Shown piece by piece: positions 1-64,000 of a stretch of DNA of 64,000 bases. The translations under genes and the position numbers were made by a program. The notes under the pieces were generated by a model. That model searched no databases. It saw nothing but the letters and a program-made list of their open reading frames with translations, and had not been told where the DNA came from. The stretch's first letter is position 1. Each line of letters starts with the position of its first letter. Source of the stretch: an uncultured Ignavibacteria bacterium (lineage in GTDB: Bacteria; Zixibacteria; MSB-5A5; CAIYYT01); contig CAZNWJ010000004.1 of the NCBI GenBank assembly GCA_964576925.1, positions 55,218 through 119,217 on the forward strand. Reading direction: 5' to 3'.

Positions 1-230
1 AGGGATTTGACGTTTGCGCTCACATGGACAATGCACCGTCAAGACCCTTCGTCTTTGGCTACCCCGCTACTGTAATCAATTTTGCTCCGTTTCCCGTCTG
101 CGATGGGTCATCAACGTTGCGGGTCTTGACCTACTCGGGAATTGCCCCCCATTCCCCTTGCAATCGGGAAAATCGCGTATTAATTGCTGACGCCGCCTGA
201 ACATCGGCGGGCAACAGGAGCAGAGCACTT

Positions 231-1937
231 ACGCGCATCGCCTTAGGACAAATCAATCCCACGGTCGGAGACTTCGCGGGAAACATCGAAAAGATTCTCG
301 GCTATGTCGCCGCCGCCGCCAAACTCAAATGCGACCTCGTGGCGTTTCCGGAATTGTCGCTCTGCGGTTATCCGCCGGAAGATCTGCTGCTGAATCGCAG
401 TTTCGTCGAAGCCAATCTCGAATATCTCAACAAACTGATCGCGCGCGGCAACGGCCCGGCGATTGTCTGCGGCTGGGCGGGTTCGGAGGGCACCAGCGTC
501 TTCAATTCGGCGGCAGTGATCAACAAACGCAAGCTGCTGCTGTCGTACGAAAAAGTCGCGCTGCCGAATTACGGCGTATTTGATGAAGAGCGCTATTTTC
601 AGCCCGGCTCCGAGATGCCGATATTGCGGCTGCGCAACACGCTGGTCGGGATCAATATCTGCGAGGATATCTGGATTTGTCCGGGCATCACTGAGCAACA
701 GGCGGCGCTGGGCGCGCGCGTGATCCTGAATATTTCCGCCTCGCCGTACCACGTGCACAAGGCGGAAGAGCGAATCGAGATGCTGCGCGACCGTGCGCTG
801 CGCAACAAGTGCCACGTGCTCTACTGCAACATGGTCGGCGGGCAGGATGAGTTGATCTTCGACGGTGCGTCGCTAGCGATCGACCCGAAAGGCAAGGTGA
901 TCGCGCGCGCGGAACTATTCAAAGAAGAACTGCTCGTTGTCGATATCGCCGAAGGCCCCAAACCGAACGGCGCGACTTTTGACCTGCTTAAACGCGCCGG
1001 CGCGAATGCGAATCAACAGTTTCCGATCCGCTACGCCGAAGTCGAATCGCAGGCGGCGACGACGCGTCGATCCGGAAAGCTCAAGGTCGCCAAGCGGCTT
1101 CCGGAAGAAGAAGAAGTTTTTCAGGCATTGGTGCTGGCGACGCGCGACTACGTCAGCAAGAACGGATTTAAGAGCGTGGTGATCGGCATGTCGGGCGGAA
1201 TCGATTCGGCTTTGACATCGGCTGTCGCGGTCGCGGCACTCGGAAAAAAGAATGTCCACCTGCTGTTTATGCCGTCGCGATTTACCTCCGAACTCTCACA
1301 TCGCGCCGCAGCCCGGCAGGCCAAATTGCTTGGCGTCGAGATGGATGACTTGCCGATTGTCGATCTGATCGACGATTACGCCGAACTGCTTAATCCCGTC
1401 TACGGCGATTGCACCGGCGGGCTGACCGGCGAAAACCTGCAGGCGCGCATTCGCGGCAATCTGCTGATGGCGTATTCGAACAAGTTCGGCGCGCTGGTGC
1501 TGAACACTTCGAATAAGTCGGAAGCTGCGGTAGGCTACACGACTCTTTACGGCGACATGGTAGGCGGATTCGCGGTATTGAAGGATATTCCCAAGACGCT
1601 GGTCTACAAAATCAGCAAGCATCTCAATCGCAAGCGCGAAACGATCGCGAAAGAAATCATCAAGCGACCACCGACAGCGGAATTGAAGGACAACCAACTC
1701 GACACCGATTCGTTGCCGCCGTACGAAGTGCTCGACGAAATCCTGCGGCTTTATGTCGAGCACGATACCGACGAACAAGAAATTGTGGCGGCCGGCTTTG
1801 ACCCGAAGATCGTGCATCGCGTGATTCGCATGGTGGGCGCCGCCGAGTACAAACGCCGCCAGTCGCCTCCGGGCGCCCGAATTACGCCGCGCGCCTTTGG
1901 CAAGGATCGGCGCTGGCCGATTACCAACAAATTCTGA
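231..1937 (+). CDS. nadE: Glutamine-dependent NAD+ synthetase (N-terminal CN-hydrolase domain plus C-terminal NAD synthetase domain)
   Basis: The C-terminal half carries the PP-loop SGGIDSALTSAV and the NAD-synthase fold. The N-terminal half is a carbon-nitrogen hydrolase domain (FPELSLCGYPPEDLL). Conservation (RIALGQINPTVGDFAGN) runs upstream of the first canonical start, GTG at 339. The codon at 231 is ACG and sits 10 nt after an AGGAG, so the start is uncertain and the safe call is 339..1937. Confidence 0.85.
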   Translation, partial: TRIALGQINPTVGDFAGNIEKILGYVAAAAKLKCDLVAFPELSLCGYPPEDLLLNRSFVEANLEYLNKLIARGNGPAIVCGWAGSEGTSVFNSAAVINKRKLLLSYEKVALPNYGVFDEERYFQPGSEMPILRLRNTLVGINICEDIWICPGITEQQAALGARVILNISASPYHVHKAEERIEMLRDRALRNKCHVLYCNMVGGQDELIFDGASLAIDPKGKVIARAELFKEELLVVDIAEGPKPNGATFDLLKRAGANANQQFPIRYAEVESQAATTRRSGKLKVAKRLPEEEEVFQALVLATRDYVSKNGFKSVVIGMSGGIDSALTSAVAVAALGKKNVHLLFMPSRFTSELSHRAAARQAKLLGVEMDDLPIVDLIDDYAELLNPVYGDCTGGLTGENLQARIRGNLLMAYSNKFGALVLNTSNKSEAAVGYTTLYGDMVGGFAVLKDIPKTLVYKISKHLNRKRETIAKEIIKRPPTAELKDNQLDTDSLPPYEVLDEILRLYVEHDTDEQEIVAAGFDPKIVHRVIRMVGAAEYKRRQSPPGARITPRAFGKDRRWPITNKF

Positions 1938-2046
1938 TTTGACAATTCACCCCTGTCTCTCCATTATCTTAGTCGATACTCAGGCTCTCTGTTACAGTTC
2001 GCAATTGAAGTTTTGTAGATAACCCTGTCTCTACGGAAGGAGTCCT

Positions 2047-2442
2047 ATGCTCAAGGAATTCAAAGAATTTGCGATGCGGGGCAACGTCGTCGACATGGCG
2101 GTCGGTATAGTTATCGGCGCGGCTTTCGGCAAAATCGTGTCGTCGCTGGTCGGCGATGTGATCATGCCGCCGCTCGGCGTCCTGTTGGGTGGTGTCGATT
2201 TCAGCAACCTGGCGATTACCCTGAAGGCGGCAACCGCGGAAGCTCCAGCGGTGGTCTTGTCGTACGGTAAGTTTATCCAGACCGTGGTGGATTTCATCAT
2301 CGTGGCCTTTGCGATCTTCATGGTGGTCAAGGCCATGAACACACTTAAGCGCAAGAAAGAGGAAGCTCCCGCGGCTCCGCCGGCTCCGAGCAAGGAAGAA
2401 ACCCTGCTCACCGAAATTCGCGACGCCTTGCGCCACAAGTAA
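2047..2442 (+). CDS. mscL: Large-conductance mechanosensitive channel MscL
   Basis: 131 aa with the N-terminus [35 protein letters not shown] and two TM helices, full-length MscL architecture. A GGAG RBS lies upstream. Confidence 0.95.
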
Positions 2443-2510
2443 TCGGGACCATCTCATGTCAGGATCGCAGGGATCCTGACCTCTGGGTCTGAATAGGCAT
2501 GCTCCTGTCA

Positions 2511-2550
2511 AAGTCCGGATGATTTTTTCATCCGGACTTTCGTTTTTTCG
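2511..2550 (+). terminator. Rho-independent terminator downstream of mscL
   Basis: Perfect 12-bp stem AAGTCCGGATGA / TCATCCGGACTT followed by TCGTTTTTTCG. Confidence 0.75.
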
Positions 2551-2754
2551 CACCCCAAAAACCACAGTTCACGTCGATGCGGCCGGCGCAAAAGCTTGTC
2601 GAATCACGACTTAAATTACCCAACATTCGCGCCTTTAATATTAGACAAAACATAAACAATATGAAGTTAGACATGAAAACTAGCTGGTGCATCCAGATGT
2701 TTTATAGACAGAAGTAAGACAGTGAATCAGAATTTGAGAATTCAGAGATAACAA

Positions 2755-2985
2755 GTGAAGGAGACAGAAATGAAAACACTCGATGTCATCGTCGCGGTCC
2801 TGCTCATCGTGGGCGGACTGAACTGGGGTCTGGTCGGCCTGCTGAACTTCGACCTCGTCGCCACTCTTCTAGGAGACGGCACGATACTCGCGAAGATCGT
2901 TTACGTCCTGGTCGGTTTGTCCGCAATCTACCAAGCCGCTGGATTCAAGGCGATCCAGCGTCGTTGGGGTGTGGTTACCGCCTAA
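2755..2985 (+). CDS. Small membrane protein, DUF378 family
   Basis: 76 aa with two TM segments and the DUF378-like motif GGLNWGLVGL. A GAAGGAG RBS precedes it. The start could instead be the ATG at 2770. Confidence 0.6.
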   Translation: MKETEMKTLDVIVAVLLIVGGLNWGLVGLLNFDLVATLLGDGTILAKIVYVLVGLSAIYQAAGFKAIQRRWGVVTA

Positions 2986-3081
2986 CTGGGCAGAGCATCT
3001 GCGCCGGACCGAGTTCGCTCTGTCCGGCGCCACAATAGATCAAGAGCAGAATAGACATATACAGGCAATAGGAGGAGAAAC

Positions 3082-3663
3082 GTGAACAAGAAAATTCCTG
3101 GACTACTGGCGGCGTTTGCCCTGATGGCTTCGCTCAACAGCCAATCAATCCTGGCTGACAATTGTGCGAGCGGTAAAGCAGAAGCCACAAGCAAGAAAAC
3201 AGGAGAAATCATGAAGGCGGGTGCCACGGAGAAAGCGCAGAAGGCGATGGACATCGTCGAAACCGCGGCTTCCGCCGGCAGTTTCAACACGCTGGTGGCA
3301 GCGGTGAAGGCAGCAGGATTGGTTGAGACGCTCAAGGGCGAAGGACCCTTCACTGTCTTCGCGCCGACCGATGAAGCTTTTGCCAAGCTGCCGAAAGGCA
3401 CTGTTGAAGCCCTTCTCAACGACAAGGCGAAGCTGACCAGCATCTTGACCTACCACGTCGTTGCGGGCAAGGTGATGGCGGCTGACGTCGTGAAGCTCAG
3501 CGAAGCCAAGACGGTCAATGGTCAGAGCGCCAAGGTCGTCGCCGGAAAAGACGGCGTGATGATTGACAACGCCAAAGTCGTCAAGACGGACATCACGACC
3601 TCGAACGGCGTGATCCACGTGATCGATACCGTGATTCTTCCCAAGGAAGATAAGAAGTCATAA
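3082..3663 (+). CDS. Secreted fasciclin (FAS1) domain protein
   Basis: GTG start 7 nt after a GGAGGAG RBS, with a signal peptide. FAS1 hallmarks: [30 protein letters not shown]. Confidence 0.85.
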
Positions 3664-3856
3664 TGACCGAGCTGAAGCAGACCGGACACCGTGCGACTCT
3701 ACCCTTGCTTCCACGATCGACTTCTGTCGTCGGTGTCCGCCTGTTTCGAGCAGATACATCGCCCGTAGCGGCCAGTGCCGAAGGGCAGCAGCAAACTTGA
3801 TACAGTAACAGTAACAGATCCGCGGAGAGCGGAGAAAAACAGGAGGAGAGAGAACA

Positions 3857-6361
3857 ATGTTGAAACTGAGATTTCTGGCGGTGTTTCTGGCGACGGTGTT
3901 CGCAATGCCGCTCGTAGCTCGGGCCGCCGATGCGCGCCTGCAGGTGATTCACAACGCTGCCGATCCGGCGGCGGCCGTGGTCGACATCTATGTTAATGAC
4001 GCACTTTTTGAAGATGATTTTGCTTTCCGGGAGGCCACCGAGTATCGCACCGTGCCGGCCGGCGTGCAATTGAATATCCAGATCGCGCCGGGCAACTCGA
4101 GTTCCTCGGCGGAGGCAATCGCCACGATCCCGGTAACTCTTACCGCGAATCGCACCTATGTTGCGATCGCCAACGGCGTGTTAGGTTCCGGTTTTGCCGC
4201 CAATCCTGACGGCGCAGCGATCGGTTTCCAATTGTTTGCGCGCGACGGACTGCGTGAAAAGGCCAACTGGAACCAGGTGGTTGATCTGATTGCGTTTCAC
4301 GGCGCGACCGATGCACCGACCGTTGACGTGCGCATCCGCAAGGGTGGAAAGACTCCGCTTTTCAATGACCTGAGCTATGGTGAATTCAGCGCTTATCGCC
4401 CGGTAGCGGCGCGCAAGTACATTCTCGACGTGACCCCCGGCAACGATGCCTCGACCGTGGTTGCCTCGTTTGAGGCAGATCTCAACGGTCTGAAGGGCGG
4501 CGCTGCCGTCGTGTTTGCCTCCGGATTCTTGAACCCGGCGGCCAACAACGGTGGTCCGGCCTTCGGTTTGTTCGCCGCGCTGCCGAATGGCGCCGTCGCG
4601 GCTTTGCCGGTAGTGGTGCCGACCGCGCGTCTGCAGGTAATTCACAATGCCGCCGATCCGGCTGCGGCGTCAGTCGATATCTACGTGAATGATAATCTTT
4701 TCGAGAACGACTTCGCTTTCCGCGAAGCCACCGAATTTCGCACGGTTCCCGCTGGTGTCCAGTTGAATATCCAGATTGCGCCGGGTAACAGCTCGTCGTC
4801 CGCGCAGGCGATTGCCACGATCCCGGTGACGCTTGAGGACGGTAAGACCTATGTCGCGATTGCCAACGGCGTCCTCGGTTCCGGTTTCGCCACGAATCCC
4901 GATGGCCGCAGCATCAGCTTCAGCCTCTTTGCCAAGGACGGCATTCGCGAGCGCGCTTCCTGGTTCTATCGCACGGATGTCATCGGATTCCACGGCGCCA
5001 CCGATGCGCCGAACGTTGACATCGTTGCGCGCGGCTGGCCGTTTGGTCCGGTTGTCAATAATGCCTCATACGGAGACTTCGGCGGCTACGCTTCACTGGC
5101 TCCGCGAAAGTACGTTCTGGATGTCACTCCCGGCGACGACAACAACACGGTCGTGGCTTCGTTTGAGGCGGATCTGACCGGGCTGAACGGTGGCTCGGCG
5201 GTGGTGTTTGCTTCGGGGTTCTTGAATCCTGCCGCCAACAACAATGGCCCTTCGTTCGGGCTGTTTGCGGCGCTGGCGAATGGCACGGTCGTTGCCTTCC
5301 CGGCTTACCAGGCCACCGCTCGCCTGCAGGTCATTCATAATGCCGCCGATCCGGCTGCGTCGGTTGTTGATGTCTACGTCAACGACGGCGCGACTCCTTT
5401 GATCGACAACTTCGCGTTCCGCACGGCGACGCCGTTTATCGATGTGCCGGCCGGAGTGCAGTTGAATCTCCAGATCGCCCCGGGCAATAGTTCGTCCTCG
5501 GCGCAGGCGATCGCGACGATCCCGGTAACTCTTGAGCCGAATCAGACGTATGTTGCTATCGCCAATGGCATCCTGGGTTCCGGCTTTGCGGCCAACCCGG
5601 ATGGCGAGGATATCGGCTTCAAGCTGTTCCCGGTTGATGGCGTTCTCGAAGAGGGCCGCTCGCGTTTAGGCGTGAACCTCATCGTGTTCCATGGCGCGAC
5701 CGATGCGCCGACAGTCGATGTCTTTGCGCGCCTCGGTAACTTCACCTATCGCGCGGTGAATGACCTGACCTATGGTGAATTCTCGGACTACAAGTTCTTC
5801 TTTGCGAGGAACTACACCTTGACCGTTACCCCGGGCAACAGCACGACGGGTGTCGCGTCCTTCACCGCCGATCTCAGCGGTCTGGGCGGCGGAGCAGCCG
5901 TAGTGTTTGCTTCAGGATTCCTGAATCCGGCGGCTAACAACAACGGTCCGGCGTTTGGGCTGTATGCGGCGCTGCCGAACGGCGCCGTGGTAGCTCTGCC
6001 GGCGGTTGCGCCGAGTGCGATCGTCGCCATCGACAACGAAGACGAGTTGACGGAGGGGAAGATCGAAGAGCTTGAGCGCGGTGCGACAGCTTTGCCGACC
6101 GATTTTGCCCTGAGCCAGAACTACCCGAACCCGTTCAATCCGACCACGACGATTTCCTTCGCCTTGCCGAAGAGCTCGCCGGTGACCTTGAGTGTATACA
6201 ACATTCTCGGGCAGGAAGTAGCGCGGCTGGTGGACGGACCGATGGCCGCCGGCACGCACCAGGTGACGTTTGAGGCCTCCAATATGGCTTCGGGGATATA
6301 CTTCTACCGCCTGCAGACTGACGGGTTCAGCGAGCAGCGCAAGATGGTGTTGATGAAGTAG
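3857..6361 (+). CDS. Large secreted repeat protein: three ~230-aa tandem repeats, each with two DUF4397-like modules, plus a T9SS C-terminal sorting domain
   Basis: Signal peptide. The three repeats begin ARLQVIHNAADPAA..VDIYVND and share ~80% nt identity. The C-terminus YPNPFNPTTTISFALPK...GIYFYRLQ...KMVLMK is a typical Por/T9SS CTD. Confidence 0.75.
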   Translation: MLKLRFLAVFLATVFAMPLVARAADARLQVIHNAADPAAAVVDIYVNDALFEDDFAFREATEYRTVPAGVQLNIQIAPGNSSSSAEAIATIPVTLTANRTYVAIANGVLGSGFAANPDGAAIGFQLFARDGLREKANWNQVVDLIAFHGATDAPTVDVRIRKGGKTPLFNDLSYGEFSAYRPVAARKYILDVTPGNDASTVVASFEADLNGLKGGAAVVFASGFLNPAANNGGPAFGLFAALPNGAVAALPVVVPTARLQVIHNAADPAAASVDIYVNDNLFENDFAFREATEFRTVPAGVQLNIQIAPGNSSSSAQAIATIPVTLEDGKTYVAIANGVLGSGFATNPDGRSISFSLFAKDGIRERASWFYRTDVIGFHGATDAPNVDIVARGWPFGPVVNNASYGDFGGYASLAPRKYVLDVTPGDDNNTVVASFEADLTGLNGGSAVVFASGFLNPAANNNGPSFGLFAALANGTVVAFPAYQATARLQVIHNAADPAASVVDVYVNDGATPLIDNFAFRTATPFIDVPAGVQLNLQIAPGNSSSSAQAIATIPVTLEPNQTYVAIANGILGSGFAANPDGEDIGFKLFPVDGVLEEGRSRLGVNLIVFHGATDAPTVDVFARLGNFTYRAVNDLTYGEFSDYKFFFARNYTLTVTPGNSTTGVASFTADLSGLGGGAAVVFASGFLNPAANNNGPAFGLYAALPNGAVVALPAVAPSAIVAIDNEDELTEGKIEELERGATALPTDFALSQNYPNPFNPTTTISFALPKSSPVTLSVYNILGQEVARLVDGPMAAGTHQVTFEASNMASGIYFYRLQTDGFSEQRKMVLMK
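3938..6003 (+). repeat. Three tandem intragenic nucleotide repeats (~688-bp period) inside the DUF4397 protein gene
   Basis: The units start near 3938, 4626 and 5317, each with the motif CGYCTGCAGGTNATTCAYAAYGCYGCCGATCCGGC. Confidence 0.8.
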
Positions 6362-6889
6362 GAAATTCTGATTTGCTCGCCTCGGTGCGAGCGTTAGAGA
6401 GTCATCTCACTTCCTTTGTTTACGTTTCGCCTGAAGGCGATCCGGTGTTGCTCGGGTCGCCTTCGGCGCTTTTGGCTCATTTCTGAGCGCCCGATCGATC
6501 GAGCTACGAGGAAAGAACAGCGGGTGGAGTCAATCACAAACCGCGGAGTTGTGAGCACTCGCCTGTTGCAGTTCTACCGGGCGAGTGCCTGTGATATGTT
6601 GGCCACCCTAACCGCAGGGACAAGCCCTGCGGCTACATTCGTTCCCCTACTAATAGTCGCGTTTGGATTTATGGAGTGAATCGCTACAAAAAGGGCGGTC
6701 GAATTGAAGTGATCTCGGTGCGAGCGAGAGTGTTAGCATTCATGTTTGAAGGCCGATTTTGCGGGACAGAATGCAGTTAAGAGGGCGGGCGTCGTGAATC
6801 GCATTTGAGAGGGAATAGAGGAAGATTATGAGCAGGAACGGGTTTGCTTCGACGCGATATTCGCGATTGAGATGTCGGCAGTTTGCTCG

Positions 6890-7615
6890 CCCCTCGCATT
6901 GACAGCGCAAGAAAAGACACGGCGCAACGATCTTTAGGGGGAGATCCTGAGCAAGGTAGTGTCAAATCCCTGCGGGTGGATCGGAGGCATTTGGGCTGTA
7001 AGCGAAATCGGGAGAGGTGAGCGTGTTCGAACCGAGAAGAGACGGGATTTGACCTACGATTCTATTGAAGTGAGATTGCTTCGTCGCGGCAGAGTGCGAC
7101 GATAATCGCAGATCGTTCGCTCCTCGCGATGACGGTGCAGAAGAGAAGGAATCTGATTGGCGTCAGGTCGCCTCGCGGGTGGGAAGGGTAGTTCTTCCAG
7201 ATTGTATCGGGCGCGAGAAGACCTGACGCAACGATCTTTGGGGGAAGATACGGTGTCAGGATCGCGGGGATCCTGACCTACAGGCTGACGCAACGAATTC
7301 TAGGGGGACTATACAGATCGAGGAATTGTCAAATCCCTGCGGGTGGGTCGGAGGCATTTGGGCTGTAAGAGTAGTTGGGGAAGGTGAGCGTATTCGAGCT
7401 TAAGAGATTCGGGATTTGACCTACGATTCTTTTGAAGTGAGATTGCTTCGTCGCGGCAGAGTGCGACGACGATAATCGCAGATCGTTCGTTCCTCGCGAT
7501 GACGGTGCAGAAGAGATTGAGCCCAGAGAGCGTCAGGTCGCCTCGCGGGTGGGTAGAGTAGTTCTTCCAGCTTTTATCGGGCGCGAGAAGACCTGACGCA
7601 ACAGTCCATAGCTTG
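6890..7615 (+). repeat. About 2.3 tandem copies (367-bp period) of a composite hairpin-rich non-coding element
   Basis: The inverted-repeat (IR) hairpin GTCAAATCCC...GGGATTTGAC lies at 6961-7053 and 7328-7420. The box CGTTCGCTCCTCGCGATGACGGTGCAG is at 7118 and 7486. The hairpin GCGTCAGGTC...GACCTGACGC is at 7160-7235 and 7524-7600. The GACGCAACGATCTTTRGGGGGA motif recurs at 6925, 7225 and 7290. Confidence 0.9.
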
Positions 7616-7648
7616 AAGCAAAAGCGGCGCACCGATGGTGCGCCGCCA
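7613..7648 (-). terminator. Rho-independent terminator of the pepP-accB-pilT operon
   Basis: On the minus strand, a GGCGGCGCACC/GGTGCGCCGC stem is followed by TTTTGCTTC, directly after the pilT stop. Confidence 0.65.
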
Positions 7649-7688
7649 TTGTAATGCAGATAGTACGCTATGATTGCGTTGCAACCGC

Positions 7689-8798
7689 CTAATGCGTGCC
7701 CTGGATGGTAGTCCAGGAGGTATCGGAGGAGCTGGTGATACCCTTGACGCGCAGATCGAAGTCGTCGGGGTTGGAAGCGTTGCGCATGGCATCCTCGTAA
7801 GTGATATGCCCGGCGCGATAGAGTTTCATGATCGACTGGTCGAACGACTGCATGCCGTACTGCACCTGGCCGGCTTCGATAAACTCGATAATCGACGAGG
7901 TCTTGATCGGATCGATGATGCAATCGCGGATGGCGCCGGTGGTGACGGCTACTTCGACTGCCGGAATTCGGCCTGGCATATCGGCGCGCGGGAGCAGACG
8001 CTGGCAGACGATCGCCTTCATGGTGCCGGCCAGCAGCAAACGGATTTGCTGATGCTGGTGCGGCGGGAAGAAGGAGATGATACGGCTGATGGTTTCGACG
8101 ACGTTCATCGTGTGGAGCGTGGTCAAGACCAGATGGCCGGTATCGGCGGCGGCGAGGGCAATGCCCATCGTCTCGGCGTCACGAATTTCACCGATCAGGA
8201 TCACATCCGGGTCCTGACGAAAAGCGTGGCGCAGCGCGGCGGCGAAGCTCTCGGAGTCGGCGCCAACCTCGCGCTGGCAGATGATCGATTTCTTGTCGCG
8301 ATAGATGTATTCGATCGGGTCTTCGATGGTGACGATGTTTTCCGCCCGGTGCGAGTTAATGTACTCGATGACGGCGGCCAGCGAAGTCGACTTGCCGGAA
8401 CCGGTGGTGCCGGTGACGATAATCAGGCCGCGGCGGGTTTCGCAGAGATCGGAAATGACCTCGGGCAGGTTGAGATCCTCGAAAGAGGGCACCAGCGTGT
8501 TGACGGCACGGATCGCGATGCCGGGAGTACCGCGCTGGCGATAAAGATTGATACGGAAACGGCCGAGCTTGGTGACCGAAAGGGCCAGGTCCATTTCGCT
8601 GCGCGCGGCAAACCGTTTCTGCTGTTCGGGAGAAAGAATTTGGGAGACGATTTCGGTCATCGACTCCTTGGAGATCGGTTCGGTATTGATGACGACCAGT
8701 TTGCCGTGGACGCGCAGGGTCGGTTTGATCCCCACACGCAGGTGCAGGTCGGAGGCGGCTTGATGCTGCATCTCCACCAGCATGTCACGCAGGTTCAT
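7689..8798 (-). CDS. pilT: Type IV pilus retraction ATPase PilT
   Basis: N-terminus MNLRDMLVEMQHQAASDLHL. Walker A TGTTGSGKST. The PilT/PilU secretion-ATPase core is conserved. Confidence 0.95.
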   Translation of the reverse strand: MNLRDMLVEMQHQAASDLHLRVGIKPTLRVHGKLVVINTEPISKESMTEIVSQILSPEQQKRFAARSEMDLALSVTKLGRFRINLYRQRGTPGIAIRAVNTLVPSFEDLNLPEVISDLCETRRGLIIVTGTTGSGKSTSLAAVIEYINSHRAENIVTIEDPIEYIYRDKKSIICQREVGADSESFAAALRHAFRQDPDVILIGEIRDAETMGIALAAADTGHLVLTTLHTMNVVETISRIISFFPPHQHQQIRLLLAGTMKAIVCQRLLPRADMPGRIPAVEVAVTTGAIRDCIIDPIKTSSIIEFIEAGQVQYGMQSFDQSIMKLYRAGHITYEDAMRNASNPDDFDLRVKGITSSSDTSWTTIQGTH

Positions 8799-8857
8799 CG
8801 GTCACTCCTTATGGTTGTTCCGGAATCCTGCTGGTGCCGCGGGCGGAGTGCGCGCGC

Positions 8858-9376
8858 TTACGCCGGCTGGACGAGGAAAAGCACCTGACCGAACTCCACC
8901 GGAGAGGCGTTTTCGACCATGCGTTGGACAAGCACGCCGTCGAATTCCGCTTCGATTTCGTTCATCAGTTTCATCGCCTCGATGATGCAGACCGTCTGGC
9001 CCTTCGTGACCCGCTGGCCAACGTCGACGAACGCGGGCGCACCGGGCTCAGGAGAGGTGTAGAAGGTTCCAACCATAGGCGATTTGATTTCCTTGCCTGC
9101 CGGAGCCGCCACGGGGGGCGGAGCTGCAGCAGGTTGCGGAGCGGGCGCGACCGGGGCGGCAGCGACGGGCGCTGCAGCGGCCGGTTCCAGCGGCGGCAAG
9201 GTCGGCGCCACCTGCGCTTTGGGAATCGTGATCGTCGAGCCGTGGCCGTTACCGTTGGTTCCGGTCGTGCTACGCTTGACGATGGTTACATTGCTGAACA
9301 TCGTTTTGATGTTGAGCGACTCGATTTCCGACGATTCCACCAACTTCACCAGTTTCCGGATAGTTGATTCTCTCAT
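8858..9376 (-). CDS. accB: Acetyl-CoA carboxylase biotin carboxyl carrier protein (BCCP)
   Basis: Biotinyl-lysine motif [11 protein letters not shown] in a C-terminal lipoyl-like domain, preceded by an Ala/Pro-rich linker. Confidence 0.9.
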
Positions 9377-9436
9377 TACGTTCTATGACCGGGTTGAATC
9401 AACCCTACTCCTGTTTATCGAGTTTTCGAGCAAAAA

Positions 9437-10507
9437 CTAAAGCTCCAGCAACGACTTGTCCGCGCGATTCATTACGCGGCAACCGTTTCTGGTAATCACC
9501 ACATCATCTTCCACCCGTACGCCGCCCCAGCCGTCAAGGTAGATACCGGGCTCGACCGTCACGACCATCCCCGGCTGTAAGACAGTGTCCGACAGCGGCG
9601 ACAAGCGGGGTTCTTCGTGAATCAGCAGGCCGATCCCATGACCGAGGCCGTGGCCAAAGTTTTTCGCGTAGCCCGCCTTGGCGATGATATCGCGCACGTG
9701 TTTATCGACAGCCGACCCTTTCAAACCGGCGCGCGCCTTTTTGGTTCCGGCGATTTGCGCCTTGAGGACGAGGTTGTAGATCTTCTTCTGCTGCGCGGAT
9801 GCCTTGCCGACGACCACCGTGCGCGTGATGTCGGAATGATAGCCGCCGTAGATAGCGCCGAAATCAAGGGTAACGAATTCCCCCTTCTTGATGACTTTGG
9901 AAGAAGCGCGGCCGTGCGGCAGCGCCGAGCGATAGCCGGAGGCGATGATTGTTTCGAACGACGGGTCTTCGGAGCCGAGCATCTTCATTTGATATTCGAG
10001 TTCCGCCGCGACTTCGTTTTCGCGCACGCCGGGCTTGATGATCTGCAAAATGCGTCCGAAGGCGACATCGGCAATATCGACGGCCTTCTGGATTTTCTTG
10101 ATCTCGTCGGGTTCCTTGACTGAGGCGAGCGCCTCGACCATACCGCCGGTCGGTGCCAACAGCGCTTGCGGCAGCAGCGCGCGAATCATGTTGAGATTCT
10201 TAACGGTCAGATAAGCTTCCAGGTAGCCGACGCGCAGATTCTTTTGGAGCAGCCGCTTGATTTTCGGGATCTCGGTGTACAGCTCGCGCTGGGCGATCAG
10301 GATCTTGGCGCCCTTGACTTCAGAGCGCACCTGCGCCTTGTAGCGAAAATCGGTAATGAAGTGCGCTTCATTGGTGAAAACAACGAGCAACCCGTTCGAG
10401 CCGGAATAGCCGCAAAGGTATTTGACCTGCGACAGCTCGCTGACGAGGAGGCAGTCGAGATTGCTATCCTTGAGCAGTGCTTGTAGTCTCTTGATTCGTG
10501 CTTGCAT
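9437..10507 (-). CDS. pepP: Xaa-Pro aminopeptidase / M24 family metallopeptidase
   Basis: Creatinase-type N-terminal domain plus a pita-bread C-terminal domain. Metal-ligand region HGLGHGIGLLIHEEP. Confidence 0.9.
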   Translation of the reverse strand: MQARIKRLQALLKDSNLDCLLVSELSQVKYLCGYSGSNGLLVVFTNEAHFITDFRYKAQVRSEVKGAKILIAQRELYTEIPKIKRLLQKNLRVGYLEAYLTVKNLNMIRALLPQALLAPTGGMVEALASVKEPDEIKKIQKAVDIADVAFGRILQIIKPGVRENEVAAELEYQMKMLGSEDPSFETIIASGYRSALPHGRASSKVIKKGEFVTLDFGAIYGGYHSDITRTVVVGKASAQQKKIYNLVLKAQIAGTKKARAGLKGSAVDKHVRDIIAKAGYAKNFGHGLGHGIGLLIHEEPRLSPLSDTVLQPGMVVTVEPGIYLDGWGGVRVEDDVVITRNGCRVMNRADKSLLEL

Positions 10508-10513
10508 AAGCTC

Positions 10514-11125
10514 CTAACCACACAGTTTCAGTTTTTCGTAGATCCGGGGGTCGCCCGGGGAGTCTTGCAGCAGGCGGGCATAGATAGCACGCGCCTTGTC
10601 TTTATACCCCTGTTGGGCATAAAGGTCGGCTGCTGTTTCCGTCCAGAGAATCTCGTGTTCGGGCCGATCGACCGACTCCTGGTAGCGTCCCAGTTCCTCC
10701 AGGCGCGCTGTTATGCCGGGGGATCCGGGTTCCAGTTGGGCAGCCTGCAGATAGTATTTCAGCGCCTCAGCCAATTGACCGGCCTGCCGAAACAAGTCGC
10801 CCAATTTCACCAAGGTCAGCGGATTATCGGCATCCCGCTTCAGCGCCTCCAAGTAAGCAAAGGTGGCCGATACCGACTTGCCGCGCCGAATATAGAGGTC
10901 ACCCAGCACTTGGAGCCCGTTGGCGTAATTGGGGTATTGCCGAATTCCTGCTTGAAGCAGGTCGTAGGCGACATCCAATTCGCCGGCGTCGATCATAATG
11001 GCGGCCTGACGCGCGAAGTCATACCCGATCTTGGTGTCGCCAGAGGCCACTTCTGTGGTCTCAATTTCAGAGGCAGACTGCTCCCCCTGCATAGAGACCT
11101 TGCCTTTGCGGGCAGAATACTCCAT
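10514..11125 (-). CDS. TPR repeat protein
   Basis: Several TPR-like helical repeats (YANGLQVLGDLYIRRGK, LVKLGDLFRQAGQLAEALKYY). First gene of the minus-strand operon. Confidence 0.7.
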   Translation of the reverse strand: MEYSARKGKVSMQGEQSASEIETTEVASGDTKIGYDFARQAAIMIDAGELDVAYDLLQAGIRQYPNYANGLQVLGDLYIRRGKSVSATFAYLEALKRDADNPLTLVKLGDLFRQAGQLAEALKYYLQAAQLEPGSPGITARLEELGRYQESVDRPEHEILWTETAADLYAQQGYKDKARAIYARLLQDSPGDPRIYEKLKLCG

Positions 11126-11491
11126 GACCCTCCCACGACTTAATCCGAATCACGATACGGACTTTGGCGGGATTTGGTCAAGAAAAAAACTGGGGGAGGC
11201 CCGGGAGGTGTGCCGCGAAATCCGCATTTGAGCACCGATAACTACATTGTCGCAGGGGTGAAACGATTTGTAGAATGATCGTGCAGAGCGGTCAAAATGC
11301 CATCCTGACAGCATAACCGCTTACGGGACAGGGTGATTCCAGCCGCGATTGTGATGCGGGAACTGACTGGTGATTCAGTTTCGGCGCGATCGGACGCGTG
11401 ATAACCGGCCAAGATTCCGCTTGTCGGAACTGGTGCCGATGATATATTTTATAAGTTTTGGTAGTATTACGTACGGAGGAATAGCTACGCC

Positions 11492-13312
11492 ATGATGCAA
11501 GTCTTACGGAATAACACGCAGATCATCATCTGGATACTGGTGATTGCGTTTGTGGGCACGATCATCTTCGCCTGGGGCATGGATATCGGCGGCGGCAATG
11601 TCGGCGGCATGGCCACGAACGTGGTCGGCAAGGTTAACGGCCGCGAGATACCGTTGCAGAACTTCGGCGCCCTCGCCGAGCAGTTTATCGACCAGGAGCG
11701 GCAGCGGACGCCGGACAAGGACTTTACCGAGTCTGACTATCGCAATGCGCGCCGCCAGGCCTGGAACGAATTCGTCAACAGCTACTTGCAGCAGGACCAG
11801 ATCGAAAAGCTGGGAATTACCTTGACCGACGCTGAAGTGGTCGATTTCATTCGCCGCTTCCCGCCGCAGGAAGTGCAGCAGATTGAGGTCTTCCAGACCA
11901 ACGGTCAGTTTGATTATAATAAGTACCTCTCAGCCATGGGCGACCCGCAGTATGCCGAGTTGTGGCGTCAGGTCGAAGCACTCGTCAAACCGCGGCTGAC
12001 GACCTTCAAGTTGCAGGAGTATGTCACTTCGATGGTGCGCGTTTCGGACGGTGAGTTGCAGGAGCAGTACCTGCGCGACAATGAAAGAATCCGCGTCGAT
12101 TACGCGCTGGTGCCATATTCCAAATTCCCCGTGGGCGCGAACGAGATCGACTCGAACGAAGTTCGCAGCTACTATAACGACAACCCGGACGAGTTTCGCG
12201 AAGCGGAGCAGGTTTACTATACGACCTATCGCTTGAGCAAGGAAGCTTCGACTGAAGACTTCGCCGCCGCGCTGGAAAAGGCGAACCAAGTGAAGAAGCT
12301 ACTTGACGAAGGCGGCGATTTCGCGACGCTGGCAAATGAGTACACAGAAGATCCCTCGGGCAAGGGCAAGGGCGGCGCGCTGGGATATTTCGCCCGTGGC
12401 GCGATGGTGCGCGAGTTTGACTCGGCGGCATTTGCCATGAGCGACGGCGATATCTCCGTGCCGGTGAAGACGCGATTTGGCTACCATATCATCTACCGCA
12501 CAGGCCAGCGCAAGACCAATGAATTGGAGGAGGTGGAAGCCTCGCATATCCTGTTCCGCCCCGAGATGTCGGAAGGCACGGTGCAGTCGCTTGAAGCAAA
12601 GATGATGCGGCTGAAGTCTGAAGGAAACGCTACGAACGCCGAGACCCTGGCGAAGGAACTCGGAATCACGCAGGAGACTCAGCGCAAGGTTGGCCGCGAC
12701 CAACCGATCGGCAGTTTCGGCAAGGACGCGATGTTGGAGAAGTTCCTGTTCGAAGCCTCCGACGGCTCGTTCTCGGAACTGATCGATCGTAGCGAAGCAT
12801 TCTATCTCGTGCGCAAGGACCGGCTGAAACCGGCGGGTTTGGCAGCCTTCGAAGACGTCTACCCGATCATTACCCGCAAACTGATCGACAAGCGGCAGCG
12901 GCAATTGACCCTGGCCGTCGCGCAGCGCATCCACAGTTCCGTCATGGCGGGCAGTTCGCTGGCTGATGCCGCTAAGGCTGCGGGGCATGAGGTCGTCGAG
13001 TCTGGGTTCTTTGCCCGCAGCGGGCGGTTGCCGGGAATGGGTAATGACGCGACTTTGATCGGTACGGCGTTTTCGCTCTCGGAAGGCAAGCGGTTTTCGC
13101 AGCCGGTGTTAACAAATAATGGCGCTGCAGTGATCGAGTTCAAGGAACGCACGGCCGCCAGCCTCGACGGCTTCGCCGCCGAACGCGACACGCTGCGGAC
13201 CAAGGCGTTGCAGACGGCGCAAAGCGCCTTCTGGGACAAATGGTTTACGGAGCTGATCAACAAGGCTGAGATCGAGGATAACCGCAAGGTGATTTTCGGC
13301 GAAACGATGTAG
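11492..13312 (+). CDS. ppiD: Periplasmic chaperone PpiD-like peptidyl-prolyl isomerase (parvulin domain)
   Basis: N-terminal signal-anchor TM helix. Parvulin PPIase domain (GGDFATLANEYTEDPSGKGKGGALGYFARGAMVREFDSAAFAM...FGYHII). SurA/PpiD-like chaperone domains. Confidence 0.8.
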   Translation: MMQVLRNNTQIIIWILVIAFVGTIIFAWGMDIGGGNVGGMATNVVGKVNGREIPLQNFGALAEQFIDQERQRTPDKDFTESDYRNARRQAWNEFVNSYLQQDQIEKLGITLTDAEVVDFIRRFPPQEVQQIEVFQTNGQFDYNKYLSAMGDPQYAELWRQVEALVKPRLTTFKLQEYVTSMVRVSDGELQEQYLRDNERIRVDYALVPYSKFPVGANEIDSNEVRSYYNDNPDEFREAEQVYYTTYRLSKEASTEDFAAALEKANQVKKLLDEGGDFATLANEYTEDPSGKGKGGALGYFARGAMVREFDSAAFAMSDGDISVPVKTRFGYHIIYRTGQRKTNELEEVEASHILFRPEMSEGTVQSLEAKMMRLKSEGNATNAETLAKELGITQETQRKVGRDQPIGSFGKDAMLEKFLFEASDGSFSELIDRSEAFYLVRKDRLKPAGLAAFEDVYPIITRKLIDKRQRQLTLAVAQRIHSSVMAGSSLADAAKAAGHEVVESGFFARSGRLPGMGNDATLIGTAFSLSEGKRFSQPVLTNNGAAVIEFKERTAASLDGFAAERDTLRTKALQTAQSAFWDKWFTELINKAEIEDNRKVIFGETM

Positions 13313-13337
13313 GCTCCAGTAGAACAGCAAGAGCTCA

Positions 13338-13376
13338 AAGCGCGGTGATCGAACTGATCACCGCGCTTCTTTCTTG
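13338..13376 (+). terminator. Rho-independent terminator after ppiD
   Basis: Stem AAGCGCGGTGATC/GATCACCGCGCTT followed by CTTTCTT. Confidence 0.7.
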
Positions 13377-13521
13377 GACAAACTCCTCCCGTTGGCCGTT
13401 TCAATCTGCACCGGCCAAACTCCCCAATCGAGTGCCGTCACTCGAAAAGATTTTCCGCTTTTTGTCCCTCAAGGTTTGTCAGCCTGTTCCGATATGAAAA
13501 ATACTGAACTTCGGTTCACGG

Positions 13522-14637
13522 ATGAAACCCCAACCGGAAACAGGATGTACCGCTTTGAACACAATGTTGTCGGCAGAAGAGCGCATAGTTGCTTCAAACT
13601 CGGAACGACTTGACTGGAGTGAACTGCTCAGTGGTCTGGCGCGGCACTTGCCCGAGTCAGAGTTAGCAACAGCTATCGATCAGCGCTGCGGCGCGCTCTT
13701 GCGTGTTGCCGGTATCGAGCTGCAATCCTTGGCGACTGACTCTGAACATTCAGAGGCGGGCTCACTACTCGAAGTCAATTTTGACAGCCGCGGTCAGGAG
13801 CGCCGCTTCAGGCTGATGCCGACATTGGGTGAGTTTTCAACGGCGGCGCGTGAAGCGATTCTCGATACCGTCCACGTCACTCTCAGCGACCTGCTTGCCT
13901 CCGTCAATAATCGACTTCAGGCAAACGCGGCAGAAGCAATTTCCGACACCTTTAGCGCCGTCCGCGCAGCTCCAGCACCGACAAGTCTTCCGGATGATCT
14001 GCTTTCGGCGTTCGTGCACAAGTTGCGCAACAATCTGGGCGCGACAGTAACCGCCGCCAGCCAGCTGAACGAGATGCTGGCGGACAAAGCCGGCGCCGAT
14101 GCCGCGATGTTGCTCGGAATCATCGAATCAGCGACGGAAGCGCAGCGGCGTTTGATCGACCGCTTCGTGCTCTTGTCGCGTCCACTGGTGGTGCGTTTGG
14201 CCCGCGTAGAGGTGGCGCCGATCCTGCGCTCGATCCTGCAGCGCTATGCCGCCATCAACGGCAATCAGATCGAAATCGAAGGCCTGGAGCGCGAAGTGGC
14301 AATCGAAACTGACCGCACGCTTTATGCCTTCATCTTGAACGAGCTAGTGGAGAACGGTCTCGAAGCCAGCGCGCAGCACCGCCTCGTGATCAAGGTTGCG
14401 AATCGCGACCACTATTTCGAAATGTCTTTCCGCAACGACTGCGGCGATCTGCCGACCTACGTGTCGGACAGCTTGTTCAAACCGTTCTTTACGACCAAGA
14501 CCAGCCGGGCCGGCCTGGGGCTCACGATCGCGCAGCATTATGCGCGACTGCTCGGCGGTACGATTCGCCATCGCTGCGTGCGCGGCGAAGCGGAGTTTAC
14601 AATCGCAATTCCCCTCGGCAACGAATTGAACAAATGA
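13522..14637 (+). CDS. Sensor histidine kinase (apparently cytoplasmic)
   Basis: H-box FVHKLRNNLGA. HATPase_c with N, G1 and G2 boxes (ILNELVENGLEAS, FKPFFTTKTSRAGLGLTIAQ). No clear TM segment. The start could be the downstream ATG near 13564. Confidence 0.8.
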   Translation: MKPQPETGCTALNTMLSAEERIVASNSERLDWSELLSGLARHLPESELATAIDQRCGALLRVAGIELQSLATDSEHSEAGSLLEVNFDSRGQERRFRLMPTLGEFSTAAREAILDTVHVTLSDLLASVNNRLQANAAEAISDTFSAVRAAPAPTSLPDDLLSAFVHKLRNNLGATVTAASQLNEMLADKAGADAAMLLGIIESATEAQRRLIDRFVLLSRPLVVRLARVEVAPILRSILQRYAAINGNQIEIEGLEREVAIETDRTLYAFILNELVENGLEASAQHRLVIKVANRDHYFEMSFRNDCGDLPTYVSDSLFKPFFTTKTSRAGLGLTIAQHYARLLGGTIRHRCVRGEAEFTIAIPLGNELNK

Positions 14638-14663
14638 TGATAGGTTCTGGAAAGGAACGACCC

Positions 14664-16025
14664 ATGCCCAGCTTGTTAATTGTAGATGACGATCGCAATC
14701 TCTGCAATGCGCTGAAACTGCTCCTGGTGCGCCATGGACATATGGTGGAGTGCGCGTTTACAGCCGCTACCGCCCAGGAATGGCTCGAGAAGAAGTTCTT
14801 CGATCTGGTGATAACCGACCTGCGATTGGTGGATGGGCTTGGGATTGACGTGATCCGCACCGCCAAGCGCGTCATGCCGGAGACCGAAGTGATCATGCTG
14901 ACCGGATTCGGCTCGGTAGATACCGCCGTCGAAGCGATGCGTTCCGGCGCGTTCGATTACATGACCAAACCGTTCAATGAAGCCGAGATGCTGTTGACGG
15001 TTGAAAAAGCGCTCTCGCAGAAGAAAATGAAGAGCGAATTGAAGCACCTGAAACTCGCCTTTGCGGAGACCTACAACTTTGACTCAATCATCGGTTCTTC
15101 ACCGGCGATCAAGAGCGTTATCGACGTGATCAAGCAGGTAGCTTCTCAGGAGATCAACGTTCTGATCACCGGCGATTCAGGCACGGGCAAGGAACTGATT
15201 GCCAAGGCGATCCACAACAATTCGCCGCGTCGCGAGGGCAAGTTCGTCGCGATCAATTGTTCGGCAATGCCGGAACTGCTGTTAGAATCAGAATTGTTCG
15301 GGCACGTAAAAGGCGCGTTTACTTCGGCGACGGCCAACAAGAAGGGCTTGTTCGAAGAGGCCGGCGGCGGGACGATCTTTCTCGATGAAGTCGGCGATAC
15401 CTCGGCATCGCTGCAGGCCAAGCTGTTGCGCGTTCTTCAGGAAGAAGAAATCCGGCCGGTCGGCTCGAACGAGACATTCAAGACTAACGTGCGCGTGATT
15501 GCCGCGACGAACAAGAATCTCGAACAAATGGTGGCGCGCGGGAAGTTCCGCGAAGACCTCTATTACCGGCTCAACGTTATCTCGCTGCATCTGCCGTCTC
15601 TGGCGGAGCGGCGCGAGGATATCGTGCCGTTGGCGCAACACTTCCTGGCGAAGTACTGTGAGCACTTCAACAAGACGATGAAGCGTTTCTCCCAGGCTGC
15701 AGGTGACAAATTGATGGCACACGAATGGCCGGGAAACGTCCGCGAGTTGGAGAACACGATCAAGCGCGCAGTAGCGCTTTCGGTCAGTGATATTATCGAT
15801 GTTGAGAATCTCTTCCTCATGAAGCCGATGCCGAAGCGGGAGGAGCGGGGCGATCGCCCGGGAATGCCCGGCGACACCACCTCGCTGGAAGATATGCAGA
15901 AAGAGCATATCGTGCGCAGTTTGCGCGAGAACCGGTGGAACTACTCGGTGACAGCGGGCAAGCTCGGAATTGGGCGGACGACTCTGTGGCGCAAGGTGAA
16001 GAAGTTCAACATCGTGAAGGAATAG
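14664..16025 (+). CDS. Sigma-54-dependent response regulator (NtrC family: receiver, AAA+ sigma-54 activator and Fis-type HTH domains)
   Basis: Receiver domain (LIVDDDRNL...D). Walker A GDSGTGKE, the GAFTSA loop and an arginine finger. C-terminal HTH. A GGAAAGGA RBS is upstream. The ORF also opens at 14634. Confidence 0.9.
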   Translation: MPSLLIVDDDRNLCNALKLLLVRHGHMVECAFTAATAQEWLEKKFFDLVITDLRLVDGLGIDVIRTAKRVMPETEVIMLTGFGSVDTAVEAMRSGAFDYMTKPFNEAEMLLTVEKALSQKKMKSELKHLKLAFAETYNFDSIIGSSPAIKSVIDVIKQVASQEINVLITGDSGTGKELIAKAIHNNSPRREGKFVAINCSAMPELLLESELFGHVKGAFTSATANKKGLFEEAGGGTIFLDEVGDTSASLQAKLLRVLQEEEIRPVGSNETFKTNVRVIAATNKNLEQMVARGKFREDLYYRLNVISLHLPSLAERREDIVPLAQHFLAKYCEHFNKTMKRFSQAAGDKLMAHEWPGNVRELENTIKRAVALSVSDIIDVENLFLMKPMPKREERGDRPGMPGDTTSLEDMQKEHIVRSLRENRWNYSVTAGKLGIGRTTLWRKVKKFNIVKE

Positions 16026-16063
16026 TCGCAGGAGACGCGATACCTCAAAAGTGGTGAGCGACG

Positions 16064-16089
16064 GCGCCGGACTACTGACTCCGGCGCCG
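16064..16089. terminator. Bidirectional hairpin terminator between convergent genes
   Basis: GGCGCCGGAGTCAGTAGTCCGGCGCC, a 10-bp perfect stem, flanked by T-runs on both strands. Confidence 0.6.
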
Positions 16090-16098
16090 CTTTGTTTT

Positions 16099-17202
16099 TC
16101 AGGCACACGGCGGCGGGCCGCCGGCGAAGATGTAGTTGATCAGGTAGATCGCATCCGAGATGTTGACGAGGCCATTGCTATCGGCATCACCCGCCCGGAG
16201 CGGCACCGGCGGAGGTCCACCTCCGAAGATGTAGCCGATGATGTAGATCGCATCGGAGATGCTGATCACCTGGCTGCCGTCGGCATCGCCGCAGAGGTAG
16301 GCGAACTCGATAGTAAGCATGGCACTGGTGAGCGGAGTCGAGGCCGACCAGGTATCGATCATTAAATAGTATTCTCCCGGAGGGAGCACGAGTTGTTCGA
16401 TTCCGAACGGGTTGGCGAGATTGCTGGTTGCGGAAGCGATACAGCTGCTGCCCACGGGACAGTCAGAACTGATCAAAAAGGCGCTGCCGGCAACCTGTCC
16501 GGGATCAAGAGTGAAATTCAGTCCCAGGGCACTGGCAAGCTCAAAAGAGTAGAACAGATCTTCACCGAGATCGTAGCCGCCGAGACAGGTGGCTGTATAG
16601 TCGTTTCCGGATCCCGCATTCGAGAATGGGCCTTCAGTGAAAGGAAGTTCCGCCGGAGTGAGGGTTCCGAAACCGAGCGGGAGATTGCAGTCGACGCCCC
16701 AGGGATCGACGAAGACCTCGTTGACCGTCACGTCGAATTCGGGGATGCATTCCGGAGCCGGCCAGGTATCGACGATGATGTAGTAGATGCCTGCCTCGAG
16801 CATAACCGGCGGTGTGTAGTGCGGTACACCGGTAGATTTCGTGCTCATGGCTAGGCAGTCACCGTCCGGCGGGCAGGTATCGTCGATAGCGATACCGGTC
16901 CAAGCAGTGCCGTGAGGATTCAGTTCAATTACCGCGAACATGAAGCTAAGAATCTCCAGGCGAATAATGTAATCCTCGCCATTGTCGTAGCTACCGAGGC
17001 AGGTTGAATTGTAGTCGTCGATGTGGCCGCAGGTTGTGAGTGCGGGAAGTTGAACGATCATCGAGCCGGGATAAAAGGTGACTTCATGCGCTGATTCGCA
17101 TTTGCGATTCACCGATTCCGGGTCGGCAGTTTCTGCCGGCAGGCGGGCTGAGCCTATAGCAATAGTGGCGGCGACCAGAAACGCCAGGGACTGGAAGCGC
17201 AT
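16099..17202 (-). CDS. Secreted protein of unknown function with an internal ~130-aa duplication and a dockerin-like C-terminal tandem module
   Basis: Signal peptide. Two internal repeats (TCLGSYDNGEDY... and TCLGGYDLGEDL...). C-terminus CGDADGSQVISISDAIYIIGYIFGGGPPPVPLRAGDADSNGLVNISDAIYLINYIFAGGPPPCA. Confidence 0.6.
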   Translation of the reverse strand: MRFQSLAFLVAATIAIGSARLPAETADPESVNRKCESAHEVTFYPGSMIVQLPALTTCGHIDDYNSTCLGSYDNGEDYIIRLEILSFMFAVIELNPHGTAWTGIAIDDTCPPDGDCLAMSTKSTGVPHYTPPVMLEAGIYYIIVDTWPAPECIPEFDVTVNEVFVDPWGVDCNLPLGFGTLTPAELPFTEGPFSNAGSGNDYTATCLGGYDLGEDLFYSFELASALGLNFTLDPGQVAGSAFLISSDCPVGSSCIASATSNLANPFGIEQLVLPPGEYYLMIDTWSASTPLTSAMLTIEFAYLCGDADGSQVISISDAIYIIGYIFGGGPPPVPLRAGDADSNGLVNISDAIYLINYIFAGGPPPCA

Positions 17203-17513
17203 AAAAGACCCTCCCGACGACGATTGCTCTCGTCGAAAACTGTATTCGGTATTCGCTGAATCGGCACAACAAACATATACAATGTCGTCGCTGTTGTCAA
17301 GGGCGGTGGAGCTGGTTCAAAATGGAGCGGCGGGAGCCGCAAATCGAGGCCGGTTACAAGAACTGCCGCAACGGCAGGTTACGGTTACTGGGGGGGCGGC
17401 CATTGCTGGGGGACCGGTTGATGGGGATAATATTGCCCGATTCAGTCTACAGAAAGGGCACGAAAAAAAGGGGGCAGCAACCGGGAACAGTTAAGCCTGA
17501 CAGGTGTTCCTAT

Positions 17514-17541
17514 TGACAAACGGCTCTTGGTTCATTAGATA
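17514..17541 (+). promoter_or_regulatory. Candidate sigma-70-type promoter for the ECF sigma gene; would give a near-leaderless transcript
   Basis: TTGACA at 17514-17519, a 16-nt spacer and TAGATA at 17536-17541. The ATG is at 17550. An alternative ECF-like GGAAC-N16-GTT lies at 17484-17508. Confidence 0.35.
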
Positions 17542-17549
17542 CCGACAAC

Positions 17550-18137
17550 ATGTTTCGCAGCAAAGCCAAGAGCCTGAAAAGCGAATTCGAGCAAGAAGCG
17601 ATGGTGCATACGGACGCGCTGTATCGGACGGCGCTCCGGATGACAAAGAACGCTTCCGACGCCGAGGACTTAGTCCAGGAGACGTTACTCAAGGCTTATC
17701 GTAGTTTCGACCGGTTCGAGAAAGGCACCAATGCCAAGGCGTGGTTGTTCAAGATCATGACCAACACGTTTATCAACAACTACCGGGCGAGACAGAAAGA
17801 GTCGACCAGCGTTTCCTTTGACGACATCGACGACAGCGTGATGCACACGCAGTTGCCGGGGTTGGTTGCAGAGAGCAGCGATCCCGAGAAGGATTTTTTC
17901 AACAAGATCATCGACCGCGATGTGGTCGCGGCGATCGAGAAACTTCCGGAAGAGTTCCGGATGGTGGTGGTGCTGGCCTTCAACGAAGGTTTTGCCTACC
18001 AGGAGATTGCAGACATCATGGGAATTCAGGTTGGAACCGTCAAGTCGCGACTTCACCGCGGGCGCAAGATCCTGCAGAAGCTGCTCTGGGAGTATGCGAA
18101 TGACAAGGATCGTGCAAAGGAACAAGCGGAACAGTGA
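17550..18137 (+). CDS. ECF-family RNA polymerase sigma factor (sigma-70 regions 2 and 4)
   Basis: Region 2 [39 protein letters not shown]. Region 4 [28 protein letters not shown]. Confidence 0.9.
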
Positions 18138-18916
18138 ACTGCCGGGAAGTATTAGCTAAGCTGTACGACTACCTTGACGAAGAGCTGACCGCATCAGACC
18201 GTCAAGACCTCCAGAAGCACCTCGAACACTGCAGCGATTGCCTGCACAAGTATAATCTCGAAGAACAGTTCAATCGCGTAATCGCCGGCAAGCTTGACTC
18301 GCCGTGCGAGACGAGCCAGTTGAAGAAGCGAATCCTGGTGGAGATCGCCAAGATCGACCAGCAACAGGGCGGAGCAGCATCCCCGGGGCGGCGCAATATT
18401 CTTTACCTGTTCATGCCGATTGCCGCCGCGGCGCTGGTGGCTCTCATTCTAATCAACCCGTTTTCGTCCAAAGGTTCGGTCCTGGAGGCGGTTTATCCGT
18501 TTGCACACGAGCACAGCAAGTGTCTCGATCACGTAATGCAGTACATCGTGCAATCGCACGATCCGGCGGAAGTGCGGGCGGCGCTACAGCACATTGGCGC
18601 GATGCCTGATGATCTCTTTGCGCCGGCAACGGACGGGCAATTCCAGTTAGCGGGCGCGGCGATTGCGCATGTCAACAATCATGACCGGGTACACCTCGAC
18701 TACTCCTATAAGGGAGATGCCATCTCAGTATTTGTCCTCGATAAGAACACAATCGACAAATCGCACTTCGATCGTATGGAACATAATGGCAAGACGATTT
18801 ACGCCGGTTCGTGCCCGAAATTCCAGTATGTAATCTGGGAGTGCGAGCAGCATGAATGTGTAGCGGTGAGCCTGATTGACGAAGAGAAGCTGATTGATTT
18901 TGCTTCGGTATTTTAG
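18134..18916 (+). CDS. Anti-sigma factor (zf-HC2 type) with one TM helix and a periplasmic C-terminal domain
   Basis: N-terminal motif [16 protein letters not shown]...[33 protein letters not shown]. Overlaps the sigma gene by 4 nt (ATGA). Confidence 0.75.
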
Positions 18917-18998
18917 AGCTTAACGACAACGGAATCGACTTCAGATCGCCGGCGGTGGAAACATCGGCGGCGATTTTGGTTTGGGGGGAAATTTGTGA

Positions 18999-19028
18999 TT
19001 GACAGGCGCTGGGAATAATTGATATCAT
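18999..19028 (+). promoter_or_regulatory. Candidate promoter of the R-M island
   Basis: TTGACA at 18999-19004, an 18-nt spacer, and an extended -10 of TG-n-TATCAT at 19020-19028. Confidence 0.4.
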
Positions 19029-19169
19029 CGCTCTTGAAATGCTCAGAGAGGGTGGTGTAACATCGGAAAGCACATCTTAATTCGAGACATTCCGGAAGAA
19101 GTTGAGGGCTGGATTGAGGAAGAACGAAGTCGGTCGCTCCAGAGCCAGAAGGAGTTTCTTCTCGGGATA

Positions 19170-20288
19170 TTGAAGCAGGCAAAGCGTGGTAACGTCGAGC
19201 CGAATCTCTTTGAGAAACCGGCTCCACGTATCGCGCCTCGGGCAATTGCGGCCCCCTTCGTGTTCATTGATCTCTTTGCAGGAATCGGAGGCTTCCGTAT
19301 CGGCCTCGAACGACTGGGCGGGCGTTGCGCGTTTTCATGTGAATGGGACAAGAACGCTCAAAGAACTTATCATGCATGGTTTGGTGAGATTCCTGCCGGT
19401 GACATTCGTAACGTCAATCCATGCGACATCCCTGATCATGACTTGTTGGCAGCGGGATTTCCCTGTCAGCCATTTTCAATTGCTGGCGTGTCCAAGAAGA
19501 ACAGCCTGGGTCACGAACACGGATTCAAGGACAAGACCCAGGGTACTCTATTCTTCCACATAGCCGAGATCATGCAGATGAAGAGACCTCCGGTTGCGAT
19601 TCTGGAGAATGTGAAGAATCTGCTTTCACACGAACGAGGTCGAACATGGCAGGTCATCAAGTCGACACTTGAAGAATTGAATTACGTCGTGTTCCACAAG
19701 ATCATAGATGCGTCCGGCTACGTGCCTCAGCACCGCGAAAGAGTCTTCATTGTCTGCTTTGACAAGGAGGTCTTTGGGGCCAACCCCGACTTTAGTTTCC
19801 CAGCGCCGGTCTCTGACACTGCGCCGAAGTTCAAGTCTATTCTTGAGAAGAAACCAGGCTCGAAGTATATTCTGACTGACCATCTTTGGGAATACCTGCA
19901 GAACTATGCTGCTGCGCACAAAGCGAAAGGCAATGGCTTTGGATTTGGAATGACGGACCTGAATGGAGTGAGTCGAACCCTGAGCGCTCGCTACTACAAG
20001 GACGGATCAGAGGTCTTGATCCCCCGAAATGGTGGCAACCCCCGCAGATTAACTCCACGGGAGGCCGCACGATTGATGGGTTTCGATGATTCGCTTGAGA
20101 TCGTTGTTTCGGATACGCAGGCCTACAAGCAGTTCGGGAACGCGGTTGTACCGGCGGTCGTGGAGGCTGTCGGGGGCGAAATTGTCAAGACCATGTTGCT
20201 CAAGTTTCAGATGATCGAGAATGGGTGTTTGCTCAAAGGACGAGACATCACTGTGAACTCGAATAAGGACATGATGATCGGAGGCTAG
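19170..20288 (+). CDS. dcm: DNA (cytosine-5)-methyltransferase
   Basis: Motif I FIDLFAGIGGF, IV GFPCQPFS, VI ENVKNLL, VIII QHRERVFIV, X GNAV. TTG start. Low local GC. Confidence 0.95.
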   Translation: MKQAKRGNVEPNLFEKPAPRIAPRAIAAPFVFIDLFAGIGGFRIGLERLGGRCAFSCEWDKNAQRTYHAWFGEIPAGDIRNVNPCDIPDHDLLAAGFPCQPFSIAGVSKKNSLGHEHGFKDKTQGTLFFHIAEIMQMKRPPVAILENVKNLLSHERGRTWQVIKSTLEELNYVVFHKIIDASGYVPQHRERVFIVCFDKEVFGANPDFSFPAPVSDTAPKFKSILEKKPGSKYILTDHLWEYLQNYAAAHKAKGNGFGFGMTDLNGVSRTLSARYYKDGSEVLIPRNGGNPRRLTPREAARLMGFDDSLEIVVSDTQAYKQFGNAVVPAVVEAVGGEIVKTMLLKFQMIENGCLLKGRDITVNSNKDMMIGG

Positions 20289-20292
20289 GGCG

Positions 20293-21273
20293 ATGAACAT
20301 TACAGGTTTGCTTAAAGGCTCTGAGTGGGACTATCCGTTCTTTAAGGTGCTGGCAAGAAACGACACCGGAGAGGCTCAAGGACATCAATCCGGATTAGTC
20401 CTTCCCAAAGACCTGCGAGACTACATGCCTGCACTTGAAGAACATAATGTCTCACAGATCTTTCCCACCGTGGATAGAATCCTCACTGCAGAGTTGTACA
20501 AGGGCAGAGTTCTTCTCGACAAATCAAGCCTTCGTTACCAGATTCAAACATGGGGTGGGAAGCGAACGCCGGAGGCGCGAATTACTGCAGGCATTCGAAC
20601 TTTGACGAATCTGGCGAAAGTTGGGGACATACTTGTATTTCAGAGGCGAATCGACTCGGTCGAGGAGTATCGCTTAATATTAATCGAAAGAGCTTCGGCA
20701 GAATATCGTGCTATCGAACGCTTGGTAGCAGGTAGAAAATGGGGCCCACTTAATGCACGTGCTGCTCCAATAACAATTGAGCAGTTTTCGCAAGCCAAGG
20801 AAGAGATGATGCAGACCGCCGACAAAACATTCAGACTGCAGGCAGAACCGCGAAGAATCTCAGGCACTGGCGTTACAAGGATCGCAAGAGACTCTGCATT
20901 CCGCGAAGTAGTAAAGCTACAATATGCGTTCAAGTGTTCGATCAGTGGATATGGGCTCTCTACACAGAGTTCTCACTACGAGGTGGAGGCAGCTCACATA
21001 GTTCCGAAGGAGCACGGAGGACCTGACGACCCACGAAACGGACTATGCCTTACACGCACTTTGCACTGGGCGTTTGATCGGGGCCTAATTGGCGTTACCA
21101 CTGAAAGAAGGGTGTTTATTCCGGAAGATATCAGGTCAATGCCTCAGAACGACTTGCTGCTGCAATTTGACGGGAGGCCTCTTGCAATCCCAAAGAATCC
21201 GAATCTTGCTGCTCACGAAGATGCGCTAGCCTGGCACAGAACGAATGTAGTTCGAGCCTTGGACCATGGTTGA
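20293..21273 (+). CDS. Putative restriction endonuclease: uncharacterized N-terminal DNA-recognition region plus C-terminal HNH nuclease
   Basis: HNH motif EAAHIVPKEHGGPDDPRNGLCLTRTLHWAFDRG at the C-terminus. Sits between dcm and vsr on the same strand. The N-terminal ~200 aa have no obvious family. Confidence 0.65.
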   Translation: MNITGLLKGSEWDYPFFKVLARNDTGEAQGHQSGLVLPKDLRDYMPALEEHNVSQIFPTVDRILTAELYKGRVLLDKSSLRYQIQTWGGKRTPEARITAGIRTLTNLAKVGDILVFQRRIDSVEEYRLILIERASAEYRAIERLVAGRKWGPLNARAAPITIEQFSQAKEEMMQTADKTFRLQAEPRRISGTGVTRIARDSAFREVVKLQYAFKCSISGYGLSTQSSHYEVEAAHIVPKEHGGPDDPRNGLCLTRTLHWAFDRGLIGVTTERRVFIPEDIRSMPQNDLLLQFDGRPLAIPKNPNLAAHEDALAWHRTNVVRALDHG

Positions 21274-21679
21274 TGTCCTGACACCTGGTCAGCGTCGCAA
21301 GAATATGGCTGCGATAAAGTCACATGACACGAAGCCTGAACTCAGAGTTAGACGCGTTGTACATAGACTCGGATTTCGCTTTGCTCTTCACAAGAAAGAC
21401 CTCCCAGGAAAGCCTGACTTAGCCCTGACGAAGCATCGAAAGGTCATCTTGGTTCATGGGTGTTACTGGCACATGCACAATTGCAGGTACGGACGCGTAG
21501 TTCCGAGAACAAACGCTCGGTTCTGGCGTGCAAAACGCGAGACAAACGTTGAAAGGGATCGCAGAAACCTCAGAGAGCTTCGTAAGCTGAAATGGAAAGT
21601 ACTCGTTGTTTGGGAGTGTCAAACAAGAAATCAAGAGAGATTGAAAAGGCGACTTCAGAAGTTTCTATTCAGCAACTGA
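21266..21679 (+). CDS. vsr: Very-short-patch repair endonuclease (T:G mismatch)
   Basis: N-terminus TPGQRRKNMAAIKSHDTKPELRVRRVVHRLGFRFALHKKDLPGKPDL. Catalytic region HGCYWHMH. Overlaps the HNH gene by 8 nt. Confidence 0.9.
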   Translation: MVDVLTPGQRRKNMAAIKSHDTKPELRVRRVVHRLGFRFALHKKDLPGKPDLALTKHRKVILVHGCYWHMHNCRYGRVVPRTNARFWRAKRETNVERDRRNLRELRKLKWKVLVVWECQTRNQERLKRRLQKFLFSN

Positions 21680-21707
21680 AGTATTGGCTTGCTGGCTTCC
21701 TCGCCCC

Positions 21708-22685
21708 CTACCATCCTAGCACGATGGCGAACATCAGCGGGGCGACGATCGAGGCGTCGGATTCGATGATGTACTTCGGCGTGTCGATTCCCAACTTGCC
21801 CCAGGTGATTTTCTCGTTGGGGACGGCGCCGGAATAGGACCCGTAGCTGGTGGTCGAGTCGCTGATCTGGCAGAAGTAGCCCCAGACCGGGACATTGGTG
21901 CGCTGCAGGTCCTGGTGAAGCATCGGTACGACGCAGATCGGGAAATCACCCGCGATGCCGCCGCCGATCTGGAAGAAGCCGATTGTCGATTTCTTCGTCG
22001 TGGCGGTGTACCAATCGGCGAGCCAAGTCATGTATTCGATGCCGGTGCGGACGGTGTGGACGTTCTTGATGTCGCCTTCAATGCAGTGTGCCGCATAAAT
22101 GTTGCCCATGGTGGAGTCTTCCCAGCCGGGCACGACGATGGGGAGATTCTTCTCGGCGGCGGCGACCATCCAGGAATCTTTCGGGTCGATCTGGTAGTGC
22201 AGCTTGAGCGCGCCGGAGCGGATAATCTTGTACATGAACTCGTGCGGGAAATGGCGCTCACCGGCTTTGTCGGCCTTGAGCCATTCGTCGAGGAGGACTT
22301 TCTCGAGCCGACGCAGTGCTTCCTCTTCCGGAATGCAGGTATCGGTAACGCGATTGAGGTGACGGTCGAGCAGGGCCTGCTCATCGTGCGGCGTCAGGTC
22401 GCGATAGTGCGGCACGCGCTCGTAGTGATCGTGGGCGACCAGATTGAAGAGGTCTTCCTCGAGGTTGGCGCCGGTGCAGCTAATGATGTGCACCTTATCG
22501 CGGCGAATCATTTCGGCAAGAGAGAGGCCGAGCTCGGCGGTGCTCATGGCGCCGGCCAGCACGACCATCATCTTGCCGCCGGTTTCGACGTGATGAACGT
22601 AGGCGTTGGCGGCGTCGATCATGGCGGCCGCATTGAAATGGCGATAGTGATGCTTCAGGAACCTGGTGATTTCGCCGTTGCTCAT
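21708..22685 (-). CDS. Deoxyhypusine synthase-like protein (DHS family; bacterial polyamine metabolism)
   Basis: Core IISCTGANLEEDLFN and GGGIAGDFPICVVPMLHQDL match DHS-like NAD-binding domain signatures. Confidence 0.8.
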   Translation of the reverse strand: MSNGEITRFLKHHYRHFNAAAMIDAANAYVHHVETGGKMMVVLAGAMSTAELGLSLAEMIRRDKVHIISCTGANLEEDLFNLVAHDHYERVPHYRDLTPHDEQALLDRHLNRVTDTCIPEEEALRRLEKVLLDEWLKADKAGERHFPHEFMYKIIRSGALKLHYQIDPKDSWMVAAAEKNLPIVVPGWEDSTMGNIYAAHCIEGDIKNVHTVRTGIEYMTWLADWYTATTKKSTIGFFQIGGGIAGDFPICVVPMLHQDLQRTNVPVWGYFCQISDSTTSYGSYSGAVPNEKITWGKLGIDTPKYIIESDASIVAPLMFAIVLGW

Positions 22686-22706
22686 GGTCGTCCCGTCTTT
22701 CGTACG

Positions 22707-23267
22707 TTAGTCTTCGTTGTCAAGAATCAGCATGGCGGCGGTAATGACCGTCGTCCAAAGGCCGTTCTTGTCGCCTTCGGCAGATTGCGTGATGTTACGC
22801 GAGTAGACGACTTCGCCTTTGAGTCTCCACTGCTCTTTGTTCTGGTCCCACGACTTGTCGAGATCGATCTCGAGACCCATCGTGGTCGCGAGCATCTGGA
22901 CGGCGAGGTCCTCGGCGTAGTCGCCGGAGAATTTCTGTGTCTGTCCGAAACCGTGGTGTTCGGACAAATAGCCGAACTTGGATTTGTCTTTTGGCATCGC
23001 CAAACCGATTGAAGCCGAGACCAGGCGATTGGGTTCGTTGGTGGCGTCGCGGCTCATGACGCAGAAAGCAATCTGGCCGGGCTCGAAGTACTTAAGTCCT
23101 TCGCGGCGCGTAATCAACTTGCAGTGCGGCGGAAAGATCGACGAGACGTTGACGAGATTGAGGTATGCGATTCCGGCGTCGCGCAGCGCCAACTCGAATG
23201 AGGCGAGCTTCTCTTTGTGATGGCCCACACCCTTGGTTAAGAAGATCTTTGTCGGTACGAAGTTCAA
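22707..23267 (-). CDS. pdaD: Pyruvoyl-dependent arginine decarboxylase
   Basis: N-terminus VPTKIFLTKGVGHHKEKLASFELALRDAGIAYLNLVNVSSIFPP, with the SS cleavage/pyruvoyl site, is diagnostic of the PdaD family. Confidence 0.85.
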   Translation of the reverse strand: MNFVPTKIFLTKGVGHHKEKLASFELALRDAGIAYLNLVNVSSIFPPHCKLITRREGLKYFEPGQIAFCVMSRDATNEPNRLVSASIGLAMPKDKSKFGYLSEHHGFGQTQKFSGDYAEDLAVQMLATTMGLEIDLDKSWDQNKEQWRLKGEVVYSRNITQSAEGDKNGLWTTVITAAMLILDNED

Positions 23268-23543
23268 CTCAAACTCCTTTGTCTAAAGCCGTCGATTCTA
23301 CGCACGGTAACGCGGGAAAATATGAATTCAACAAAGCGATGCAACAGGAAATTGCGACCGGGCGGGCGACGGCGGGGGTGCTCGCAACCGCGGCTGAGAC
23401 CCGGGCGGTGTCAGTGAAACCCGCGATCGCAGTCTGAGAGAACGCGAATTCAGCTACTACAATGTGTCTTTACAAAAATCTGTCATGGCGTATATTATCG
23501 ACGATACTTCGGAGGGGGTGTTCTTTAACAGGAGTCGTCTGCC

Positions 23544-25454
23544 ATGAGACGTTTGCTACTACCCCTTGTCATAATCGTCCTCACAACTCTCTCTCTGCAA
23601 GGCGCTGATTTGTACAAAGTTACGATCAGCGGCGCGGATGAGGCCAAGACTCTTCAAGCGCTGGGACTGGACGCCGTTGTCAAGATCAGCGATGGCTATC
23701 TGGTCATAGTGGATCAAGGTGAGGCGGCACAGTTGCTCAATTCGGAGTTGAAATCTGTGCGAATCTTCTCGGGGATCAACCGAAATGAACTCGCGCTTGA
23801 TCTGCGCACCAACGACGAGAACGCCGGGCGGTTTGAGTTGGTGTTTCAGGAGGGCGGGCTGCGGTTGTTCTATGTGCCCGGAGGTTATGATCCGAGTTCA
23901 GAGATGACGCCTTCGCTGATGCCGTTGCCGGCATCGCTGCGAATTTCGTATCGCGAGCCGCGGACCGGGGCGCCGAAGGGTATGCCGACGTCGACGGCGC
24001 TGGAATCGTTGCTAGGGACGATTTCGCAGGATTCGCTATACTCCTACGTCGCTAAGTTGCAGAGCTACTACCGCCGGCTGGCCGGAACGCCGAGTATCTA
24101 CCTGGCGCGCGACTGGATAAAAGCCAAATTCGAGTCGTTTGGTTACGACTCGGTTTATCTTGACGGTTGGCAGCAATACTTCAACGGCCAGATGAACAAT
24201 TGTTACAATGTCGTCTGCGTCAAGGTCGGAACGACGTATCCGGACCTGGAGATTATCGTAGGGGCGCATCATGACGGCGTCTACAATTCACCGGCGGCGG
24301 ATGACAACGGTTCCGGAACGGCGGGCGTACTGGAAATGGCGCGGGCGTTGGCCGATACGCCGACGGAAGTGACGTTCAAGTTCATTACGTTTGACGCCGA
24401 GGAGTTTGGGCTTTACGGGTCCTACCATTATGTCAATGGCGCTGTCGCGCGAGGGGATCAGATCCTGGTGATGCACAACATGGATATGATCGCGTTTCTT
24501 TACAATTCCAATGCGGCGACGGTTTACCATGGCGATGACCCATTCTACGCTCAATGGTGGTCCAATATCGCGCAAGCCAATTACGGGATTACCGGCTATT
24601 TAAGCGGCAACAGCTCGGGATCTGACCACTACCCGTTTACACAGAACGGTTACGATGCGCTGTTTATAATCGAGGACATCTTTTCGAGTGTCTATCACAG
24701 TCCGCGCGACAGCACGACGTACATGAATTTCGAGTACATGAACCGCATGGTGCGCGCATCGCTGGCGATGGTCTATGCGGTGGCGAATGGCGGGGATTTT
24801 GACAACGACGGCGTGCCCAATACGCAGGACAATTGCGTCTTCAATCCTAACCCTGCGCAGGAAGATCCTGACGGCGATTTGATTGGCAGCGCCTGCGACA
24901 ACTGCCCCGACTATCCGAATCCCGGACAAGAGGATGAAGACGGCGACGGAGTCGGCGACTACTGTGACGGCAAGGTGCATGTAACGGCGATTCGACTTCC
25001 CGACGCCTACTATGGAGAGCCTTACAACTATCAATTTGAATGCATCGGCGGGACCGGACCGTTTAGCTGGTCGTTCTTCGGAGGTGATCTGCCGTTTGGC
25101 TGCGATTTCCAGAGCCCGGCCGGAATCCTGACCGGCACACCGAGCTACAAAGCGACCTTCTACTTCACGATTGCAGTTCTCGATGCCGGGACGCCGCCCA
25201 GCGCCGATACACAAAGTGTGTGGATTGTTGTCACCGACCCCGGGTATTTGTGTGGCGATGCTGACGCCAGCGGCAACGTGACGGTGTCAGACGCGGTGTT
25301 TATTATCAACTACATTTTTGGCGGGGGACCGGCGCCGAATCCTGACGAGCGCGGGGATGTCGACTGTACGGGTATGACGACCGTCTCGGATGTCGTCTAT
25401 CTGATCAATTATATATTCGGCGGTGGGGCAGCGCCCTGTGCAGCGTGTCCTTGA
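23544..25454 (+). CDS. Secreted M28-family aminopeptidase with thrombospondin type-3 Ca-binding repeats, an Ig-like domain and a dockerin-like C-terminal module
   Basis: Signal peptide. M28 metal ligands ([38 protein letters not shown]). TSP3 repeats [46 protein letters not shown]-terminus [31 protein letters not shown]...[29 protein letters not shown]. Confidence 0.85.
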
Positions 25455-25481
25455 TTCAGAAGAAAAGTTAGTGTGTGGTAA

Positions 25482-25515
25482 GAGCGGGAGCCGGCAGACT
25501 CCCGCTTTTTGTTGG
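25482..25515 (+). terminator. Rho-independent terminator after the M28 peptidase gene
   Basis: AGCGGGAG / CTCCCGCT stem followed by TTTTGTTGG. Confidence 0.7.
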
Positions 25516-26026
25516 CGTCTTGAAGACGTGAAGGTCTCGGACGCTGGTCTCGAGGATCCACAATTAGAGAGCACCGGTTCACAATTTCGCGCCTGCTCAA
25601 ATGTAGTATTGGGAGTTGTGGTATGTCAGGCGCGAAATCAAGAACCGGCGCAACGGAGACAGAGTGCAAACGATGTCGTGTCTGGCGGGAGCCTCCTCAT
25701 TGTGCAGGCGGGCGGGCGAGTGGTTCTTGTGAACGCTGGAACATACCGGCGGAATATGATCGGATTAGTCCGCGAATAATCCCATAGACCTTGGCTGAGC
25801 CTCCTAGATAGCGAACTTGCAACGTCGCTATAAAGTACTGATTACGAATGTCTTGCTGTAAATCAGAGCGTCTCCTTGACATTGTACGTTAGTTAGTGTT
25901 AATTAAAGACAATGTATGTCTTGTTACTTTTTTCACAAGCTGTGACACTTATATGACAATAGAAGTCGAGTTTTCTTTAACTTCAGGACAACGAAAGACG
26001 ATAGTCTTAGGTGAGTATAGGTAGAT

Positions 26027-27286
26027 ATGGAATTTGGGATCATCGGGACATCAATCTGGCAGCAAAATGTAAAGCTGCTGGAGCATCTGACGATCGATCG
26101 TGACAGCCGTGTGGAGACGCTGAAGCGGTTGAAGGATCATCTATCGCTCGATGAGCTGATTTACCTGTCAACGTGCAATCGCGTCGAATTTGTCTATGTC
26201 TCCTCGGGACGATTCGGCGGCTCGAAGTTGCTGCACCGATTGATCGACTTCTTTTTCCGCGGACAACAGGGGTTCGGATTTTTCCCGAACGACTTCTATC
26301 ATTACACAGGCAGAGAGGCAGTTGCGCATTTGTTTCGCACGACTGCCTCGCTCGAATCGCTGGTCGTGGGAGAGGCCCAAATCGCCGGGCAGTATAAAGA
26401 AGCGTACATGGAGGCCCTGGCGACTGGGTTGGCAGGGGTTGCCCTAAAGGACATTTCGGAAGAGGCGCTGGTGGTGGCGAAGAAAGTCAAGCGGGAAACG
26501 GCGGTCGGCAGCGGGTCAGTTTCGATGGCATCGCTGGCGGCCGATGAACTTGCCTCGGCCTGCAACGAGAATTCGCTGATCGCATTGATTGGCGCCGGCA
26601 CAATGACAATCAAGCTGGCGCGATATGTCCTGGATCACAAGCTTGGCAGGCTGCTGTTCGTCAATCGCACCGTTGAAAAGGCGGCGAAGTTTGTCGAGCA
26701 ATTTGGCGGCAGCGCGATATCGCTGGATGAATTCATTGCCGAGCCGCAACAGGTAGATGCGATCGTATCGGCGACAGCCGCTACCGAGGCGATCTTTGAC
26801 CAGAATTTTCTCGATCGATTACCTAAGCAGGATTTGCCCGTAGTGTGTATTGACCTGGCGATCCCGAAGGATTTCTGCGATTGCTTCGGCAGTTCCGACA
26901 AGGTGCGGCTGGTTGACATTGCCTATCTGCGGTCGCAGTGTTCGAGCAACTTGCGGCAGAAATTTATTGAGACGGGTAAGGCCAACGAAATCGTGCGCGA
27001 AGCAGTAAATGTCTATATGTCTGATCGCATCGAAGTTTCGCTCAAGCCGATCTTTACCGACAGTTTCCAGGAATCGATGCAATTAGCCAAGCGCGCCCTC
27101 GACGATCTTTTCGCGAAGAAGGTGACCTCGCTCAATGACGAGGAGAAAGACGCGATTTATCGCCTGGTCACCAAGCTGATCGCCAATTCCGCCTACCAGC
27201 CAGCCAAGGTGCTTTCCGACAAGCTGGCCAATCTTACCGACGAAATCGACCTTTCGGAACTCCGCCGCCGCAAAAACGCGATATGA
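26027..27286 (+). CDS. hemA: Glutamyl-tRNA reductase
   Basis: LSTCNRVEFVYV active-site Cys region. NADPH-binding GAGTMT. C-terminal dimerization helix. Confidence 0.95.
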   Translation: MEFGIIGTSIWQQNVKLLEHLTIDRDSRVETLKRLKDHLSLDELIYLSTCNRVEFVYVSSGRFGGSKLLHRLIDFFFRGQQGFGFFPNDFYHYTGREAVAHLFRTTASLESLVVGEAQIAGQYKEAYMEALATGLAGVALKDISEEALVVAKKVKRETAVGSGSVSMASLAADELASACNENSLIALIGAGTMTIKLARYVLDHKLGRLLFVNRTVEKAAKFVEQFGGSAISLDEFIAEPQQVDAIVSATAATEAIFDQNFLDRLPKQDLPVVCIDLAIPKDFCDCFGSSDKVRLVDIAYLRSQCSSNLRQKFIETGKANEIVREAVNVYMSDRIEVSLKPIFTDSFQESMQLAKRALDDLFAKKVTSLNDEEKDAIYRLVTKLIANSAYQPAKVLSDKLANLTDEIDLSELRRRKNAI

Positions 27287-28197
27287 GCGAAAGACTGATT
27301 ATTGGCTCGCGGGGGTCTGATCTCGCACTCTATCAGGCTAATTTCATCAAGGATATCTTGATTCGGGAGCATGGTTGCGACGTCGAAATCAAGATCATTC
27401 ACACAGCCGGTGACAAGATCGACAACGTCTCGTTCGATAAGATGGAAGGTAAGGGATTCTTTACCAAGGAGTTAGAAGACTCGCTCTTGAAGAACGAAAT
27501 TGACCTCGCTGTTCATTCCCTCAAGGATTTGATGACAACGCAGCCGGAGGGCCTCAAACTGGGGGCTGCCGGGTATCGAGCTGACCGCGCCGAGATGCTC
27601 CTAATTCGCAAGGAATCGCGCAGCGGAGCCGGTGTTTTGCCGGTTCGGGACGGCGGCGTCATCGGCACAAGTTCGGCGAGACGCAAATGTCAGGTTGCCT
27701 TCCATCACCCAAAGTTGCAAATTAAGGATCTGCGCGGAAACGTACCGACGCGAGTCCGTAAGTTACGTGAAGGTCAGTACGACGCGATTCTCCTGGCGTG
27801 TGCCGGGGTGAAGCGTCTGCAACTGGATTTGTCTGATCTGGAAGTTGTCGAGCTCGATCCGCAGGTATTTCTGCCGGCTCCGGCCCAGGGCATTTTGGGG
27901 ATACAAATTCGCGACCGCGATCCGCGCGTGGAGAACATAGTAGCAAAACTTGGATCCAAGGACGAAATGCTTCAGGCAGAGTTAGAGCGCGGATTATTGA
28001 AGATGTTCGATTCCGGCTGTTCATTGCCGCTCGGGGTATGGTCTGACAGGAGAAACGGGGAATACCATTTGAAGGCTATATTGGGACAGCAGGTTGAGGC
28101 GCGCTGGAATGGTCTGGCACGAGCCGAGGTCAAGGGGGCCAATATCGCGAGCCTGATCGAACAGGCGTTTTTGATGTTGCAGCGGGGGGGACAATGA
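27283..28197 (+). CDS. hemC: Hydroxymethylbilane synthase (porphobilinogen deaminase)
   Basis: N-terminus IIGSRGSDLALYQAN. The dipyrromethane cofactor Cys region is conserved. ATGA overlap with hemA. Confidence 0.95.
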   Translation: MSERLIIGSRGSDLALYQANFIKDILIREHGCDVEIKIIHTAGDKIDNVSFDKMEGKGFFTKELEDSLLKNEIDLAVHSLKDLMTTQPEGLKLGAAGYRADRAEMLLIRKESRSGAGVLPVRDGGVIGTSSARRKCQVAFHHPKLQIKDLRGNVPTRVRKLREGQYDAILLACAGVKRLQLDLSDLEVVELDPQVFLPAPAQGILGIQIRDRDPRVENIVAKLGSKDEMLQAELERGLLKMFDSGCSLPLGVWSDRRNGEYHLKAILGQQVEARWNGLARAEVKGANIASLIEQAFLMLQRGGQ

Positions 28198-28892
28198 GAG
28201 TTGTCGTCACCCGACCGGCACGCCAGTTAACCGAATTGACACAAAAGGCCGCCGAACGAAACATCGAAGTCGTGCCTTTGCCGCTGATGGAAATCGTCCC
28301 GCTGCAGTTTGACTGGCCGCGCGGTCTGGAAATCAAAGATATCGATTGGATGTTCTTCACTAGCGCGCAAGGGGTCGCCTCGTTCTTCCTGCGACTGAGC
28401 GAACTTGATCTGGTGCTTTCCGACAAGACGCGTTTTGCCGTCGTCGGCGCGCGCACCGACAGCTCGTTGCGCAAGTGGGAGAAGGAAGCCTCGTTCCAGC
28501 CGTCAGATGCCTACGGGCAGACTCTATTCACCGAGTTCATTCAGCACTACCCCGACAATAAGCAAGTCGTTATGTACGCGCGGGCGCGTGACGTCGAGTA
28601 CGATCCGGCGCCGCTGTTTTTTGGACGCGGTTACAAGTATTACTCGGTGCCGTGCTACGAATCGGTGGAGCGGAGCATCGACCCGCAGGTCATGGCCCGG
28701 ATCAAGCGCAACGACGCGATTCTATTCACTGCCCCCTCGATGGTGCGCGCCTATCAGCGCCAATTCGGCAGTCCGCAGGCGAAGCTGTTGGCGATTGGCA
28801 ACACGACGGCCGCGGAGATGGAACGTCACCGCTGGCGCAATATTGTCGTGCTCAAACAGGCGGACGTCAACACGGTCCTGGAGTATTTGTAG
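28194..28892 (+). CDS. hemD: Uroporphyrinogen-III synthase
   Basis: HemD fold with N-terminus MRVVVTRPARQ. Position in the operon between hemC and hemB. Confidence 0.8.
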   Translation: MRVVVTRPARQLTELTQKAAERNIEVVPLPLMEIVPLQFDWPRGLEIKDIDWMFFTSAQGVASFFLRLSELDLVLSDKTRFAVVGARTDSSLRKWEKEASFQPSDAYGQTLFTEFIQHYPDNKQVVMYARARDVEYDPAPLFFGRGYKYYSVPCYESVERSIDPQVMARIKRNDAILFTAPSMVRAYQRQFGSPQAKLLAIGNTTAAEMERHRWRNIVVLKQADVNTVLEYL

Positions 28893-28893
28893 A

Positions 28894-29871
28894 GTGGAGC
28901 GCGCCTTTCGCCCGCGCCGGTTGCGGCGCAACGCCGTCATCCGCGATTTGGCTTCTGAGACGCGCCTGGATATCAAGGGGCTGATTCAACCGTATTTCGT
29001 AACCGACGGCAGCGGAGTTCGCGAGGAAATCAACGGCATGCCGGGGATCTATCGCGAGTCGGTCGACCAGCTGCTCGATACAATCACGATCGATACCAAG
29101 CTGGGAGTCAATAAGGTCATGCTGTTCGGTGTCACGGAACGCAAGGACCAGCTCGCTTCGACGGCCTGGGACGACAAGAACCCTGTCATCAGAGCCTGCA
29201 AGGACTTGAAGCAGAAGTTCGGCGAGTCGCTCTTTGTGAGCGCCGACGTCTGTCTCTGCGCCTACACCGACACCGGCCACTGCGGACTGACTATCGACGG
29301 CGAAATCGAAAACGACAAGTCGGTCGCTGTGCTTTCGCGTATGGCCGTTGCGCTCGCCAAGGCAGGTTGCGATTGTGTCGGGCCGTCCGACATGATGGAT
29401 GGACGCATCGCATCGATTCGGATGGCGCTGGAGAAGGAGGGTTTCAGCCAAACGCTCATTCTGGCCTACTCGGCGAAGTACGCTTCGGCGTACTATGGAC
29501 CGTTCCGCGAGGCGGCGCACTCGGCTCCCGGCAAGGGAGACCGCAAGGGTTACCAGATGGACTTCCGCAATCGTCGCGAAGCGCTACGCGAACTGGAGCT
29601 CGACGAATCCGAGGGCGCGGACATCGTGATGGTCAAACCGGCGCTGGCCTACCTGGACATCATTTCGGATTTCGCGGAGAACTCGAGTTTGCCAATCGCC
29701 GCCTACAACGTTTCCGGCGAATACACGGCAGTGAAGCTCCTGGCGCAGGCCGGAATGGCGGATGAGAAGACCATGACGATTGAGAACCTCACGGCGATCA
29801 CGCGCGCCGGGGCTTCGATTATACTCACCTATCATCTCAGGGACATTCTCAAGAATGGCTGGCATCTCTAA
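28894..29871 (+). CDS. hemB: Porphobilinogen synthase (delta-aminolevulinate dehydratase)
   Basis: GTG start right after the hemD stop. N-terminus ERAFRPRRLRRNAVIRDL. The active-site lysines and the metal-binding Cys cluster CLCAYTDTGHCG are present. Confidence 0.95.
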   Translation: MERAFRPRRLRRNAVIRDLASETRLDIKGLIQPYFVTDGSGVREEINGMPGIYRESVDQLLDTITIDTKLGVNKVMLFGVTERKDQLASTAWDDKNPVIRACKDLKQKFGESLFVSADVCLCAYTDTGHCGLTIDGEIENDKSVAVLSRMAVALAKAGCDCVGPSDMMDGRIASIRMALEKEGFSQTLILAYSAKYASAYYGPFREAAHSAPGKGDRKGYQMDFRNRREALRELELDESEGADIVMVKPALAYLDIISDFAENSSLPIAAYNVSGEYTAVKLLAQAGMADEKTMTIENLTAITRAGASIILTYHLRDILKNGWHL

Positions 29872-31171
29872 GGTCGTTTTCGATCACCAAAAATCGCGCC
29901 GGCTGATGGAACTCTCTTCGGAAGTGATTCCGGGCGGCGTCAACTCGCCGGTGCGAGCGTTTCGATCGGTGGGCGGAACACCGCGCTTCATCGCCAAAGG
30001 TGAAGGCGCTTTCCTCTTCGACGTCGACGGCAACAAGTACCTCGACTTCTGCAATTCCTGGGGTCCGCTGATTCTCGGACATGGCGATCCGGATGTGGTG
30101 GCCGCCGTCAAAGCGCAGGTCGAGAAAGGCATGACGTTTGGGGCCTCAACCGAACTGGAGTATGAACTGGCCTCGTTCATCGTCAAGACGGTCGAGGCGG
30201 TGGAGAAGATTCGCTTTGTCTCGTCGGGTACCGAGGCGGTGATGTCGGCGATCCGCGTGGCGCGCGGCTTCACCGGACGCGACCTGATCCTGAAATTCGA
30301 GGGGTGCTATCACGGCCACAGCGATCATCTCCTGGTGAAGGCCGGCTCCGGGTTGGTGACGTTTGGCGAGCCGTCGTCAGCCGGGGTCCCGGAAGCGATC
30401 ACCAGTAAGACAGTCGTGCTGCCCCTGGATGATGAAGATGCGCTTCAAGAATTTTTCGACCGTCACGGAGATGAGCTGGCGGCGGTGATCATCGAGGGAA
30501 TTCCCGCCAATAACGGGTTACTCATTCAAAGACACGATTATGTTCGTCTACTGCGTGCCCTGACCGAAAAGCACGGTGCGCTGTTGATCTTCGACGAAGT
30601 GATTACCGGGTTCCGCATCGGTATGGGCGGCGCCGCAGCCTACTATGGCATTCGTCCCGACTTGTTGACCTACGGAAAGATCATCGGCGGCGGTATGCCC
30701 GTAGGGGCGTTCGGCGGTCGCGCCGAGATCATGGAAAAGCTCTCGCCGCTAGGGCCGGTCTATCAGGCCGGTACGCTGTCGGGCAATCCGGTCGCGATGA
30801 CGGCGGGATTGACAACACTCAAGAAACTCGCGGACGGCAAGATTCACGAGCGGTTAGAGTCCATGAATCGAAGGTTCGTCGGCCAGTTAACCTCTTACTT
30901 CCGCGATAGCCAGGCGACGGTCGGCGGCGTCGGCTCGATCTACTGGATTGTGTTCCAGCCGGAATTGCCGCGTGCGGCACACACGATTTCGACTGACGGC
31001 ATCAGCCACTATAATCGACTTCACAGCAAGATTCTGCTGCAGGGCATCTACATGCCGCCGTCGGGCTATGAGGTTTGTTTCCTCTCTGCGGCGCACACTG
31101 AAGAACTCCTGATGCAGGCAGCGGATGTCCTGGGCCAGGCGATCCAGAGCGAGGCGCATTCGTGGGCGTAA
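29856..31171 (+). CDS. hemL: Glutamate-1-semialdehyde 2,1-aminomutase
   Basis: N-terminus EVIPGGVNSPVRAF. The PLP-lysine region is conserved. Overlaps the hemB end by 16 nt. Confidence 0.95.
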
Positions 31172-32187
31172 AAGACAGCCCGTTCATCCGCGCTTGTTAT
31201 GGCCAGAACGACGGCCCGATTCCGGTCTGGATCATGCGCCAGGCCGGCCGCTACCTCCCCGAGTACCAGGAGGTGCGCAGCAAGGTCTCATTTCAGGAGC
31301 TTTGCCGTTCGCCGCGACTGATTGCGGAGGTCGTTCGGCAACCGGTGGAACGCTTCAATCTCGATGCGGCCATCTTATTCTCGGATATCCTGACGTTGTT
31401 GGAACCGATGGGCGTTCAGGTCAGCTTTCCGGAGGGCGGGCCGCTGATTGCTCAGCCGATACGCACGCCAGAGGACGTCGGCCGCGTGCATCGCTGCGAC
31501 GTACAGCGTGATCTGTCGTTTGTGCTGGCGGGGATCGATGAAATCAAGCAGCGTTTACCCCAAACGCCGCTGATCGGCTTTGCCGGCTCGCCGTTTACGT
31601 TGTTTTGTTACCTGGTCGAGGGCAAAGGTTCGAAGACGTTCGACAAAGCCAAACAATTCATCCATCGCTATCCCGATGCGGCCCGACAACTGATTGATTT
31701 GCTGGCCGACTCGGTAGCGGACTACCTATCAGAGCAGATCAATGCCGGTGCCGACGCTGTGCAGCTGTTTGACAGTTGGGGCGGAATTCTTTCCCACGAG
31801 GATTACCGCCAGTGGTCGGCAGCGCCCAATCAGCGAATCTTTGCCGCTGTCAAGAAATTCAGTGTGCCGCGAGTTCTCTTCGTCAACAATGTGGCGCCGT
31901 ATTTGGATATCGTCAAGTCGATGGACTGTGAAGTGATCGGCGTGGATTATCGTATTGCCCTGGCGACGGCCGCGAGCGTTCTCAACGGCAAGTCGGTGCA
32001 GGGTAATCTTGATCCGACGGTGCTATTCGATAAGCCGGATGTTGTCAAGTCACGAACCCAAGAGATTCTCGACAGCCTCAGCCGCCATAACAACTTCATT
32101 TTCAATCTTGGCCACGGGATCCTGCCCGAAACGCCGCTGGCTTCAGTCGAGGCGATGATCCAGACGGTGAAGAAATTCCGCAGTTAA
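31162..32187 (+). CDS. hemE: Uroporphyrinogen decarboxylase
   Basis: PVWIMRQAGRYLPEY signature. Confidence 0.95.
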   Translation: MGVKDSPFIRACYGQNDGPIPVWIMRQAGRYLPEYQEVRSKVSFQELCRSPRLIAEVVRQPVERFNLDAAILFSDILTLLEPMGVQVSFPEGGPLIAQPIRTPEDVGRVHRCDVQRDLSFVLAGIDEIKQRLPQTPLIGFAGSPFTLFCYLVEGKGSKTFDKAKQFIHRYPDAARQLIDLLADSVADYLSEQINAGADAVQLFDSWGGILSHEDYRQWSAAPNQRIFAAVKKFSVPRVLFVNNVAPYLDIVKSMDCEVIGVDYRIALATAASVLNGKSVQGNLDPTVLFDKPDVVKSRTQEILDSLSRHNNFIFNLGHGILPETPLASVEAMIQTVKKFRS

Positions 32188-32189
32188 GC

Positions 32190-33587
32190 ATGAGCACGCC
32201 GCAAGCCGCCACAAAAGTCCCGATCGAGTTGCTCCGGAAATATGACCGTCCGGGACCCCGCTACACCAGTTATCCGACCGTGCCGGTGTGGACAAGTGAG
32301 ATGGGTGTCGCGCAGTATCGCGAGGCGTTAGGCGCCGCTGCCGGGCGCGTTGAGACACCGCTAGCCCTGTACTGCCATATTCCGTTCTGTCGTAAACGGT
32401 GTTTCTACTGCGGCTGCAATACGGTCGTAACGCAGCACAAAGAGCGCATCGACAGCTACGTGGCCAGTATCACGGCAGAAATCAGGAATACCGCCGCACT
32501 GCTGGGTGCGCGCCGGCGGGTGAGCCAGTTGCATCTCGGCGGCGGAACGCCGACGTATCTCGATTGCCGAGGCTTGGAAATCGTCCTCAGTGCAATCGAT
32601 GGCAAGTTCGAGTTTGCTGCAGGCTGCGAAAAGTCGATCGAGGTTGATCCGCGCGTGACGACCGACGAGCAGTTAGAGTTTCTCGCCAAGTCAGGTTTCA
32701 ATCGTCTCTCGATCGGCACACAGGATTTTGATCCGCAGGTGCAGGAGGCAATGGGACGGGTGCAATCGTTTGAATCGGTGCATCATATTCTGGAGAAGGG
32801 CAGGCAGTTGGGTTTCACGGGTATCAACCTGGACTTGATCTATGGTTTGCCGAAACAGAATGTCGAGTCGTTTGCCGCGACGATTGCCAAGGCGCTATCG
32901 CTGCGCCCCGATCGCGTGGCTATGTATTCGTTCGCCTACTTGCCGCAGAACATGCCGCACCAATCCGTGATTGACTCCCTGCAACTTCCCGCAACAGAAG
33001 TGAAATATCAATTGTTCGCCACCGCCGTCGAGCAGTTTACCAGAGCCGGGTATCATCAGATCGGGATGGATCACTTTGCGCTGCCGGAGGACGAATTGTC
33101 GCTGGCGCAGCAGGATGGCCGCTTGCATCGCAATTTCATGGGCTACACCGTGCAAAGCGCGCCGGAAATGATCGGTTTCGGCATGTCGGCGATCGGCTAC
33201 GTCAACAACGCGTTCTTCCAGAATTACTCCAAACTGGACAGCTACGAGAGGGCAATCAAGGAGCAGGAATTCGCCGTCTATCGCGGGATGAATCTCTCGC
33301 AAGACGACCTGATCCGCCAGTACGTTATCAGCCAGCTGATGTGCAATTTTCGGCTGCACTACCAGGCGCTGGAGCAGCTATTTGCTATTCGATACCGTGA
33401 TTACTTTGCGAAAGAACACAGCCGCCTCGATCCGTTTCTCGCCGATGAATTGATGAGCTTCGAAGAAGACGGACTGCAGATCACGCCGGTGGGGAGGACA
33501 TTTGTCCGCAACATCGCGATGACGTTTGATGCCTACCTTGACGAGAACGGTGAAGCGCGTGGTGTAAAATTCTCGCGCACGATCTAA
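32190..33587 (+). CDS. hemN: Oxygen-independent coproporphyrinogen-III oxidase (radical SAM)
   Basis: Radical-SAM CxxxCxxC motif YCHIPFCRKRCFYCGCN plus the HemN C-terminal domain. Confidence 0.9.
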   Translation: MSTPQAATKVPIELLRKYDRPGPRYTSYPTVPVWTSEMGVAQYREALGAAAGRVETPLALYCHIPFCRKRCFYCGCNTVVTQHKERIDSYVASITAEIRNTAALLGARRRVSQLHLGGGTPTYLDCRGLEIVLSAIDGKFEFAAGCEKSIEVDPRVTTDEQLEFLAKSGFNRLSIGTQDFDPQVQEAMGRVQSFESVHHILEKGRQLGFTGINLDLIYGLPKQNVESFAATIAKALSLRPDRVAMYSFAYLPQNMPHQSVIDSLQLPATEVKYQLFATAVEQFTRAGYHQIGMDHFALPEDELSLAQQDGRLHRNFMGYTVQSAPEMIGFGMSAIGYVNNAFFQNYSKLDSYERAIKEQEFAVYRGMNLSQDDLIRQYVISQLMCNFRLHYQALEQLFAIRYRDYFAKEHSRLDPFLADELMSFEEDGLQITPVGRTFVRNIAMTFDAYLDENGEARGVKFSRTI

Positions 33588-33594
33588 GGCCCCG

Positions 33595-34551
33595 GTGATG
33601 CAGGACAAGACAGCAGTCATACTACTGGCCATGGGCGGTCCGGCCACGACCGCCGAGATTCCCGAGTATCTTTTCAATATCTTCTCCGACCGCCACATCA
33701 TCCGTCTGCCGGGAGGAGCGCTCTTTCAGAAGCCGTTTGCGCGGATGATCTCTAAGCGACGGACGCCGGAGGTGACGCACAACTACAGCCGGATCGGCGG
33801 CGGCTCGCCGCTCTTGAAATGGACCGAAGCACAGGCGCGTCATATCGAAGCAGAGCTTCAAGAGGCAATACCGGGTATCAAGTGCTTCGTCGGAATGCGC
33901 TATTCCCGGCCCGCGATTGCTGCGGCAATTGAAGGCGCGGTTAGAGAGGGATTTGGGCGTCTGGTGTTTTTGCCGCTCTATCCGCAGTACAGCAAAGCGA
34001 CGACCGGTTCGTCGTTCGCGGTGGCAGAAACGGAATTGAAGAAGTATCCGCAAGTGCAGGCAGTGTGGATCAGGGAATTTCACGACGAACCCGCTTACAC
34101 TGCCTTGCTGCATGACTACATCGAGGCAAACATCACAGCCGACGAAGCGCTGCTCTTTTCGGCGCACTCGTTGCCGCAGAAATTCGTCGATGAAGGCGAC
34201 CCGTATGTTGATCAAATCCGTCAGACAGCTAAGTTGGCGGCCGGTAAGCGCGAATATTTCCTGTCGTTCCAGAGCCGCACCGGGCCGGTGAAATGGGTTG
34301 GTCCCGATACGATCGACGAGACCAAACGTTTGCTGAATGAACGTGCGGGTGGGCTGTTTATCGTGCCGATAGCTTTTGTTTGCGACCATATTGAGACGCT
34401 ATTTGAGATTGATTTGCAGTTAAAGGAAATCGCCGGTGCAGAACAGGGCGCCCGGATTCGGCGGATGCCGATGTTCAATGACGACCGGCGGTTTGGCGCG
34501 ATCCTGGCGAAGCTGGTACGGAAGGCGGTGATCTCTGATGTCAGAGTATGA
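33595..34551 (+). CDS. hemH: Ferrochelatase
   Basis: N-terminus AVILLAMGGP...IPEYLFNIFSD and the conserved ferrochelatase core. Confidence 0.9.
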   Translation: MMQDKTAVILLAMGGPATTAEIPEYLFNIFSDRHIIRLPGGALFQKPFARMISKRRTPEVTHNYSRIGGGSPLLKWTEAQARHIEAELQEAIPGIKCFVGMRYSRPAIAAAIEGAVREGFGRLVFLPLYPQYSKATTGSSFAVAETELKKYPQVQAVWIREFHDEPAYTALLHDYIEANITADEALLFSAHSLPQKFVDEGDPYVDQIRQTAKLAAGKREYFLSFQSRTGPVKWVGPDTIDETKRLLNERAGGLFIVPIAFVCDHIETLFEIDLQLKEIAGAEQGARIRRMPMFNDDRRFGAILAKLVRKAVISDVRV

Positions 34552-35911
34552 TGTAATCATCGCCGGCGGAGGAATCTCCGGGCTGGCGACGTTGCACTAC
34601 TTGCGGCGCAACAAGCCGCAACTTCGCGTCAGACTGCTCGAGGCCGAACCGCGTTTAGGGGGCACGATCGGCACCGATCGGATCGACGGCTACAGTTTCG
34701 ACTGGGGTCCAAACGGATTTCTCGACCGCGAGCCGCTGACGCTGCAACTTTGCGAAGAACTAGGGCTCAAGGATCAACTCGAGCGCGCTAACGAAAGTGT
34801 CAATGCGAGGTTTATCCTGCGCGGGGGAAGACTTCGGCCGGTACCAATGTCGCCTCCAAAATTCCTGATGTCGGATATTATCAGTTGGCGCGGCAAGCTG
34901 CGGATCATGCGCGAGCCGTGGGCGAAGCCGCGGCCGGACGGAGTCGACGAATCGATTTACGATTTTGCGAAACGCCGGATCGGTCAGGAGGCCGCTGATT
35001 ATCTGGTGCAGCCGATGGTGTCGGGGGTCTACGGCGGAGTGGCGTCGAAGCTGTCGCTGCAGTCGTGTTTCGCGATCATGCGCGAAATGGAAGACGAGTA
35101 CGGCTCGCTGTTCAAGGCGATGATGGCCAAGGCGAAGGCGGCGCGTGCGGCCGGGAAGAAAAGCGGCGGGCCGGCAGGACCGGGTGGGTGGTTGACCTCG
35201 TTTCACGGCGGACTCTACCGCGTGATCGAGCGCTTTGCCGAGTTGTACAGCGGCAATATCCAGTGCTCCAGCCCGGTGAAGTCGGTCGCCCGATCGGGCG
35301 AGTCTCTGCGCGTCGAAACTGCAGATGGAACCACACTTGGAACTCGGCATCTTGTCCTGGCAACGCCTTCATACGTCGCTGCAGATGTTGTCAGGAATCT
35401 GTCGTCAACCCTGCACGATGCTCTCGGTCGAATCAAATATGCGCCGATCGCGGTCGTGTGTCTTGGCTATGATGCCGCGCAAGTGAAGAGCTCAGTAGAA
35501 GGGTTCGGATTTCTGGTACCGCAGAAAGAGGGACGACGAATATTGGGATCGATCTGGACTTCGTCGATCTTTGCCGAACGCGCGCCGCAGGGCAAGGTGC
35601 AGTTTCGCACGATGCTGGGCGGCGACGGCGATCATGATTCGATCAAACTCGATGACAATAAACTGACCGAATTGGCGACGAGCGATCTGGCTGGGATCAT
35701 GGGCATCAGCGGCGAGCCGGAGACGGTCAAGGTCTACCGCTGGCAATATGGGATACCGCAGTATCATATTGGGCATCGCGCCGTGATGGACACTGTTGAA
35801 GGGGAGTTGAAGCGGCTGCGGCAGGTTCACCTCGCCAGCAATGCCTATTTTGGTATCGGGCTGAATGATTGCGTCAAGCAGGCTTGGCGCGTCTATCAGA
35901 AAATCGACTGA
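34538..35911 (+). CDS. hemY: Protoporphyrinogen oxidase (FAD-dependent, HemY-type)
   Basis: Rossmann motif YDVIIAGGGISGLATLHYL. Amine-oxidase fold. Last gene of the heme operon. Confidence 0.85.
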   Translation: MSEYDVIIAGGGISGLATLHYLRRNKPQLRVRLLEAEPRLGGTIGTDRIDGYSFDWGPNGFLDREPLTLQLCEELGLKDQLERANESVNARFILRGGRLRPVPMSPPKFLMSDIISWRGKLRIMREPWAKPRPDGVDESIYDFAKRRIGQEAADYLVQPMVSGVYGGVASKLSLQSCFAIMREMEDEYGSLFKAMMAKAKAARAAGKKSGGPAGPGGWLTSFHGGLYRVIERFAELYSGNIQCSSPVKSVARSGESLRVETADGTTLGTRHLVLATPSYVAADVVRNLSSTLHDALGRIKYAPIAVVCLGYDAAQVKSSVEGFGFLVPQKEGRRILGSIWTSSIFAERAPQGKVQFRTMLGGDGDHDSIKLDDNKLTELATSDLAGIMGISGEPETVKVYRWQYGIPQYHIGHRAVMDTVEGELKRLRQVHLASNAYFGIGLNDCVKQAWRVYQKID

Positions 35912-35926
35912 GCTACTTCCTGACTT

Positions 35927-36748
35927 CTAACCCAATCCAATCTTCTTCGATTCGAGAAATTCACGCAGGTGGACGCGCAACGAAGCGGGATTCGTGGTAG
36001 CCGCGCGGCGTGCCGAATGTTCGCTCCAGCTATAGGCATCGTCCGGAATCGTGCGGCCATCGGGAGCAGCGATCTTGCGTTTATCGCCTTCGTAAAGACC
36101 AGTAGATTTGACGATGCGGTCGTAATCGGCGATTAGATCGGCAAGCGTGTCGTCTTTATACTCCTCGCGATGGACGGCAAGTTCACGAGGCAGTCGGGGC
36201 TTGACCATCGGCTCGTGATCGGGATAGCCGAGGCAGATCCCCATTAACGGAAACACGCGCTCAGGCAGCTTGAGCAGCTCGCTGACTTGCGCCGGATTGT
36301 TGCGAATGGCGCCGATCATGCAGATACCGAGCCCGGAGGCCTCCGTGGCAACGACGATGTTCTGAGCCACAAGAGCGGTGTCGACGATGGCAACCATCAT
36401 CATCTCAATGTAGCGATCGGTGAACTGGTAGCCGCGCAATTCGCAGACACGCTGGATGCGGTGCAGGTCGGGGCACATCGCGAGAAATACGGGACAGCCG
36501 GCGACATAGGATTGGTTGCCGCAATAGCCCGCGAGTTTCTCTTTCTTAGCCGAATCTGTCACCACAATAATCGAGTAGGTCTGCAGATTGGAAGAAGTCG
36601 GCGCCTGGCGCGCGGAATCGAGGATTCGATTGAGAAGTTCCTCCGGAATCGGTTCGCTCTTATAGCGGCGGATCGAGCGGTGCGAAGTAAGGATTTCGAA
36701 AACATCTTTCATGGTGGAAAAAGATAGGCGCTTCGGGCGCTGCGGCAA
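35927..36748 (-). CDS. Nitroreductase-family FMN-dependent oxidoreductase (NfsA-like)
   Basis: SHRSIRRYKSEPIPEELLNRILDSARQAPTSSNLQ motif and a nitroreductase fold. The start may be the internal ATG at 36712. Confidence 0.8.
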   Translation of the reverse strand: MPQRPKRLSFSTMKDVFEILTSHRSIRRYKSEPIPEELLNRILDSARQAPTSSNLQTYSIIVVTDSAKKEKLAGYCGNQSYVAGCPVFLAMCPDLHRIQRVCELRGYQFTDRYIEMMMVAIVDTALVAQNIVVATEASGLGICMIGAIRNNPAQVSELLKLPERVFPLMGICLGYPDHEPMVKPRLPRELAVHREEYKDDTLADLIADYDRIVKSTGLYEGDKRKIAAPDGRTIPDDAYSWSEHSARRAATTNPASLRVHLREFLESKKIGLG

Positions 36749-36929
36749 GGAGAAAGGGGCTGATTGATCAGGCGAGGAAGAACGTCAAGAGCGTGAAAGC
36801 CATCGAGATTCCGAGAGCCAGCCAGATGATCCGAAAGGCATTACTGCGAACCTGGGCGAGTTCTTCGGAATTCGTGATGTCTTCTTCTCCCTGGTCAAGA
36901 TTGCGCCGACCGCGCATCGCCAGGAGAGC

Positions 36930-37139
36930 TCAGGTTTTCTCGCGCGCCTGGAGCAGGCCGAGAACGGCGGCAAAGGCCGAGAGAAAGAGCGGGATATACC
37001 AGCCCCGGCTCACGTCATAGACCTTGAGTGCCAGAAAGATGAAGATCGTGGCGACAAAGGCGACCAGCGAGATGAGTTCGCGGCGGCGACATTCGCGCGG
37101 GCCGATGTTGGAAACGGACTTTGAGAAAAACGGCGACAT
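36930..37139 (-). CDS. Small two-TM membrane protein (hypothetical)
   Basis: 69 aa with two hydrophobic helices. A second 50-aa one-TM ORF (36768..36917) follows 3 codons after its TGA stop. Confidence 0.3.
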   Translation of the reverse strand: MSPFFSKSVSNIGPRECRRRELISLVAFVATIFIFLALKVYDVSRGWYIPLFLSAFAAVLGLLQAREKT

Positions 37140-37304
37140 AATGGTCTCGATAATGGTACGAATGAACCGAATCAGAAATCTTGCGGCAAAGTGTTTTTTT
37201 GGATTGAACGCCGGCGCAAGGTGACGCGTCAGGATTATAGAGGCCAGCCCACAGGCTTCGTTGCGACAAGCGAGCTATTCTAAAACTGGAAATGGGAAGT
37301 ATCT

Positions 37305-37850
37305 GTGAATATCGGGGCATTCACAGAAATTGGAAAGTTACGTCAGGAGGCTGTCGTGCGCGGAATTTGTGCTCTGCTGTTCGCTTGCCTGCTGCTGCAG
37401 GGTGCGGTATCACTCGCAGCGAAGGACTCGACAGGAGTAGGGTGTATCTGCGGAAAGGTGACCAGCGCGGATACGGGTAGCACAATCCCGTTTGCTGTTG
37501 TGTACCTCGCAGGCACTACCAAAGGCTGCCAAACTGATACTTCAGGAGTATTTTGTATTTGCGGTCTGACAGCAGGTGTGTACACGGTAGTTGGCGCAAC
37601 TGCAGGCTATAGCTCTGTGGCTGTTGAAGGCGTTGAAGTTGCGGCGGCTTGCACGAGTTGGGTGACTTTCTGTCTGGAGGAAACGATAATCGTTATCGAT
37701 GGCTGTCCAATAGTTCCGCGTGCAAAGTGGCGGCTAAGAATATACGAAACTCAATCGATGTATCAGCTTACTGCCGAACACATTCGTTACATGCCGAGCG
37801 GCGACGTTTATGACATCCTGCGCAAACGAGGGGGTGTAACGATCCGATAG
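37305..37850 (+). CDS. Carboxypeptidase-regulatory-like (CarbopepD_reg) domain protein, hypothetical
   Basis: Signal/TM region, then a Cys-containing GKVTSADTGSTIPFAVVYLAGT...GVYTVVGATAGYS beta-sandwich motif. Confidence 0.5.
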   Translation: MNIGAFTEIGKLRQEAVVRGICALLFACLLLQGAVSLAAKDSTGVGCICGKVTSADTGSTIPFAVVYLAGTTKGCQTDTSGVFCICGLTAGVYTVVGATAGYSSVAVEGVEVAAACTSWVTFCLEETIIVIDGCPIVPRAKWRLRIYETQSMYQLTAEHIRYMPSGDVYDILRKRGGVTIR

Positions 37851-37964
37851 CTAAGTCCTGATCCGACAGCCATAAACAGATTCACCGCCATGATGGGAAT
37901 ATCCGCGCATTCAGGCTGTATTGAGTGCAAGGAAGAAGAATCAACCTGAAAAACGGAGGAACTC

Positions 37965-39989
37965 ATGAAACGCTTCCTTCTGACGGCTGCAATCGCAGCG
38001 CTGTGGCTACTGGCGGTGGTGGCCTCGCAAGTGATGTCGGGTGAGACCGGCAAAATCCGCGGAAAAGTGATCAACAAGAGCACCAAGCAGCCGATAGCGT
38101 CGGCGGTCGTTGTCATCAACGGCACGACTATGGGCGCGCAGGCGGACTCGCTCGGCGAGTACATCATTGTCAATGTACCGCCGGGAAAGTACGCGCTAAC
38201 GGCTTCGGTGGCGGGCTACTCTTCGGTCCGAGTCGTGGAATTGACGGTGTCGCCCAATTCGACAACGCAGCAGGATTTCGCGCTCGAGGAATCGCTCATC
38301 CAGACCGATGCGCAGATTGTCGTTGCTGAGAGAGACCTACTCAAGATTACCGAGACCGCGAACCTGCGGCAAGTTTCACCGGAAGAAATCAAGAACATGC
38401 AGGCAAAGAACGCGCAGGATGCTCTTGGCGTTCAGTACCAGAGTGTCGCGCCAAAGAAAGAGCATCACATGCGCGCGAAGTCTGCTCCCCTCGGTTTCTG
38501 CGGTACACCGCCACCGGCAGTGCTTCCAGGAGGATGTTTCCCCCCGGCGCACGGCGGTACCACACCGCCGAACGGCGAGCCAGTCGATGCGATGTTCTTC
38601 AAGAACTACGGTGTCAATCCCTTCATAGATACCGATGACGACCACCTTTCGACTTTCGCTATCGACACGGATAACGCTTCCTACACGATGGCGAGGGCGT
38701 ACTTGAACGACGGCAACCTGCCGCCGGAAGAGGCTATCCGTGTTGAAGAGTTCGTTAACAACTTTAAGTATGACTATCAACATCCCCACGACCGCGCCTT
38801 TGCAGTGGAACTGGAGGCAGCGCCATCGCGCTTCGGGCAGAATTGCCAGCTTCTCAAAATCGGCATTGCCGGAAAGGTAGTCGATCCTAAGAAGCGGCTC
38901 GATGCGAACCTCGTGTTCGTGGTTGATGTGTCGGGTTCGATGGCCGCCGAGAATCGACTGGGTCTGGTGCGGCGCAGCTTGCGGATGCTGGTCGACCAAC
39001 TCAATCCGCGCGATCGGGTCGGCATTGTGGCTTATGGCAGCCAGGCGTGGACGATTCTGGAACCGACCTCAATTGCGAACAGCGAGCAGATCATCAACGC
39101 CATCGAACAGCTATATCCCAATGGTTCGACCTACGCCGAGGCGGGTATTCGGCTCGGTTACCAGATGGCTGACCGGATGTTCGAGACCGGCAAGATCAAC
39201 CGCGTGATCCTCTGCTCCGACGGCGTGGCGAATGTCGGGCAGACGGGAGCGGACGAAATCCTCAAGTCGATCAAGCAGTATGCGGACAAGGGGATCACGC
39301 TCTCGACGATCGGATTCGGTATGGGCAACTACAATGACATCTTGATGGAGAAGCTGGGGAACAAGGGCAACGGCTACTATGCCTATGTCGACACCTGGGA
39401 GGACGCGAAGCGGGTGTTCCGCGACAATCTGACCGGTGCGCTGCAGGTGATTGCGCGCGACGTGAAGATTCAGGTCGACTTCAACCCGAACGCCGTGGAG
39501 CGCTACCGACTGCTAGGTTACGAGAATCGCGACGTCGCCGACGAGAAGTTCCGCGATGACAAGGAAGACGGCGGCGAAATCGGCTCAGGGCACAAGGTGA
39601 CGGCGCTTTACGAAATCAAGTTGCGCAAGGACGCAGCCAGCAGCGAGATCGGCACGATTTACGTGCGTTTCAAGCACCCCGAGACCTTTGCCGTAACCGA
39701 GATTTCCGAGCGGATCGACCGGAGAATCCTGCGACGCAGTTTTGAGGAAGGCTCTGCCGATTTTCGCCTGGCAGCGGCTGCGGCTGAATTCTCTGAGATC
39801 ATGCGCAATTCGTTTTGGGCCAAGGGCAGCGACCTCAAGGCAGTGCTCCAGGTCGCACGCGACGTTGAACGGCAGCGATCGGACGATCAGGTCATTGAGT
39901 TGATGGACCTGATTGCCAAAGCCGATCGCCTGCGCAAAGACAAGGAGCGGAATCTGAACCCGGAGCCGATTGGATTGCGGGGCGAGTAG
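37965..39989 (+). CDS. Secreted von Willebrand factor A domain protein with an N-terminal CarbopepD_reg domain and a C-terminal DUF3520-like region (YfbK-like)
   Basis: Signal peptide. CarbopepD_reg GKIRGKVINKSTKQPIASAVVVINGT. vWA MIDAS motif DVSGSM. YfbK-like tail. Confidence 0.8.
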   Translation: MKRFLLTAAIAALWLLAVVASQVMSGETGKIRGKVINKSTKQPIASAVVVINGTTMGAQADSLGEYIIVNVPPGKYALTASVAGYSSVRVVELTVSPNSTTQQDFALEESLIQTDAQIVVAERDLLKITETANLRQVSPEEIKNMQAKNAQDALGVQYQSVAPKKEHHMRAKSAPLGFCGTPPPAVLPGGCFPPAHGGTTPPNGEPVDAMFFKNYGVNPFIDTDDDHLSTFAIDTDNASYTMARAYLNDGNLPPEEAIRVEEFVNNFKYDYQHPHDRAFAVELEAAPSRFGQNCQLLKIGIAGKVVDPKKRLDANLVFVVDVSGSMAAENRLGLVRRSLRMLVDQLNPRDRVGIVAYGSQAWTILEPTSIANSEQIINAIEQLYPNGSTYAEAGIRLGYQMADRMFETGKINRVILCSDGVANVGQTGADEILKSIKQYADKGITLSTIGFGMGNYNDILMEKLGNKGNGYYAYVDTWEDAKRVFRDNLTGALQVIARDVKIQVDFNPNAVERYRLLGYENRDVADEKFRDDKEDGGEIGSGHKVTALYEIKLRKDAASSEIGTIYVRFKHPETFAVTEISERIDRRILRRSFEEGSADFRLAAAAAEFSEIMRNSFWAKGSDLKAVLQVARDVERQRSDDQVIELMDLIAKADRLRKDKERNLNPEPIGLRGE

Positions 39990-40134
39990 ACAAGATGATG
40001 GTGGTCAGTGGACGGAGGCTGCCACTGATCAGATGAAAGAGGGCATCACCTGGCGGTGAAACAAAGGGGAAAGCTGTGAGGGCGAGCCTGAGGCTCGCCC
40101 TCGCGTTTGCAGGGGTGAAGGATGGTCGAACTTA

Positions 40135-41616
40135 CTATGCGCCAACCTTGCCGGTCAGGGTAACAACTCGCTGTCTGGCTAATGACTGGTTAAGATTGTT
40201 GACTGAATTGTAAGTGAACGCTTCCTGAAAGCTGTGCTCGGCTTTCTCGGTTTCCCCCTTGCCCCGATAAGCCTCGGCCAGCAGGCAGAGATTGTAAGGG
40301 TTCTGCGGGTTCGACTGGCCGAGATGCGTGATTGCTTGAGCCCAGTTCTTTTCCTGCAGCGCGATAATCGCCCCCAACTGGTGGGCGGCCCAAATCTGGA
40401 AGGTGTTCTGGTTGGCCTCGGCGCCGGTTTGATAAGTCTGAAAATGTTGTTTGGCCGATTCCAGATCACCGGAACGCGCGGCAACACGGCCGGCATCATA
40501 ATGGAAGTTGAGTTGCGCCAGCGCCATCAGGCGTTCGGAGTTATTCTCGGCCTTGGCCTGCAGGTCGACGGTTTCCTGGAAACGCTGGAGCGCATCAGCG
40601 TGACGGCCCATTTCGAGAAGGACATTCCCCATCAAATTGACGTCGCCCGACATGGCCGCGAAATCGTTGCTCGCGGCGGCGATGTCATACATCTTGTGCA
40701 GCATATCGAGTCCAAGCTCGTAATTGCCTTCGTCGATCGCCGAGATCGCCATCCCCGCATAGGCGGCACGGCGCTGGCCATCGTTTTTTGCCTGGTCGAG
40801 AAACTGTTGTAGTTTCTCGCGCGCGTCTTGGTGGCGACCCATGAAATTGAGATTGCTGGCGATGCCGAAGTACGACGGCGGGAAATCGGCATTGGTCTTG
40901 AGCGCTTTCTCGTATTGCGCGATCGATTCTTCGAAGCGGCTCAGCTTCATCAACAACTCGGCATACGAATCGTAGGGGTTCGGATCGGTCGGGATCAGCT
41001 CGATGTATTTCTTGAATGCCGCTTCGGCCTCATCCATGCGGTTATTGAAGCGGTGCGCGTAGCCGAGTTGGTTGTAAACCGGCGAGTAGTTCGGCGAGAT
41101 TGCCGCGGCCTGCATGTAATGGCGGGAGGCGTCCTCCCAGCGTTGCTGGCCGAAGTAGACGTTGCCGAGAAGCGTGTGGACGCGCTCGTCGGTTGGGCGG
41201 GCCGTTTCAAGCTGCTTGAGAAGTTCTTCCTGCTTGGGCTGATCGCCATTAACGCCGGCGACCGTAGCCTGGATCAGCAATTGCTCTGCGGGGCTGGCCT
41301 TGGCGGCGGTGTTGCGCGCCTTATCGAGAGCGGCGAAAAAATCCGCGGGTGTGGCGGAAACCTGCGCAAGCAACAGGTGTGCCTGGGCGAAATCGGGATC
41401 GAGTTCGACCGCCTGTTTAAGCAGCGGCAGCGCCTCGGTGGCGCGCAATTTTTCGCTGAGATCGCGCGCCTGGACGAATAACTGTTTGGCCTTGTCGGAG
41501 TTGGTTGTGATCGGGACTTTGCCGTCGTCGACCGGCGTTGAAGCGCAGCCGAAAGCGGCGAGTGTCAACAGCGCCAGCGCGAGGACGGCGCCGCGGCGAG
41601 CCTTGACAAATTGCAT
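40135..41616 (-). CDS. TPR-repeat lipoprotein
   Basis: Lipobox LAAFGC after a signal peptide, then about ten TPR repeats. Confidence 0.7.
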   Translation of the reverse strand: MQFVKARRGAVLALALLTLAAFGCASTPVDDGKVPITTNSDKAKQLFVQARDLSEKLRATEALPLLKQAVELDPDFAQAHLLLAQVSATPADFFAALDKARNTAAKASPAEQLLIQATVAGVNGDQPKQEELLKQLETARPTDERVHTLLGNVYFGQQRWEDASRHYMQAAAISPNYSPVYNQLGYAHRFNNRMDEAEAAFKKYIELIPTDPNPYDSYAELLMKLSRFEESIAQYEKALKTNADFPPSYFGIASNLNFMGRHQDAREKLQQFLDQAKNDGQRRAAYAGMAISAIDEGNYELGLDMLHKMYDIAAASNDFAAMSGDVNLMGNVLLEMGRHADALQRFQETVDLQAKAENNSERLMALAQLNFHYDAGRVAARSGDLESAKQHFQTYQTGAEANQNTFQIWAAHQLGAIIALQEKNWAQAITHLGQSNPQNPYNLCLLAEAYRGKGETEKAEHSFQEAFTYNSVNNLNQSLARQRVVTLTGKVGA

Positions 41617-41796
41617 CGGGATCTCCTTATGTCAGGAAAGTTGCGTAATGGGTTACCAATAAATATGAGACGCAGTGAGGCGTGCGTCGTTTAATCGCAT
41701 ACGGTTGGGCAGTTTAGGTTACGAGATTGGGCGGGAAGAAGTTGCGGGGAATGTCATTCCCGCGCAGGCGGGAATCCAGGGTTTTTGGACAGCGAG

Positions 41797-42115
41797 TCGT
41801 TCGCTCCTCGCAATGACAATAGGTGGGGCAGGGGCTGGGTTTGCCTGCCCGGGCGGATGACGGAACAGGTGCAGATCAGGTGTCAAATCCCTGCATCACG
41901 CAATATCGGTGCGGAAGACGCACGTCTGTCGGGAACAGGCGGATCGAGGCGGTGTGAGGAGAGACGGGATTTGACCTACTGGCTACGAAATCACGTCGAA
42001 GCGAGAAACCCGACACTCGCTTGCAAATCACGTACCGATGTCGGGTTTCTCATTCCGCGCGCACTAGTCCGGTTACTTGCGGTGGATTTACGCGCGGAAT
42101 TCGGATCCTGACTTG
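41797..42115 (+). repeat. Composite hairpin-rich element, copy B1 (modules M1-M4)
   Basis: M1 CGTTCGCTCCTCGCAATGAC plus the GGGCAGGGGCTGGGTTTGCCTGCCCGGG hairpin. M2 IR GTCAAATCCC at 41883 ... GGGATTTGAC at 41975. M3 GAGAAACCCGACAC...GTCGGGTTTCTC at 42003-42051. M4 TTCCGCGCGC...CGCGCGGAATT at 42053-42101. Confidence 0.85.
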
Positions 42116-42307
42116 CGAATTGTTGCACACGCGTTTGGATGCGATAATTCGCGGTGGTGCGATAAGAGTCGGGAATTGATCCTCGGCCTGAGCCGTTGCC
42201 GTCCTGCGATGGGCGACGATTTTCCCGAACTTGAATCCTTCAAATCACAGGTCCGGTCTAAGGAAGTAAGAGTTTTTCATGTGCGTTACTGATCATTGGA
42301 GGTAGGA

Positions 42308-43357
42308 TTGACCAAGAAGATCATTGGCTGGACACTCGTTCTGATTGCGGCGGGCCTCGTGGCAATCTTCATCTGGTGCCTGATTCCGATTAAACCGACA
42401 ATTGCACCGCTTGCGGAACGTCCCGGCACGAAGTACTGGCAGATGTCGAAAGGCTATCGATTAGCCTACACGCATATTCTCGCTGCGCCCCCTGCCGACC
42501 GCCCGCCGGTCATTTATGTACATGGCGGACCGGGCGGTTATGTTGACTCCACCGAAATCAATACATTCGGTGTGTTGGCGCAATTCGGACACGATGTTTA
42601 TCTCTATGACCAAGTCGGATCGGGGCTATCCGACCGGCTGCCGCGGCCGAAGGACTATTCGTTCACCGGACACCTTGCAGATTTGCACGAGATTATCACG
42701 CGACAGCTGGCGGCGCCCCAGGTGATTCTGATCGGGCAGTCGTACGGCGGTATCCTGGCCGCGCACTATCTGGCGCAGCATCCGGAAATGGTCGAGAAGA
42801 TCGTCCTGAGTTCCCCGGGCGAGTTGGCGCCGACACGGTTTACCGCGGAAGGCAAGTGGGTGAACGACAGTCTTTATCCGACGCCGGATTCACCGAGATT
42901 CATCAAGGTCGAGAGCAAGGGCGGTGATGTGGCGATGAGGATGCCGTTACGGGGATTGCTGGCGATGGCATTGGCGACCACCCTGAATATCAAGTTCGTG
43001 CCGGATGCCGAGGCGGACGGAATCCTTAACACACTTGCGGCCGGGTTTACCTGGGAGATGGTCTGTGATTCGGCGAACGTGCGGCCGGAGGAAGGCGGCG
43101 CGGGATTCTATTCACACGGTTGGAGCAACTGGTTTGGCGATCTGGAGGATCCGCGCGAAGCGATGCGAACGATCAAGGTGCCCGTGTTGGTACTCCAGGG
43201 TCAGTGCGACCATATCCCCTATGCGGCCGTAATTGAGTACGCCGATCTGTTCCCGGAATCACGCTACGTATTCATCGAAGGGGCCGGGCACGTGATCTGG
43301 TGGGAGAAGCGGGAGGAGTATCTGCGATTGATCGGTGAATTCCTCGCCGAGCGATAG
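42308..43357 (+). CDS. Alpha/beta-hydrolase, proline iminopeptidase-like (S33 family)
   Basis: N-terminal TM helix. Nucleophile elbow GQSYGG. HGGPGG oxyanion region. A GGAGG RBS sits 7 nt before the TTG at 42308, and the ORF also opens at TTG 42296. Confidence 0.8.
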   Translation: MTKKIIGWTLVLIAAGLVAIFIWCLIPIKPTIAPLAERPGTKYWQMSKGYRLAYTHILAAPPADRPPVIYVHGGPGGYVDSTEINTFGVLAQFGHDVYLYDQVGSGLSDRLPRPKDYSFTGHLADLHEIITRQLAAPQVILIGQSYGGILAAHYLAQHPEMVEKIVLSSPGELAPTRFTAEGKWVNDSLYPTPDSPRFIKVESKGGDVAMRMPLRGLLAMALATTLNIKFVPDAEADGILNTLAAGFTWEMVCDSANVRPEEGGAGFYSHGWSNWFGDLEDPREAMRTIKVPVLVLQGQCDHIPYAAVIEYADLFPESRYVFIEGAGHVIWWEKREEYLRLIGEFLAER

Positions 43358-43489
43358 ACCGTGACAGGCGGGTGTTGAAGCCCTGCAGAAAGTCAACTCG
43401 GAAATGGGTTTGTGCAACCATGGGGTGCGACCTGCGGGCGTCGGTTAGATTGCTTCGTAGCGGCAGTGGAAGGTAGTTGTTCCAGGGGG

Positions 43490-43810
43490 ATCGTCCGCTC
43501 CTCGCAATGACAGAAATCGGGCGTAGGGGCTGGGTTTGCCTGCCCGGGTATGTGACGGGACGAAGGATGATCAGGTGTCAAATCCCTACGTCGCGGAATA
43601 TCGAAATGGAATGGACCCGTGTGTCGGACAAACGGATCGCGGTGGTGTGAGGAGAGGCGGGATTTGACCTACTGGCTACGAAATCACGTCGAAGCGAGAA
43701 ACCCGACACTCGCTTGCAAATCACGTACCGATGTCGGGTTTCTCATTCCGCGCATTGTAATCCGGTTGTTTACGTTGGACCTGTGCGCGGAATTCGGAAC
43801 CCGACCTACG
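43490..43810 (+). repeat. Composite hairpin-rich element, copy B2 (M1-M4), followed by an orphan half of M2 at about 43830-43885
   Basis: M1 at 43490-43548. M2 IR at 43577-43667. M3 at 43696-43744. M4 at 43745-43800. The M3 and flanking sequence are near-identical to copy B1. Confidence 0.85.
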
Positions 43811-43893
43811 AACTACGGAACATCCATATGGAATACACGCGTCTGTCGGACAGGTAGATTGTGGTGGCGTTAGAAGAAGCGAGATTTGACCGA

Positions 43894-44622
43894 CTACTTC
43901 AGCAGCAGCAATTTTAGACTGTGTTGTTTGCCTCCGGCAATAATTCGACAGAAATAGACGCCGGATGCAGCCGCAGCACCGGTTTCATCGCGACCATCCC
44001 AGGAAAACTCATGAGGACCGGATAACAATAGCCGCCGCTGGAGAAGGCGAACCCTGCGGCCGCTGACATCAATTATCGAAATGTCAACAGCAGCCGATGC
44101 GGAGAGGTTGAAACTGATAGTCGTAGCCAAATTGAAGGGATTAGGAAATGCAACGAGTCGCATTTCGGACAGTGAATTCACGTCAACGGCATATTCAGTC
44201 GATAGCGGTTGCGGGTGCAGATAGAACGTGTACTCAGTGGGCCCAAAGGTGAAATCGAAGTCGTCTGGACATCCCAACTGATCCCACTTGTAACTGACAA
44301 TTGTGGTATCGTAGCCTTGCGCAGTAGCATAATAGTGTACATATCCGCCAACAGGTCCTGAGGGATAGTACAATGTGCAACAATCGGCGATGGTGAAACG
44401 ACCCTCTGCATCAGTCAGGGCAAACAGTTCGCCATTGAGATTTCCGCATCCCCAGCATTGGGAGTACAAGCTGACGAGGGCGCCTTCGATGGGTAGAGAA
44501 TCCCGATAGTCGAGCACCTGCCCGGAAAGACCATTGTTGATGAAACACCCGGCTGACGCTGATGATGCTGATACCAATAGCCCCAACAGCCAGAAACAGA
44601 ACGCAAACTTGGATTGCCGCAT
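43894..44622 (-). CDS. Secreted protein with a CarbopepD_reg-like N-terminal domain and a T9SS C-terminal sorting domain
   Basis: Signal peptide. GQVLDYRDSLPIEGALVSL...TDAEGRFTI. CTD FPNPFNLATTISFNLS...GVYFCRI...KLLLLK. Confidence 0.7.
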   Translation of the reverse strand: MRQSKFAFCFWLLGLLVSASSASAGCFINNGLSGQVLDYRDSLPIEGALVSLYSQCWGCGNLNGELFALTDAEGRFTIADCCTLYYPSGPVGGYVHYYATAQGYDTTIVSYKWDQLGCPDDFDFTFGPTEYTFYLHPQPLSTEYAVDVNSLSEMRLVAFPNPFNLATTISFNLSASAAVDISIIDVSGRRVRLLQRRLLLSGPHEFSWDGRDETGAAAASGVYFCRIIAGGKQHSLKLLLLK

Positions 44623-44724
44623 AGTTAGCTCCGCTTAACAAGTCCCTTTCGTCCGAGCTGTCAGACCCCGTTGTACAATTCAAGTTACCTAAATCTACAA
44701 ATGTGTCAAGCATTAAGAGCAGTT

Positions 44725-45045
44725 GTCAAATCCCTTCGTCACGGAATATCTAAACGGAACGCACACGTCTATCGGATAGATAGATTGCGGTGGTGTGAGA
44801 AAAAGCGGGATTTTACCTACGAACTCGCTCCTCGCAATGAGGAACGGTGGGCCTAGGGGTTGGGTTTGTCTGCCCGGGTTAGTATTCCGTAGGTCGGGTT
44901 CCGAGCGTTGCCGTTGCCCTATTCTACGAAATCATGTGGAAGCGAGAAACCCGACACTTCCGAATCACACACCGATGTCGGGTTTCTCATTCCGCGCGCA
45001 ATAATCCGTTTACTTGCGTTGGATTTCCGCGCGGAATTCAGAACC
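44725..45045 (+). repeat. Composite hairpin-rich element, copy B3 (module order M2-M1-M3-M4)
   Basis: M2 IR at 44725-44817, with the 3-prime arm variant GGGATTTTAC. M1 at 44821-44878. M3 at 44944-44987. M4 at 44989-45040. Confidence 0.85.
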
Positions 45046-45573
45046 CGACCTACGAACTGCCAATGTCGACTTCGATCGACGATAGATGCGCCTTATCACT
45101 CTTTGAGACCGACAGCCTTTGGCCCCACATTCGCCGAAGAACCCGAGCAAGTAGATGCCAGAAAATGGATTGTGGCTCGGCTTGTTGATTTGACTCAGCA
45201 GTCGCGACATTTCGCATGAGCAATGCAGATTTGGAGAGATGTGAACCAACAAGACCGTGTCAGATGGATACGGTAGATCTGACTTCCTCTTAAGAATACG
45301 ATTGAGTCGTTCTTCCAGTCTGAGTTCCTCCCATGTCCCGACTTCAGTTTCCTCTCCGCGGTACGTCTGCCATTTCCGACGTGCGTCACTTGGATTGTAG
45401 TATTCCGAGGTGATTTCGAGATCTATGCACTGATTTCGTTGCACATATCGAAGGTCCGGTCGCGGATTGTCGAGTCGCCGCTCAAACACAAAGCTGTGCC
45501 CGCTGCGAGCGTTGTACCAGGCAATGAAGGTATCAGCTACGTCCCTCTCGAATTTGACCTGAGATCGATCCAT
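45010..45573 (-). CDS. Hypothetical protein in a low-GC patch, no recognizable domain
   Basis: Open frame with AT-richer composition than its neighbours. Its last ~35 codons read into repeat copy B3, so the true 3-prime end is uncertain. Confidence 0.35.
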   Translation of the reverse strand: MDRSQVKFERDVADTFIAWYNARSGHSFVFERRLDNPRPDLRYVQRNQCIDLEITSEYYNPSDARRKWQTYRGEETEVGTWEELRLEERLNRILKRKSDLPYPSDTVLLVHISPNLHCSCEMSRLLSQINKPSHNPFSGIYLLGFFGECGAKGCRSQRVIRRIYRRSKSTLAVRRSGSEFRAEIQRK

Positions 45574-45616
45574 CTCGCCGTATTGCTCTCTGTTTCGTTG
45601 GACATGAAGTCACCCC

Positions 45617-47584
45617 CTACAACCTCCCCTTGACCCACTCTTCGAGGCCGCCGGCGAGGATCAGCTCCTGCGCAGCGATACCGACCGGGCCGATCGGGTA
45701 ATCTTTGCCGGAAGCGACGATCTTCGAGTTTGCGAAGTCGACCTTTGCAGCGATGCCGGTCTTGACGGTGAGTTTGTCGGCGCCGAATTGCTTCTTGAGA
45801 TCGTTGACGAGTTCCGGCGCTTCGACAGCAAGGAAGCCGTTATTGAGCGCGTTGCGTTTGTAGGTCTCGGAGAATGATCCGGCTACCACCAGCGCGATGC
45901 CGCGATACTTGAGCGCCGTCGCGGCCTGCTCGCGTGACGAGCCGGTCCCGAAGTTGAAGCCGCCGACGAGCACGTCGCCCTTCTTGACGATCTTGCCGAA
46001 TTCCTGATCGTAGTTTTCCATCACGACGGAGGCCTGTTGCTCCGGCGTGAAATCGTCGATGTAGGTATACTTGCCGGGATAGATGCCGTCGGTGTTGAGA
46101 TTGTCCTGATGACAGAAAATCAACTCGCCCTCGATCTGCGCCGGAAAGCCGCTGATGATCGTGACCTTGCCTGGGGCGGAAGCTTTGGCAGGGCTGCCGG
46201 ACACGCCGCCGATCGGTTTGCCTTCACCGTCTCCGCCGGGCAAATCGATATGACCGGCGATGGCCGAAGCCGCCACCACAGCGGGCGAAGCAAGATACGC
46301 CTGCGATTCTCGCGAACCCATACGGCCTTTGAAATTGCGGTTGGTGGCGGAGATACCCACTTCGCCGTCCTCAAGCGTGCCGGTGCCGAGTCCGATACAG
46401 GCGCCGCAGCCGGCGGGAAGCACAATGGCGCCGGCATCGACGAGAACCTTCCAGTCACCGCGACGCTCCGATTCGGATTGGACTTCCGAGGAAGCTGCTG
46501 CGAGATAGAACTTCACGCCGGGGGCGAATTTCTTGCCGCGGGTAACTGCTGCAGCCTGCGCGATGTCCTCGATACGTCCGTTGACGCAGGACATCAGGTA
46601 AGCTTTGTGGATGGCGACTTTTTTTGCGCGCATCGAAGCGACGGAATTCATCACTTTGACGGTGTTTGGGCCGGAAACGTGAGGCTGAACGGAATCGAGT
46701 TCGAGATAGAGCTCACGGGCATAGACAGCGCCTGTATCGGCCTTGGGGATATTCCGTTCAAGTTCATCGATGCGTCGGTGATTCATGCGCGGTTGTGATC
46801 CGCCGCCATCGGAATCCGAAGGCACGCGTTGCAGGCCGCGCTTTGCCACATAGTCTGCCCGCGCACGCAGCCAGTTGATGGTGACTTCGTCGATGGGGAA
46901 GAGGCCGACCAGCGCGCCCCATTCGGTGGTCATATTGGCGATGGTCAAGCGTTCGTCGATCGAAAGGGCTTTCAGACCGTCGCCGGCAAATTCGACGGCG
47001 TGGTTCAAGACTTCGTCTTTGTTGAAGAAACCGCAAAGCGTGACAATGACATCCTTGCCGGTAACGCCGGGGCGCAACTTGCCGCGCAATTCCACTTTTG
47101 CCACCGGCGGGACTTGCCACCAGGTGCGGCCGGTCGCCCAGATCGCGGCGGCGTCAGTGCGTACGATCGGTGTTCCGAGGCAACCAAGGCCGCCGTACAT
47201 ATTGGAGTGCGAATCGGAAGCGACCGCGAGCGTGCCAGGCCAGGCATAGCCCTCTTCGCACATGATCTGGTGTCCGATGCCGCGACCGGCCGGATAAAAG
47301 TCGATGCCGTGTTCTTTGGCAAAGGCTTCGATCTTACCGTACTTCCTGAGATTATCCTCGCCGGTGTCCTGCACGTTGTGGTCGAGGGTGAAGACAACTT
47401 GGCGCGGATTGAAGACTCTCTTTGCGCCGATCGACTTGAATTTCGGGATCACGGCGCCGGTGTTGTCGTGCGTCATGACATAGGCAGGTTTGATCGAGAT
47501 GTAGTCGCCGGCGCGAACCTCGTGGCCGGGCTCAAGACCGTACGCGAATATTTGGGCGAGTTTCTCGACGAGTGTTTGCGGCAT
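45617..47584 (-). CDS. Aconitase-family hydro-lyase with fused large (LeuC-like) and small (LeuD-like) domains
   Basis: Fe-S cluster and substrate motifs [12 protein letters not shown] and CGACIGLG. The C-terminal swivel domain resembles LeuD. 655 aa. Confidence 0.8.
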
Positions 47585-47687
47585 GGCGGATTCTCTCCAA
47601 TGTCTGTCAATAAGTCAAAACTGGAGAAAAGATACCGACCATCCGGGTGGAAGTCAACGGGCGCGGAGAGGCGTCAATACCGGCGAT

Positions 47688-48092
47688 TTAGCGATTTTCT
47701 TTGCGAATTACGAGCTTGAGTCCCGACCAGTAATCGTCGACAGCGCAGACCTTGACATCGACCAATCCAAGCGGCAAAGCGACTTCGCGAACGACATCTT
47801 CGGTCAAATCGGTCGGCACCTTGGCGGTTTTCTTCGGCCAGGAGATCCAGATCATGCCGTCCTTGGTCAATTGCTTAAGAAACTGCGGCAGCAACGCCGC
47901 CAAGCGCGGGCGCTGGGTTGCAAAGCAATGGATAAAGTCGGCAGACTTGGCGCGCGCGTCGACGATGGTTACGTCGCTCGGCAATTTCCCGACCAGGCGC
48001 AGGTAATTATCGGGCTGGTTGACCAGGCGGATCGTGAGACCCGACTTGATGCCAAGTTTGTTAATCAGGGGGGTGTCGGAATAGCCGGCCAT
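47688..48092 (-). CDS. Hypothetical protein, DUF3052-like
   Basis: N-terminal MAGYSDTPLINKLGIK motif is typical of DUF3052. The ORF stays open upstream to 48152. Confidence 0.5.
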   Translation of the reverse strand: MAGYSDTPLINKLGIKSGLTIRLVNQPDNYLRLVGKLPSDVTIVDARAKSADFIHCFATQRPRLAALLPQFLKQLTKDGMIWISWPKKTAKVPTDLTEDVVREVALPLGLVDVKVCAVDDYWSGLKLVIRKENR

Positions 48093-48301
48093 GGTGTCGG
48101 TCGCCTCGAGTTTCATGATTCCTACCGGAGTCCCGATCCGTGAGCGGGACAATAACGATCCCTAAAGTATATAATTGACGCGCGATCCTCGCAACTACGG
48201 ATTATTAGGAATTATCGGTAGCGGGGGCGACAAGTTTAAGGTCGACCATACCGCCCGCGGGGCGGTCATCAGTCTCGTCTTATTGACTATGAGATTCCGG
48301 A

Positions 48302-48814
48302 TCAGAACGGCGAGAAACCGGCGCCAGACCAGTACTCTCCCTTTAGCTCTTCCTGCTGACGCAACAGCGCATTGTAATGGCCCGCTTCCCACTCTGCCAG
48401 CTCCCCGAAGAATTTGCGCGCTTCAGGTTCGATAGCCGTCTGCGCCTGTTCTTGATAGAACTTGATGGCATCGCGTTCCAGTTGAATGCCGATCGCCAGC
48501 GCGCTCATCTCGAAGTGAGCGTCGCGGATGCGTTGTTTGATGCTGGCTGTGAAGATGGGAGAATCGCCGGCGAAAGCCACACTGTGCCCGAGGCGGGCGG
48601 TGGGATTGAGTTTACCGGTCTGCAAGAGGGAATCATAGTGGCTCTTGAGAAACCCGAGATGCTCGAGTTCTTCGTGAGCGAGTTGCTCGAATGCGGCCTT
48701 GCCCTTGGGGTCCTGCGTCGTATTGGCGGCCATCATATAGAAACTGTGCCCTTCACGCTCGGCCATGGCAGCCTTGAGCAGAGCGTCGCTGAGCGGGGAT
48801 TGATTCGATACCAT
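48302..48814 (-). CDS. Rubrerythrin-like ferritin-fold diiron protein (no rubredoxin domain)
   Basis: Two E-x-x-H diiron motifs (EELEHLGF and EWEAGHY) in a four-helix-bundle arrangement. Confidence 0.8.
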   Translation of the reverse strand: MVSNQSPLSDALLKAAMAEREGHSFYMMAANTTQDPKGKAAFEQLAHEELEHLGFLKSHYDSLLQTGKLNPTARLGHSVAFAGDSPIFTASIKQRIRDAHFEMSALAIGIQLERDAIKFYQEQAQTAIEPEARKFFGELAEWEAGHYNALLRQQEELKGEYWSGAGFSPF

Positions 48815-49063
48815 GTCGGCTCCTGAACAATTGACTACAAGTCCAAGTTATCGATCCCGGCGCGCGAATCAAGCCGAATCGCGCGGGCTAAAACAGCCAT
48901 TTACGAATCAAACCTTGCCGTTCGCGTAATCCGATTGACCATTGGAAAGCTGCAACCGTCTCCCAGCCTGAGTACAACGAATTCTGCGACCGATGGAGGG
49001 TTTGTCAGCACAGCCTTCGCCCGGTCTTCATTCCAGCCGCTATCCCTTTTTAAGGAGAGGAGC

Positions 49064-51103
49064 ATGCGCCACCTTAGTCAAAAGCGATTTGCCTCGAACG
49101 CCGTCATGATTGCCGCCTTCTGCCTGGTCTGGGCAGCGCCAGCCGACGCTCAGACAGCATTCACGAGAATCACCGATGTCGGCAACCCGGTTGTTTCCGA
49201 CGTTACCAACCAAACCTACACTGGGTGTGCGTTCGTCGATTACAACAATGACGGGAATCTCGATCTGGTTGTTGTCGATCCGAACCAAACCAAGCTCTAC
49301 AAAGGAGATGGCACGGGAGGATTCACCCGTATTACCAGCACCCCCATCACGACCGGGACGTTCTTCGCGCTGGGGACTACCTGGGCGGATTACGACAATG
49401 ATGGTGACCTTGACTGCCTTCTGGCGGGCACCGGCGGAAGCGCCCTCTATAAGAACAACGGCGATGAGACGTTCACCCAGGTCTCGGCGAGCCTGATGGG
49501 GACTACCGACCTACGCGGCTGGAGCCCGGCCTGGGGCGACTATGACAGCGACGGCTATGTCGACCTGGTGATCACGTTTCCCACAGGATTCGTCGGCAAC
49601 CCACAACGGCCGAACCGGATGCTCCGTAACCAGGGCCCGCCCGATTACGCCTTCGAAGTGATCGACACCGGCGTTATCGTTACCGGGCTCAAGCCGTACA
49701 CCTCCGGCAACTGGGCCGATTACGATCTCGATGGCGACCTCGACTTCTTCATCGGCAGCGGCCCGGCCTCGTCGGTTTCTGGACTGGATGATCTTTACAA
49801 GAATCTGCTGGTCGAAACCGGAGTCCCTGGATTCGAACGAATCTTGCAGGCGCCGATCGCGAACGACCCGGGCGATGGTCAGGTGTGGAACTGGATTGAT
49901 ATCGACAACGACATGGACTTGGACGCCTACCGCACCAACTGGGGCGGCGTGGCCATCGGCTTGCGCAGTAATGATCTCTATGTCAACAACGGCGGAACTT
50001 ACACCGAAGTGGGCGGCGAGGAGATCGTTGACGATCAGACGGTGTCGCTGTCGCAAATCTGGCAAGATTTCGATAACGACGGCGATTTGGATTGCTATAC
50101 GGTTAACATCGGCATGAACAAGTACTACCGCAATGCGGGCGGGACGTTCTTTGGTGATTTCATGGGAGACCATGTCACGACCAGCCAGCAGGGATCGGGC
50201 GGCACCGCCGGCGATATTGACAACGACGGTGACATGGACATCTTCGCGGTGGCTTCCGGAGCGAACAAGCGTCTTCTCCTGCGCAATGACTACGCGGGTG
50301 CAAATGGCTGGCTCAAGCTCAAACTGGTGGGTCAGAAATCCAACTGGGCGGCAATCGGGGCGCGGGTCTGGATCAAGGCCACCATCGACGGCGACTCGGT
50401 CTGGCAGACGCGCGACATCTCGGCACAAAACACCTTCCTGGGGCACAATTCTTTTGAGGTACACTTCGGCCTGAAGAACGCATCGGTGGTCGAAGCTCTG
50501 CGGATTGAGTGGCCGTCGGGCATTGTCTTCGATACTACGATGGTAGGAATCAACCAAACGCTGACGTTCATCGAGAGTTGTGAGGACGGCGATGGCGACG
50601 GCGTAGGGTGTCTGGACAATTGCCCGTCGGTCGCCAACGCTTCGCAAGCGGATACGGATGGCGATTTCATCGGCGATGCTTGTGACAATTGCCTGAGCGT
50701 CTCAAACCATGAACAGGCCAATTCCGATGCCGACAGCCTCGGTGATGCCTGCGACAATTGTCCGGCAGACGCCAATAACGACCAACTGGATTCCGATAGC
50801 GATGGTGTTGGCGACGCTTGTGACAATTGCATCGATGTGGCCAACCCGGGTCAGGAAGATGGCAACAGCAACGGCGTTGGCGATGCCTGCGACTACATCT
50901 GCGGCGACACCGATGGCAACAGTATCATCACAATCTCGGATGCCGTCTACCTGATTACCTACATCTTTGGTGGCGGTCCGGCGCCCGACCCGGTGATTGC
51001 CGGGGATGCGGATTGCAATGGGATCGTGACGATCTCCGACGCCGTGTTCCTGATAACCTTCATATTCGGCGGCGGCCCGGCGCCTTGCACCAGTTGCCCG
51101 TAA
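49064..51103 (+). CDS. Secreted CRTAC1-like protein: FG-GAP/VCBS beta-propeller repeats, an UnbV/ASPIC domain, thrombospondin type-3 repeats and a dockerin-like C-terminal module
   Basis: AAGGAGAGGAGC RBS and a signal peptide. Repeats of the type W(A/G)DYDNDGDLD. The UnbV-like block ANGWLKLKLVGQKSNWAAIGARVW. TSP3 repeats CDNC...D.D.DG.GDACD. C-terminus [29 protein letters not shown]...[29 protein letters not shown]. Confidence 0.75.
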   Translation: MRHLSQKRFASNAVMIAAFCLVWAAPADAQTAFTRITDVGNPVVSDVTNQTYTGCAFVDYNNDGNLDLVVVDPNQTKLYKGDGTGGFTRITSTPITTGTFFALGTTWADYDNDGDLDCLLAGTGGSALYKNNGDETFTQVSASLMGTTDLRGWSPAWGDYDSDGYVDLVITFPTGFVGNPQRPNRMLRNQGPPDYAFEVIDTGVIVTGLKPYTSGNWADYDLDGDLDFFIGSGPASSVSGLDDLYKNLLVETGVPGFERILQAPIANDPGDGQVWNWIDIDNDMDLDAYRTNWGGVAIGLRSNDLYVNNGGTYTEVGGEEIVDDQTVSLSQIWQDFDNDGDLDCYTVNIGMNKYYRNAGGTFFGDFMGDHVTTSQQGSGGTAGDIDNDGDMDIFAVASGANKRLLLRNDYAGANGWLKLKLVGQKSNWAAIGARVWIKATIDGDSVWQTRDISAQNTFLGHNSFEVHFGLKNASVVEALRIEWPSGIVFDTTMVGINQTLTFIESCEDGDGDGVGCLDNCPSVANASQADTDGDFIGDACDNCLSVSNHEQANSDADSLGDACDNCPADANNDQLDSDSDGVGDACDNCIDVANPGQEDGNSNGVGDACDYICGDTDGNSIITISDAVYLITYIFGGGPAPDPVIAGDADCNGIVTISDAVFLITFIFGGGPAPCTSCP

Positions 51104-51240
51104 GATGACGAGCGGTCTCCTCACCAGACCGTTCAGCACGCAATACCGGTGGCGTAGGACCGCCACCGGTGTTTGTGCCCGCAGTACGTCAACCGTGATT
51201 TTTGTTAGACAATCGCCGGTGTTTTCCCGTTTAAGTTGAT

Positions 51241-52434
51241 ATGGACAATTCTCCGTCAACCATAGATACCAGCGAAAGGCGCAGCGCCGCCCTGGAACTC
51301 TACCGGCGCTTGCTGCCGTCGCCAATCCTGCGGTGGTTGGCAGCGATTGGCCTCTGGCTCGTGGTCGCGCTGGGTTCGGCGACGCATTGGTGGTTTTTCC
51401 CGCAGGGAAGTTACCCCTACACGTGGTGGGAATTGGTCGCTGCCAAGAGCGGCGTCTGGTTGCTCTGGGGCGCGCTCGTTCCGCTCATGTTTGCGGTGGC
51501 AGCGCGTTTTCGTCTTGAAGTCGGCTTTCGCTTGCGCAGCGCCGCCGTGCTGACTGCCTTCGGCATCGTCTTGACTCTTGCCTATATTCTTGGCTACACG
51601 TTTGTGGTGCTGTCCGTCATCAGCGAACCCACGAGTTACGGAATTCGCCAGCTTTGGGACTTCATGATCACGATGCACTCGACGTGGTATTTTCTGGCGT
51701 TTTGGGTGGTGGTCGGATTTGAGCACACGGTATCGTACCACCGTCGTCTTGCCGAGCGCGAGCGGCAAGCCGAACAATTGCGGACGCAGTTGGTCGAGGC
51801 GGAACTGGAGCGCCTCAAGGGACGGTTGCAGCCTCATTTCTTGTTTAATACTCTGAATACGATTTCTTCGCTCGTCTTGAGCGACCGCAAATCGCTGGCT
51901 TACGACACGCTTGCCGACCTTGCGCACCTGCTGCGGCTGAGTCTCGACCGCAGCGACGAGCAGTTTGTCACTCTCGCGGCAGAGATGGAGTTTGCGCGAT
52001 TGTATCTCAACTTGATGACGCGGCGCTTCCCCGATGCGCTGGATATCAAATACGAGGTGGACGATTCCTGCCTCGACGCGGCAGTACCGAGCCTGATCCT
52101 GCAGCCGCTGGTGGAAAACGCCGTGAAATACGGCACCAGCGACGGTGCCGGTTGGGTGCGGATCAAGGCCTCCCGCAGCGACGACTGGTTGCATCTGGAG
52201 GTCGTCAATCCCATCGGCCGCAGCGAACCGATGGAATCGGAGAACGGGGGACGCGGGCTGCTCTACCTGCGAGAACGCCTTGAATGTCTCTATGACGGCG
52301 CGGAAGGGCTCTTAAAGGTCGAGGAGACTAACGGTGAGTTCGCCGTGCAACTGATACTGCCATGGTCAAGACTGGAAAGGGATTCGGCGAGTGAAGTCAA
52401 GCTCGGTCAATACAATCCGCGCTCTGGTCGTTGA
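51241..52434 (+). CDS. LytS-family sensor histidine kinase (membrane-bound; internal His_kinase domain plus HATPase_c)
   Basis: Multi-TM N-terminal sensor. PF06580-type block LQPHFLFNTLNTISSLV. C-terminal ATPase. Confidence 0.85.
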   Translation: MDNSPSTIDTSERRSAALELYRRLLPSPILRWLAAIGLWLVVALGSATHWWFFPQGSYPYTWWELVAAKSGVWLLWGALVPLMFAVAARFRLEVGFRLRSAAVLTAFGIVLTLAYILGYTFVVLSVISEPTSYGIRQLWDFMITMHSTWYFLAFWVVVGFEHTVSYHRRLAERERQAEQLRTQLVEAELERLKGRLQPHFLFNTLNTISSLVLSDRKSLAYDTLADLAHLLRLSLDRSDEQFVTLAAEMEFARLYLNLMTRRFPDALDIKYEVDDSCLDAAVPSLILQPLVENAVKYGTSDGAGWVRIKASRSDDWLHLEVVNPIGRSEPMESENGGRGLLYLRERLECLYDGAEGLLKVEETNGEFAVQLILPWSRLERDSASEVKLGQYNPRSGR

Positions 52435-53227
52435 CGACGAAAAACCGGCGCGGGAACTGCTCGTGCAGCTCCTGGCGGGAGAAGCGGATTTCGAGATCGT
52501 CGGGGAGTGCGCCAGCGGCCGCGAGGCGATTGCCGCAGTCAACAAACTGCATCCCGACATAATGTTTCTCGACATTCGCATACCCGGGCACGATGGCTTT
52601 GGCGTTCTCGAGCGGCTGGGCAAAGCCGCGCCGGCCGTGGTGTTCGTGACTGCATATGATGAATATGCGGTCAAGGCGTTCGAGTATCATGCCTTCGACT
52701 ACCTGTTGAAACCGTTCCGGCGTGAACGACTGGCGCAGACGCTCTCGCGCTTGCGGCAGGAATTGCAGCGGCCGCCAGGACAGCGGCAGGCGCCTCGTAT
52801 CCGGGAATTACTGCAATACTGGGATCACACGTCTCAGACTGCGCCGCCAACGCCCAACAATCCCGGATTTCTTCAGCGAGTCTTTGTCAAATCGGCGCGG
52901 CACTCGCTCTCGATTGAAGTCTCCCACATCGATTGGATTCATTCCGTCGATCACTTCGTACAGATCTACGCGCGGGGGAAAAGCTACATGCTCTATTCCT
53001 CGATTGGCGCACTCGAGGATTCACTTGATCCTGCCTCGTTTCTTCGCATCCATAGAACGACGATTGTCAACCTCAGGTCAATCAAGGAATTCCGCCTGGC
53101 GGCCCTCGGCAAGTGCTACGTGATTCTCAAGGACGACTCCGAACAAGCCGTGAGCCGCAATCGGCGCGGGGCGTTGCGCGATCGGCTGCGCCAGCTGGTG
53201 CAAAAGCCCGCGACCGTCACGAAATAG
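52391..53227 (+). CDS. LytTR-family response regulator (receiver plus LytTR DNA-binding domain)
   Basis: Receiver domain ALVVDDEKPARELL...D. LytTR domain RVFVKSARHSLSIEVSHIDWIHSVDHFVQIYARGKSY. GTG start overlapping the kinase gene. Confidence 0.85.
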   Translation: MKSSSVNTIRALVVDDEKPARELLVQLLAGEADFEIVGECASGREAIAAVNKLHPDIMFLDIRIPGHDGFGVLERLGKAAPAVVFVTAYDEYAVKAFEYHAFDYLLKPFRRERLAQTLSRLRQELQRPPGQRQAPRIRELLQYWDHTSQTAPPTPNNPGFLQRVFVKSARHSLSIEVSHIDWIHSVDHFVQIYARGKSYMLYSSIGALEDSLDPASFLRIHRTTIVNLRSIKEFRLAALGKCYVILKDDSEQAVSRNRRGALRDRLRQLVQKPATVTK

Positions 53228-53390
53228 CCGGTCGCAGCGCGCCAAAGCAGGCGCGGAAATCCCGAAATTAGACCTTCCGTATTACGTTGCCTCGCGGCTA
53301 CGTCTGCAGATATATTACCTCCCGAAAGAATGCTAACCGGCGCCGGGCTGTCGGTCGCGACATTGACCCGGAAATAGTCGAGGTCCCAAA

Positions 53391-54344
53391 ATGAAATCAC
53401 ATCTTCGCACGATGCTCGCCGTGGTTCTGGCGACGCTCACTCTGTCATTGTCGGGTTGCGGAAAAGGCAAGAATGACGCAGCACAACAGGAAGGTCAACC
53501 TCTTGCCGCCAAGATCAAAATCGGCGTCAGCCTCTTGACTCGCACACACCCGTTCTACCAGGATTTGGAAGCGGGAATGCTGGAAGCGGCCAATGCCAAT
53601 GGCTACGAATTGCTGGTTACAGCAGGCGAATTTGACGTTGCCCGGCAGAAGGATCAATTGCAGGACTTCATCGTGCAGAAGGTGAATGCGATTGTCGTCA
53701 GTCCCTGCGACTCGCGCTCGATTGGCACGGCGATTCAAGCAGCCAATGACGCCGGCATCCCGGTCTTCACCGCCGATATCGCCTGCCTGGCGGAGAATGC
53801 CAGGGTCGTTACGCACGTGGCCTCTGACAACGTCGCCGGTGGTCGCCTGGCTGCCCAGGCACTGGCCAAGGCGCTGGGCGGGCAGGGCAAGGTGGCGATC
53901 ATAGACCATCCGGAAGTGGAATCGGTCATCCAGCGCGTCAGCGGTTTCGAGGCTGAGATCGCTGCGACACCGGGGATCCAGATCGCGGCGAAACTCACCG
54001 GCCGCGGCGTCAAGGATCAAGCGATGCGTACCGCGGAAGACGTTCTCCAGTCTCATCCTGATCTCGCCGCCTTCTTCGGCATCAATGATGATTCCGCGTT
54101 GGGAGCGCTTGCGGCAGTCGAGAAGGCCGGGAAACAGGGCAAGGTGGTGATCGTTGGATTCGATGCCGTGCCCGAGGCGCGTGAGGCGATCAAGGCGGGA
54201 AAGATCTTCGCGGACGTCATCCAGCAGCCGCGCGAGATCGGCATGCAGACTATCGAAGCGATCAAGATTTATATGGCAGGCGGTCAGGTTCAACCGACGA
54301 TCCTGATCCCGTGCGGTTTGTTCACGCAGGCGGATGCTCAGTAA
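53391..54344 (+). CDS. Sugar ABC transporter periplasmic substrate-binding lipoprotein (CUT2 / RbsB-like)
   Basis: Lipobox LSLSGCG. Type-I periplasmic binding fold (IGVSLLTRTHPFYQDLEAG...). Confidence 0.85.
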   Translation: MKSHLRTMLAVVLATLTLSLSGCGKGKNDAAQQEGQPLAAKIKIGVSLLTRTHPFYQDLEAGMLEAANANGYELLVTAGEFDVARQKDQLQDFIVQKVNAIVVSPCDSRSIGTAIQAANDAGIPVFTADIACLAENARVVTHVASDNVAGGRLAAQALAKALGGQGKVAIIDHPEVESVIQRVSGFEAEIAATPGIQIAAKLTGRGVKDQAMRTAEDVLQSHPDLAAFFGINDDSALGALAAVEKAGKQGKVVIVGFDAVPEAREAIKAGKIFADVIQQPREIGMQTIEAIKIYMAGGQVQPTILIPCGLFTQADAQ

Positions 54345-55848
54345 TTCTGCCGACGTAGGCGATCCTGGTACGCTGGAGATCCTGTTAAGCGCCGCCGGAA
54401 TCCAGAAGGCTTTCCCCGGCGTTCAAGCGATCGGTAGCGGCGAGTTGGAACTCCGCCGCGGCGAGATTCATGCGCTGGTCGGTGAAAATGGGGCAGGCAA
54501 GAGCACGCTGATCAAGGTGCTGACGGGAGTCCACCAGCCCGATGCCGGAACAGTTTCATTGTCGGGCCAGAAAAAACGTTTCAATTCGCCTGTCGATGCC
54601 CATCGCAACGGTATAACTGCGATCTATCAGGAGCTTTCGCTGGTGCCGAACATTTCGGTATCCGCCAACCTGTTCCTGGGTCGCGAACCCACGCGCGGTG
54701 GGCTGTTGCGAAGTGAACAGGAAATCAGGGCCGCTACCGAGGTCCTGGCTCGACTTGGCTTGACACTTGATGTGCGCCGCCCGGTCGGCGAATTGTCGAT
54801 CTCCGAACAACAACTTGTCGAAATCGCCCGCGCATTGATTACCGATGCCAGAATCATCATCATGGACGAACCAACAGCGGCATTAACGCCCCGTGAAGTC
54901 ACAAGGCTCTTCGCTATATTGCGCGGGTTAACCCGGGGTGGTATCGGCATCATCTTCGTCAGTCATCGGCTGGAAGAAGTGCTCGCGATCTCCGACCGCG
55001 TGACGGTCATGCGGTACGGATTCACGGTCGCCACCCGGCCTACAGCGGAGCTGTCCCAGAGGGCACTGATCGAGCTCATGGTCGGTCGTGTGCTGGAAGA
55101 CGAGTTTCCGCCGAGCAATTCGCAACCAGGCGCCACACGTCTTTCTGTCCGCGGACTTTCCGGCGATCGGGTGCATGATGTCTCGTTTGACGTGCACTCC
55201 GGCGAGATTCTCGGTATCGCCGGGCTGATGGGCGCCGGGCGCACCGAGCTGGCACGGCTGATCTTTGGCGCCGACCGGCGCAGTAGTGGCAAGTTTCAAC
55301 TTGATGGTCGAGCGATAGTCCCGTTCACGCCGCGCGAAGCGATCAGAGCCGGTATCGGCCTGTTGAACGAAGACCGCAAACGGCAGGGACTGGTGCTGTG
55401 CGCACCTGCCGTCGACAGTTTCGCGCTGACGAGTTATCCCAAATGGTCGCGTTTTGGATTGCTAAACCTGAAACGCCTGGGAGAGTCGTTTCAGCGGCAT
55501 GTGAAATCACTGGCGATCAAGATCGCGCATCCGCTTCAGCGCACGGAATTCCTTTCCGGCGGTAATCAACAAAAGCTCCTGGTGGCGCGGTGGCTGGAGA
55601 CCGATTCGCAGGTGCTCATCTTTGATGAGCCGACGCGCGGCATCGATGTCGGCGCGAAGTACGAGATGTATGTGATTATCCGCCGGCTTGCGGCAGCGGG
55701 CAAGGCGATCATCCTTATTTCATCTGATCTTCCGGAGATTCTCGGAATGTGCGACCGTGTGTTGGTCATGAAAGCCGGGCGGATCGCCGGCGAGGTCAGC
55801 GACATGAAATCGGCCACCCAGGAAATGATCATGGCATTGGCGGTATGA
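54334..55848 (+). CDS. Sugar ABC transporter ATP-binding protein with duplicated ABC domains (CUT2 family)
   Basis: Walker A GENGAGKST. Two LSGG-type signature regions and two Walker B regions. About 500 aa, typical of RbsA/MglA-like ATPases. Confidence 0.9.
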   Translation: MLSNSADVGDPGTLEILLSAAGIQKAFPGVQAIGSGELELRRGEIHALVGENGAGKSTLIKVLTGVHQPDAGTVSLSGQKKRFNSPVDAHRNGITAIYQELSLVPNISVSANLFLGREPTRGGLLRSEQEIRAATEVLARLGLTLDVRRPVGELSISEQQLVEIARALITDARIIIMDEPTAALTPREVTRLFAILRGLTRGGIGIIFVSHRLEEVLAISDRVTVMRYGFTVATRPTAELSQRALIELMVGRVLEDEFPPSNSQPGATRLSVRGLSGDRVHDVSFDVHSGEILGIAGLMGAGRTELARLIFGADRRSSGKFQLDGRAIVPFTPREAIRAGIGLLNEDRKRQGLVLCAPAVDSFALTSYPKWSRFGLLNLKRLGESFQRHVKSLAIKIAHPLQRTEFLSGGNQQKLLVARWLETDSQVLIFDEPTRGIDVGAKYEMYVIIRRLAAAGKAIILISSDLPEILGMCDRVLVMKAGRIAGEVSDMKSATQEMIMALAV

Positions 55849-57236
55849 CTCAACGCGGCGAAGAGAACGCGCTCAAGCGCCTGCTCCGCGACTACGGCAT
55901 GCTTCCCGTCCTGCTGCTGCTCTGCATCCTCTTCTCGATCCTCACGATCAGGGACCAGACAGTCAGCGGCGAAGCCGGCGCGGCGCAGATCATCGAGAGA
56001 CTCAGTGGCGAACCGGCGGATCAGCGCGGTTTGCTCGTGGTTACATCCGAAGGCAAAGCCGAGATCGATTTCGCTGAGTCGTTTAAGCGACTGGCGGAAT
56101 CACAAGGCTGGGTCGTGCACAGCGTCACGGGCGACCCGGCGGCAGTCCGCGGTGCCTTCGCCACAATTGACTCGACCGCTTCTCGCGAGTGGATAGTCGT
56201 TACCAGTTCAAACTATCGGCCATTGGTGTCGCAGATCGCGGCACAATTTCCATCGCTCAAAGACAGCCGAATCGAAAGTCCGACCGGCAGACGCTGGCCG
56301 ACGTTTCTCCTGGCCGAAAATCTCCGCAACGTCGCCAACCAGATCACGGTAATTGCCATCATCGCCATCGGCATGACGATGGTGATTATCACGGCAGGAA
56401 TCGATCTCTCGGTCGGCAGCTTGATAGCGTTGTCGGCGGTCGTCATTGCCTGGGTAATCGAACCGCTGGGCGGTGCAGGGGCCTCTGCCGGTGGCGTGCT
56501 GCTGGGCGGGATGGCAGCCGTCCTGGCCTGCGCCGTCATTGGGGCATTCAGCGGTGTGATGATCACCTCATTTCGCATTCCTCCGTTTATCGCGACGCTG
56601 GCAATGATGCAGGTTGCGGCCGGCCTCGCCTACATTGTCTCGCAGGGCAAACCGATTTACCAACTACCGGATGGATTTGTCTGGCTCGGACGCGGCGTCG
56701 ATCCGCTGCTGGGGATTCCGGTGGCTGTTGTCCTGATGTTTGTCATGTATTTCCTCGCCTGGGTCGTGATGGAGCGGTCGGTGCTGGGGCGGCACATTTA
56801 CGCTGTAGGCGGTAACCCCGAAGCAGCCCGATTGGCCGGGATCAGGGTGAATCGTATCCTATTATTTGTCTACACGCTGTGCGGATTGCTGGCGGGACTC
56901 GGCGGCATCATCATGGCGTCGCAATTGAAAAGCGGTGCGCCGACTTACGGTCTGACCTACGAGCTGTACGTCATTGCTGCTGTGGTGGTCGGTGGTACCA
57001 GCCTGAGCGGTGGCGAGGGAAGGATTTTCGGCACGTTGATCGGCGCGTTCATCATTGGCGTCATTCAGAATGGAATGAACTTGACGAATATCGAAAGCTA
57101 CACACAAAAGGTGGTGTTGGGACTGGTCATTTTGGCTGCGGTCTTGTTCGATCGCCTTAAGCAGCGCGGATTCAAAAAGCGCGCAGCTCTGACGAAGAGC
57201 GGACCACCTGAGGAGAAGATTGCTGATTTGGGATAG
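55847..57236 (+). CDS. Sugar ABC transporter permease (BPD_transp_2) with a ~150-aa N-terminal periplasmic extension
   Basis: ATGA start/stop overlap with the ATPase gene. The C-terminal ~320 aa form a typical RbsC-like 8-10 TM permease core. The N-terminal TM helix plus a ~150-aa soluble segment is extra. Confidence 0.85.
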
Positions 57237-57251
57237 TGGGAAGGAGATTTA

Positions 57252-60200
57252 CATGAATCGCGGGATCATTATGGCACTGTGCGCCTTGTGCTTGTTGACA
57301 ACACAAGTCGTTGCCCAGCCGCCGGCTTCAACGCCGCGACTGAAGAAGCTCGGAGTGGTCGGCACGGCGCATCTGGACACGCAATGGCGCTGGACGATCA
57401 AGAATACAATCGAAGAGTATATTCCAAACACGCTGCACGATAACTTTAAGTTGCTCGAGATTTATCCCGACTATGTCTTCAGCTTTGAAGGATCGTTTCG
57501 CTACATGCTGGCGAAGGAATACTACCCTGCGGATTACGAGCGCCTCAAGCAGTACATAGCCGCCGAACGCTGGCGGGTCGCGGGAAGCTGGGTCGATGCA
57601 GTTGATGTCAACATCCCGTCATTCGAATCGCTGGTGCGCCACGCACTCTACGGCAACGGTTTCTACAAGCGCGAATTCGGCAAGCAGAGCTACGACATTT
57701 TCATGCCGGATTGCTTCGGCTTCGGCTACGCACTCCCTTCGATTGCAGCGCACTGCGGGCTCAAGAGTTTCTCCACTCAAAAACTGACCTGGGGGTGTTC
57801 GGTTCCGGTGCCGTTCTCGATTGGAGAGTGGCAGGGTGTTGACGGTTCGACTGTGCTCGCAGGACTGAAAACCGGCAACTATGTGGCGAAGTTTTCCGGC
57901 GATCTGTCGCGGGACACCGTGTGGACGAGAGAGATCGACGCGCTTGGCGAGGCGAGCGGCTGCTACGCTGGTTACATCTACTTCGGAACCGGGGACGTCG
58001 GCGGCGCTCCGGAATCGCTGTCGGTCGATTGGCTCAGCAAGTCGATTCACAGCGACGGCCCGGTGCAGGTGGCCAGTATCGGGGCCGACGATTTGCCGAA
58101 ACTGGTGAGGGAATTTCCTGAGGCCAAGCTTCCGCGCTTCAATGGTGAGTTGGTTATGACGCGGCACGGCGTGGGCTGTTACACTTCTCAAACTGCGATG
58201 AAACGCTGGAATCGCCGCAATGAACTGCTGGCGGACGCAGCCGAACGGGCCGCAGTCACGGCGAGCCTGTTGGGCGGTTACTCGTACCCGCGCGAACAGC
58301 TCGAGCGCTCGTGGGTGCGCTTTCTCTGGCATCAGTTTCACGACGACCTGACAGGAACCTCGATTCCCGAGGCTTACGAATATTCGTGGAGCGATGAACT
58401 GCTGTCGCTGAATGAGTTTGCGAACATTCTCACATCGGCAGTCGCGGCAGTTACGCCGGCGCTTGATACGCGCGGTGACGGCGAAAGTTATGTCGTCTAT
58501 AATCCGCTCTCGGTCAACCGCCAGGATGTTGTTGAGGTAGCTGTAAGTGAACAACTGGGAGAGAATGACCCGGTACAAGTCGTCGGACCGGATAACAAGA
58601 TCGTGCCCAGTCAGATCGTTCGCGAGGCGGATGGAACAAAAAAGGTTGCTTTCCTCGCCAGCGTCCCGTCGGTTGGCTTTGCCGTTTACGATGTCCGCGC
58701 CGGTGAGGGTTATACACAGGCTCAGGGTGTCACAGTAACCACCTCGTCTTTGGAGAACGAGAGATACATCGTCAAACTCAACGAAAACGGCGATGTCGCA
58801 TCGATCTTCGACAAGCTCGCCAAACGCGAACTGCTGGCGCAGCCGATCGAGTGGCAGTTGATCTTCAACAAGCCGCGCCAGTGGCCGGCCTGGGAGATCC
58901 AGTACGAAGATCTACAGGCGGGTCCCCGCGGGAAAGTCGAGGGAAGACCGCAAATCGAGATTCTGGAATCGGGAGCCGTGCGCGGCGCACTGCGCATTAC
59001 GCGACAGCACGGCAACTCGACCTACTCGACAACGATTGTCCTGGCTTCGGGTGCAGCGGGCGATCGCATCGACTTCATCAATGATGTCCAGTGGGCGGAA
59101 AAAGAGACGCTGCTTAAAGTGGCTTTCAAGCCGAGTCTTGCCAATGAGCAGGTTACCTATGATCTGGGTCTCGGCGCCATTGAGCGTGGAATCAGTACTG
59201 ACAAGAAATACGAAGTCCCTGGACACCAATGGGCTGATCTTACGGCAACCGACGGGTCGTATGGTATCACGGTTATGAATGACTGCAAGTACGGCTGGGA
59301 TCATCCCGATGCCGGTACTCTGCGACTGACTTTGGTACACACGCCTGGTGTGTTCGATTCCTGGAGCTGGGTCGGCGATCAGAGTTCGCAGGATCTCGGC
59401 CGTCACCATTTCACATATTCGATTGCCGGGCACCAGGGCACCTGGCGTGAATCTGATATCGCCTGGCAGGCCGCGCGACTAAATCAACCGTTAGCCACAT
59501 TTGCCGTCCCTCAACATCCGGGAGTACACGGCAAGAGTCATTCGCTGCTTCGTGTCGAAGGCAGCGGAGCTGTCATGGTAAACGCGATCAAGCAGGCTGA
59601 GTTGTCTGATGAATTGATTATCAGGGTCAAAGAGCTTGCCGGCAGACCGGCAGAGAAAATGACGCTGATATTCAATCATCCGGTGGTGTCGGCGCGGGAA
59701 GTCAATGGACAGGAGGAGCCTGTCCAAGAGGCAACAGCGCTTAAGAACAAAGTGGAGTTTTCTCTGACGCCGTACCAGCCCAAGGCCTTCGCCGTGCGAT
59801 TGGGGCAACCACGGATGAGAGCGGTCAGTTCGCTCACATCGATGCCGATCGCACTCAATTACGATCTCGATGGAATCTCAGGCGATCAGAATCGCACCGA
59901 CGGAAAACTGGATCGCGACGGCAATACGTTGGTCGCGGAGTTGCTGCCGGACACGCTGACTTTTCGCAGTGTCCGCTATGTTTTCGGGCCGAAGGCCGAC
60001 GGCCAGAATAACATGGTTTCCTGCTCCGGACAGCGGATTGAACTTCCGCAAGCCGCGAGTCGGGGATGGTCGCGCCTACACTTGCTGGTCCTGGCGACCG
60101 ACGGGCCGGCAGAGGGAACCTTGACCATCGAAAGTACAACCGAGACGATTATCAAAAATGTCTCCCTGTACGATTATTCCGAGCCGATTGGTCAGTGGAA

Positions 60201-61176
60201 CAATCGGATGGTCAATGGTCGGATGGTGACGACAGCCGAAGAGATCCTCCCGGCCTACATCAACCAAACACCGATAGCTTGGGCTGGGACTCATCGGCAC
60301 ACAGGCAACGGCAAGAACGATATCTACCGATTCACCTACGTCTATGAACAGAGTTTCGAACTTCCGGCGGGCGCCCAGTCGGTGGTTTTGCCCGACAATC
60401 CGCAAATCAAGTTGCTGGCGGCCTCGGTCAGCGGACCGGAGCATGATCAGGTAGCAGCCGTCACGGAACTCTACGATGCAGCGTCAACTTCGCTGGCGCG
60501 CATCGGCGCAACTGAGACAATCTTCATCGATTCAACGCTGGCATCGATGTATAGCCCGATGCCGGGTGCGAAAGTTCATTACACACTCGACGGCAGTGAG
60601 CCGACAGCGGCATCACCCGTCTTTTCAAGTGCCGTGGCATTGACGGGATCGACCACGATCAAGGCTCGGGCATTCGATCGCGACCAAGTCGGCGGCGCCG
60701 TGACCACACTCGCCGTGAAGAAGCTGATTCCGCGCCCGGCCGTGACTGCGGATGGACTCAGGAAAGGATTGCATTGCCGCTATTATGAGGGGGAGTGGCA
60801 CCGATTACCCGATTTCGACACTGTGAAAGTCGTGCGCGAGTTCACGGCAGAATCAGTCAGGATTCCAAGCACCGCCCGTCCCGAAGACTATGGGTTGGTA
60901 TTCCGCGGCTACATCGAAGTTCCGGCTGACGGAATGTACGAGTTCGGCATCAGCTCCGACGACGGCAGCAAATTGTGGGTAGCGGATACGCTCGTCGTCG
61001 ACAATGACGGACTACACGGTGAAGGCGAGCTTGCTGGAAAGGTTGCGCTCAAGAAGGGCCTGCACCCGATCGAAGCGCGCATGTTCCAGTGCAAGGGCGG
61101 ACAGGGATTGAATCTGTTCGTTACCGGGCCTGGACTGCCGAAGCAGGAAGTGGGCAAGGGGATGATTTTTCATTGA
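57252..61176 (+). CDS. Secreted GH38-family alpha-mannosidase with C-terminal accessory domains, including a PA14 domain
   Basis: GGGAAGGAG RBS and a signal peptide. GH38 N-terminal catalytic region (GTAHLDTQWRW, DCFGFGYALP). A Fn3/CHB_HEX-like segment. C-terminal PA14 (RYYEGEWHRLPDFD...GMYEFGISSDDGSKLWV). Confidence 0.85.
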
Positions 61177-61342
61177 GCGAGCGGCAGTAATTGCCGGGAC
61201 CGATTGAAAGATCATTGAAAGCGCTCGCGCAGCGTGCGAAAGAACAGAGCGGGTCGCCGAATGCAGCGACCCGTTTTCTAATCCATGCAAACCGGAATCA
61301 TCCTTGCATCGCGCCGACGCCGAGTCCCGGGATTCTACCAGC

Positions 61343-64000
61343 TTACGGACACGCCGCACAGGGCACCGGCCCGCCGGCGAAGATGTAATTGATTAGATAC
61401 ACAGCATCGGAAATCGTCACTATGCCATTGCAGTCTCCGTCACCCGCGGGCAACGGATTCGGCGCCGGACCGCCTCCAAAGATGTAGTTGATCAAGTAGA
61501 CGACATCGGAAATCGAAATAATGGCTGAGCCATCGGCATCGCCGCAAACAGATGAAGGCAAGGCCATGATGAACGGCGAAAGCGAGCCAGTTACTCCGCA
61601 AATTCGGTTGTTGTCAGTGTCGAGGGAACTCGTGATATCGACCCATGAATCGCCGTCGTAATGGAAAAGTGTTAAGTCCAGTTCGCTACCGCCCCCGAGG
61701 TTAGCTGAATCGTACAGGAAGCAGACTTCGATCGTTCCCGAGTACGGCGCGGTCGTTGTCAGGTCGAAGTACAATTCGGGCGTACTGGGGACTATCTGGT
61801 ATCCCGAAGGCGGATTTGGACCTATTGTACCGGCCGCTACTGAAGTCTCGCCATCAGTTGAGACCTCGGCAAAGGTGACTGTGAGGCTGTCGCCCAGGGC
61901 AACCATGACATCGGCGCCAGCCGGTGTATTCCCGCAGGCGGCAGAACCGGCCCCAATCAGCTGCCCACAAGAATTGTTGGCAGGCGCGCAAGGCGAGGTG
62001 CTGCTGACCCGGTAATCTCGGGCGGGCAGATCGCAAAACACTGGATCAGCAGAGAAGTTGTCATTCACCCCATTTTGGCCAGCCAAACAGGCGGTGAAAT
62101 CTGCCGGCGTGTTGCCGAAAATATTCGAACAAGTTACGGTCAGGCCGCCTTCATCGCAAACCGCAACATTTCCACCCTCATTGAAGGCAATCACGCATTC
62201 GACAAGGTTGACAACGCCATCTTCTATGAGCAGGACACTCGCGTCAGCGGCAGGATGGGGAAGTAGGAAGTTTCGAGTGAAGGTGGATTTTGTGACAGTC
62301 ATGCTTCCAGGGTCTGCGGAATACAGCGCTCCGCCGCCTTGGGCGGCGTTGGAATCAAAGACACAACCCAAAACCGTCATTTGCCCGGCATTGAATAACG
62401 CGCCGGCAACATCCGCATGGTTCCCAACAAACCGACTGTTGGTGACTTCGACGATGCACCCTTCGAAGACTCCCAAGGCAGCTACGTACGTGCCGAAATT
62501 CCCTTCAAAGTGAGAATCGCGGACGGTGAGCCGGGCGCCCGCTGAAACGGCAATTGCACCGGCAACGGCAAGCGAATACCCGTTGTCTCTGAAGGTACAC
62601 CGTTCAAATGTCGGCCACGTCGTGCCGGCGCCGCTGTTTTGGACCGAGACCGCACCGCCTTGTCCGATCGCGAAGTTGTTTTCGAAGACACAATCTCGAA
62701 ACTGCGGCCGCGCGCCATAATCGATGTGGACTGCGCCGCCCTCGTGGCCGAAATTCCCCGCCAACGGTGCTGCGCCGTTGCGGATGGTCAGGCCCGAGAC
62801 CACCAGGTTGCTGTCCTCGCTCGACGACACAAACCTGAAGGCTCGATGCGGATCCCCTTCGCTCCCCTGGCAGTCTATGATTGTCGCAGCTGCCCCCTCG
62901 CGGCCTGTAAGCGAGACTTTTTTGTTCGAGAACGTGATGTCGCGGTTTCCGGCGCCGGTATATGTACCGGGCGCCAGCATGATCTTGTCAAAACTGTTCG
63001 CGAAATCAATTGCCGCCTGGAGAGTGCCGAACTGCTCCGGAACCGACAACTCACACAAGCGGGGGTCAATCTGCTCTTCAAAACTCTCGATGAGAAAACT
63101 CACGATGTTCGGGCCATAGTCATATCCGTCAACGAGAGCAGCACGTAGTACCTGCTCGCCACCGCTGGGGATATTGAATTCTCCGAATGTCAGCAGGATC
63201 GACACGTCGCTGCCGCCGGTGATATCTGCCGAGTTTGACGACTTCATTTCCTTGTAGGCATCGCCGTCCCTGAGACCGCCATAGGGATAGATCAGACTCG
63301 AGTTTAAGATCGCCCGCAAATTGCGATCGCTGCTGCAGGGCGTTAAATTCACAAGTCCAAACGCCGTGGCGGGGCCGCCCGTGTTTTGAATCCTGACAAA
63401 GTGATTGCCGGCCTCAACGATCGCCTCGTCCGTGACCGGACCGGTAGTGATGTCCGCATCCGCGAAGATGCCGACGGTAACCGCCACCGGCGTTCCACAC
63501 TCGTTACGAACCCGGTATTCGGCTTCAATGAACGAGCAGCTGTCGGGGATGGTGGGACTGTAGCCGTACTTATAGATGACGTCCCCGTGAAAGCGCGCAT
63601 CCTTTGTCGCAAAGCGAAGGCCCTGTGTCGTGCGGCCATAGGCGTCAACGTCGGTAACAAACCTGTCGGCGTAGAGAAAATCGTCTTGAGAGTGCAAATC
63701 CATGTAGACAGTCGTGTCGCTGCCGTCAACGACTCCTAGCAGCAGCGAGCCGCTGAGGTAGTATGCTCCGCTGGGATCAACGAGAGACTCGTAGCCCCCG
63801 CCGAGTCCCGCAGTCGGCGGCGCCTGGAGTGAGAAGCACCCGGTTCCGATGCTCGTAAACGCCGAGGTAGGATAGTCGTGAACGATCTGAACCGTGATGG
63901 GTACACGCAGGGTCGTCCCATCCGGCGGAGAAAATGTCAAGATGAGAGTATCGGAAAGATCCGTGAGATCACACGCCGACGCGGCGCTTCCAGCATCGAA
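61343..64000 (-). CDS. Secreted right-handed parallel beta-helix (PbH1) repeat protein with a dockerin-like C-terminal module; the 5-prime end may run off the window
   Basis: Repeated N..G..G.A beta-helix rungs (CVFENNFAIGQGGAVSV, CTFRDNGYSLAVAGAIAVS, SRFVGNHADVAGALFN). C-terminus [31 protein letters not shown]...[29 protein letters not shown]. The ORF is still open at position 64000. Confidence 0.7.
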   Translation of the reverse strand, partial: FDAGSAASACDLTDLSDTLILTFSPPDGTTLRVPITVQIVHDYPTSAFTSIGTGCFSLQAPPTAGLGGGYESLVDPSGAYYLSGSLLLGVVDGSDTTVYMDLHSQDDFLYADRFVTDVDAYGRTTQGLRFATKDARFHGDVIYKYGYSPTIPDSCSFIEAEYRVRNECGTPVAVTVGIFADADITTGPVTDEAIVEAGNHFVRIQNTGGPATAFGLVNLTPCSSDRNLRAILNSSLIYPYGGLRDGDAYKEMKSSNSADITGGSDVSILLTFGEFNIPSGGEQVLRAALVDGYDYGPNIVSFLIESFEEQIDPRLCELSVPEQFGTLQAAIDFANSFDKIMLAPGTYTGAGNRDITFSNKKVSLTGREGAAATIIDCQGSEGDPHRAFRFVSSSEDSNLVVSGLTIRNGAAPLAGNFGHEGGAVHIDYGARPQFRDCVFENNFAIGQGGAVSVQNSGAGTTWPTFERCTFRDNGYSLAVAGAIAVSAGARLTVRDSHFEGNFGTYVAALGVFEGCIVEVTNSRFVGNHADVAGALFNAGQMTVLGCVFDSNAAQGGGALYSADPGSMTVTKSTFTRNFLLPHPAADASVLLIEDGVVNLVECVIAFNEGGNVAVCDEGGLTVTCSNIFGNTPADFTACLAGQNGVNDNFSADPVFCDLPARDYRVSSTSPCAPANNSCGQLIGAGSAACGNTPAGADVMVALGDSLTVTFAEVSTDGETSVAAGTIGPNPPSGYQIVPSTPELYFDLTTTAPYSGTIEVCFLYDSANLGGGSELDLTLFHYDGDSWVDITSSLDTDNNRICGVTGSLSPFIMALPSSVCGDADGSAIISISDVVYLINYIFGGGPAPNPLPAGDGDCNGIVTISDAVYLINYIFAGGPVPCAACP

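Follow-up and report, generated by a model that had tools for sequence, protein, structure and literature searches.

Three modular hairpin elements, here called B1, B2, and B3, lie around a hydrolase gene and a gene for a T9SS-tail protein, and they raise the question of whether they represent a new class of element. A sequence-only reading of the window (the whole 64-kb stretch of DNA analysed) held that no described family (REP, BIME) fits them and proposed a structured noncoding RNA (ncRNA), a MITE-like element, or a recombination site instead. REPs are small nonautonomous DNA repeats partnered with a REP-associated tyrosine transposase (RAYT), and the defining REP signature is in fact present here: GTAG marks the hairpin foot, the repeats form HH/TT dimers and mosaic clusters, and in relatives they flank a RAYT gene. 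Since CTAC/GTAG at hairpin feet is the signature of REPs recognized by HUH transposases of the RAYT (TnpA_REP) type, we read the modules as REPs and not as a new class. The module anatomy (long, two-tier, and short REPs pointing both ways) suggests that B1 to B3 are BIME-like mosaic clusters. We put the probability at about 0.85 that B1 to B3, together with positions 1-134 and 6380-7620, are such clusters of GTAG-tagged REPs belonging to at least three families.

Modules of the elements and related units in the window

The four modules (M1 to M4) assigned to B1, B2, and B3 were all found in place, and their motifs gave 6, 8, and 5 matches versus 0.37, 1.5, and 0.39, respectively, in shuffled sequences. 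B1 and B2 show 82% identity across 324 nt, and B3 has every module in a different arrangement, in agreement with the shuffled order noted earlier. The positions of the elements and genes also bear out that the hydrolase and T9SS-tail genes are each bracketed by elements:

41802-42116, +: B1 (composite block)
41802-41852, +: B1 M1, CGCTCCTCGCAATGAC box plus GGGCAGG/CCTGCCC hairpin, a short REP in opposite orientation
41882-41979, + (GTAG foot on - strand): B1 M2, long REP unit GTCAAATCCC-N74-GGGATTTGAC plus CTAC
41983-42116, +: B1 M3 and M4, left remnant plus right two-tier REP
41983-42014: B1 left GTCGGGTTYC-type REP, 3' remnant
42040-42116: B1 right two-tier REP, 3' arm and tag degenerate
42117-42183, +: degenerate second M2-type copy in B1
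42296-43357, +: hydrolase gene
43444-43895, +: B2 (composite block)
43444-43547, +: B2 M1 with upstream GATTGCTTCG motif and GTAG-GGGCTGG...CCTGCCC hairpin
43577-43672, +: B2 M2, long REP unit of 92 nt plus CTAC
43676-43809, +: B2 M3 and M4, left-unit remnant plus complete right unit
43733-43809: B2 right two-tier REP, complete, GTCGGGTTTC...GAACCCGAC plus CTAC
43810-43895, +: extra 5'-truncated M2-type copy in B2, tag degenerate (CGAC)
43894-44622, -: T9SS-tail gene
44725-45053, +: B3 (composite block)
44725-44820, +: B3 M2, long REP unit plus CTAC, one mismatch in 3' arm
44826-44877, +: B3 M1, box plus hairpin, tag CTAG
44889-45053, no single strand: B3 M3 and M4, complete heads-out (HH, REPIN-like) GTCGGGTTYC REP doublet

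All modules are hairpins with CTAC immediately next to the foot when read on the + strand, equivalent to GTAG on the - strand. The uniform + orientation ascribed to the elements applies to the composite blocks only; individual REPs within them point both ways, with GTAG on the + strand in the M1 hairpin and in the left GTCGGGTT unit of B3.

The first family is the long REP of M2, with a GTCAAATCCC/GGGATTTGAC clamp, a 70-74-nt interior, and the GTAG foot on the - strand. The 10-bp inverted repeat recognized earlier in M2 occurs in B1 to B3, with one mismatch in the 3' arm of B3.

The second family is a widespread two-tier GTCGGGTTYC REP of which M3 and M4 are parts, M4 being its inner hairpin and M3 the junction of inverted copies. 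The M3 hairpin of B1 lies where the left and right GTCGGGTTYC-type units join, and the right two-tier unit has the M4 hairpin as its inner tier. With 10 bp (ATTCCGCGCG/CGCGCGGAAT), the M4 stem is one pair shorter than first described (11 bp); in B2, it carries a G-C to A-T double change. The B3 doublet pairs a GTAG-unit (44889-44955) with a unit-CTAC (44977-45053), and an outer stem of 14 bp closes it; the whole (44889-45053) folds as single-stranded DNA (ssDNA) at -45.1 kcal/mol (z=-7.1). The GTCGGGTT units in the window measure 67-77 nt, which is beyond the 20-40 bp described for GTAG-REPs. GTCGGGTTYC (GTCGGGTT) REPs also flank a RAYT gene in a related locus (L113).

The third family comprises short 23-nt REPs of the GTCAGGATC type and of the GGGCWGG type within M1. 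M1 contains a short GTAG-GGGCWGG REP oriented opposite to the other modules; its tag is degenerate in B1 and intact in B2 and in two relatives (L011 and L022). The GGGCAGG/CCTGCCC hairpin reported for M1 is present, its perfect version being confined to B1, and a folding test detected no significant structure in M1. Among the window units, the described REP size is fitted only by the GTCAGGATC, CCGCAGGG, and M1 hairpins. All GTCGGGTT, GTCAGGATC, and CCGCAGGG units in the window carry the GTAG tag except for degenerate copies. The M1 box CGCTCCTCGCAATGAC and its GATTGCTTCG partner lack it, which counts against the REP reading.

The 64-kb window holds ~20 tagged or related units, all of them intergenic. 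Related units beyond the region first described were observed at 1-11, 38-134, 2458-2484, 6612-6636, and 6880-7601:

1-134, +: REP doublet cut by the window edge
1-11: GTAG-headed GTCAAATCCC unit of which the 3' arm lies within the window
38-134: long unit GTCAAGACCC-N73-GGGTCTTGAC plus CTAC, a compensatory stem variant
2458-2484, +: short 23-nt REP GTCAGGATC-N5-GATCCTGAC, degenerate tag CTCT, just past a gene end
6612-6636, +: short REP CCGCAGGG-N5-CCCTGCGG plus CTAC
6880-7601, +: cluster A, between convergent genes, a tandem duplicate of a ~367-nt block
6888, 7118, 7488: M1-type boxes of cluster A
6961-7057 and 7328-7424: long units of cluster A
7255-7281: short REP of cluster A
7162-7231 and 7532-7601: two-tier hairpins of cluster A, without GTAG tag

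The orthologue of the window start (1-134) in one relative (L007) is a complete heads-out doublet. The block copies of cluster A are 86% identical, and its untagged hairpins (7162-7231 and 7532-7601) count against the REP reading.

Conserved ends and variable interiors of the long units

In a sample of 93 M2-type units from the window and 37 genome loci, CTAC directly follows the stem in 87, and it is also present in 10 of the 16 units that were ascertained without use of CTAC. The tag is otherwise single, with GTAG on both sides in just 3/93. The stem is a perfect 10-bp terminal clamp of the GTCAAATCCC/GGGATTTGAC type, within the 6 to 13 bp with complementary (covarying) sub-variants taken here to characterize GTAG-tagged REP stems. 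It occurs in four variants (AT/AT, AA/TT, GT/AC, and GA/TC), and the variable positions were complementary in 79 of 80 pattern matches. Compensatory variation is thus seen family-wide in the M2 stems as well as in the M4 double change of B2, in support of the earlier suggestion that selection acts on the hairpin stems and not on a protein.

Unit length is 90-94 nt in 86/93 cases, with interiors of 70-74 nt in which the sequence drifts while the length is held. The interiors carry ~0.1 bit per column, fall into 48 unrelated classes, and fold no better than their own shuffles (mean z ~0, both strands). An orthologous unit (unit Z) has accumulated 15 substitutions and no indels, with both arms intact. 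The B1 M2 unit and its orthologue in L011 are identical at 97 of 98 positions, compared with 90-92% in the flanks; this conservation was unexpected and counts against the REP reading. Relatives have up to 15 units within one locus of at most 8 kb. A strand bias is also evident, the G-rich strand being the CTAC strand in 27/32 loci, where a GC-skew correlation is inseparable from gene-orientation effects.

These properties bear on the possibility that the elements are structured ncRNAs (small RNAs or cis-regulatory leaders or trailers) expressed from the + strand, with the hairpins as RNA helices. The conserved stems with compensatory changes, the good RNA fold of some units (z=-2.9 for the + strand of B1 M2), and the purine/G-rich CTAC strand of many interiors would suit such a role, and many REPs are transcribed and can stabilize or terminate mRNAs (PMC3733652). 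However, an Rfam scan gave no matches at the gathering score in the whole window and none even at E<=1 for 41600-45100, and the interiors described above are neither conserved nor excess-structured. Promoter and terminator motifs around the units are at background level, and the units lie 5', 3', and antisense to genes. Conservation is limited to the clamp and the GTAG tag, a pattern that matches a recognition site for a DNA enzyme, and the units flank a transposase gene. We therefore regard the ncRNA explanation as very improbable.

RAYT genes beside the units in relatives

Four related assemblies, independent of one another, have long units immediately beside a RAYT gene (L012, L028, L119, and L118). 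The protein aligns over its full length with E. coli TnpA_REP (PDB 4ER8, chain 4ER8_A; E=3.5e-26), and its conserved motifs HFH and DYIHYNPVKH align with H59/H61, Y115, N119, and H123 (HUH plus the catalytic Tyr). It scores 126-142 bits against NCBIfam NF047646 (cutoff, 80) and 23-30 bits or less against the IS200 model NF033573, below the cutoff of 55. Judged by sequence, the enzyme beside the units is a RAYT, closer to TnpA_REP than to IS200 TnpA. RAYTs accompanied by long units group together in a neighbor-joining tree.

Among 376 short perfect hairpins in 80 loci that were selected through the RAYT protein only, 127 have CTAC immediately after them; the runner-up 4-mer follows 11. The REPs that accompany relatives of the enzyme are 23 nt or 46-52 nt, with the same GTAG-GTC foot as the long units. 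Around RAYT genes, short REPs favor the heads-out arrangement, by 39:5 on the upstream side and by 37:5 on the downstream side. The nearest long units in L012 and L028 have tags that face the RAYT gene, opposite to this norm, which counts against the REP reading.

The suggestion of a MITE-like nonautonomous element comes close to the truth. The classical version, in which the units are deletion derivatives of an insertion sequence with a DDE transposase and move by cut and paste via terminal inverted repeats, could draw on the 10-14-bp terminal inverted repeats and the uniform (~92 nt), multicopy, intergenic nature of the units. It is nonetheless highly unlikely: no target-site duplications were found at the units, the left flanks being variable and the right flank always CTAC, and only one side carries a tag. 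No transposase other than RAYT (four loci) was found beside the units, the tag and foot are shared with 23-nt hairpins too short for two terminal inverted repeats, and the units had no matches in the viral contigs, phages, or plasmids searched.

Under the REP reading, mobility of the units would be mediated by RAYT. By homology with E. coli TnpA_REP, a unit would fold into a hairpin whenever its DNA becomes single-stranded, as at the replication fork. A tblastn search found no RAYT gene within the 64-kb window, which counts against the REP reading; a RAYT (HUH/Y1 transposase) probably encoded elsewhere in this organism's genome would then bind the GTAG foot and the stem. It may cleave at a nearby CT, with strand transfer possible; in TnpA_REP, both binding and cleavage at CT require the GTAG foot (PMC3479197). 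In this way, units could be copied or rearranged, accumulate side by side, and duplicate as blocks. A CTACG junction links the truncated M2-type copy at 43810-43895 to the REP before it.

Relation to known repeats and rearrangements at the clusters

The GTAG-tagged REPs and REPtrons (Nunvar 2010; Ton-Hoang 2012; Messing 2012, PMC3479197; Di Nocera 2013, PMC3733652) are among the closest reference systems, and REP dimers, clusters, and REPtrons have already been described (PMC3733652). The window units share with them a GTAG foot on a stem that is perfect or nearly so, stem sub-variants that complement each other, a position outside genes, HH/TT dimers, clustering, a RAYT gene flanked by units in relatives, and the conserved HUH and Tyr residues. 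GTAG REPs described so far measure 20-40 bp, and their loops, mostly of 2-3 nt, do not exceed ~27 nt (PMC3733652), whereas M2 has 90-94 nt and an unstructured 70-74-nt interior, which counts against the assignment. The unit stems appear to be unrelated to 24 published GTAG families in a nonsystematic comparison, and the hosts are Zixibacteria- and Ignavibacteria-labelled metagenome-assembled genomes, lineages unmentioned in the GTAG-REP literature consulted.

REPINs, in which both ends are REPs in their own right and the spacer forms part of a single long hairpin (Bertels & Rainey 2011, PMC3116915), resemble the units in having two conserved complementary ends, a less conserved spacer whose length matters, tandem ordered clusters, and an association with RAYT. 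REPIN-like heads-out doublets occur at B3 (44889-45053), at the window start together with L007, and in L012 and L028, the doublets of L007, L012, and L028 being made up of long units. Unlike a REPIN, a single M2 unit has one tag, nonpalindromic ends, and an interior without excess pairing (z ~0). As in E. coli BIMEs, REPs pointing both ways are interleaved with short motifs (the M1 box, GATTGCTTCG, and GCAACGAnnTnTnGGGGGA) and blocks are reiterated in tandem; however, there is no sequence relation to Y/Z REPs or to the S, L, A, and B motifs, so that the BIME likeness is descriptive only. IS200/IS605-derived MITEs (PATEs) and IS608-type transposition likewise involve a Y1/HUH enzyme, recognition of an ssDNA hairpin, a guide tetranucleotide beside its foot, and a strand/replication bias. 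They differ in that the enzyme here scores as RAYT, distinct left-end and right-end hairpins are lacking, and the transposase gene apparently does not move together with the repeats.

The novelty is modest, consisting of an undescribed lineage and a long-loop, length-constrained REP variant. We consider it doubtful that the 90-94-nt units form a distinct undescribed class of RAYT substrate, selected only for the GTAG foot, the 10-bp clamp, and the length of an otherwise free 72-nt loop, and that RAYT transfer at CT/CTAC junctions actively reshuffles modules and neighboring genes. A distinct substrate class would point to a constraint that acts as a ruler, for instance a second contact with a protein or ~9 helical turns in the duplex; with active reshuffling, REP clusters would be true joints at which genes are gained and lost, and not just passive targets of recombination.

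The bracketed genes also invite comparison with integrons. There, attC sites have core sites RYYYAAC...GTTRRRY and an imperfect stem with extrahelical bases, and co-oriented promoterless cassettes lie beside an intI integrase gene. If B1 to B3 were attC-like sites of such a system that captured the hydrolase and T9SS genes, the bracketing, the variability of the region between relatives, and the conservation of structure over sequence, as in attC, would be accounted for. However, the units begin with GTCAAAT and end with ATTTGAC plus CTAC (GTCAAATCCC/GGGATTTGAC) in place of RYYYAAC/GTTRRRY and lack a GTT core, their stem is perfect and has no extrahelical bases, the bracketed genes are on opposite strands, and no integrase was identified among the 20 window proteins scanned with Pfam. 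Long units are also found in tandem arrays devoid of genes and on the flanks of a Y1 transposase. This explanation is extremely unlikely.

Breakpoints in relatives coincide with the REP clusters. L011 lacks ~41990-45495 of the window, a 3.5-kb indel with a junction 6 nt past a REP tag; its other end falls inside a gene and not at a second element, which also argues against paired attC-like sites. Arrays of direct and inverted REPs would be hot spots for deletion, insertion, and inversion, which could explain why the variable genes (the hydrolase, the T9SS-tail protein, and an orphan) seem bracketed. The genes look like cassettes because both the 3.5-kb indel and an inversion-type rearrangement of ~38 kb break at clusters; the bracketing of variable genes is supported. 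In L022, window position 7689 (inverted) is joined to 45614 via an M1-M2 unit.

Composite repeats and hairpin units in the window

Three composite repeats of ~320 bp with four modules (M1 to M4), described between 41790 and 45070 by the sequence-only reading, are present, and they bracket two genes as stated, one for an alpha/beta hydrolase (+ strand) and one for a T9SS sorting-tail protein (- strand); on the outside, this pair is flanked by genes for a TPR protein, a 187-aa orphan, and aconitase. Repeats B1 (41802 to 42116) and B2 (43444 to 43895) share 82% identity across 324 nt, and since this identity extends through the linkers, they are copies of one whole block. The shuffling noted for B3 (44725 to 45053) was also confirmed: all four modules are present in B3, at 75% to 85% identity and in another order. 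Each of the diagnostic motifs is strongly in excess over dinucleotide shuffles in the window. Related units that had not been reported were identified at 1 to 11, 38 to 134, 2458 to 2484, and 6612 to 6636, together with a tandemly duplicated cluster (cluster A, 6880 to 7601) inside the 1.3-kb intergenic region at 6380 to 7620.

Nearly all of the hairpin units end on the + strand in GAC followed by CTAC, that is, in GTAG at the foot of the palindrome on the - strand. GTAG at the hairpin foot is the defining mark of the repetitive extragenic palindromes (REPs) that REP-associated tyrosine transposases (RAYTs) recognise, and in E. coli TnpA_REP, binding and cleavage are abolished by a change at any GTAG base (PMC3479197). 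Tagged units and untagged components of the clusters are as follows.

Hairpin units, written from the GTAG foot, and untagged components
M2 (long unit): GTAG-GTCAAATCCC-N72-74-GGGATTTGAC
Units containing M3 and M4: GTAG-GTCGGGTTYC...GAAACCCGAC
23-nt hairpin: GTAG-GTCAGGATC-N5-GATCCTGAC
Hairpin: GTAG-CCGCAGGG-N5-CCCTGCGG
M1 hairpin: GTAG-GGGCWGG...CCTGCCC, tag on the strand opposite to that of the other units, intact in B2 and in two loci of related assemblies (L011 and L022)
7162 to 7231 and 7532 to 7601: two-tier hairpins GTCAGGTC...GACCTGAC of cluster A, ssDNA fold z = -5.6, GTAG absent
6924 to 6942, 7228 to 7246, and 7290 to 7308: recurring motif GCAACGAnnTnTnGGGGGA after the untagged hairpins of cluster A, GTAG absent
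41746 to 41773: hairpin GTCATTCCCGCGCAGGCGGGAATCCAGG immediately upstream of B1, kept in L011, GTAG tag absent

The M1 box and its partner GATTGCTTCG are also untagged components, and the hairpin upstream of B1 is of a repeat type known from many unrelated genomes. The GTCGGGTTYC family is widespread, with inner-tier hairpins unrelated in sequence from copy to copy, and at a locus from another assembly (L113), four copies flank a RAYT gene. M4 is the inner tier of a GTCGGGTTYC unit, M3 is the junction between two inverted neighbours, and B3 holds a complete heads-out doublet of this family (fold z = -7.1). Module junctions recur at CTAC(GA). B1 to B3 and cluster A are mosaic REP clusters of several families in both orientations, block-duplicated and interleaved with untagged motifs, which matches the architecture described for REP groups and bacterial interspersed mosaic elements (BIMEs) (PMC3733652).

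Mechanically called ORFs of 70 to 110 aa lie wholly within the repeat clusters (41785 to 42111, 43619 to 43873, 44795 to 45219, and 7054 to 7293); these are, with near certainty, spurious, and annotation could mistake them for hypothetical proteins.

The long unit across genomes

M2 was surveyed with a degenerate pattern in one genome per species, pairing at the variable stem positions not being imposed. The pattern was found at 37 loci, most of them in MAGs labelled Zixibacteria and Ignavibacteria, and had no matches in viral contigs. Among the 93 long units of the window and these loci, 86 are 90 to 94 nt long and 87 carry CTAC; of the 16 units whose ascertainment did not depend on CTAC, 10 have it. 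At the two free stem positions, 79 of 80 pattern matches show complementary bases (variants AT/AT, AA/TT, GT/AC, and GA/TC). The interiors form 48 classes without detectable mutual similarity, hold ~0.1 bit per column, and, when folded, do not surpass shuffled versions of themselves on either strand (mean z, ~0). These patterns point to selection on the GTAG foot, on the 10-bp clamp with 2 to 4 adjacent bases, and on length. None is visible on internal folding of RNA or DNA, and a conserved internal M2 fold was rejected on the basis of the unrelated classes, the lack of positional information, and the z value.

Two orthologue pairs agree on arms and length and disagree on the interior: unit Z, a long unit, is 84.5% identical to its counterpart in L007, with 15 substitutions, every one interior, and no indels, and M2 of B1 is identical to that of L011 at 97 of 98 positions (99%). 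With such mixed evidence, purifying selection on the interiors is not claimed.

The elements might instead constitute a noncoding RNA family. Against this, no Rfam match was obtained in the scan that the sequence-only reading had proposed, either at the gathering threshold or at E<=1, the interiors are devoid of conservation and structure, and promoter and terminator motif counts are at background, by which a promoter or terminator role of the units was also rejected. Derivation from phages or plasmids is opposed by the lack of matches to the M2 pattern in viral contigs, in a phage search with 1,508 nt of class-representative interiors, about half of the total, and in a plasmid search with the B region; these results likewise tell against the idea that the interiors are captured spacers.

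Loops of described GTAG-REPs measure at most about 27 nt (PMC3733652). The long unit, with an unstructured, sequence-free, but length-constrained interior of 70 to 74 nt, appears to lie outside published GTAG-REP descriptions and extends the known size range ~3-fold, and its host lineage appears to be undescribed for REPs. REPIN spacers are length-constrained as in the long unit, but they pair. In a Dive100 Zixibacteria MAG (L005 4964 to 5069, L015, and L024), the stem GTCAAGTCCC belongs to short REPs of the ordinary kind, which form heads-out doublets of ~100 nt that have GTAG at each end; this arrangement may be an evolutionary link from a REPIN-like doublet to the single-tag long unit. As a speculation, M2 could be a decayed REPIN with eroded inner arms: the arithmetic agrees with the L005 doublet (5 + 10 + 40 + 10 + 5 = 70 nt); residual inner-arm signal is absent from the long units, and the left GTAG is missing.

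Long units also form tandem arrays, in L020 (6483 to 7575, period 152 nt), L012 (2385 to 4778, ~247 nt), L037 (4319 to 4799, 193 nt), and L031 (3972 to 4901, 361 nt). The L020 array has six repeats of its period, which combines the final ~22 nt of a unit with a linker and one complete unit of a different type. Another repeat family, with CCCTCTCCC...GGGAGAGGG hairpins, lies beside REP clusters in L022 (3370 to 3420) and L020 (6385 to 6440 and 7585 to 7640).

RAYT genes and the nature of the elements

In L012, a 165-aa ORF with long-unit arrays on either side aligns over its full length with the solved structure of E. coli TnpA_REP (4ER8; E = 3.5e-26), with the HUH, Tyr, Asn, and His residues conserved. 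A second RAYT gene lies amid long units in L028. The nearest database homologues of its product (79% and 58% identity; L118 and L119) are flanked by 92- to 94-nt GTCAAATCCC units, and relatives at 54% are associated with 23-nt or 46- to 52-nt two-tier REPs that share the GTAG-GTC foot. All four long-unit enzymes score above the curated cut-off of NCBIfam NF047646 ("REP-associated tyrosine transposase") and below that of the IS200 model, and they group together in a rough NJ tree. Among 376 short perfect hairpins in 80 metagenome loci retrieved solely through the RAYT protein, 127 are followed by CTAC (next 4-mer, 11), and the hairpins nearest to the RAYT gene are heads-out (39:5 and 37:5); in L012 and L028, the tags of the nearest long units face the gene.

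Tblastn identified no RAYT in the window, and no integrase or transposase was found among the 20 window proteins scanned. The best reading, to which we assign a probability of roughly 85%, is that the elements are REP/BIME-like clusters serviced by a RAYT, which would be encoded outside the window and would act on the units as single-stranded DNA hairpins. The novel family suggested by the sequence-only reading is not supported, given the GTAG-REP signature and the adjacent RAYT in relatives; the elements are not a new class but of the known REP/RAYT kind. What looked like an unclassifiable modular repeat is recognisable as a REP/RAYT system, in an uncultured and poorly studied lineage labelled Zixibacteria or Ignavibacteria, and its long units offer a natural test of whether RAYTs read foot and clamp and not loop sequence.

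Integron-type recombination sites would also delimit genes, but core sites and, among the scanned proteins, an integrase are absent, and the bracketed genes are on opposite strands. DDE-type MITEs are argued against by the one-sided tag and by target-site duplications not being found. As GTCAAATCCC resembles a T-arm, tRNA-derived att sites were considered and rejected, as ARAGORN predicted no tRNAs in the window.

In 27 of 32 loci, CTAC lies on the G-rich strand (binomial p ~1e-4), a bias that fits a replication-linked single-strand mechanism, with gene orientation as a confounder. Cumulative GC skew climbs almost monotonically over all 64 kb and the + strand carries most genes, which makes it probable that the window belongs to a single replichore. 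The majority of its CTAC-tagged units are on the G-rich strand, the exceptions being the M1 hairpins, the left GTCGGGTT unit of B3, and a unit cut by the edge.

Rearrangements at the clusters

L011, which is ~89% identical to the window, retains M1-M2 and then, 6 nt past the tag, continues at codon ~36 of the orphan homologue, so that ~3.5 kb is missing (window 41990 to 45495 versus L011 2990 to 2877), with both bracketed genes, B2, B3, and the greater part of the orphan. The truncated homologue has 37 codons, its stop being the TAG of the REP's GTAG, and the junction, as read from the sequences, lies within GCT microhomology. In L022 (3156 to 4505), window 10840 to 7689 (inverted) is joined to 45614 to 48091 via an M1-M2 unit and one unrelated gene. 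Judged from this junction, a ~38-kb inversion-type rearrangement with the two REP clusters as breakpoints is implied.

No clean filled-versus-empty insertion site was found between the window and its relatives, the L011 difference being a deletion that ends within a gene, and a search for independent genomic contexts of the hydrolase and T9SS genes gave no record of the exact proteins. The cassette-like look of these genes is attributable to the indel and rearrangement seen at REP clusters in relatives. The CTAC(GA) junctions and the GCT microhomology fit CT-directed cleavage and, equally, ordinary illegitimate recombination. The coincidence of REP clusters with the 3.5-kb indel and the ~38-kb inversion-type breakpoint, documented via related genomes, matters for assembling and binning MAGs, for annotation, given the number of spurious ORFs that overlap the repeats, and for an understanding of genome plasticity.

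Elsewhere in the window, a low-GC (~0.50) island at 19170 to 21679 encodes a C-5 cytosine DNA methylase, an HNH endonuclease, and a Vsr mismatch endonuclease and is probably a mobile restriction-modification module.

Follow-up and report, generated by a model that had tools for sequence, protein, structure and literature searches.

A conserved alpha-mannosidase and sugar-importer cassette beside a LytTR regulatory unit in a Zixibacteria-like genome, probably as two independent modules

In the PULs of Bacteroidota, a glycan hydrolase is coupled to uptake in a dedicated locus, and SusC/SusD loci are a hallmark of these bacteria. In Gram-positive N-glycan/mannoside systems, the genes for a mannoside-active glycoside hydrolase and an ABC sugar importer share a locus, import of oligosaccharides is of the CUT1 type, and hydrolysis is completed inside the cell. 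The CUT2 importers, such as E. coli RbsBAC, AraFGH, AlsBAC, and YtfQRT-YjfF, combine a binding protein (SBP) of the Peripla_BP_4 type I fold with a fused double ATPase of ~500 aa and a single BPD_transp_2 permease. GH38 alpha-mannosidases of the Ams1/MAN2C1 type are eukaryotic and reside in the cytosol or the vacuole. On the regulatory side, LytTR systems (AgrCA, FimS/AlgZ-AlgR, BtsSR, YpdAB, and LytSR) pair a PF06580 kinase with a REC+LytTR regulator, and both BtsSR and YpdAB control transporter genes. Streptococcus pneumoniae (PMC5215778) is an example of a bacterium with such Gram-positive loci.

Here, we describe a locus within a 64,000-nucleotide stretch of DNA (the window) from a Zixibacteria-like MAG, in which a CUT2 importer, a GH38 alpha-mannosidase, and a kinase-LytTR pair are neighbors (Table 1). 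All gene calls of a first-pass annotation were confirmed by Pfam, NCBIfam, and the translations. Of its interpretation, the SBP-ATPase-permease-GH38 unit stood, whereas control by the regulator, LytTR sites in front of the SBP gene, dockerin-bearing flanks as members, and an atypical architecture did not. We consider it probable that the interval consists of two independent conserved modules that are neighbors only in this genus: module A (48302-53227), which would be a regulatory unit, and module B (53391-61176), which would be a self-contained mannoside-scavenging operon. Although hydrolase and uptake genes share one locus as in Bacteroidota PULs, the organism is not a member of the Bacteroidota, and the window has neither a hybrid two-component regulator nor, among its large ORFs, any SusC, SusD, or TonB-receptor gene; the lack of SusC/SusD had been stated previously. 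This absence is expected outside Bacteroidota, and the architecture is not atypical for a Zixibacteria-like organism, the same cassette being common across several phyla. Compared with the Gram-positive loci, with which it shares a mannoside-active hydrolase encoded alongside an ABC sugar importer, the hydrolase here is exported and the importer is of the CUT2 monosaccharide type.

Table 1. Features of the locus, in window coordinates
Feature	Position	Strand	Evidence
Rubrerythrin gene	48302..48814	-	Pfam Rubrerythrin 60.5 bits; divergent from CRTAC1-like gene
Candidate LytTR site	48897..48926	+	9-nt direct repeats CCATTTACG-N12-CCGTTCGCG
CRTAC1-like surface protein	49064..51103	+	Pfam FG-GAP_3, UnbV_ASPIC
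Strong hairpin, terminator or attenuator	51146..51169	+	-31.1 kcal/mol predicted, z = -5.2
Histidine kinase, PF06580 (LytS/YehU-type)	51241..52434	+	Pfam His_kinase 77.4 bits
REC+LytTR response regulator	52391..53227	+	Pfam; 44-nt overlap with kinase gene
SBP upstream intergenic region	53228..53390	+	Promoter-like TTGCCT-N18-TATATT at 53287-53316
SBP, CUT2-family lipoprotein, RbsB-like	53391..54344	+	Pfam Peripla_BP_4, 205 bits
Fused double ABC ATPase, RbsA/AraG-like	54334..55848	+	Two ABC_tran stretches (Pfam)
Permease, RbsC-like core	55845..57236	+	BPD_transp_2 matches C-terminal part only (Pfam)
GH38 alpha-mannosidase, exported	57253..61176	+	1307 aa, signal peptide; Pfam domains
Terminator-like hairpin	61250..61273	-	10 pairs, 8 G-C; gap between convergent GH38 and beta-helix genes
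Beta-helix protein, dockerin-like tail	61343..64000	-	Pfam Beta_helix 69.7 bits

The four cassette genes, for SBP, ATPase, permease, and GH38, lie on the forward strand with start and stop codons that overlap or nearly abut; for example, the permease ATG at 55845 overlaps the stop codon of the ATPase gene. In ~50 of the 80 loci carrying this GH38, the GH38 gene is directly preceded by a CUT2 ABC set on the same strand, which, together with the tight packing, bears out the earlier view of importer and GH38 as a functional unit. A close SBP was present in ~45 of those ~50 loci (66-98% identical, ~70% outside the close relative L001), and its identity stayed at ~70% even where that of GH38 dropped to 44-50%. 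The linkage spans Zixibacteria, Eisenbacteria, and Acidobacteria, and in five further loci from Phycisphaerae the CUT2 set is divergent to GH38, so that it is kept across at least four phyla and in two gene arrangements. The neighboring genes vary between loci, and any other gene cluster is common to at most 9 of the 80.

The GH38 protein contains the N, middle, C, and C2 domains of its family, followed by C-terminal CHB_HEX_C_1 and PA14 domains (Pfam). Its catalytic region is of the Ams1/MAN2C1 type, structures of this type (PDB 7vqo, 6lz1, 7ufs, and 5jm0) being by far its best sequence matches (E 1e-52 to 1e-70), while the Streptococcus GH38 2wyh reached only 7e-16. The HxD, PDxFG, and QFHD motifs are intact and align with the Ams1-type structures. 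In contrast to the Ams1/MAN2C1 enzymes, the window protein is bacterial, begins with a Sec signal peptide, and extends ~450 residues further at the C-terminus, a region that contains the CHB_HEX_C_1 and PA14 domains. More than 120 full-length homologues were found, and a signal-peptide-like N-terminus was seen in 118 of 120. The Sec-exported enzyme would therefore be expected to free mannose from alpha-mannosides, its presumed natural substrates, outside the cytoplasm, whether in the periplasm or extracellularly, with the CHB_HEX_C and PA14 modules likely binding glycans.

The importer shows the CUT2 composition throughout, and the SBP is ~40% identical to the Thermoanaerobacter ribose-binding protein 2ioy. 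However, several features set it apart from importers of the RbsBAC type. (i) When the ribose pocket of the E. coli ribose-binding protein was mapped through PDB alignment, four of 10 contact positions were changed in the SBP, where H53, Y56, I130, and G206 replace N13, F16, R90, and F164, the R90I replacement coming with a 2-aa insertion; these four residues are invariant in 52 of 52 SBP orthologues. (ii) The SBP is a lipoprotein, with a lipoprotein-type signal and its Cys in nearly all 52 sequences. (iii) The permease is enlarged by a periplasmic, Rossmann-like insertion of 115 aa. (iv) The operon is a four-gene unit that lacks an rbsD/rbsK-type sugar-kinase or mutarotase gene and ends in the GH38 gene. 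The SBP pocket is not a ribose pocket, which lends support to the first reading.

Based on the gene linkage and the pocket differences, the predicted ligand of the SBP is D-mannose. Alternatively, the importer may take another sugar (ribose, allose, fructose, another hexose, or a polyol), in which case the link to GH38 would reflect a common substrate source rather than a direct hand-off of product to importer. The top characterized relatives of the SBP are indeed ribose-binding proteins (2ioy, 7e7m, and 1drk), the RbsB, AlsB, and YtfQ models are among the best-scoring, six of 10 ribose contacts are kept, and our literature search found no characterized mannose-specific CUT2 SBP for comparison. 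We nevertheless regard another sugar as unlikely, given that the replaced contacts include R90 and the stacking F164 and are invariant across the subfamily, that every NCBIfam equivalog score is far under its cut-off (154 bits against 337 for RbsB), and that the linkage to this GH38 subfamily has persisted while other neighbors vary. The reading of an exported alpha-mannosidase that would feed a mannose importer is thus well supported, because a non-ribose, invariant SBP pocket is found together with a signal-peptide-bearing Ams1/MAN2C1-like GH38. The membrane-anchored lipoprotein SBP, belonging to a distinct RbsB-like subfamily, would capture the monosaccharide, and uptake would proceed via the fused double ATPase and the single permease.

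The ATPase scored ~530 bits to both AraG and RbsA, under both equivalog cut-offs (NCBIfam). The permease insertion, which went unnoticed in the first-pass annotation, is an alpha/beta stretch between TM1 and TM2 (residues ~35-152, DNA 55947-56300) that the 120 best homologues all share and that was modeled by AlphaFold2 with a pLDDT of ~90; a search for significant structural or sequence relatives of the insertion found none.

The kinase-regulator pair has a different distribution. The kinase is a membrane-embedded PF06580 protein with four TM helices predicted from its translation and no periplasmic domain; the earlier label of LytS-type holds at the level of this family and not in the strict sense, since, unlike LytS, it lacks the 5TMR-LYT and GAF modules. 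The regulator is translationally coupled to the kinase through the gene overlap, which recurs in L081, L083, and L088. In all nine other kinase contexts (kinase identity 37-61%), the pair adjoins a CRTAC1-like gene, and what follows the regulator gene is variable (carbamoyl-phosphate synthase, MFS transporter, GTPase, or peptidase). The pair stands beside the cassette only in L001, an 89%-identical relative, and is lacking in 79 of the 80 cassette loci; in four MAGs (CAZFNN, CAZKIH, CAZTYE, and CAZIBI), pair and cassette are on separate contigs.

The CRTAC1-like protein has a signal peptide, an FG-GAP propeller, UnbV_ASPIC, TSP3-like repeats, and a dockerin-like tail. Its ORF extends over 48935-51103, the start probably being ATG 49064, after the ribosome-binding site AAGGAGAGGAGCA. 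Its orthologues are 62-80% identical, always with the kinase directly downstream. A rubrerythrin gene (identity 67-84%) lies upstream on the opposite strand in L081, L083, L084, L086, L088, and L089, directly adjoining the CRTAC1-like gene in L083, L084, L086, and L089 and separated from it by a gene for 1158 aa in L081 and L088. The hairpin directly 3' of the CRTAC1-like gene is followed by TGTTTGTG, and inspection of the sequences at the same position in L081, L086, L087, and L088 revealed GC-rich inverted repeats.

A candidate LytTR site of the form CCRTTnnCG-N12-CCRTTCGCG, with a 21-nt period, lies ~140 nt 5' of the CRTAC1-like ATG. It is the sole match in the 64-kb window (0.15 expected), its PWM score is 43 (next best, 11.8), and it forms a phylogenetic footprint in eight loci whose flanks are only 53% identical; it is also found in L089 and L090. 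Overall, a LytTR-type repeat was present upstream of the CRTAC1-like gene in 10 of 10 loci, the window included, and the 11 matches in 213 kb (0.145 expected) are all upstream of CRTAC1-like genes, with a pattern that was derived post hoc from the same loci where it was counted and slightly relaxed to include the later fetched L089 and L090. No such repeat was found in 47 SBP promoters. The half-sites match seven to eight of nine positions of the AlgR consensus CCGTTCGTC, with CCGTTCGCG matching eight, and the N12 spacer equals the 12-bp spacing of AgrA sites (PMC4064291), which are likewise 9-nt direct repeats. Thus, the kinase may phosphorylate the LytTR regulator, which would bind these repeats and control the CRTAC1-like gene, its probable target; binding as such, the direction of regulation, and the sensed signal are what we infer beyond the conserved gene linkage and site. 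The conserved target would then be an FG-GAP/UnbV_ASPIC gene and not, as in known LytTR systems, a transporter, autolysin, or quorum-sensing locus.

The first-pass annotation had instead proposed that the pair senses a sugar-related signal and activates the ABC-GH38 genes through CCCGAAA-type repeats at 53258-53378, with the dockerin-bearing flanks included, which appears quite improbable. The repeats themselves exist (TCCCGAAA at 53260 and 53320, CCCGGAAA at 53367), so that CC(C/G)GAAA occurs three times within 163 nt, twice as an exact 8-mer, and the region containing them is nearly identical in L001. Regulator and cassette are also co-directional and adjacent, with no terminator predicted between the regulator and SBP genes, an MFS sugar-transporter-like gene follows the orthologous pair in L083 and L084, and control of transporter genes is familiar from BtsSR and YpdAB. 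However, copies spaced by 60 and 47 nt do not fit the 21-nt period of LytTR sites, and the window shows no enrichment of the 8-mer (four copies against 3.0 expected by chance). The motif is confined to the window and L001: the 45 other cassette loci lack it upstream of their SBP genes, and the orthologous regulator loci lack it in every intergenic region. No LytTR-type 21-nt repeat was found in 53200-53420 (best PWM score, -9.4), the conserved LytTR-like repeat lying elsewhere, and the kinase has no periplasmic domain for sugar sensing or SBP docking. Together with an adjacency seen in one of 80 cassette loci and none of nine other kinase contexts, this argues against the repeats as LytTR sites and against LytS-LytTR control of the cassette.

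The flanking dockerin-tagged proteins do not appear to be members of the locus either. Their dockerin matches scored 19.0 and 19.8 bits (Pfam cut-off, 22.9), and dockerin-like tails also occur elsewhere in the window, on an M28 peptidase and a 367-aa protein; they are a general tag in this genome. The CRTAC1-like protein belongs with the regulator. The beta-helix frame is open to base 64000, and the gene is therefore cut by the window end; it adjoins the cassette in none of 80 loci, its homologue is ~9 kb away even in L001, and it is in neither conserved module. A search for an informative PDB relative of the beta-helix protein found none.

Direct control of the cassette by the neighboring regulator is therefore most likely not at work. 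Because no terminator is predicted between the regulator and SBP genes, read-through and hence co-transcription are possible, and the unusual conservation of the SBP intergenic region between the window and L001, with its clustered 8-mer, makes some lineage-specific regulation possible. As a hydrolase-plus-importer operon, the cassette itself is ordinary, and it belongs to an uncharacterized subfamily.

The gene identities, order, and strands named in the first-pass annotation were all confirmed by the ORF list and domain scans. The gene for the CRTAC1-like protein, an FG-GAP/UnbV_ASPIC surface protein, probably starts at the ATG at 49064, after AAGGAGAGGAGCA. At the other end of the interval, the beta-helix frame is open through base 64000, so the gene is cut by the window end; therefore, its 865 aa are a lower bound, and the apparent absence of a signal peptide is a truncation artefact.

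Genes of the proposed mannoside locus and its flanks (window coordinates)
Feature	Position	Strand	Evidence or remark
Rubrerythrin gene	48302-48814	-	Divergent from the CRTAC1-like gene
CRTAC1-like protein: FG-GAP_3, UnbV_ASPIC, dockerin-like tail	48935-51103 (ORF)	+	Domain scan
PF06580 histidine kinase	51241-52434	+	His_kinase 77 bits (Pfam)
REC+LytTR regulator	52391-53227	+	Response_reg 87 bits, LytTR 69 bits (Pfam)
CUT2 binding protein (SBP), lipobox LSGC	53391-54344	+	Peripla_BP_4 205 bits
Fused double ABC ATPase, 504 aa	54334-55848	+	Two ABC_tran stretches
Permease	55845-57236	+	BPD_transp_2 157 bits
GH38 protein, 1307 aa, signal peptide, CHB_HEX_C_1, PA14	57253-61176	+	Domain scan
Beta_helix protein with dockerin-like tail	61343-64000	-	Domain scan; convergent with GH38

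An exact-sequence look-up of the GH38 product gave no match, and a homology search was used instead. With one genome scanned per species, 80 loci with full-length GH38 relatives (44-89% identity) were sampled; the window proteins were searched against their neighbourhoods by tblastn, and every ORF of the 80 loci was then clustered. The genes for the SBP, the ATPase, and the permease lie immediately 5' of the GH38 gene, in the same direction, in about 50 of these loci, about 45 of which carry a close-type SBP, 66-98% identical to that of the window (~70% outside L001, the 89%-identical relative). The loci with a close-type SBP belong to MAGs labelled Zixibacteria, Eisenbacteria, Acidobacteria, and others, and SBP identity holds at ~70% where that of GH38 is down to 44-50%. 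Three Planctomycetaceae loci have a more distant transporter set (SBP identity, 30%), and the transporter trio is divergently arranged in five Phycisphaerae loci. When a conserved regulator or partner gene was sought among the ORF clusters of the 80 loci, none beyond the four cassette genes (SBP, ATPase, permease, and GH38) recurred beside the cassette in more than 9. In the window, the ATPase gene shares 11 nt with the SBP gene at one end and an ATGA with the permease gene at the other, and 16 nt separate the permease gene from GH38; this tight packing indicates a single operon. The transporter has the composition of a CUT2 importer, with a type I binding-fold SBP, an ATPase of ~500 aa with two fused domains, and a BPD_transp_2 permease encoded in one operon. 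More than 120 protein clusters at least 50% identical to the GH38 protein come from at least four phyla, mostly from uncultured organisms. The cassette is an uncharacterised but conventional hydrolase-plus-importer operon, for which no prior work was found in the literature searched (Zixibacteria with mannosidase or glycoside hydrolase, and CUT2 mannose-binding proteins).

The cassette had been proposed to be regulated by the LytS-LytTR pair encoded directly upstream. A PF06580 kinase next to a REC+LytTR regulator does constitute a two-component pair, and the kinase is LytS-type in having the PF06580 dimerisation/phosphoacceptor domain; it is not a LytS sensu stricto (LytS/YehU/BtsS), as the sensor domain is missing. 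In translation, its N-terminal 165 residues form four hydrophobic helices joined by short loops only, Pfam found no 5TMR-LYT or GAF domain in it, NCBIfam gave no match, and its HATPase_c domain scored 21.5 bits, under the Pfam cut-off. Among the 80 cassette loci, homologues of both kinase and regulator stand beside the cassette only in L001. Around kinase orthologues of 37-61% identity, it is a CRTAC1-like gene that adjoins the kinase gene in all nine other contexts, usually directly 5' of it, and a divergent rubrerythrin gene usually precedes, as in the window. The genes 3' of the regulator vary (convergent carbamoyl-phosphate synthase, MFS transporter, GTPase, and peptidase), and in four MAGs (CAZFNN, CAZKIH, CAZTYE, and CAZIBI) the regulator module and the cassette lie on separate contigs. 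The CRTAC1-like orthologues are 62-80% identical, and the kinase is less conserved, at 45-61%. This comparison did not support the claim of regulation by the pair: the regulator module adjoins the cassette by chance and has a conserved predicted target of its own.

Between the CRTAC1-like and kinase genes lies a very stable hairpin (51146-51169; -31.1 kcal/mol, z = -5.2), and GC-rich inverted repeats were read from the sequences at the matching position in orthologous loci. This hairpin may be a terminator or attenuator parting the target from its regulators. In two Zixibacteria genomes, a co-directional MFS (Sugar_tr-like) gene follows the kinase-regulator pair by ~60 nt (L083, 10068-11453; L084, 10065-11450); a transporter thus follows the pair in more than one arrangement. 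Two Phycisphaerae loci (L038 and L052) also have a CRTAC1-like gene 3' of GH38, and a GH38-CRTAC1 link was considered on this account and rejected, because that gene belongs to a multi-haem cytochrome cluster (CxxCH motifs in the translations). A literature search on bacterial UnbV/ASPIC proteins found nothing specific.

Side-by-side reading of the intergenic regions revealed a direct repeat, CCRTTnnCG-N12-CCRTTCGCG, with a 21-nt period, which in the window (48897-48926) precedes the CRTAC1-like gene. The 64 kb contain no other match (0.15 expected), its PWM score is 43 (next best, 11.8), and no other block is conserved across eight aligned promoters, whose identity elsewhere is 53%. The repeat lies on the coding strand 5' of the CRTAC1-like gene in 10 of 10 loci (the window, L001, L081, L083, L084, and L086-L090), including the later-fetched L089 and L090, the latter with its CRTAC1-like gene differently oriented relative to the kinase gene. 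With a relaxed pattern, all 11 matches in 213 kb, both strands searched, were 5' of CRTAC1-like genes on the coding strand (0.145 expected). These statistics are inflated, as the pattern was derived from the same sites, and it is the positional consistency that is real evidence. The geometry is of the AgrA type, with 9-nt repeats and a 12-nt spacer (PMC4064291), and the half-site has a single mismatch to the AlgR consensus, CCGTTCGTC (PMC4064291). From the conservation of this repeat 5' of CRTAC1-like genes, we infer that the regulator would control the CRTAC1-like gene via a predicted operator at 48897-48926.

No comparable site was found upstream of the cassette. The imperfect repeats previously offered as candidate LytTR sites 5' of the SBP gene (TCCCGAAA at 53260 and 53320, CCCGGAAA at 53367) are spaced by 60 and 47 nt, versus the 21-nt period of 9-nt LytTR repeats with a ~12-nt spacer, and the 8-mer occurs 4 times in the window versus 3.0 expected, which is no enrichment. 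Of the regions 5' of the SBP gene in 47 loci, only those of the window and L001 contained their CCCGAAA motif and the other 45 lacked it, nor did it occur in any intergenic region of the regulator-orthologue loci. That the SBP intergenic region is nearly identical in L001 says little, since only two close sequences are compared. The best LytTR-like repeat in the SBP promoter region (53228-53390) had a PWM score of -9.4, and scanning 47 SBP promoters with the relaxed repeat pattern gave 0 matches. With the wrong spacing and so narrow a distribution, these repeats are not supported as LytTR sites. None of this supports direct control of the cassette by the regulator, which may nonetheless occur, since no terminator was predicted between the regulator and SBP genes.

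Membership of the enzyme in GH38 follows from its catalytic, middle, and C-terminal domains (Pfam: Glyco_hydro_38N, 130 bits; Alpha-mann_mid, 59; Glyco_hydro_38C, 131; 38C2, 39) and from predicted metal-binding and nucleophile motifs. Its best solved relatives are alpha-mannosidases of the Ams1/MAN2C1 type (E 1e-52 to 1e-70), and the HxD (AHLD), PDxFG (MPDCFG), and QFHD motifs line up with those of Ams1. A signal-peptide-like N-terminus is present in 118 of 120 GH38 homologues. For the SBP, the best solved relatives are ribose-binding proteins; nevertheless, it does not qualify as a ribose-specific RbsB, for the following reasons: (i) the SBP scored 154 bits against the RbsB equivalog NF007936 (NCBIfam), under the cut-off of 337, and (ii) 4 of the 10 ribose contacts are replaced. 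By alignment to the ribose contacts of the Escherichia coli ribose-binding protein (N13, F15, F16, D89, R90, R141, F164, N190, D215, and Q235), six are kept (F15, D89, R141, N190, D215, and Q235), and the changes are N13 to H53, F16 to Y56, R90 to I130 (followed by a 2-aa insertion), and F164 to G206. The four substituted residues are invariant in 52 of 52 cassette-linked SBPs, those of Phycisphaerae included. Loss of the arginine and of the stacking phenylalanine is predicted to enlarge the pocket; given this and the strict linkage to a predicted exported alpha-mannosidase, the likeliest ligand is D-mannose. Under this assignment, the exported GH38 enzyme would free mannose from alpha-mannosides, the membrane-anchored SBP would bind the released sugar, and the CUT2 importer would bring it into the cell.

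The RbsC-like permease has a 115-aa periplasmic insertion between TM1 and TM2 (residues ~35-152; DNA 55947-56300), present in 120 of its 120 best homologues and conserved in every close orthologue examined (Zixibacteria, Eisenbacteria, and Acidobacteria). The Phycisphaerae permeases of the divergent cassette lack it, and their alignments to the window permease start near residue 154. AlphaFold2 predicted a Rossmann-like alpha/beta domain (pLDDT ~90). The insertion matched no Pfam family, phmmer against 1.8 billion representative proteins returned only 5 weak matches, and Foldseek against the PDB gave nothing below E = 0.1, with generic Rossmann folds and binding-protein lobes only. A speculative and rather improbable reading is that the insertion docks the exported GH38 enzyme or the lipoprotein SBP on the transporter, making a physically coupled hydrolysis-uptake machine; its SBP would be the first CUT2 binding protein with mannose specificity. 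Were this true, such a machine would do, in phyla without SusC/SusD, a job comparable to Sus-type coupling.

The two flanking proteins with dockerin-like tags had also been counted as part of the locus. The beta-helix gene adjoins the cassette in no other locus (the L001 homologue is ~9 kb away), and a comparison of its product with PDB sequences matched the dockerin-like tail alone, weakly; the CRTAC1-like gene belongs to the regulator module. The tag itself is generic. The dockerin matches of the two flanking proteins scored 19.0 and 19.8 bits (Pfam Dockerin_1 cut-off, 22.9), and the near-identical tails of two other window proteins scored 24.5 and 23.7 bits. Four otherwise unrelated exported proteins (16099-17202, a 367-aa protein, - strand; 23544-25454, an M28 peptidase, + strand; 49064-51103, + strand; and 61343-64000, - strand) thus end in near-identical duplicated dockerin-like modules, which makes the tag general among the exported proteins of this genome; in this lineage, it probably serves widely for surface anchoring or sorting. 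Neither flanking protein was retained in the locus. A Por_Secre_tail domain in the protein at 3857-6361 (41.4 bits) supports a type IX secretion system (T9SS) in this organism, and a second match, in the protein at 43894-44622, fell just under the cut-off (26.6 bits). Two C-terminal tags, T9SS and dockerin-like, would therefore coexist in this genome.

None of the large ORFs of the window contained a SusC, SusD, or TonB-receptor domain, in agreement with the first-pass annotation, which had considered this architecture atypical. The absence stands; the atypicality is not supported. SusC/SusD loci are characteristic of Bacteroidota, and where the source of a GH38 homologue of 50-89% identity is named, the label is candidate division Zixibacteria or Zixiibacteriota. 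By these labels, the window comes from a Zixibacteria-like MAG, not from Bacteroidota, and in a Zixibacteria genome such loci are expected to be absent. Elsewhere in the window, an HNH_2 endonuclease gene comes directly after one for a C-5 cytosine DNA methylase (19170-21273), probably a small restriction-modification pair, and a haem biosynthesis run extends over 26027-35911 (GlutR, porphobilinogen deaminase, ALAD, class-III aminotransferase, URO-D, HemN-like radical SAM, ferrochelatase, and an amine-oxidase-type oxidase).

This case shows how risky it is to deduce regulation from genes that are neighbours in one genome. The LytTR system is reassigned to the bacterial CRTAC1-like gene, and the predicted operator offers a handle on bacterial CRTAC1/ASPIC function. 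Automated annotation calls the transporter a ribose importer; if it were assigned instead to alpha-mannoside scavenging, the metabolic reconstructions of Zixibacteria, Eisenbacteria, and Acidobacteria would be corrected, and the cassette suggests a testable new CUT2 specificity with an invariant pocket signature of H53, Y56, I130, and G206.
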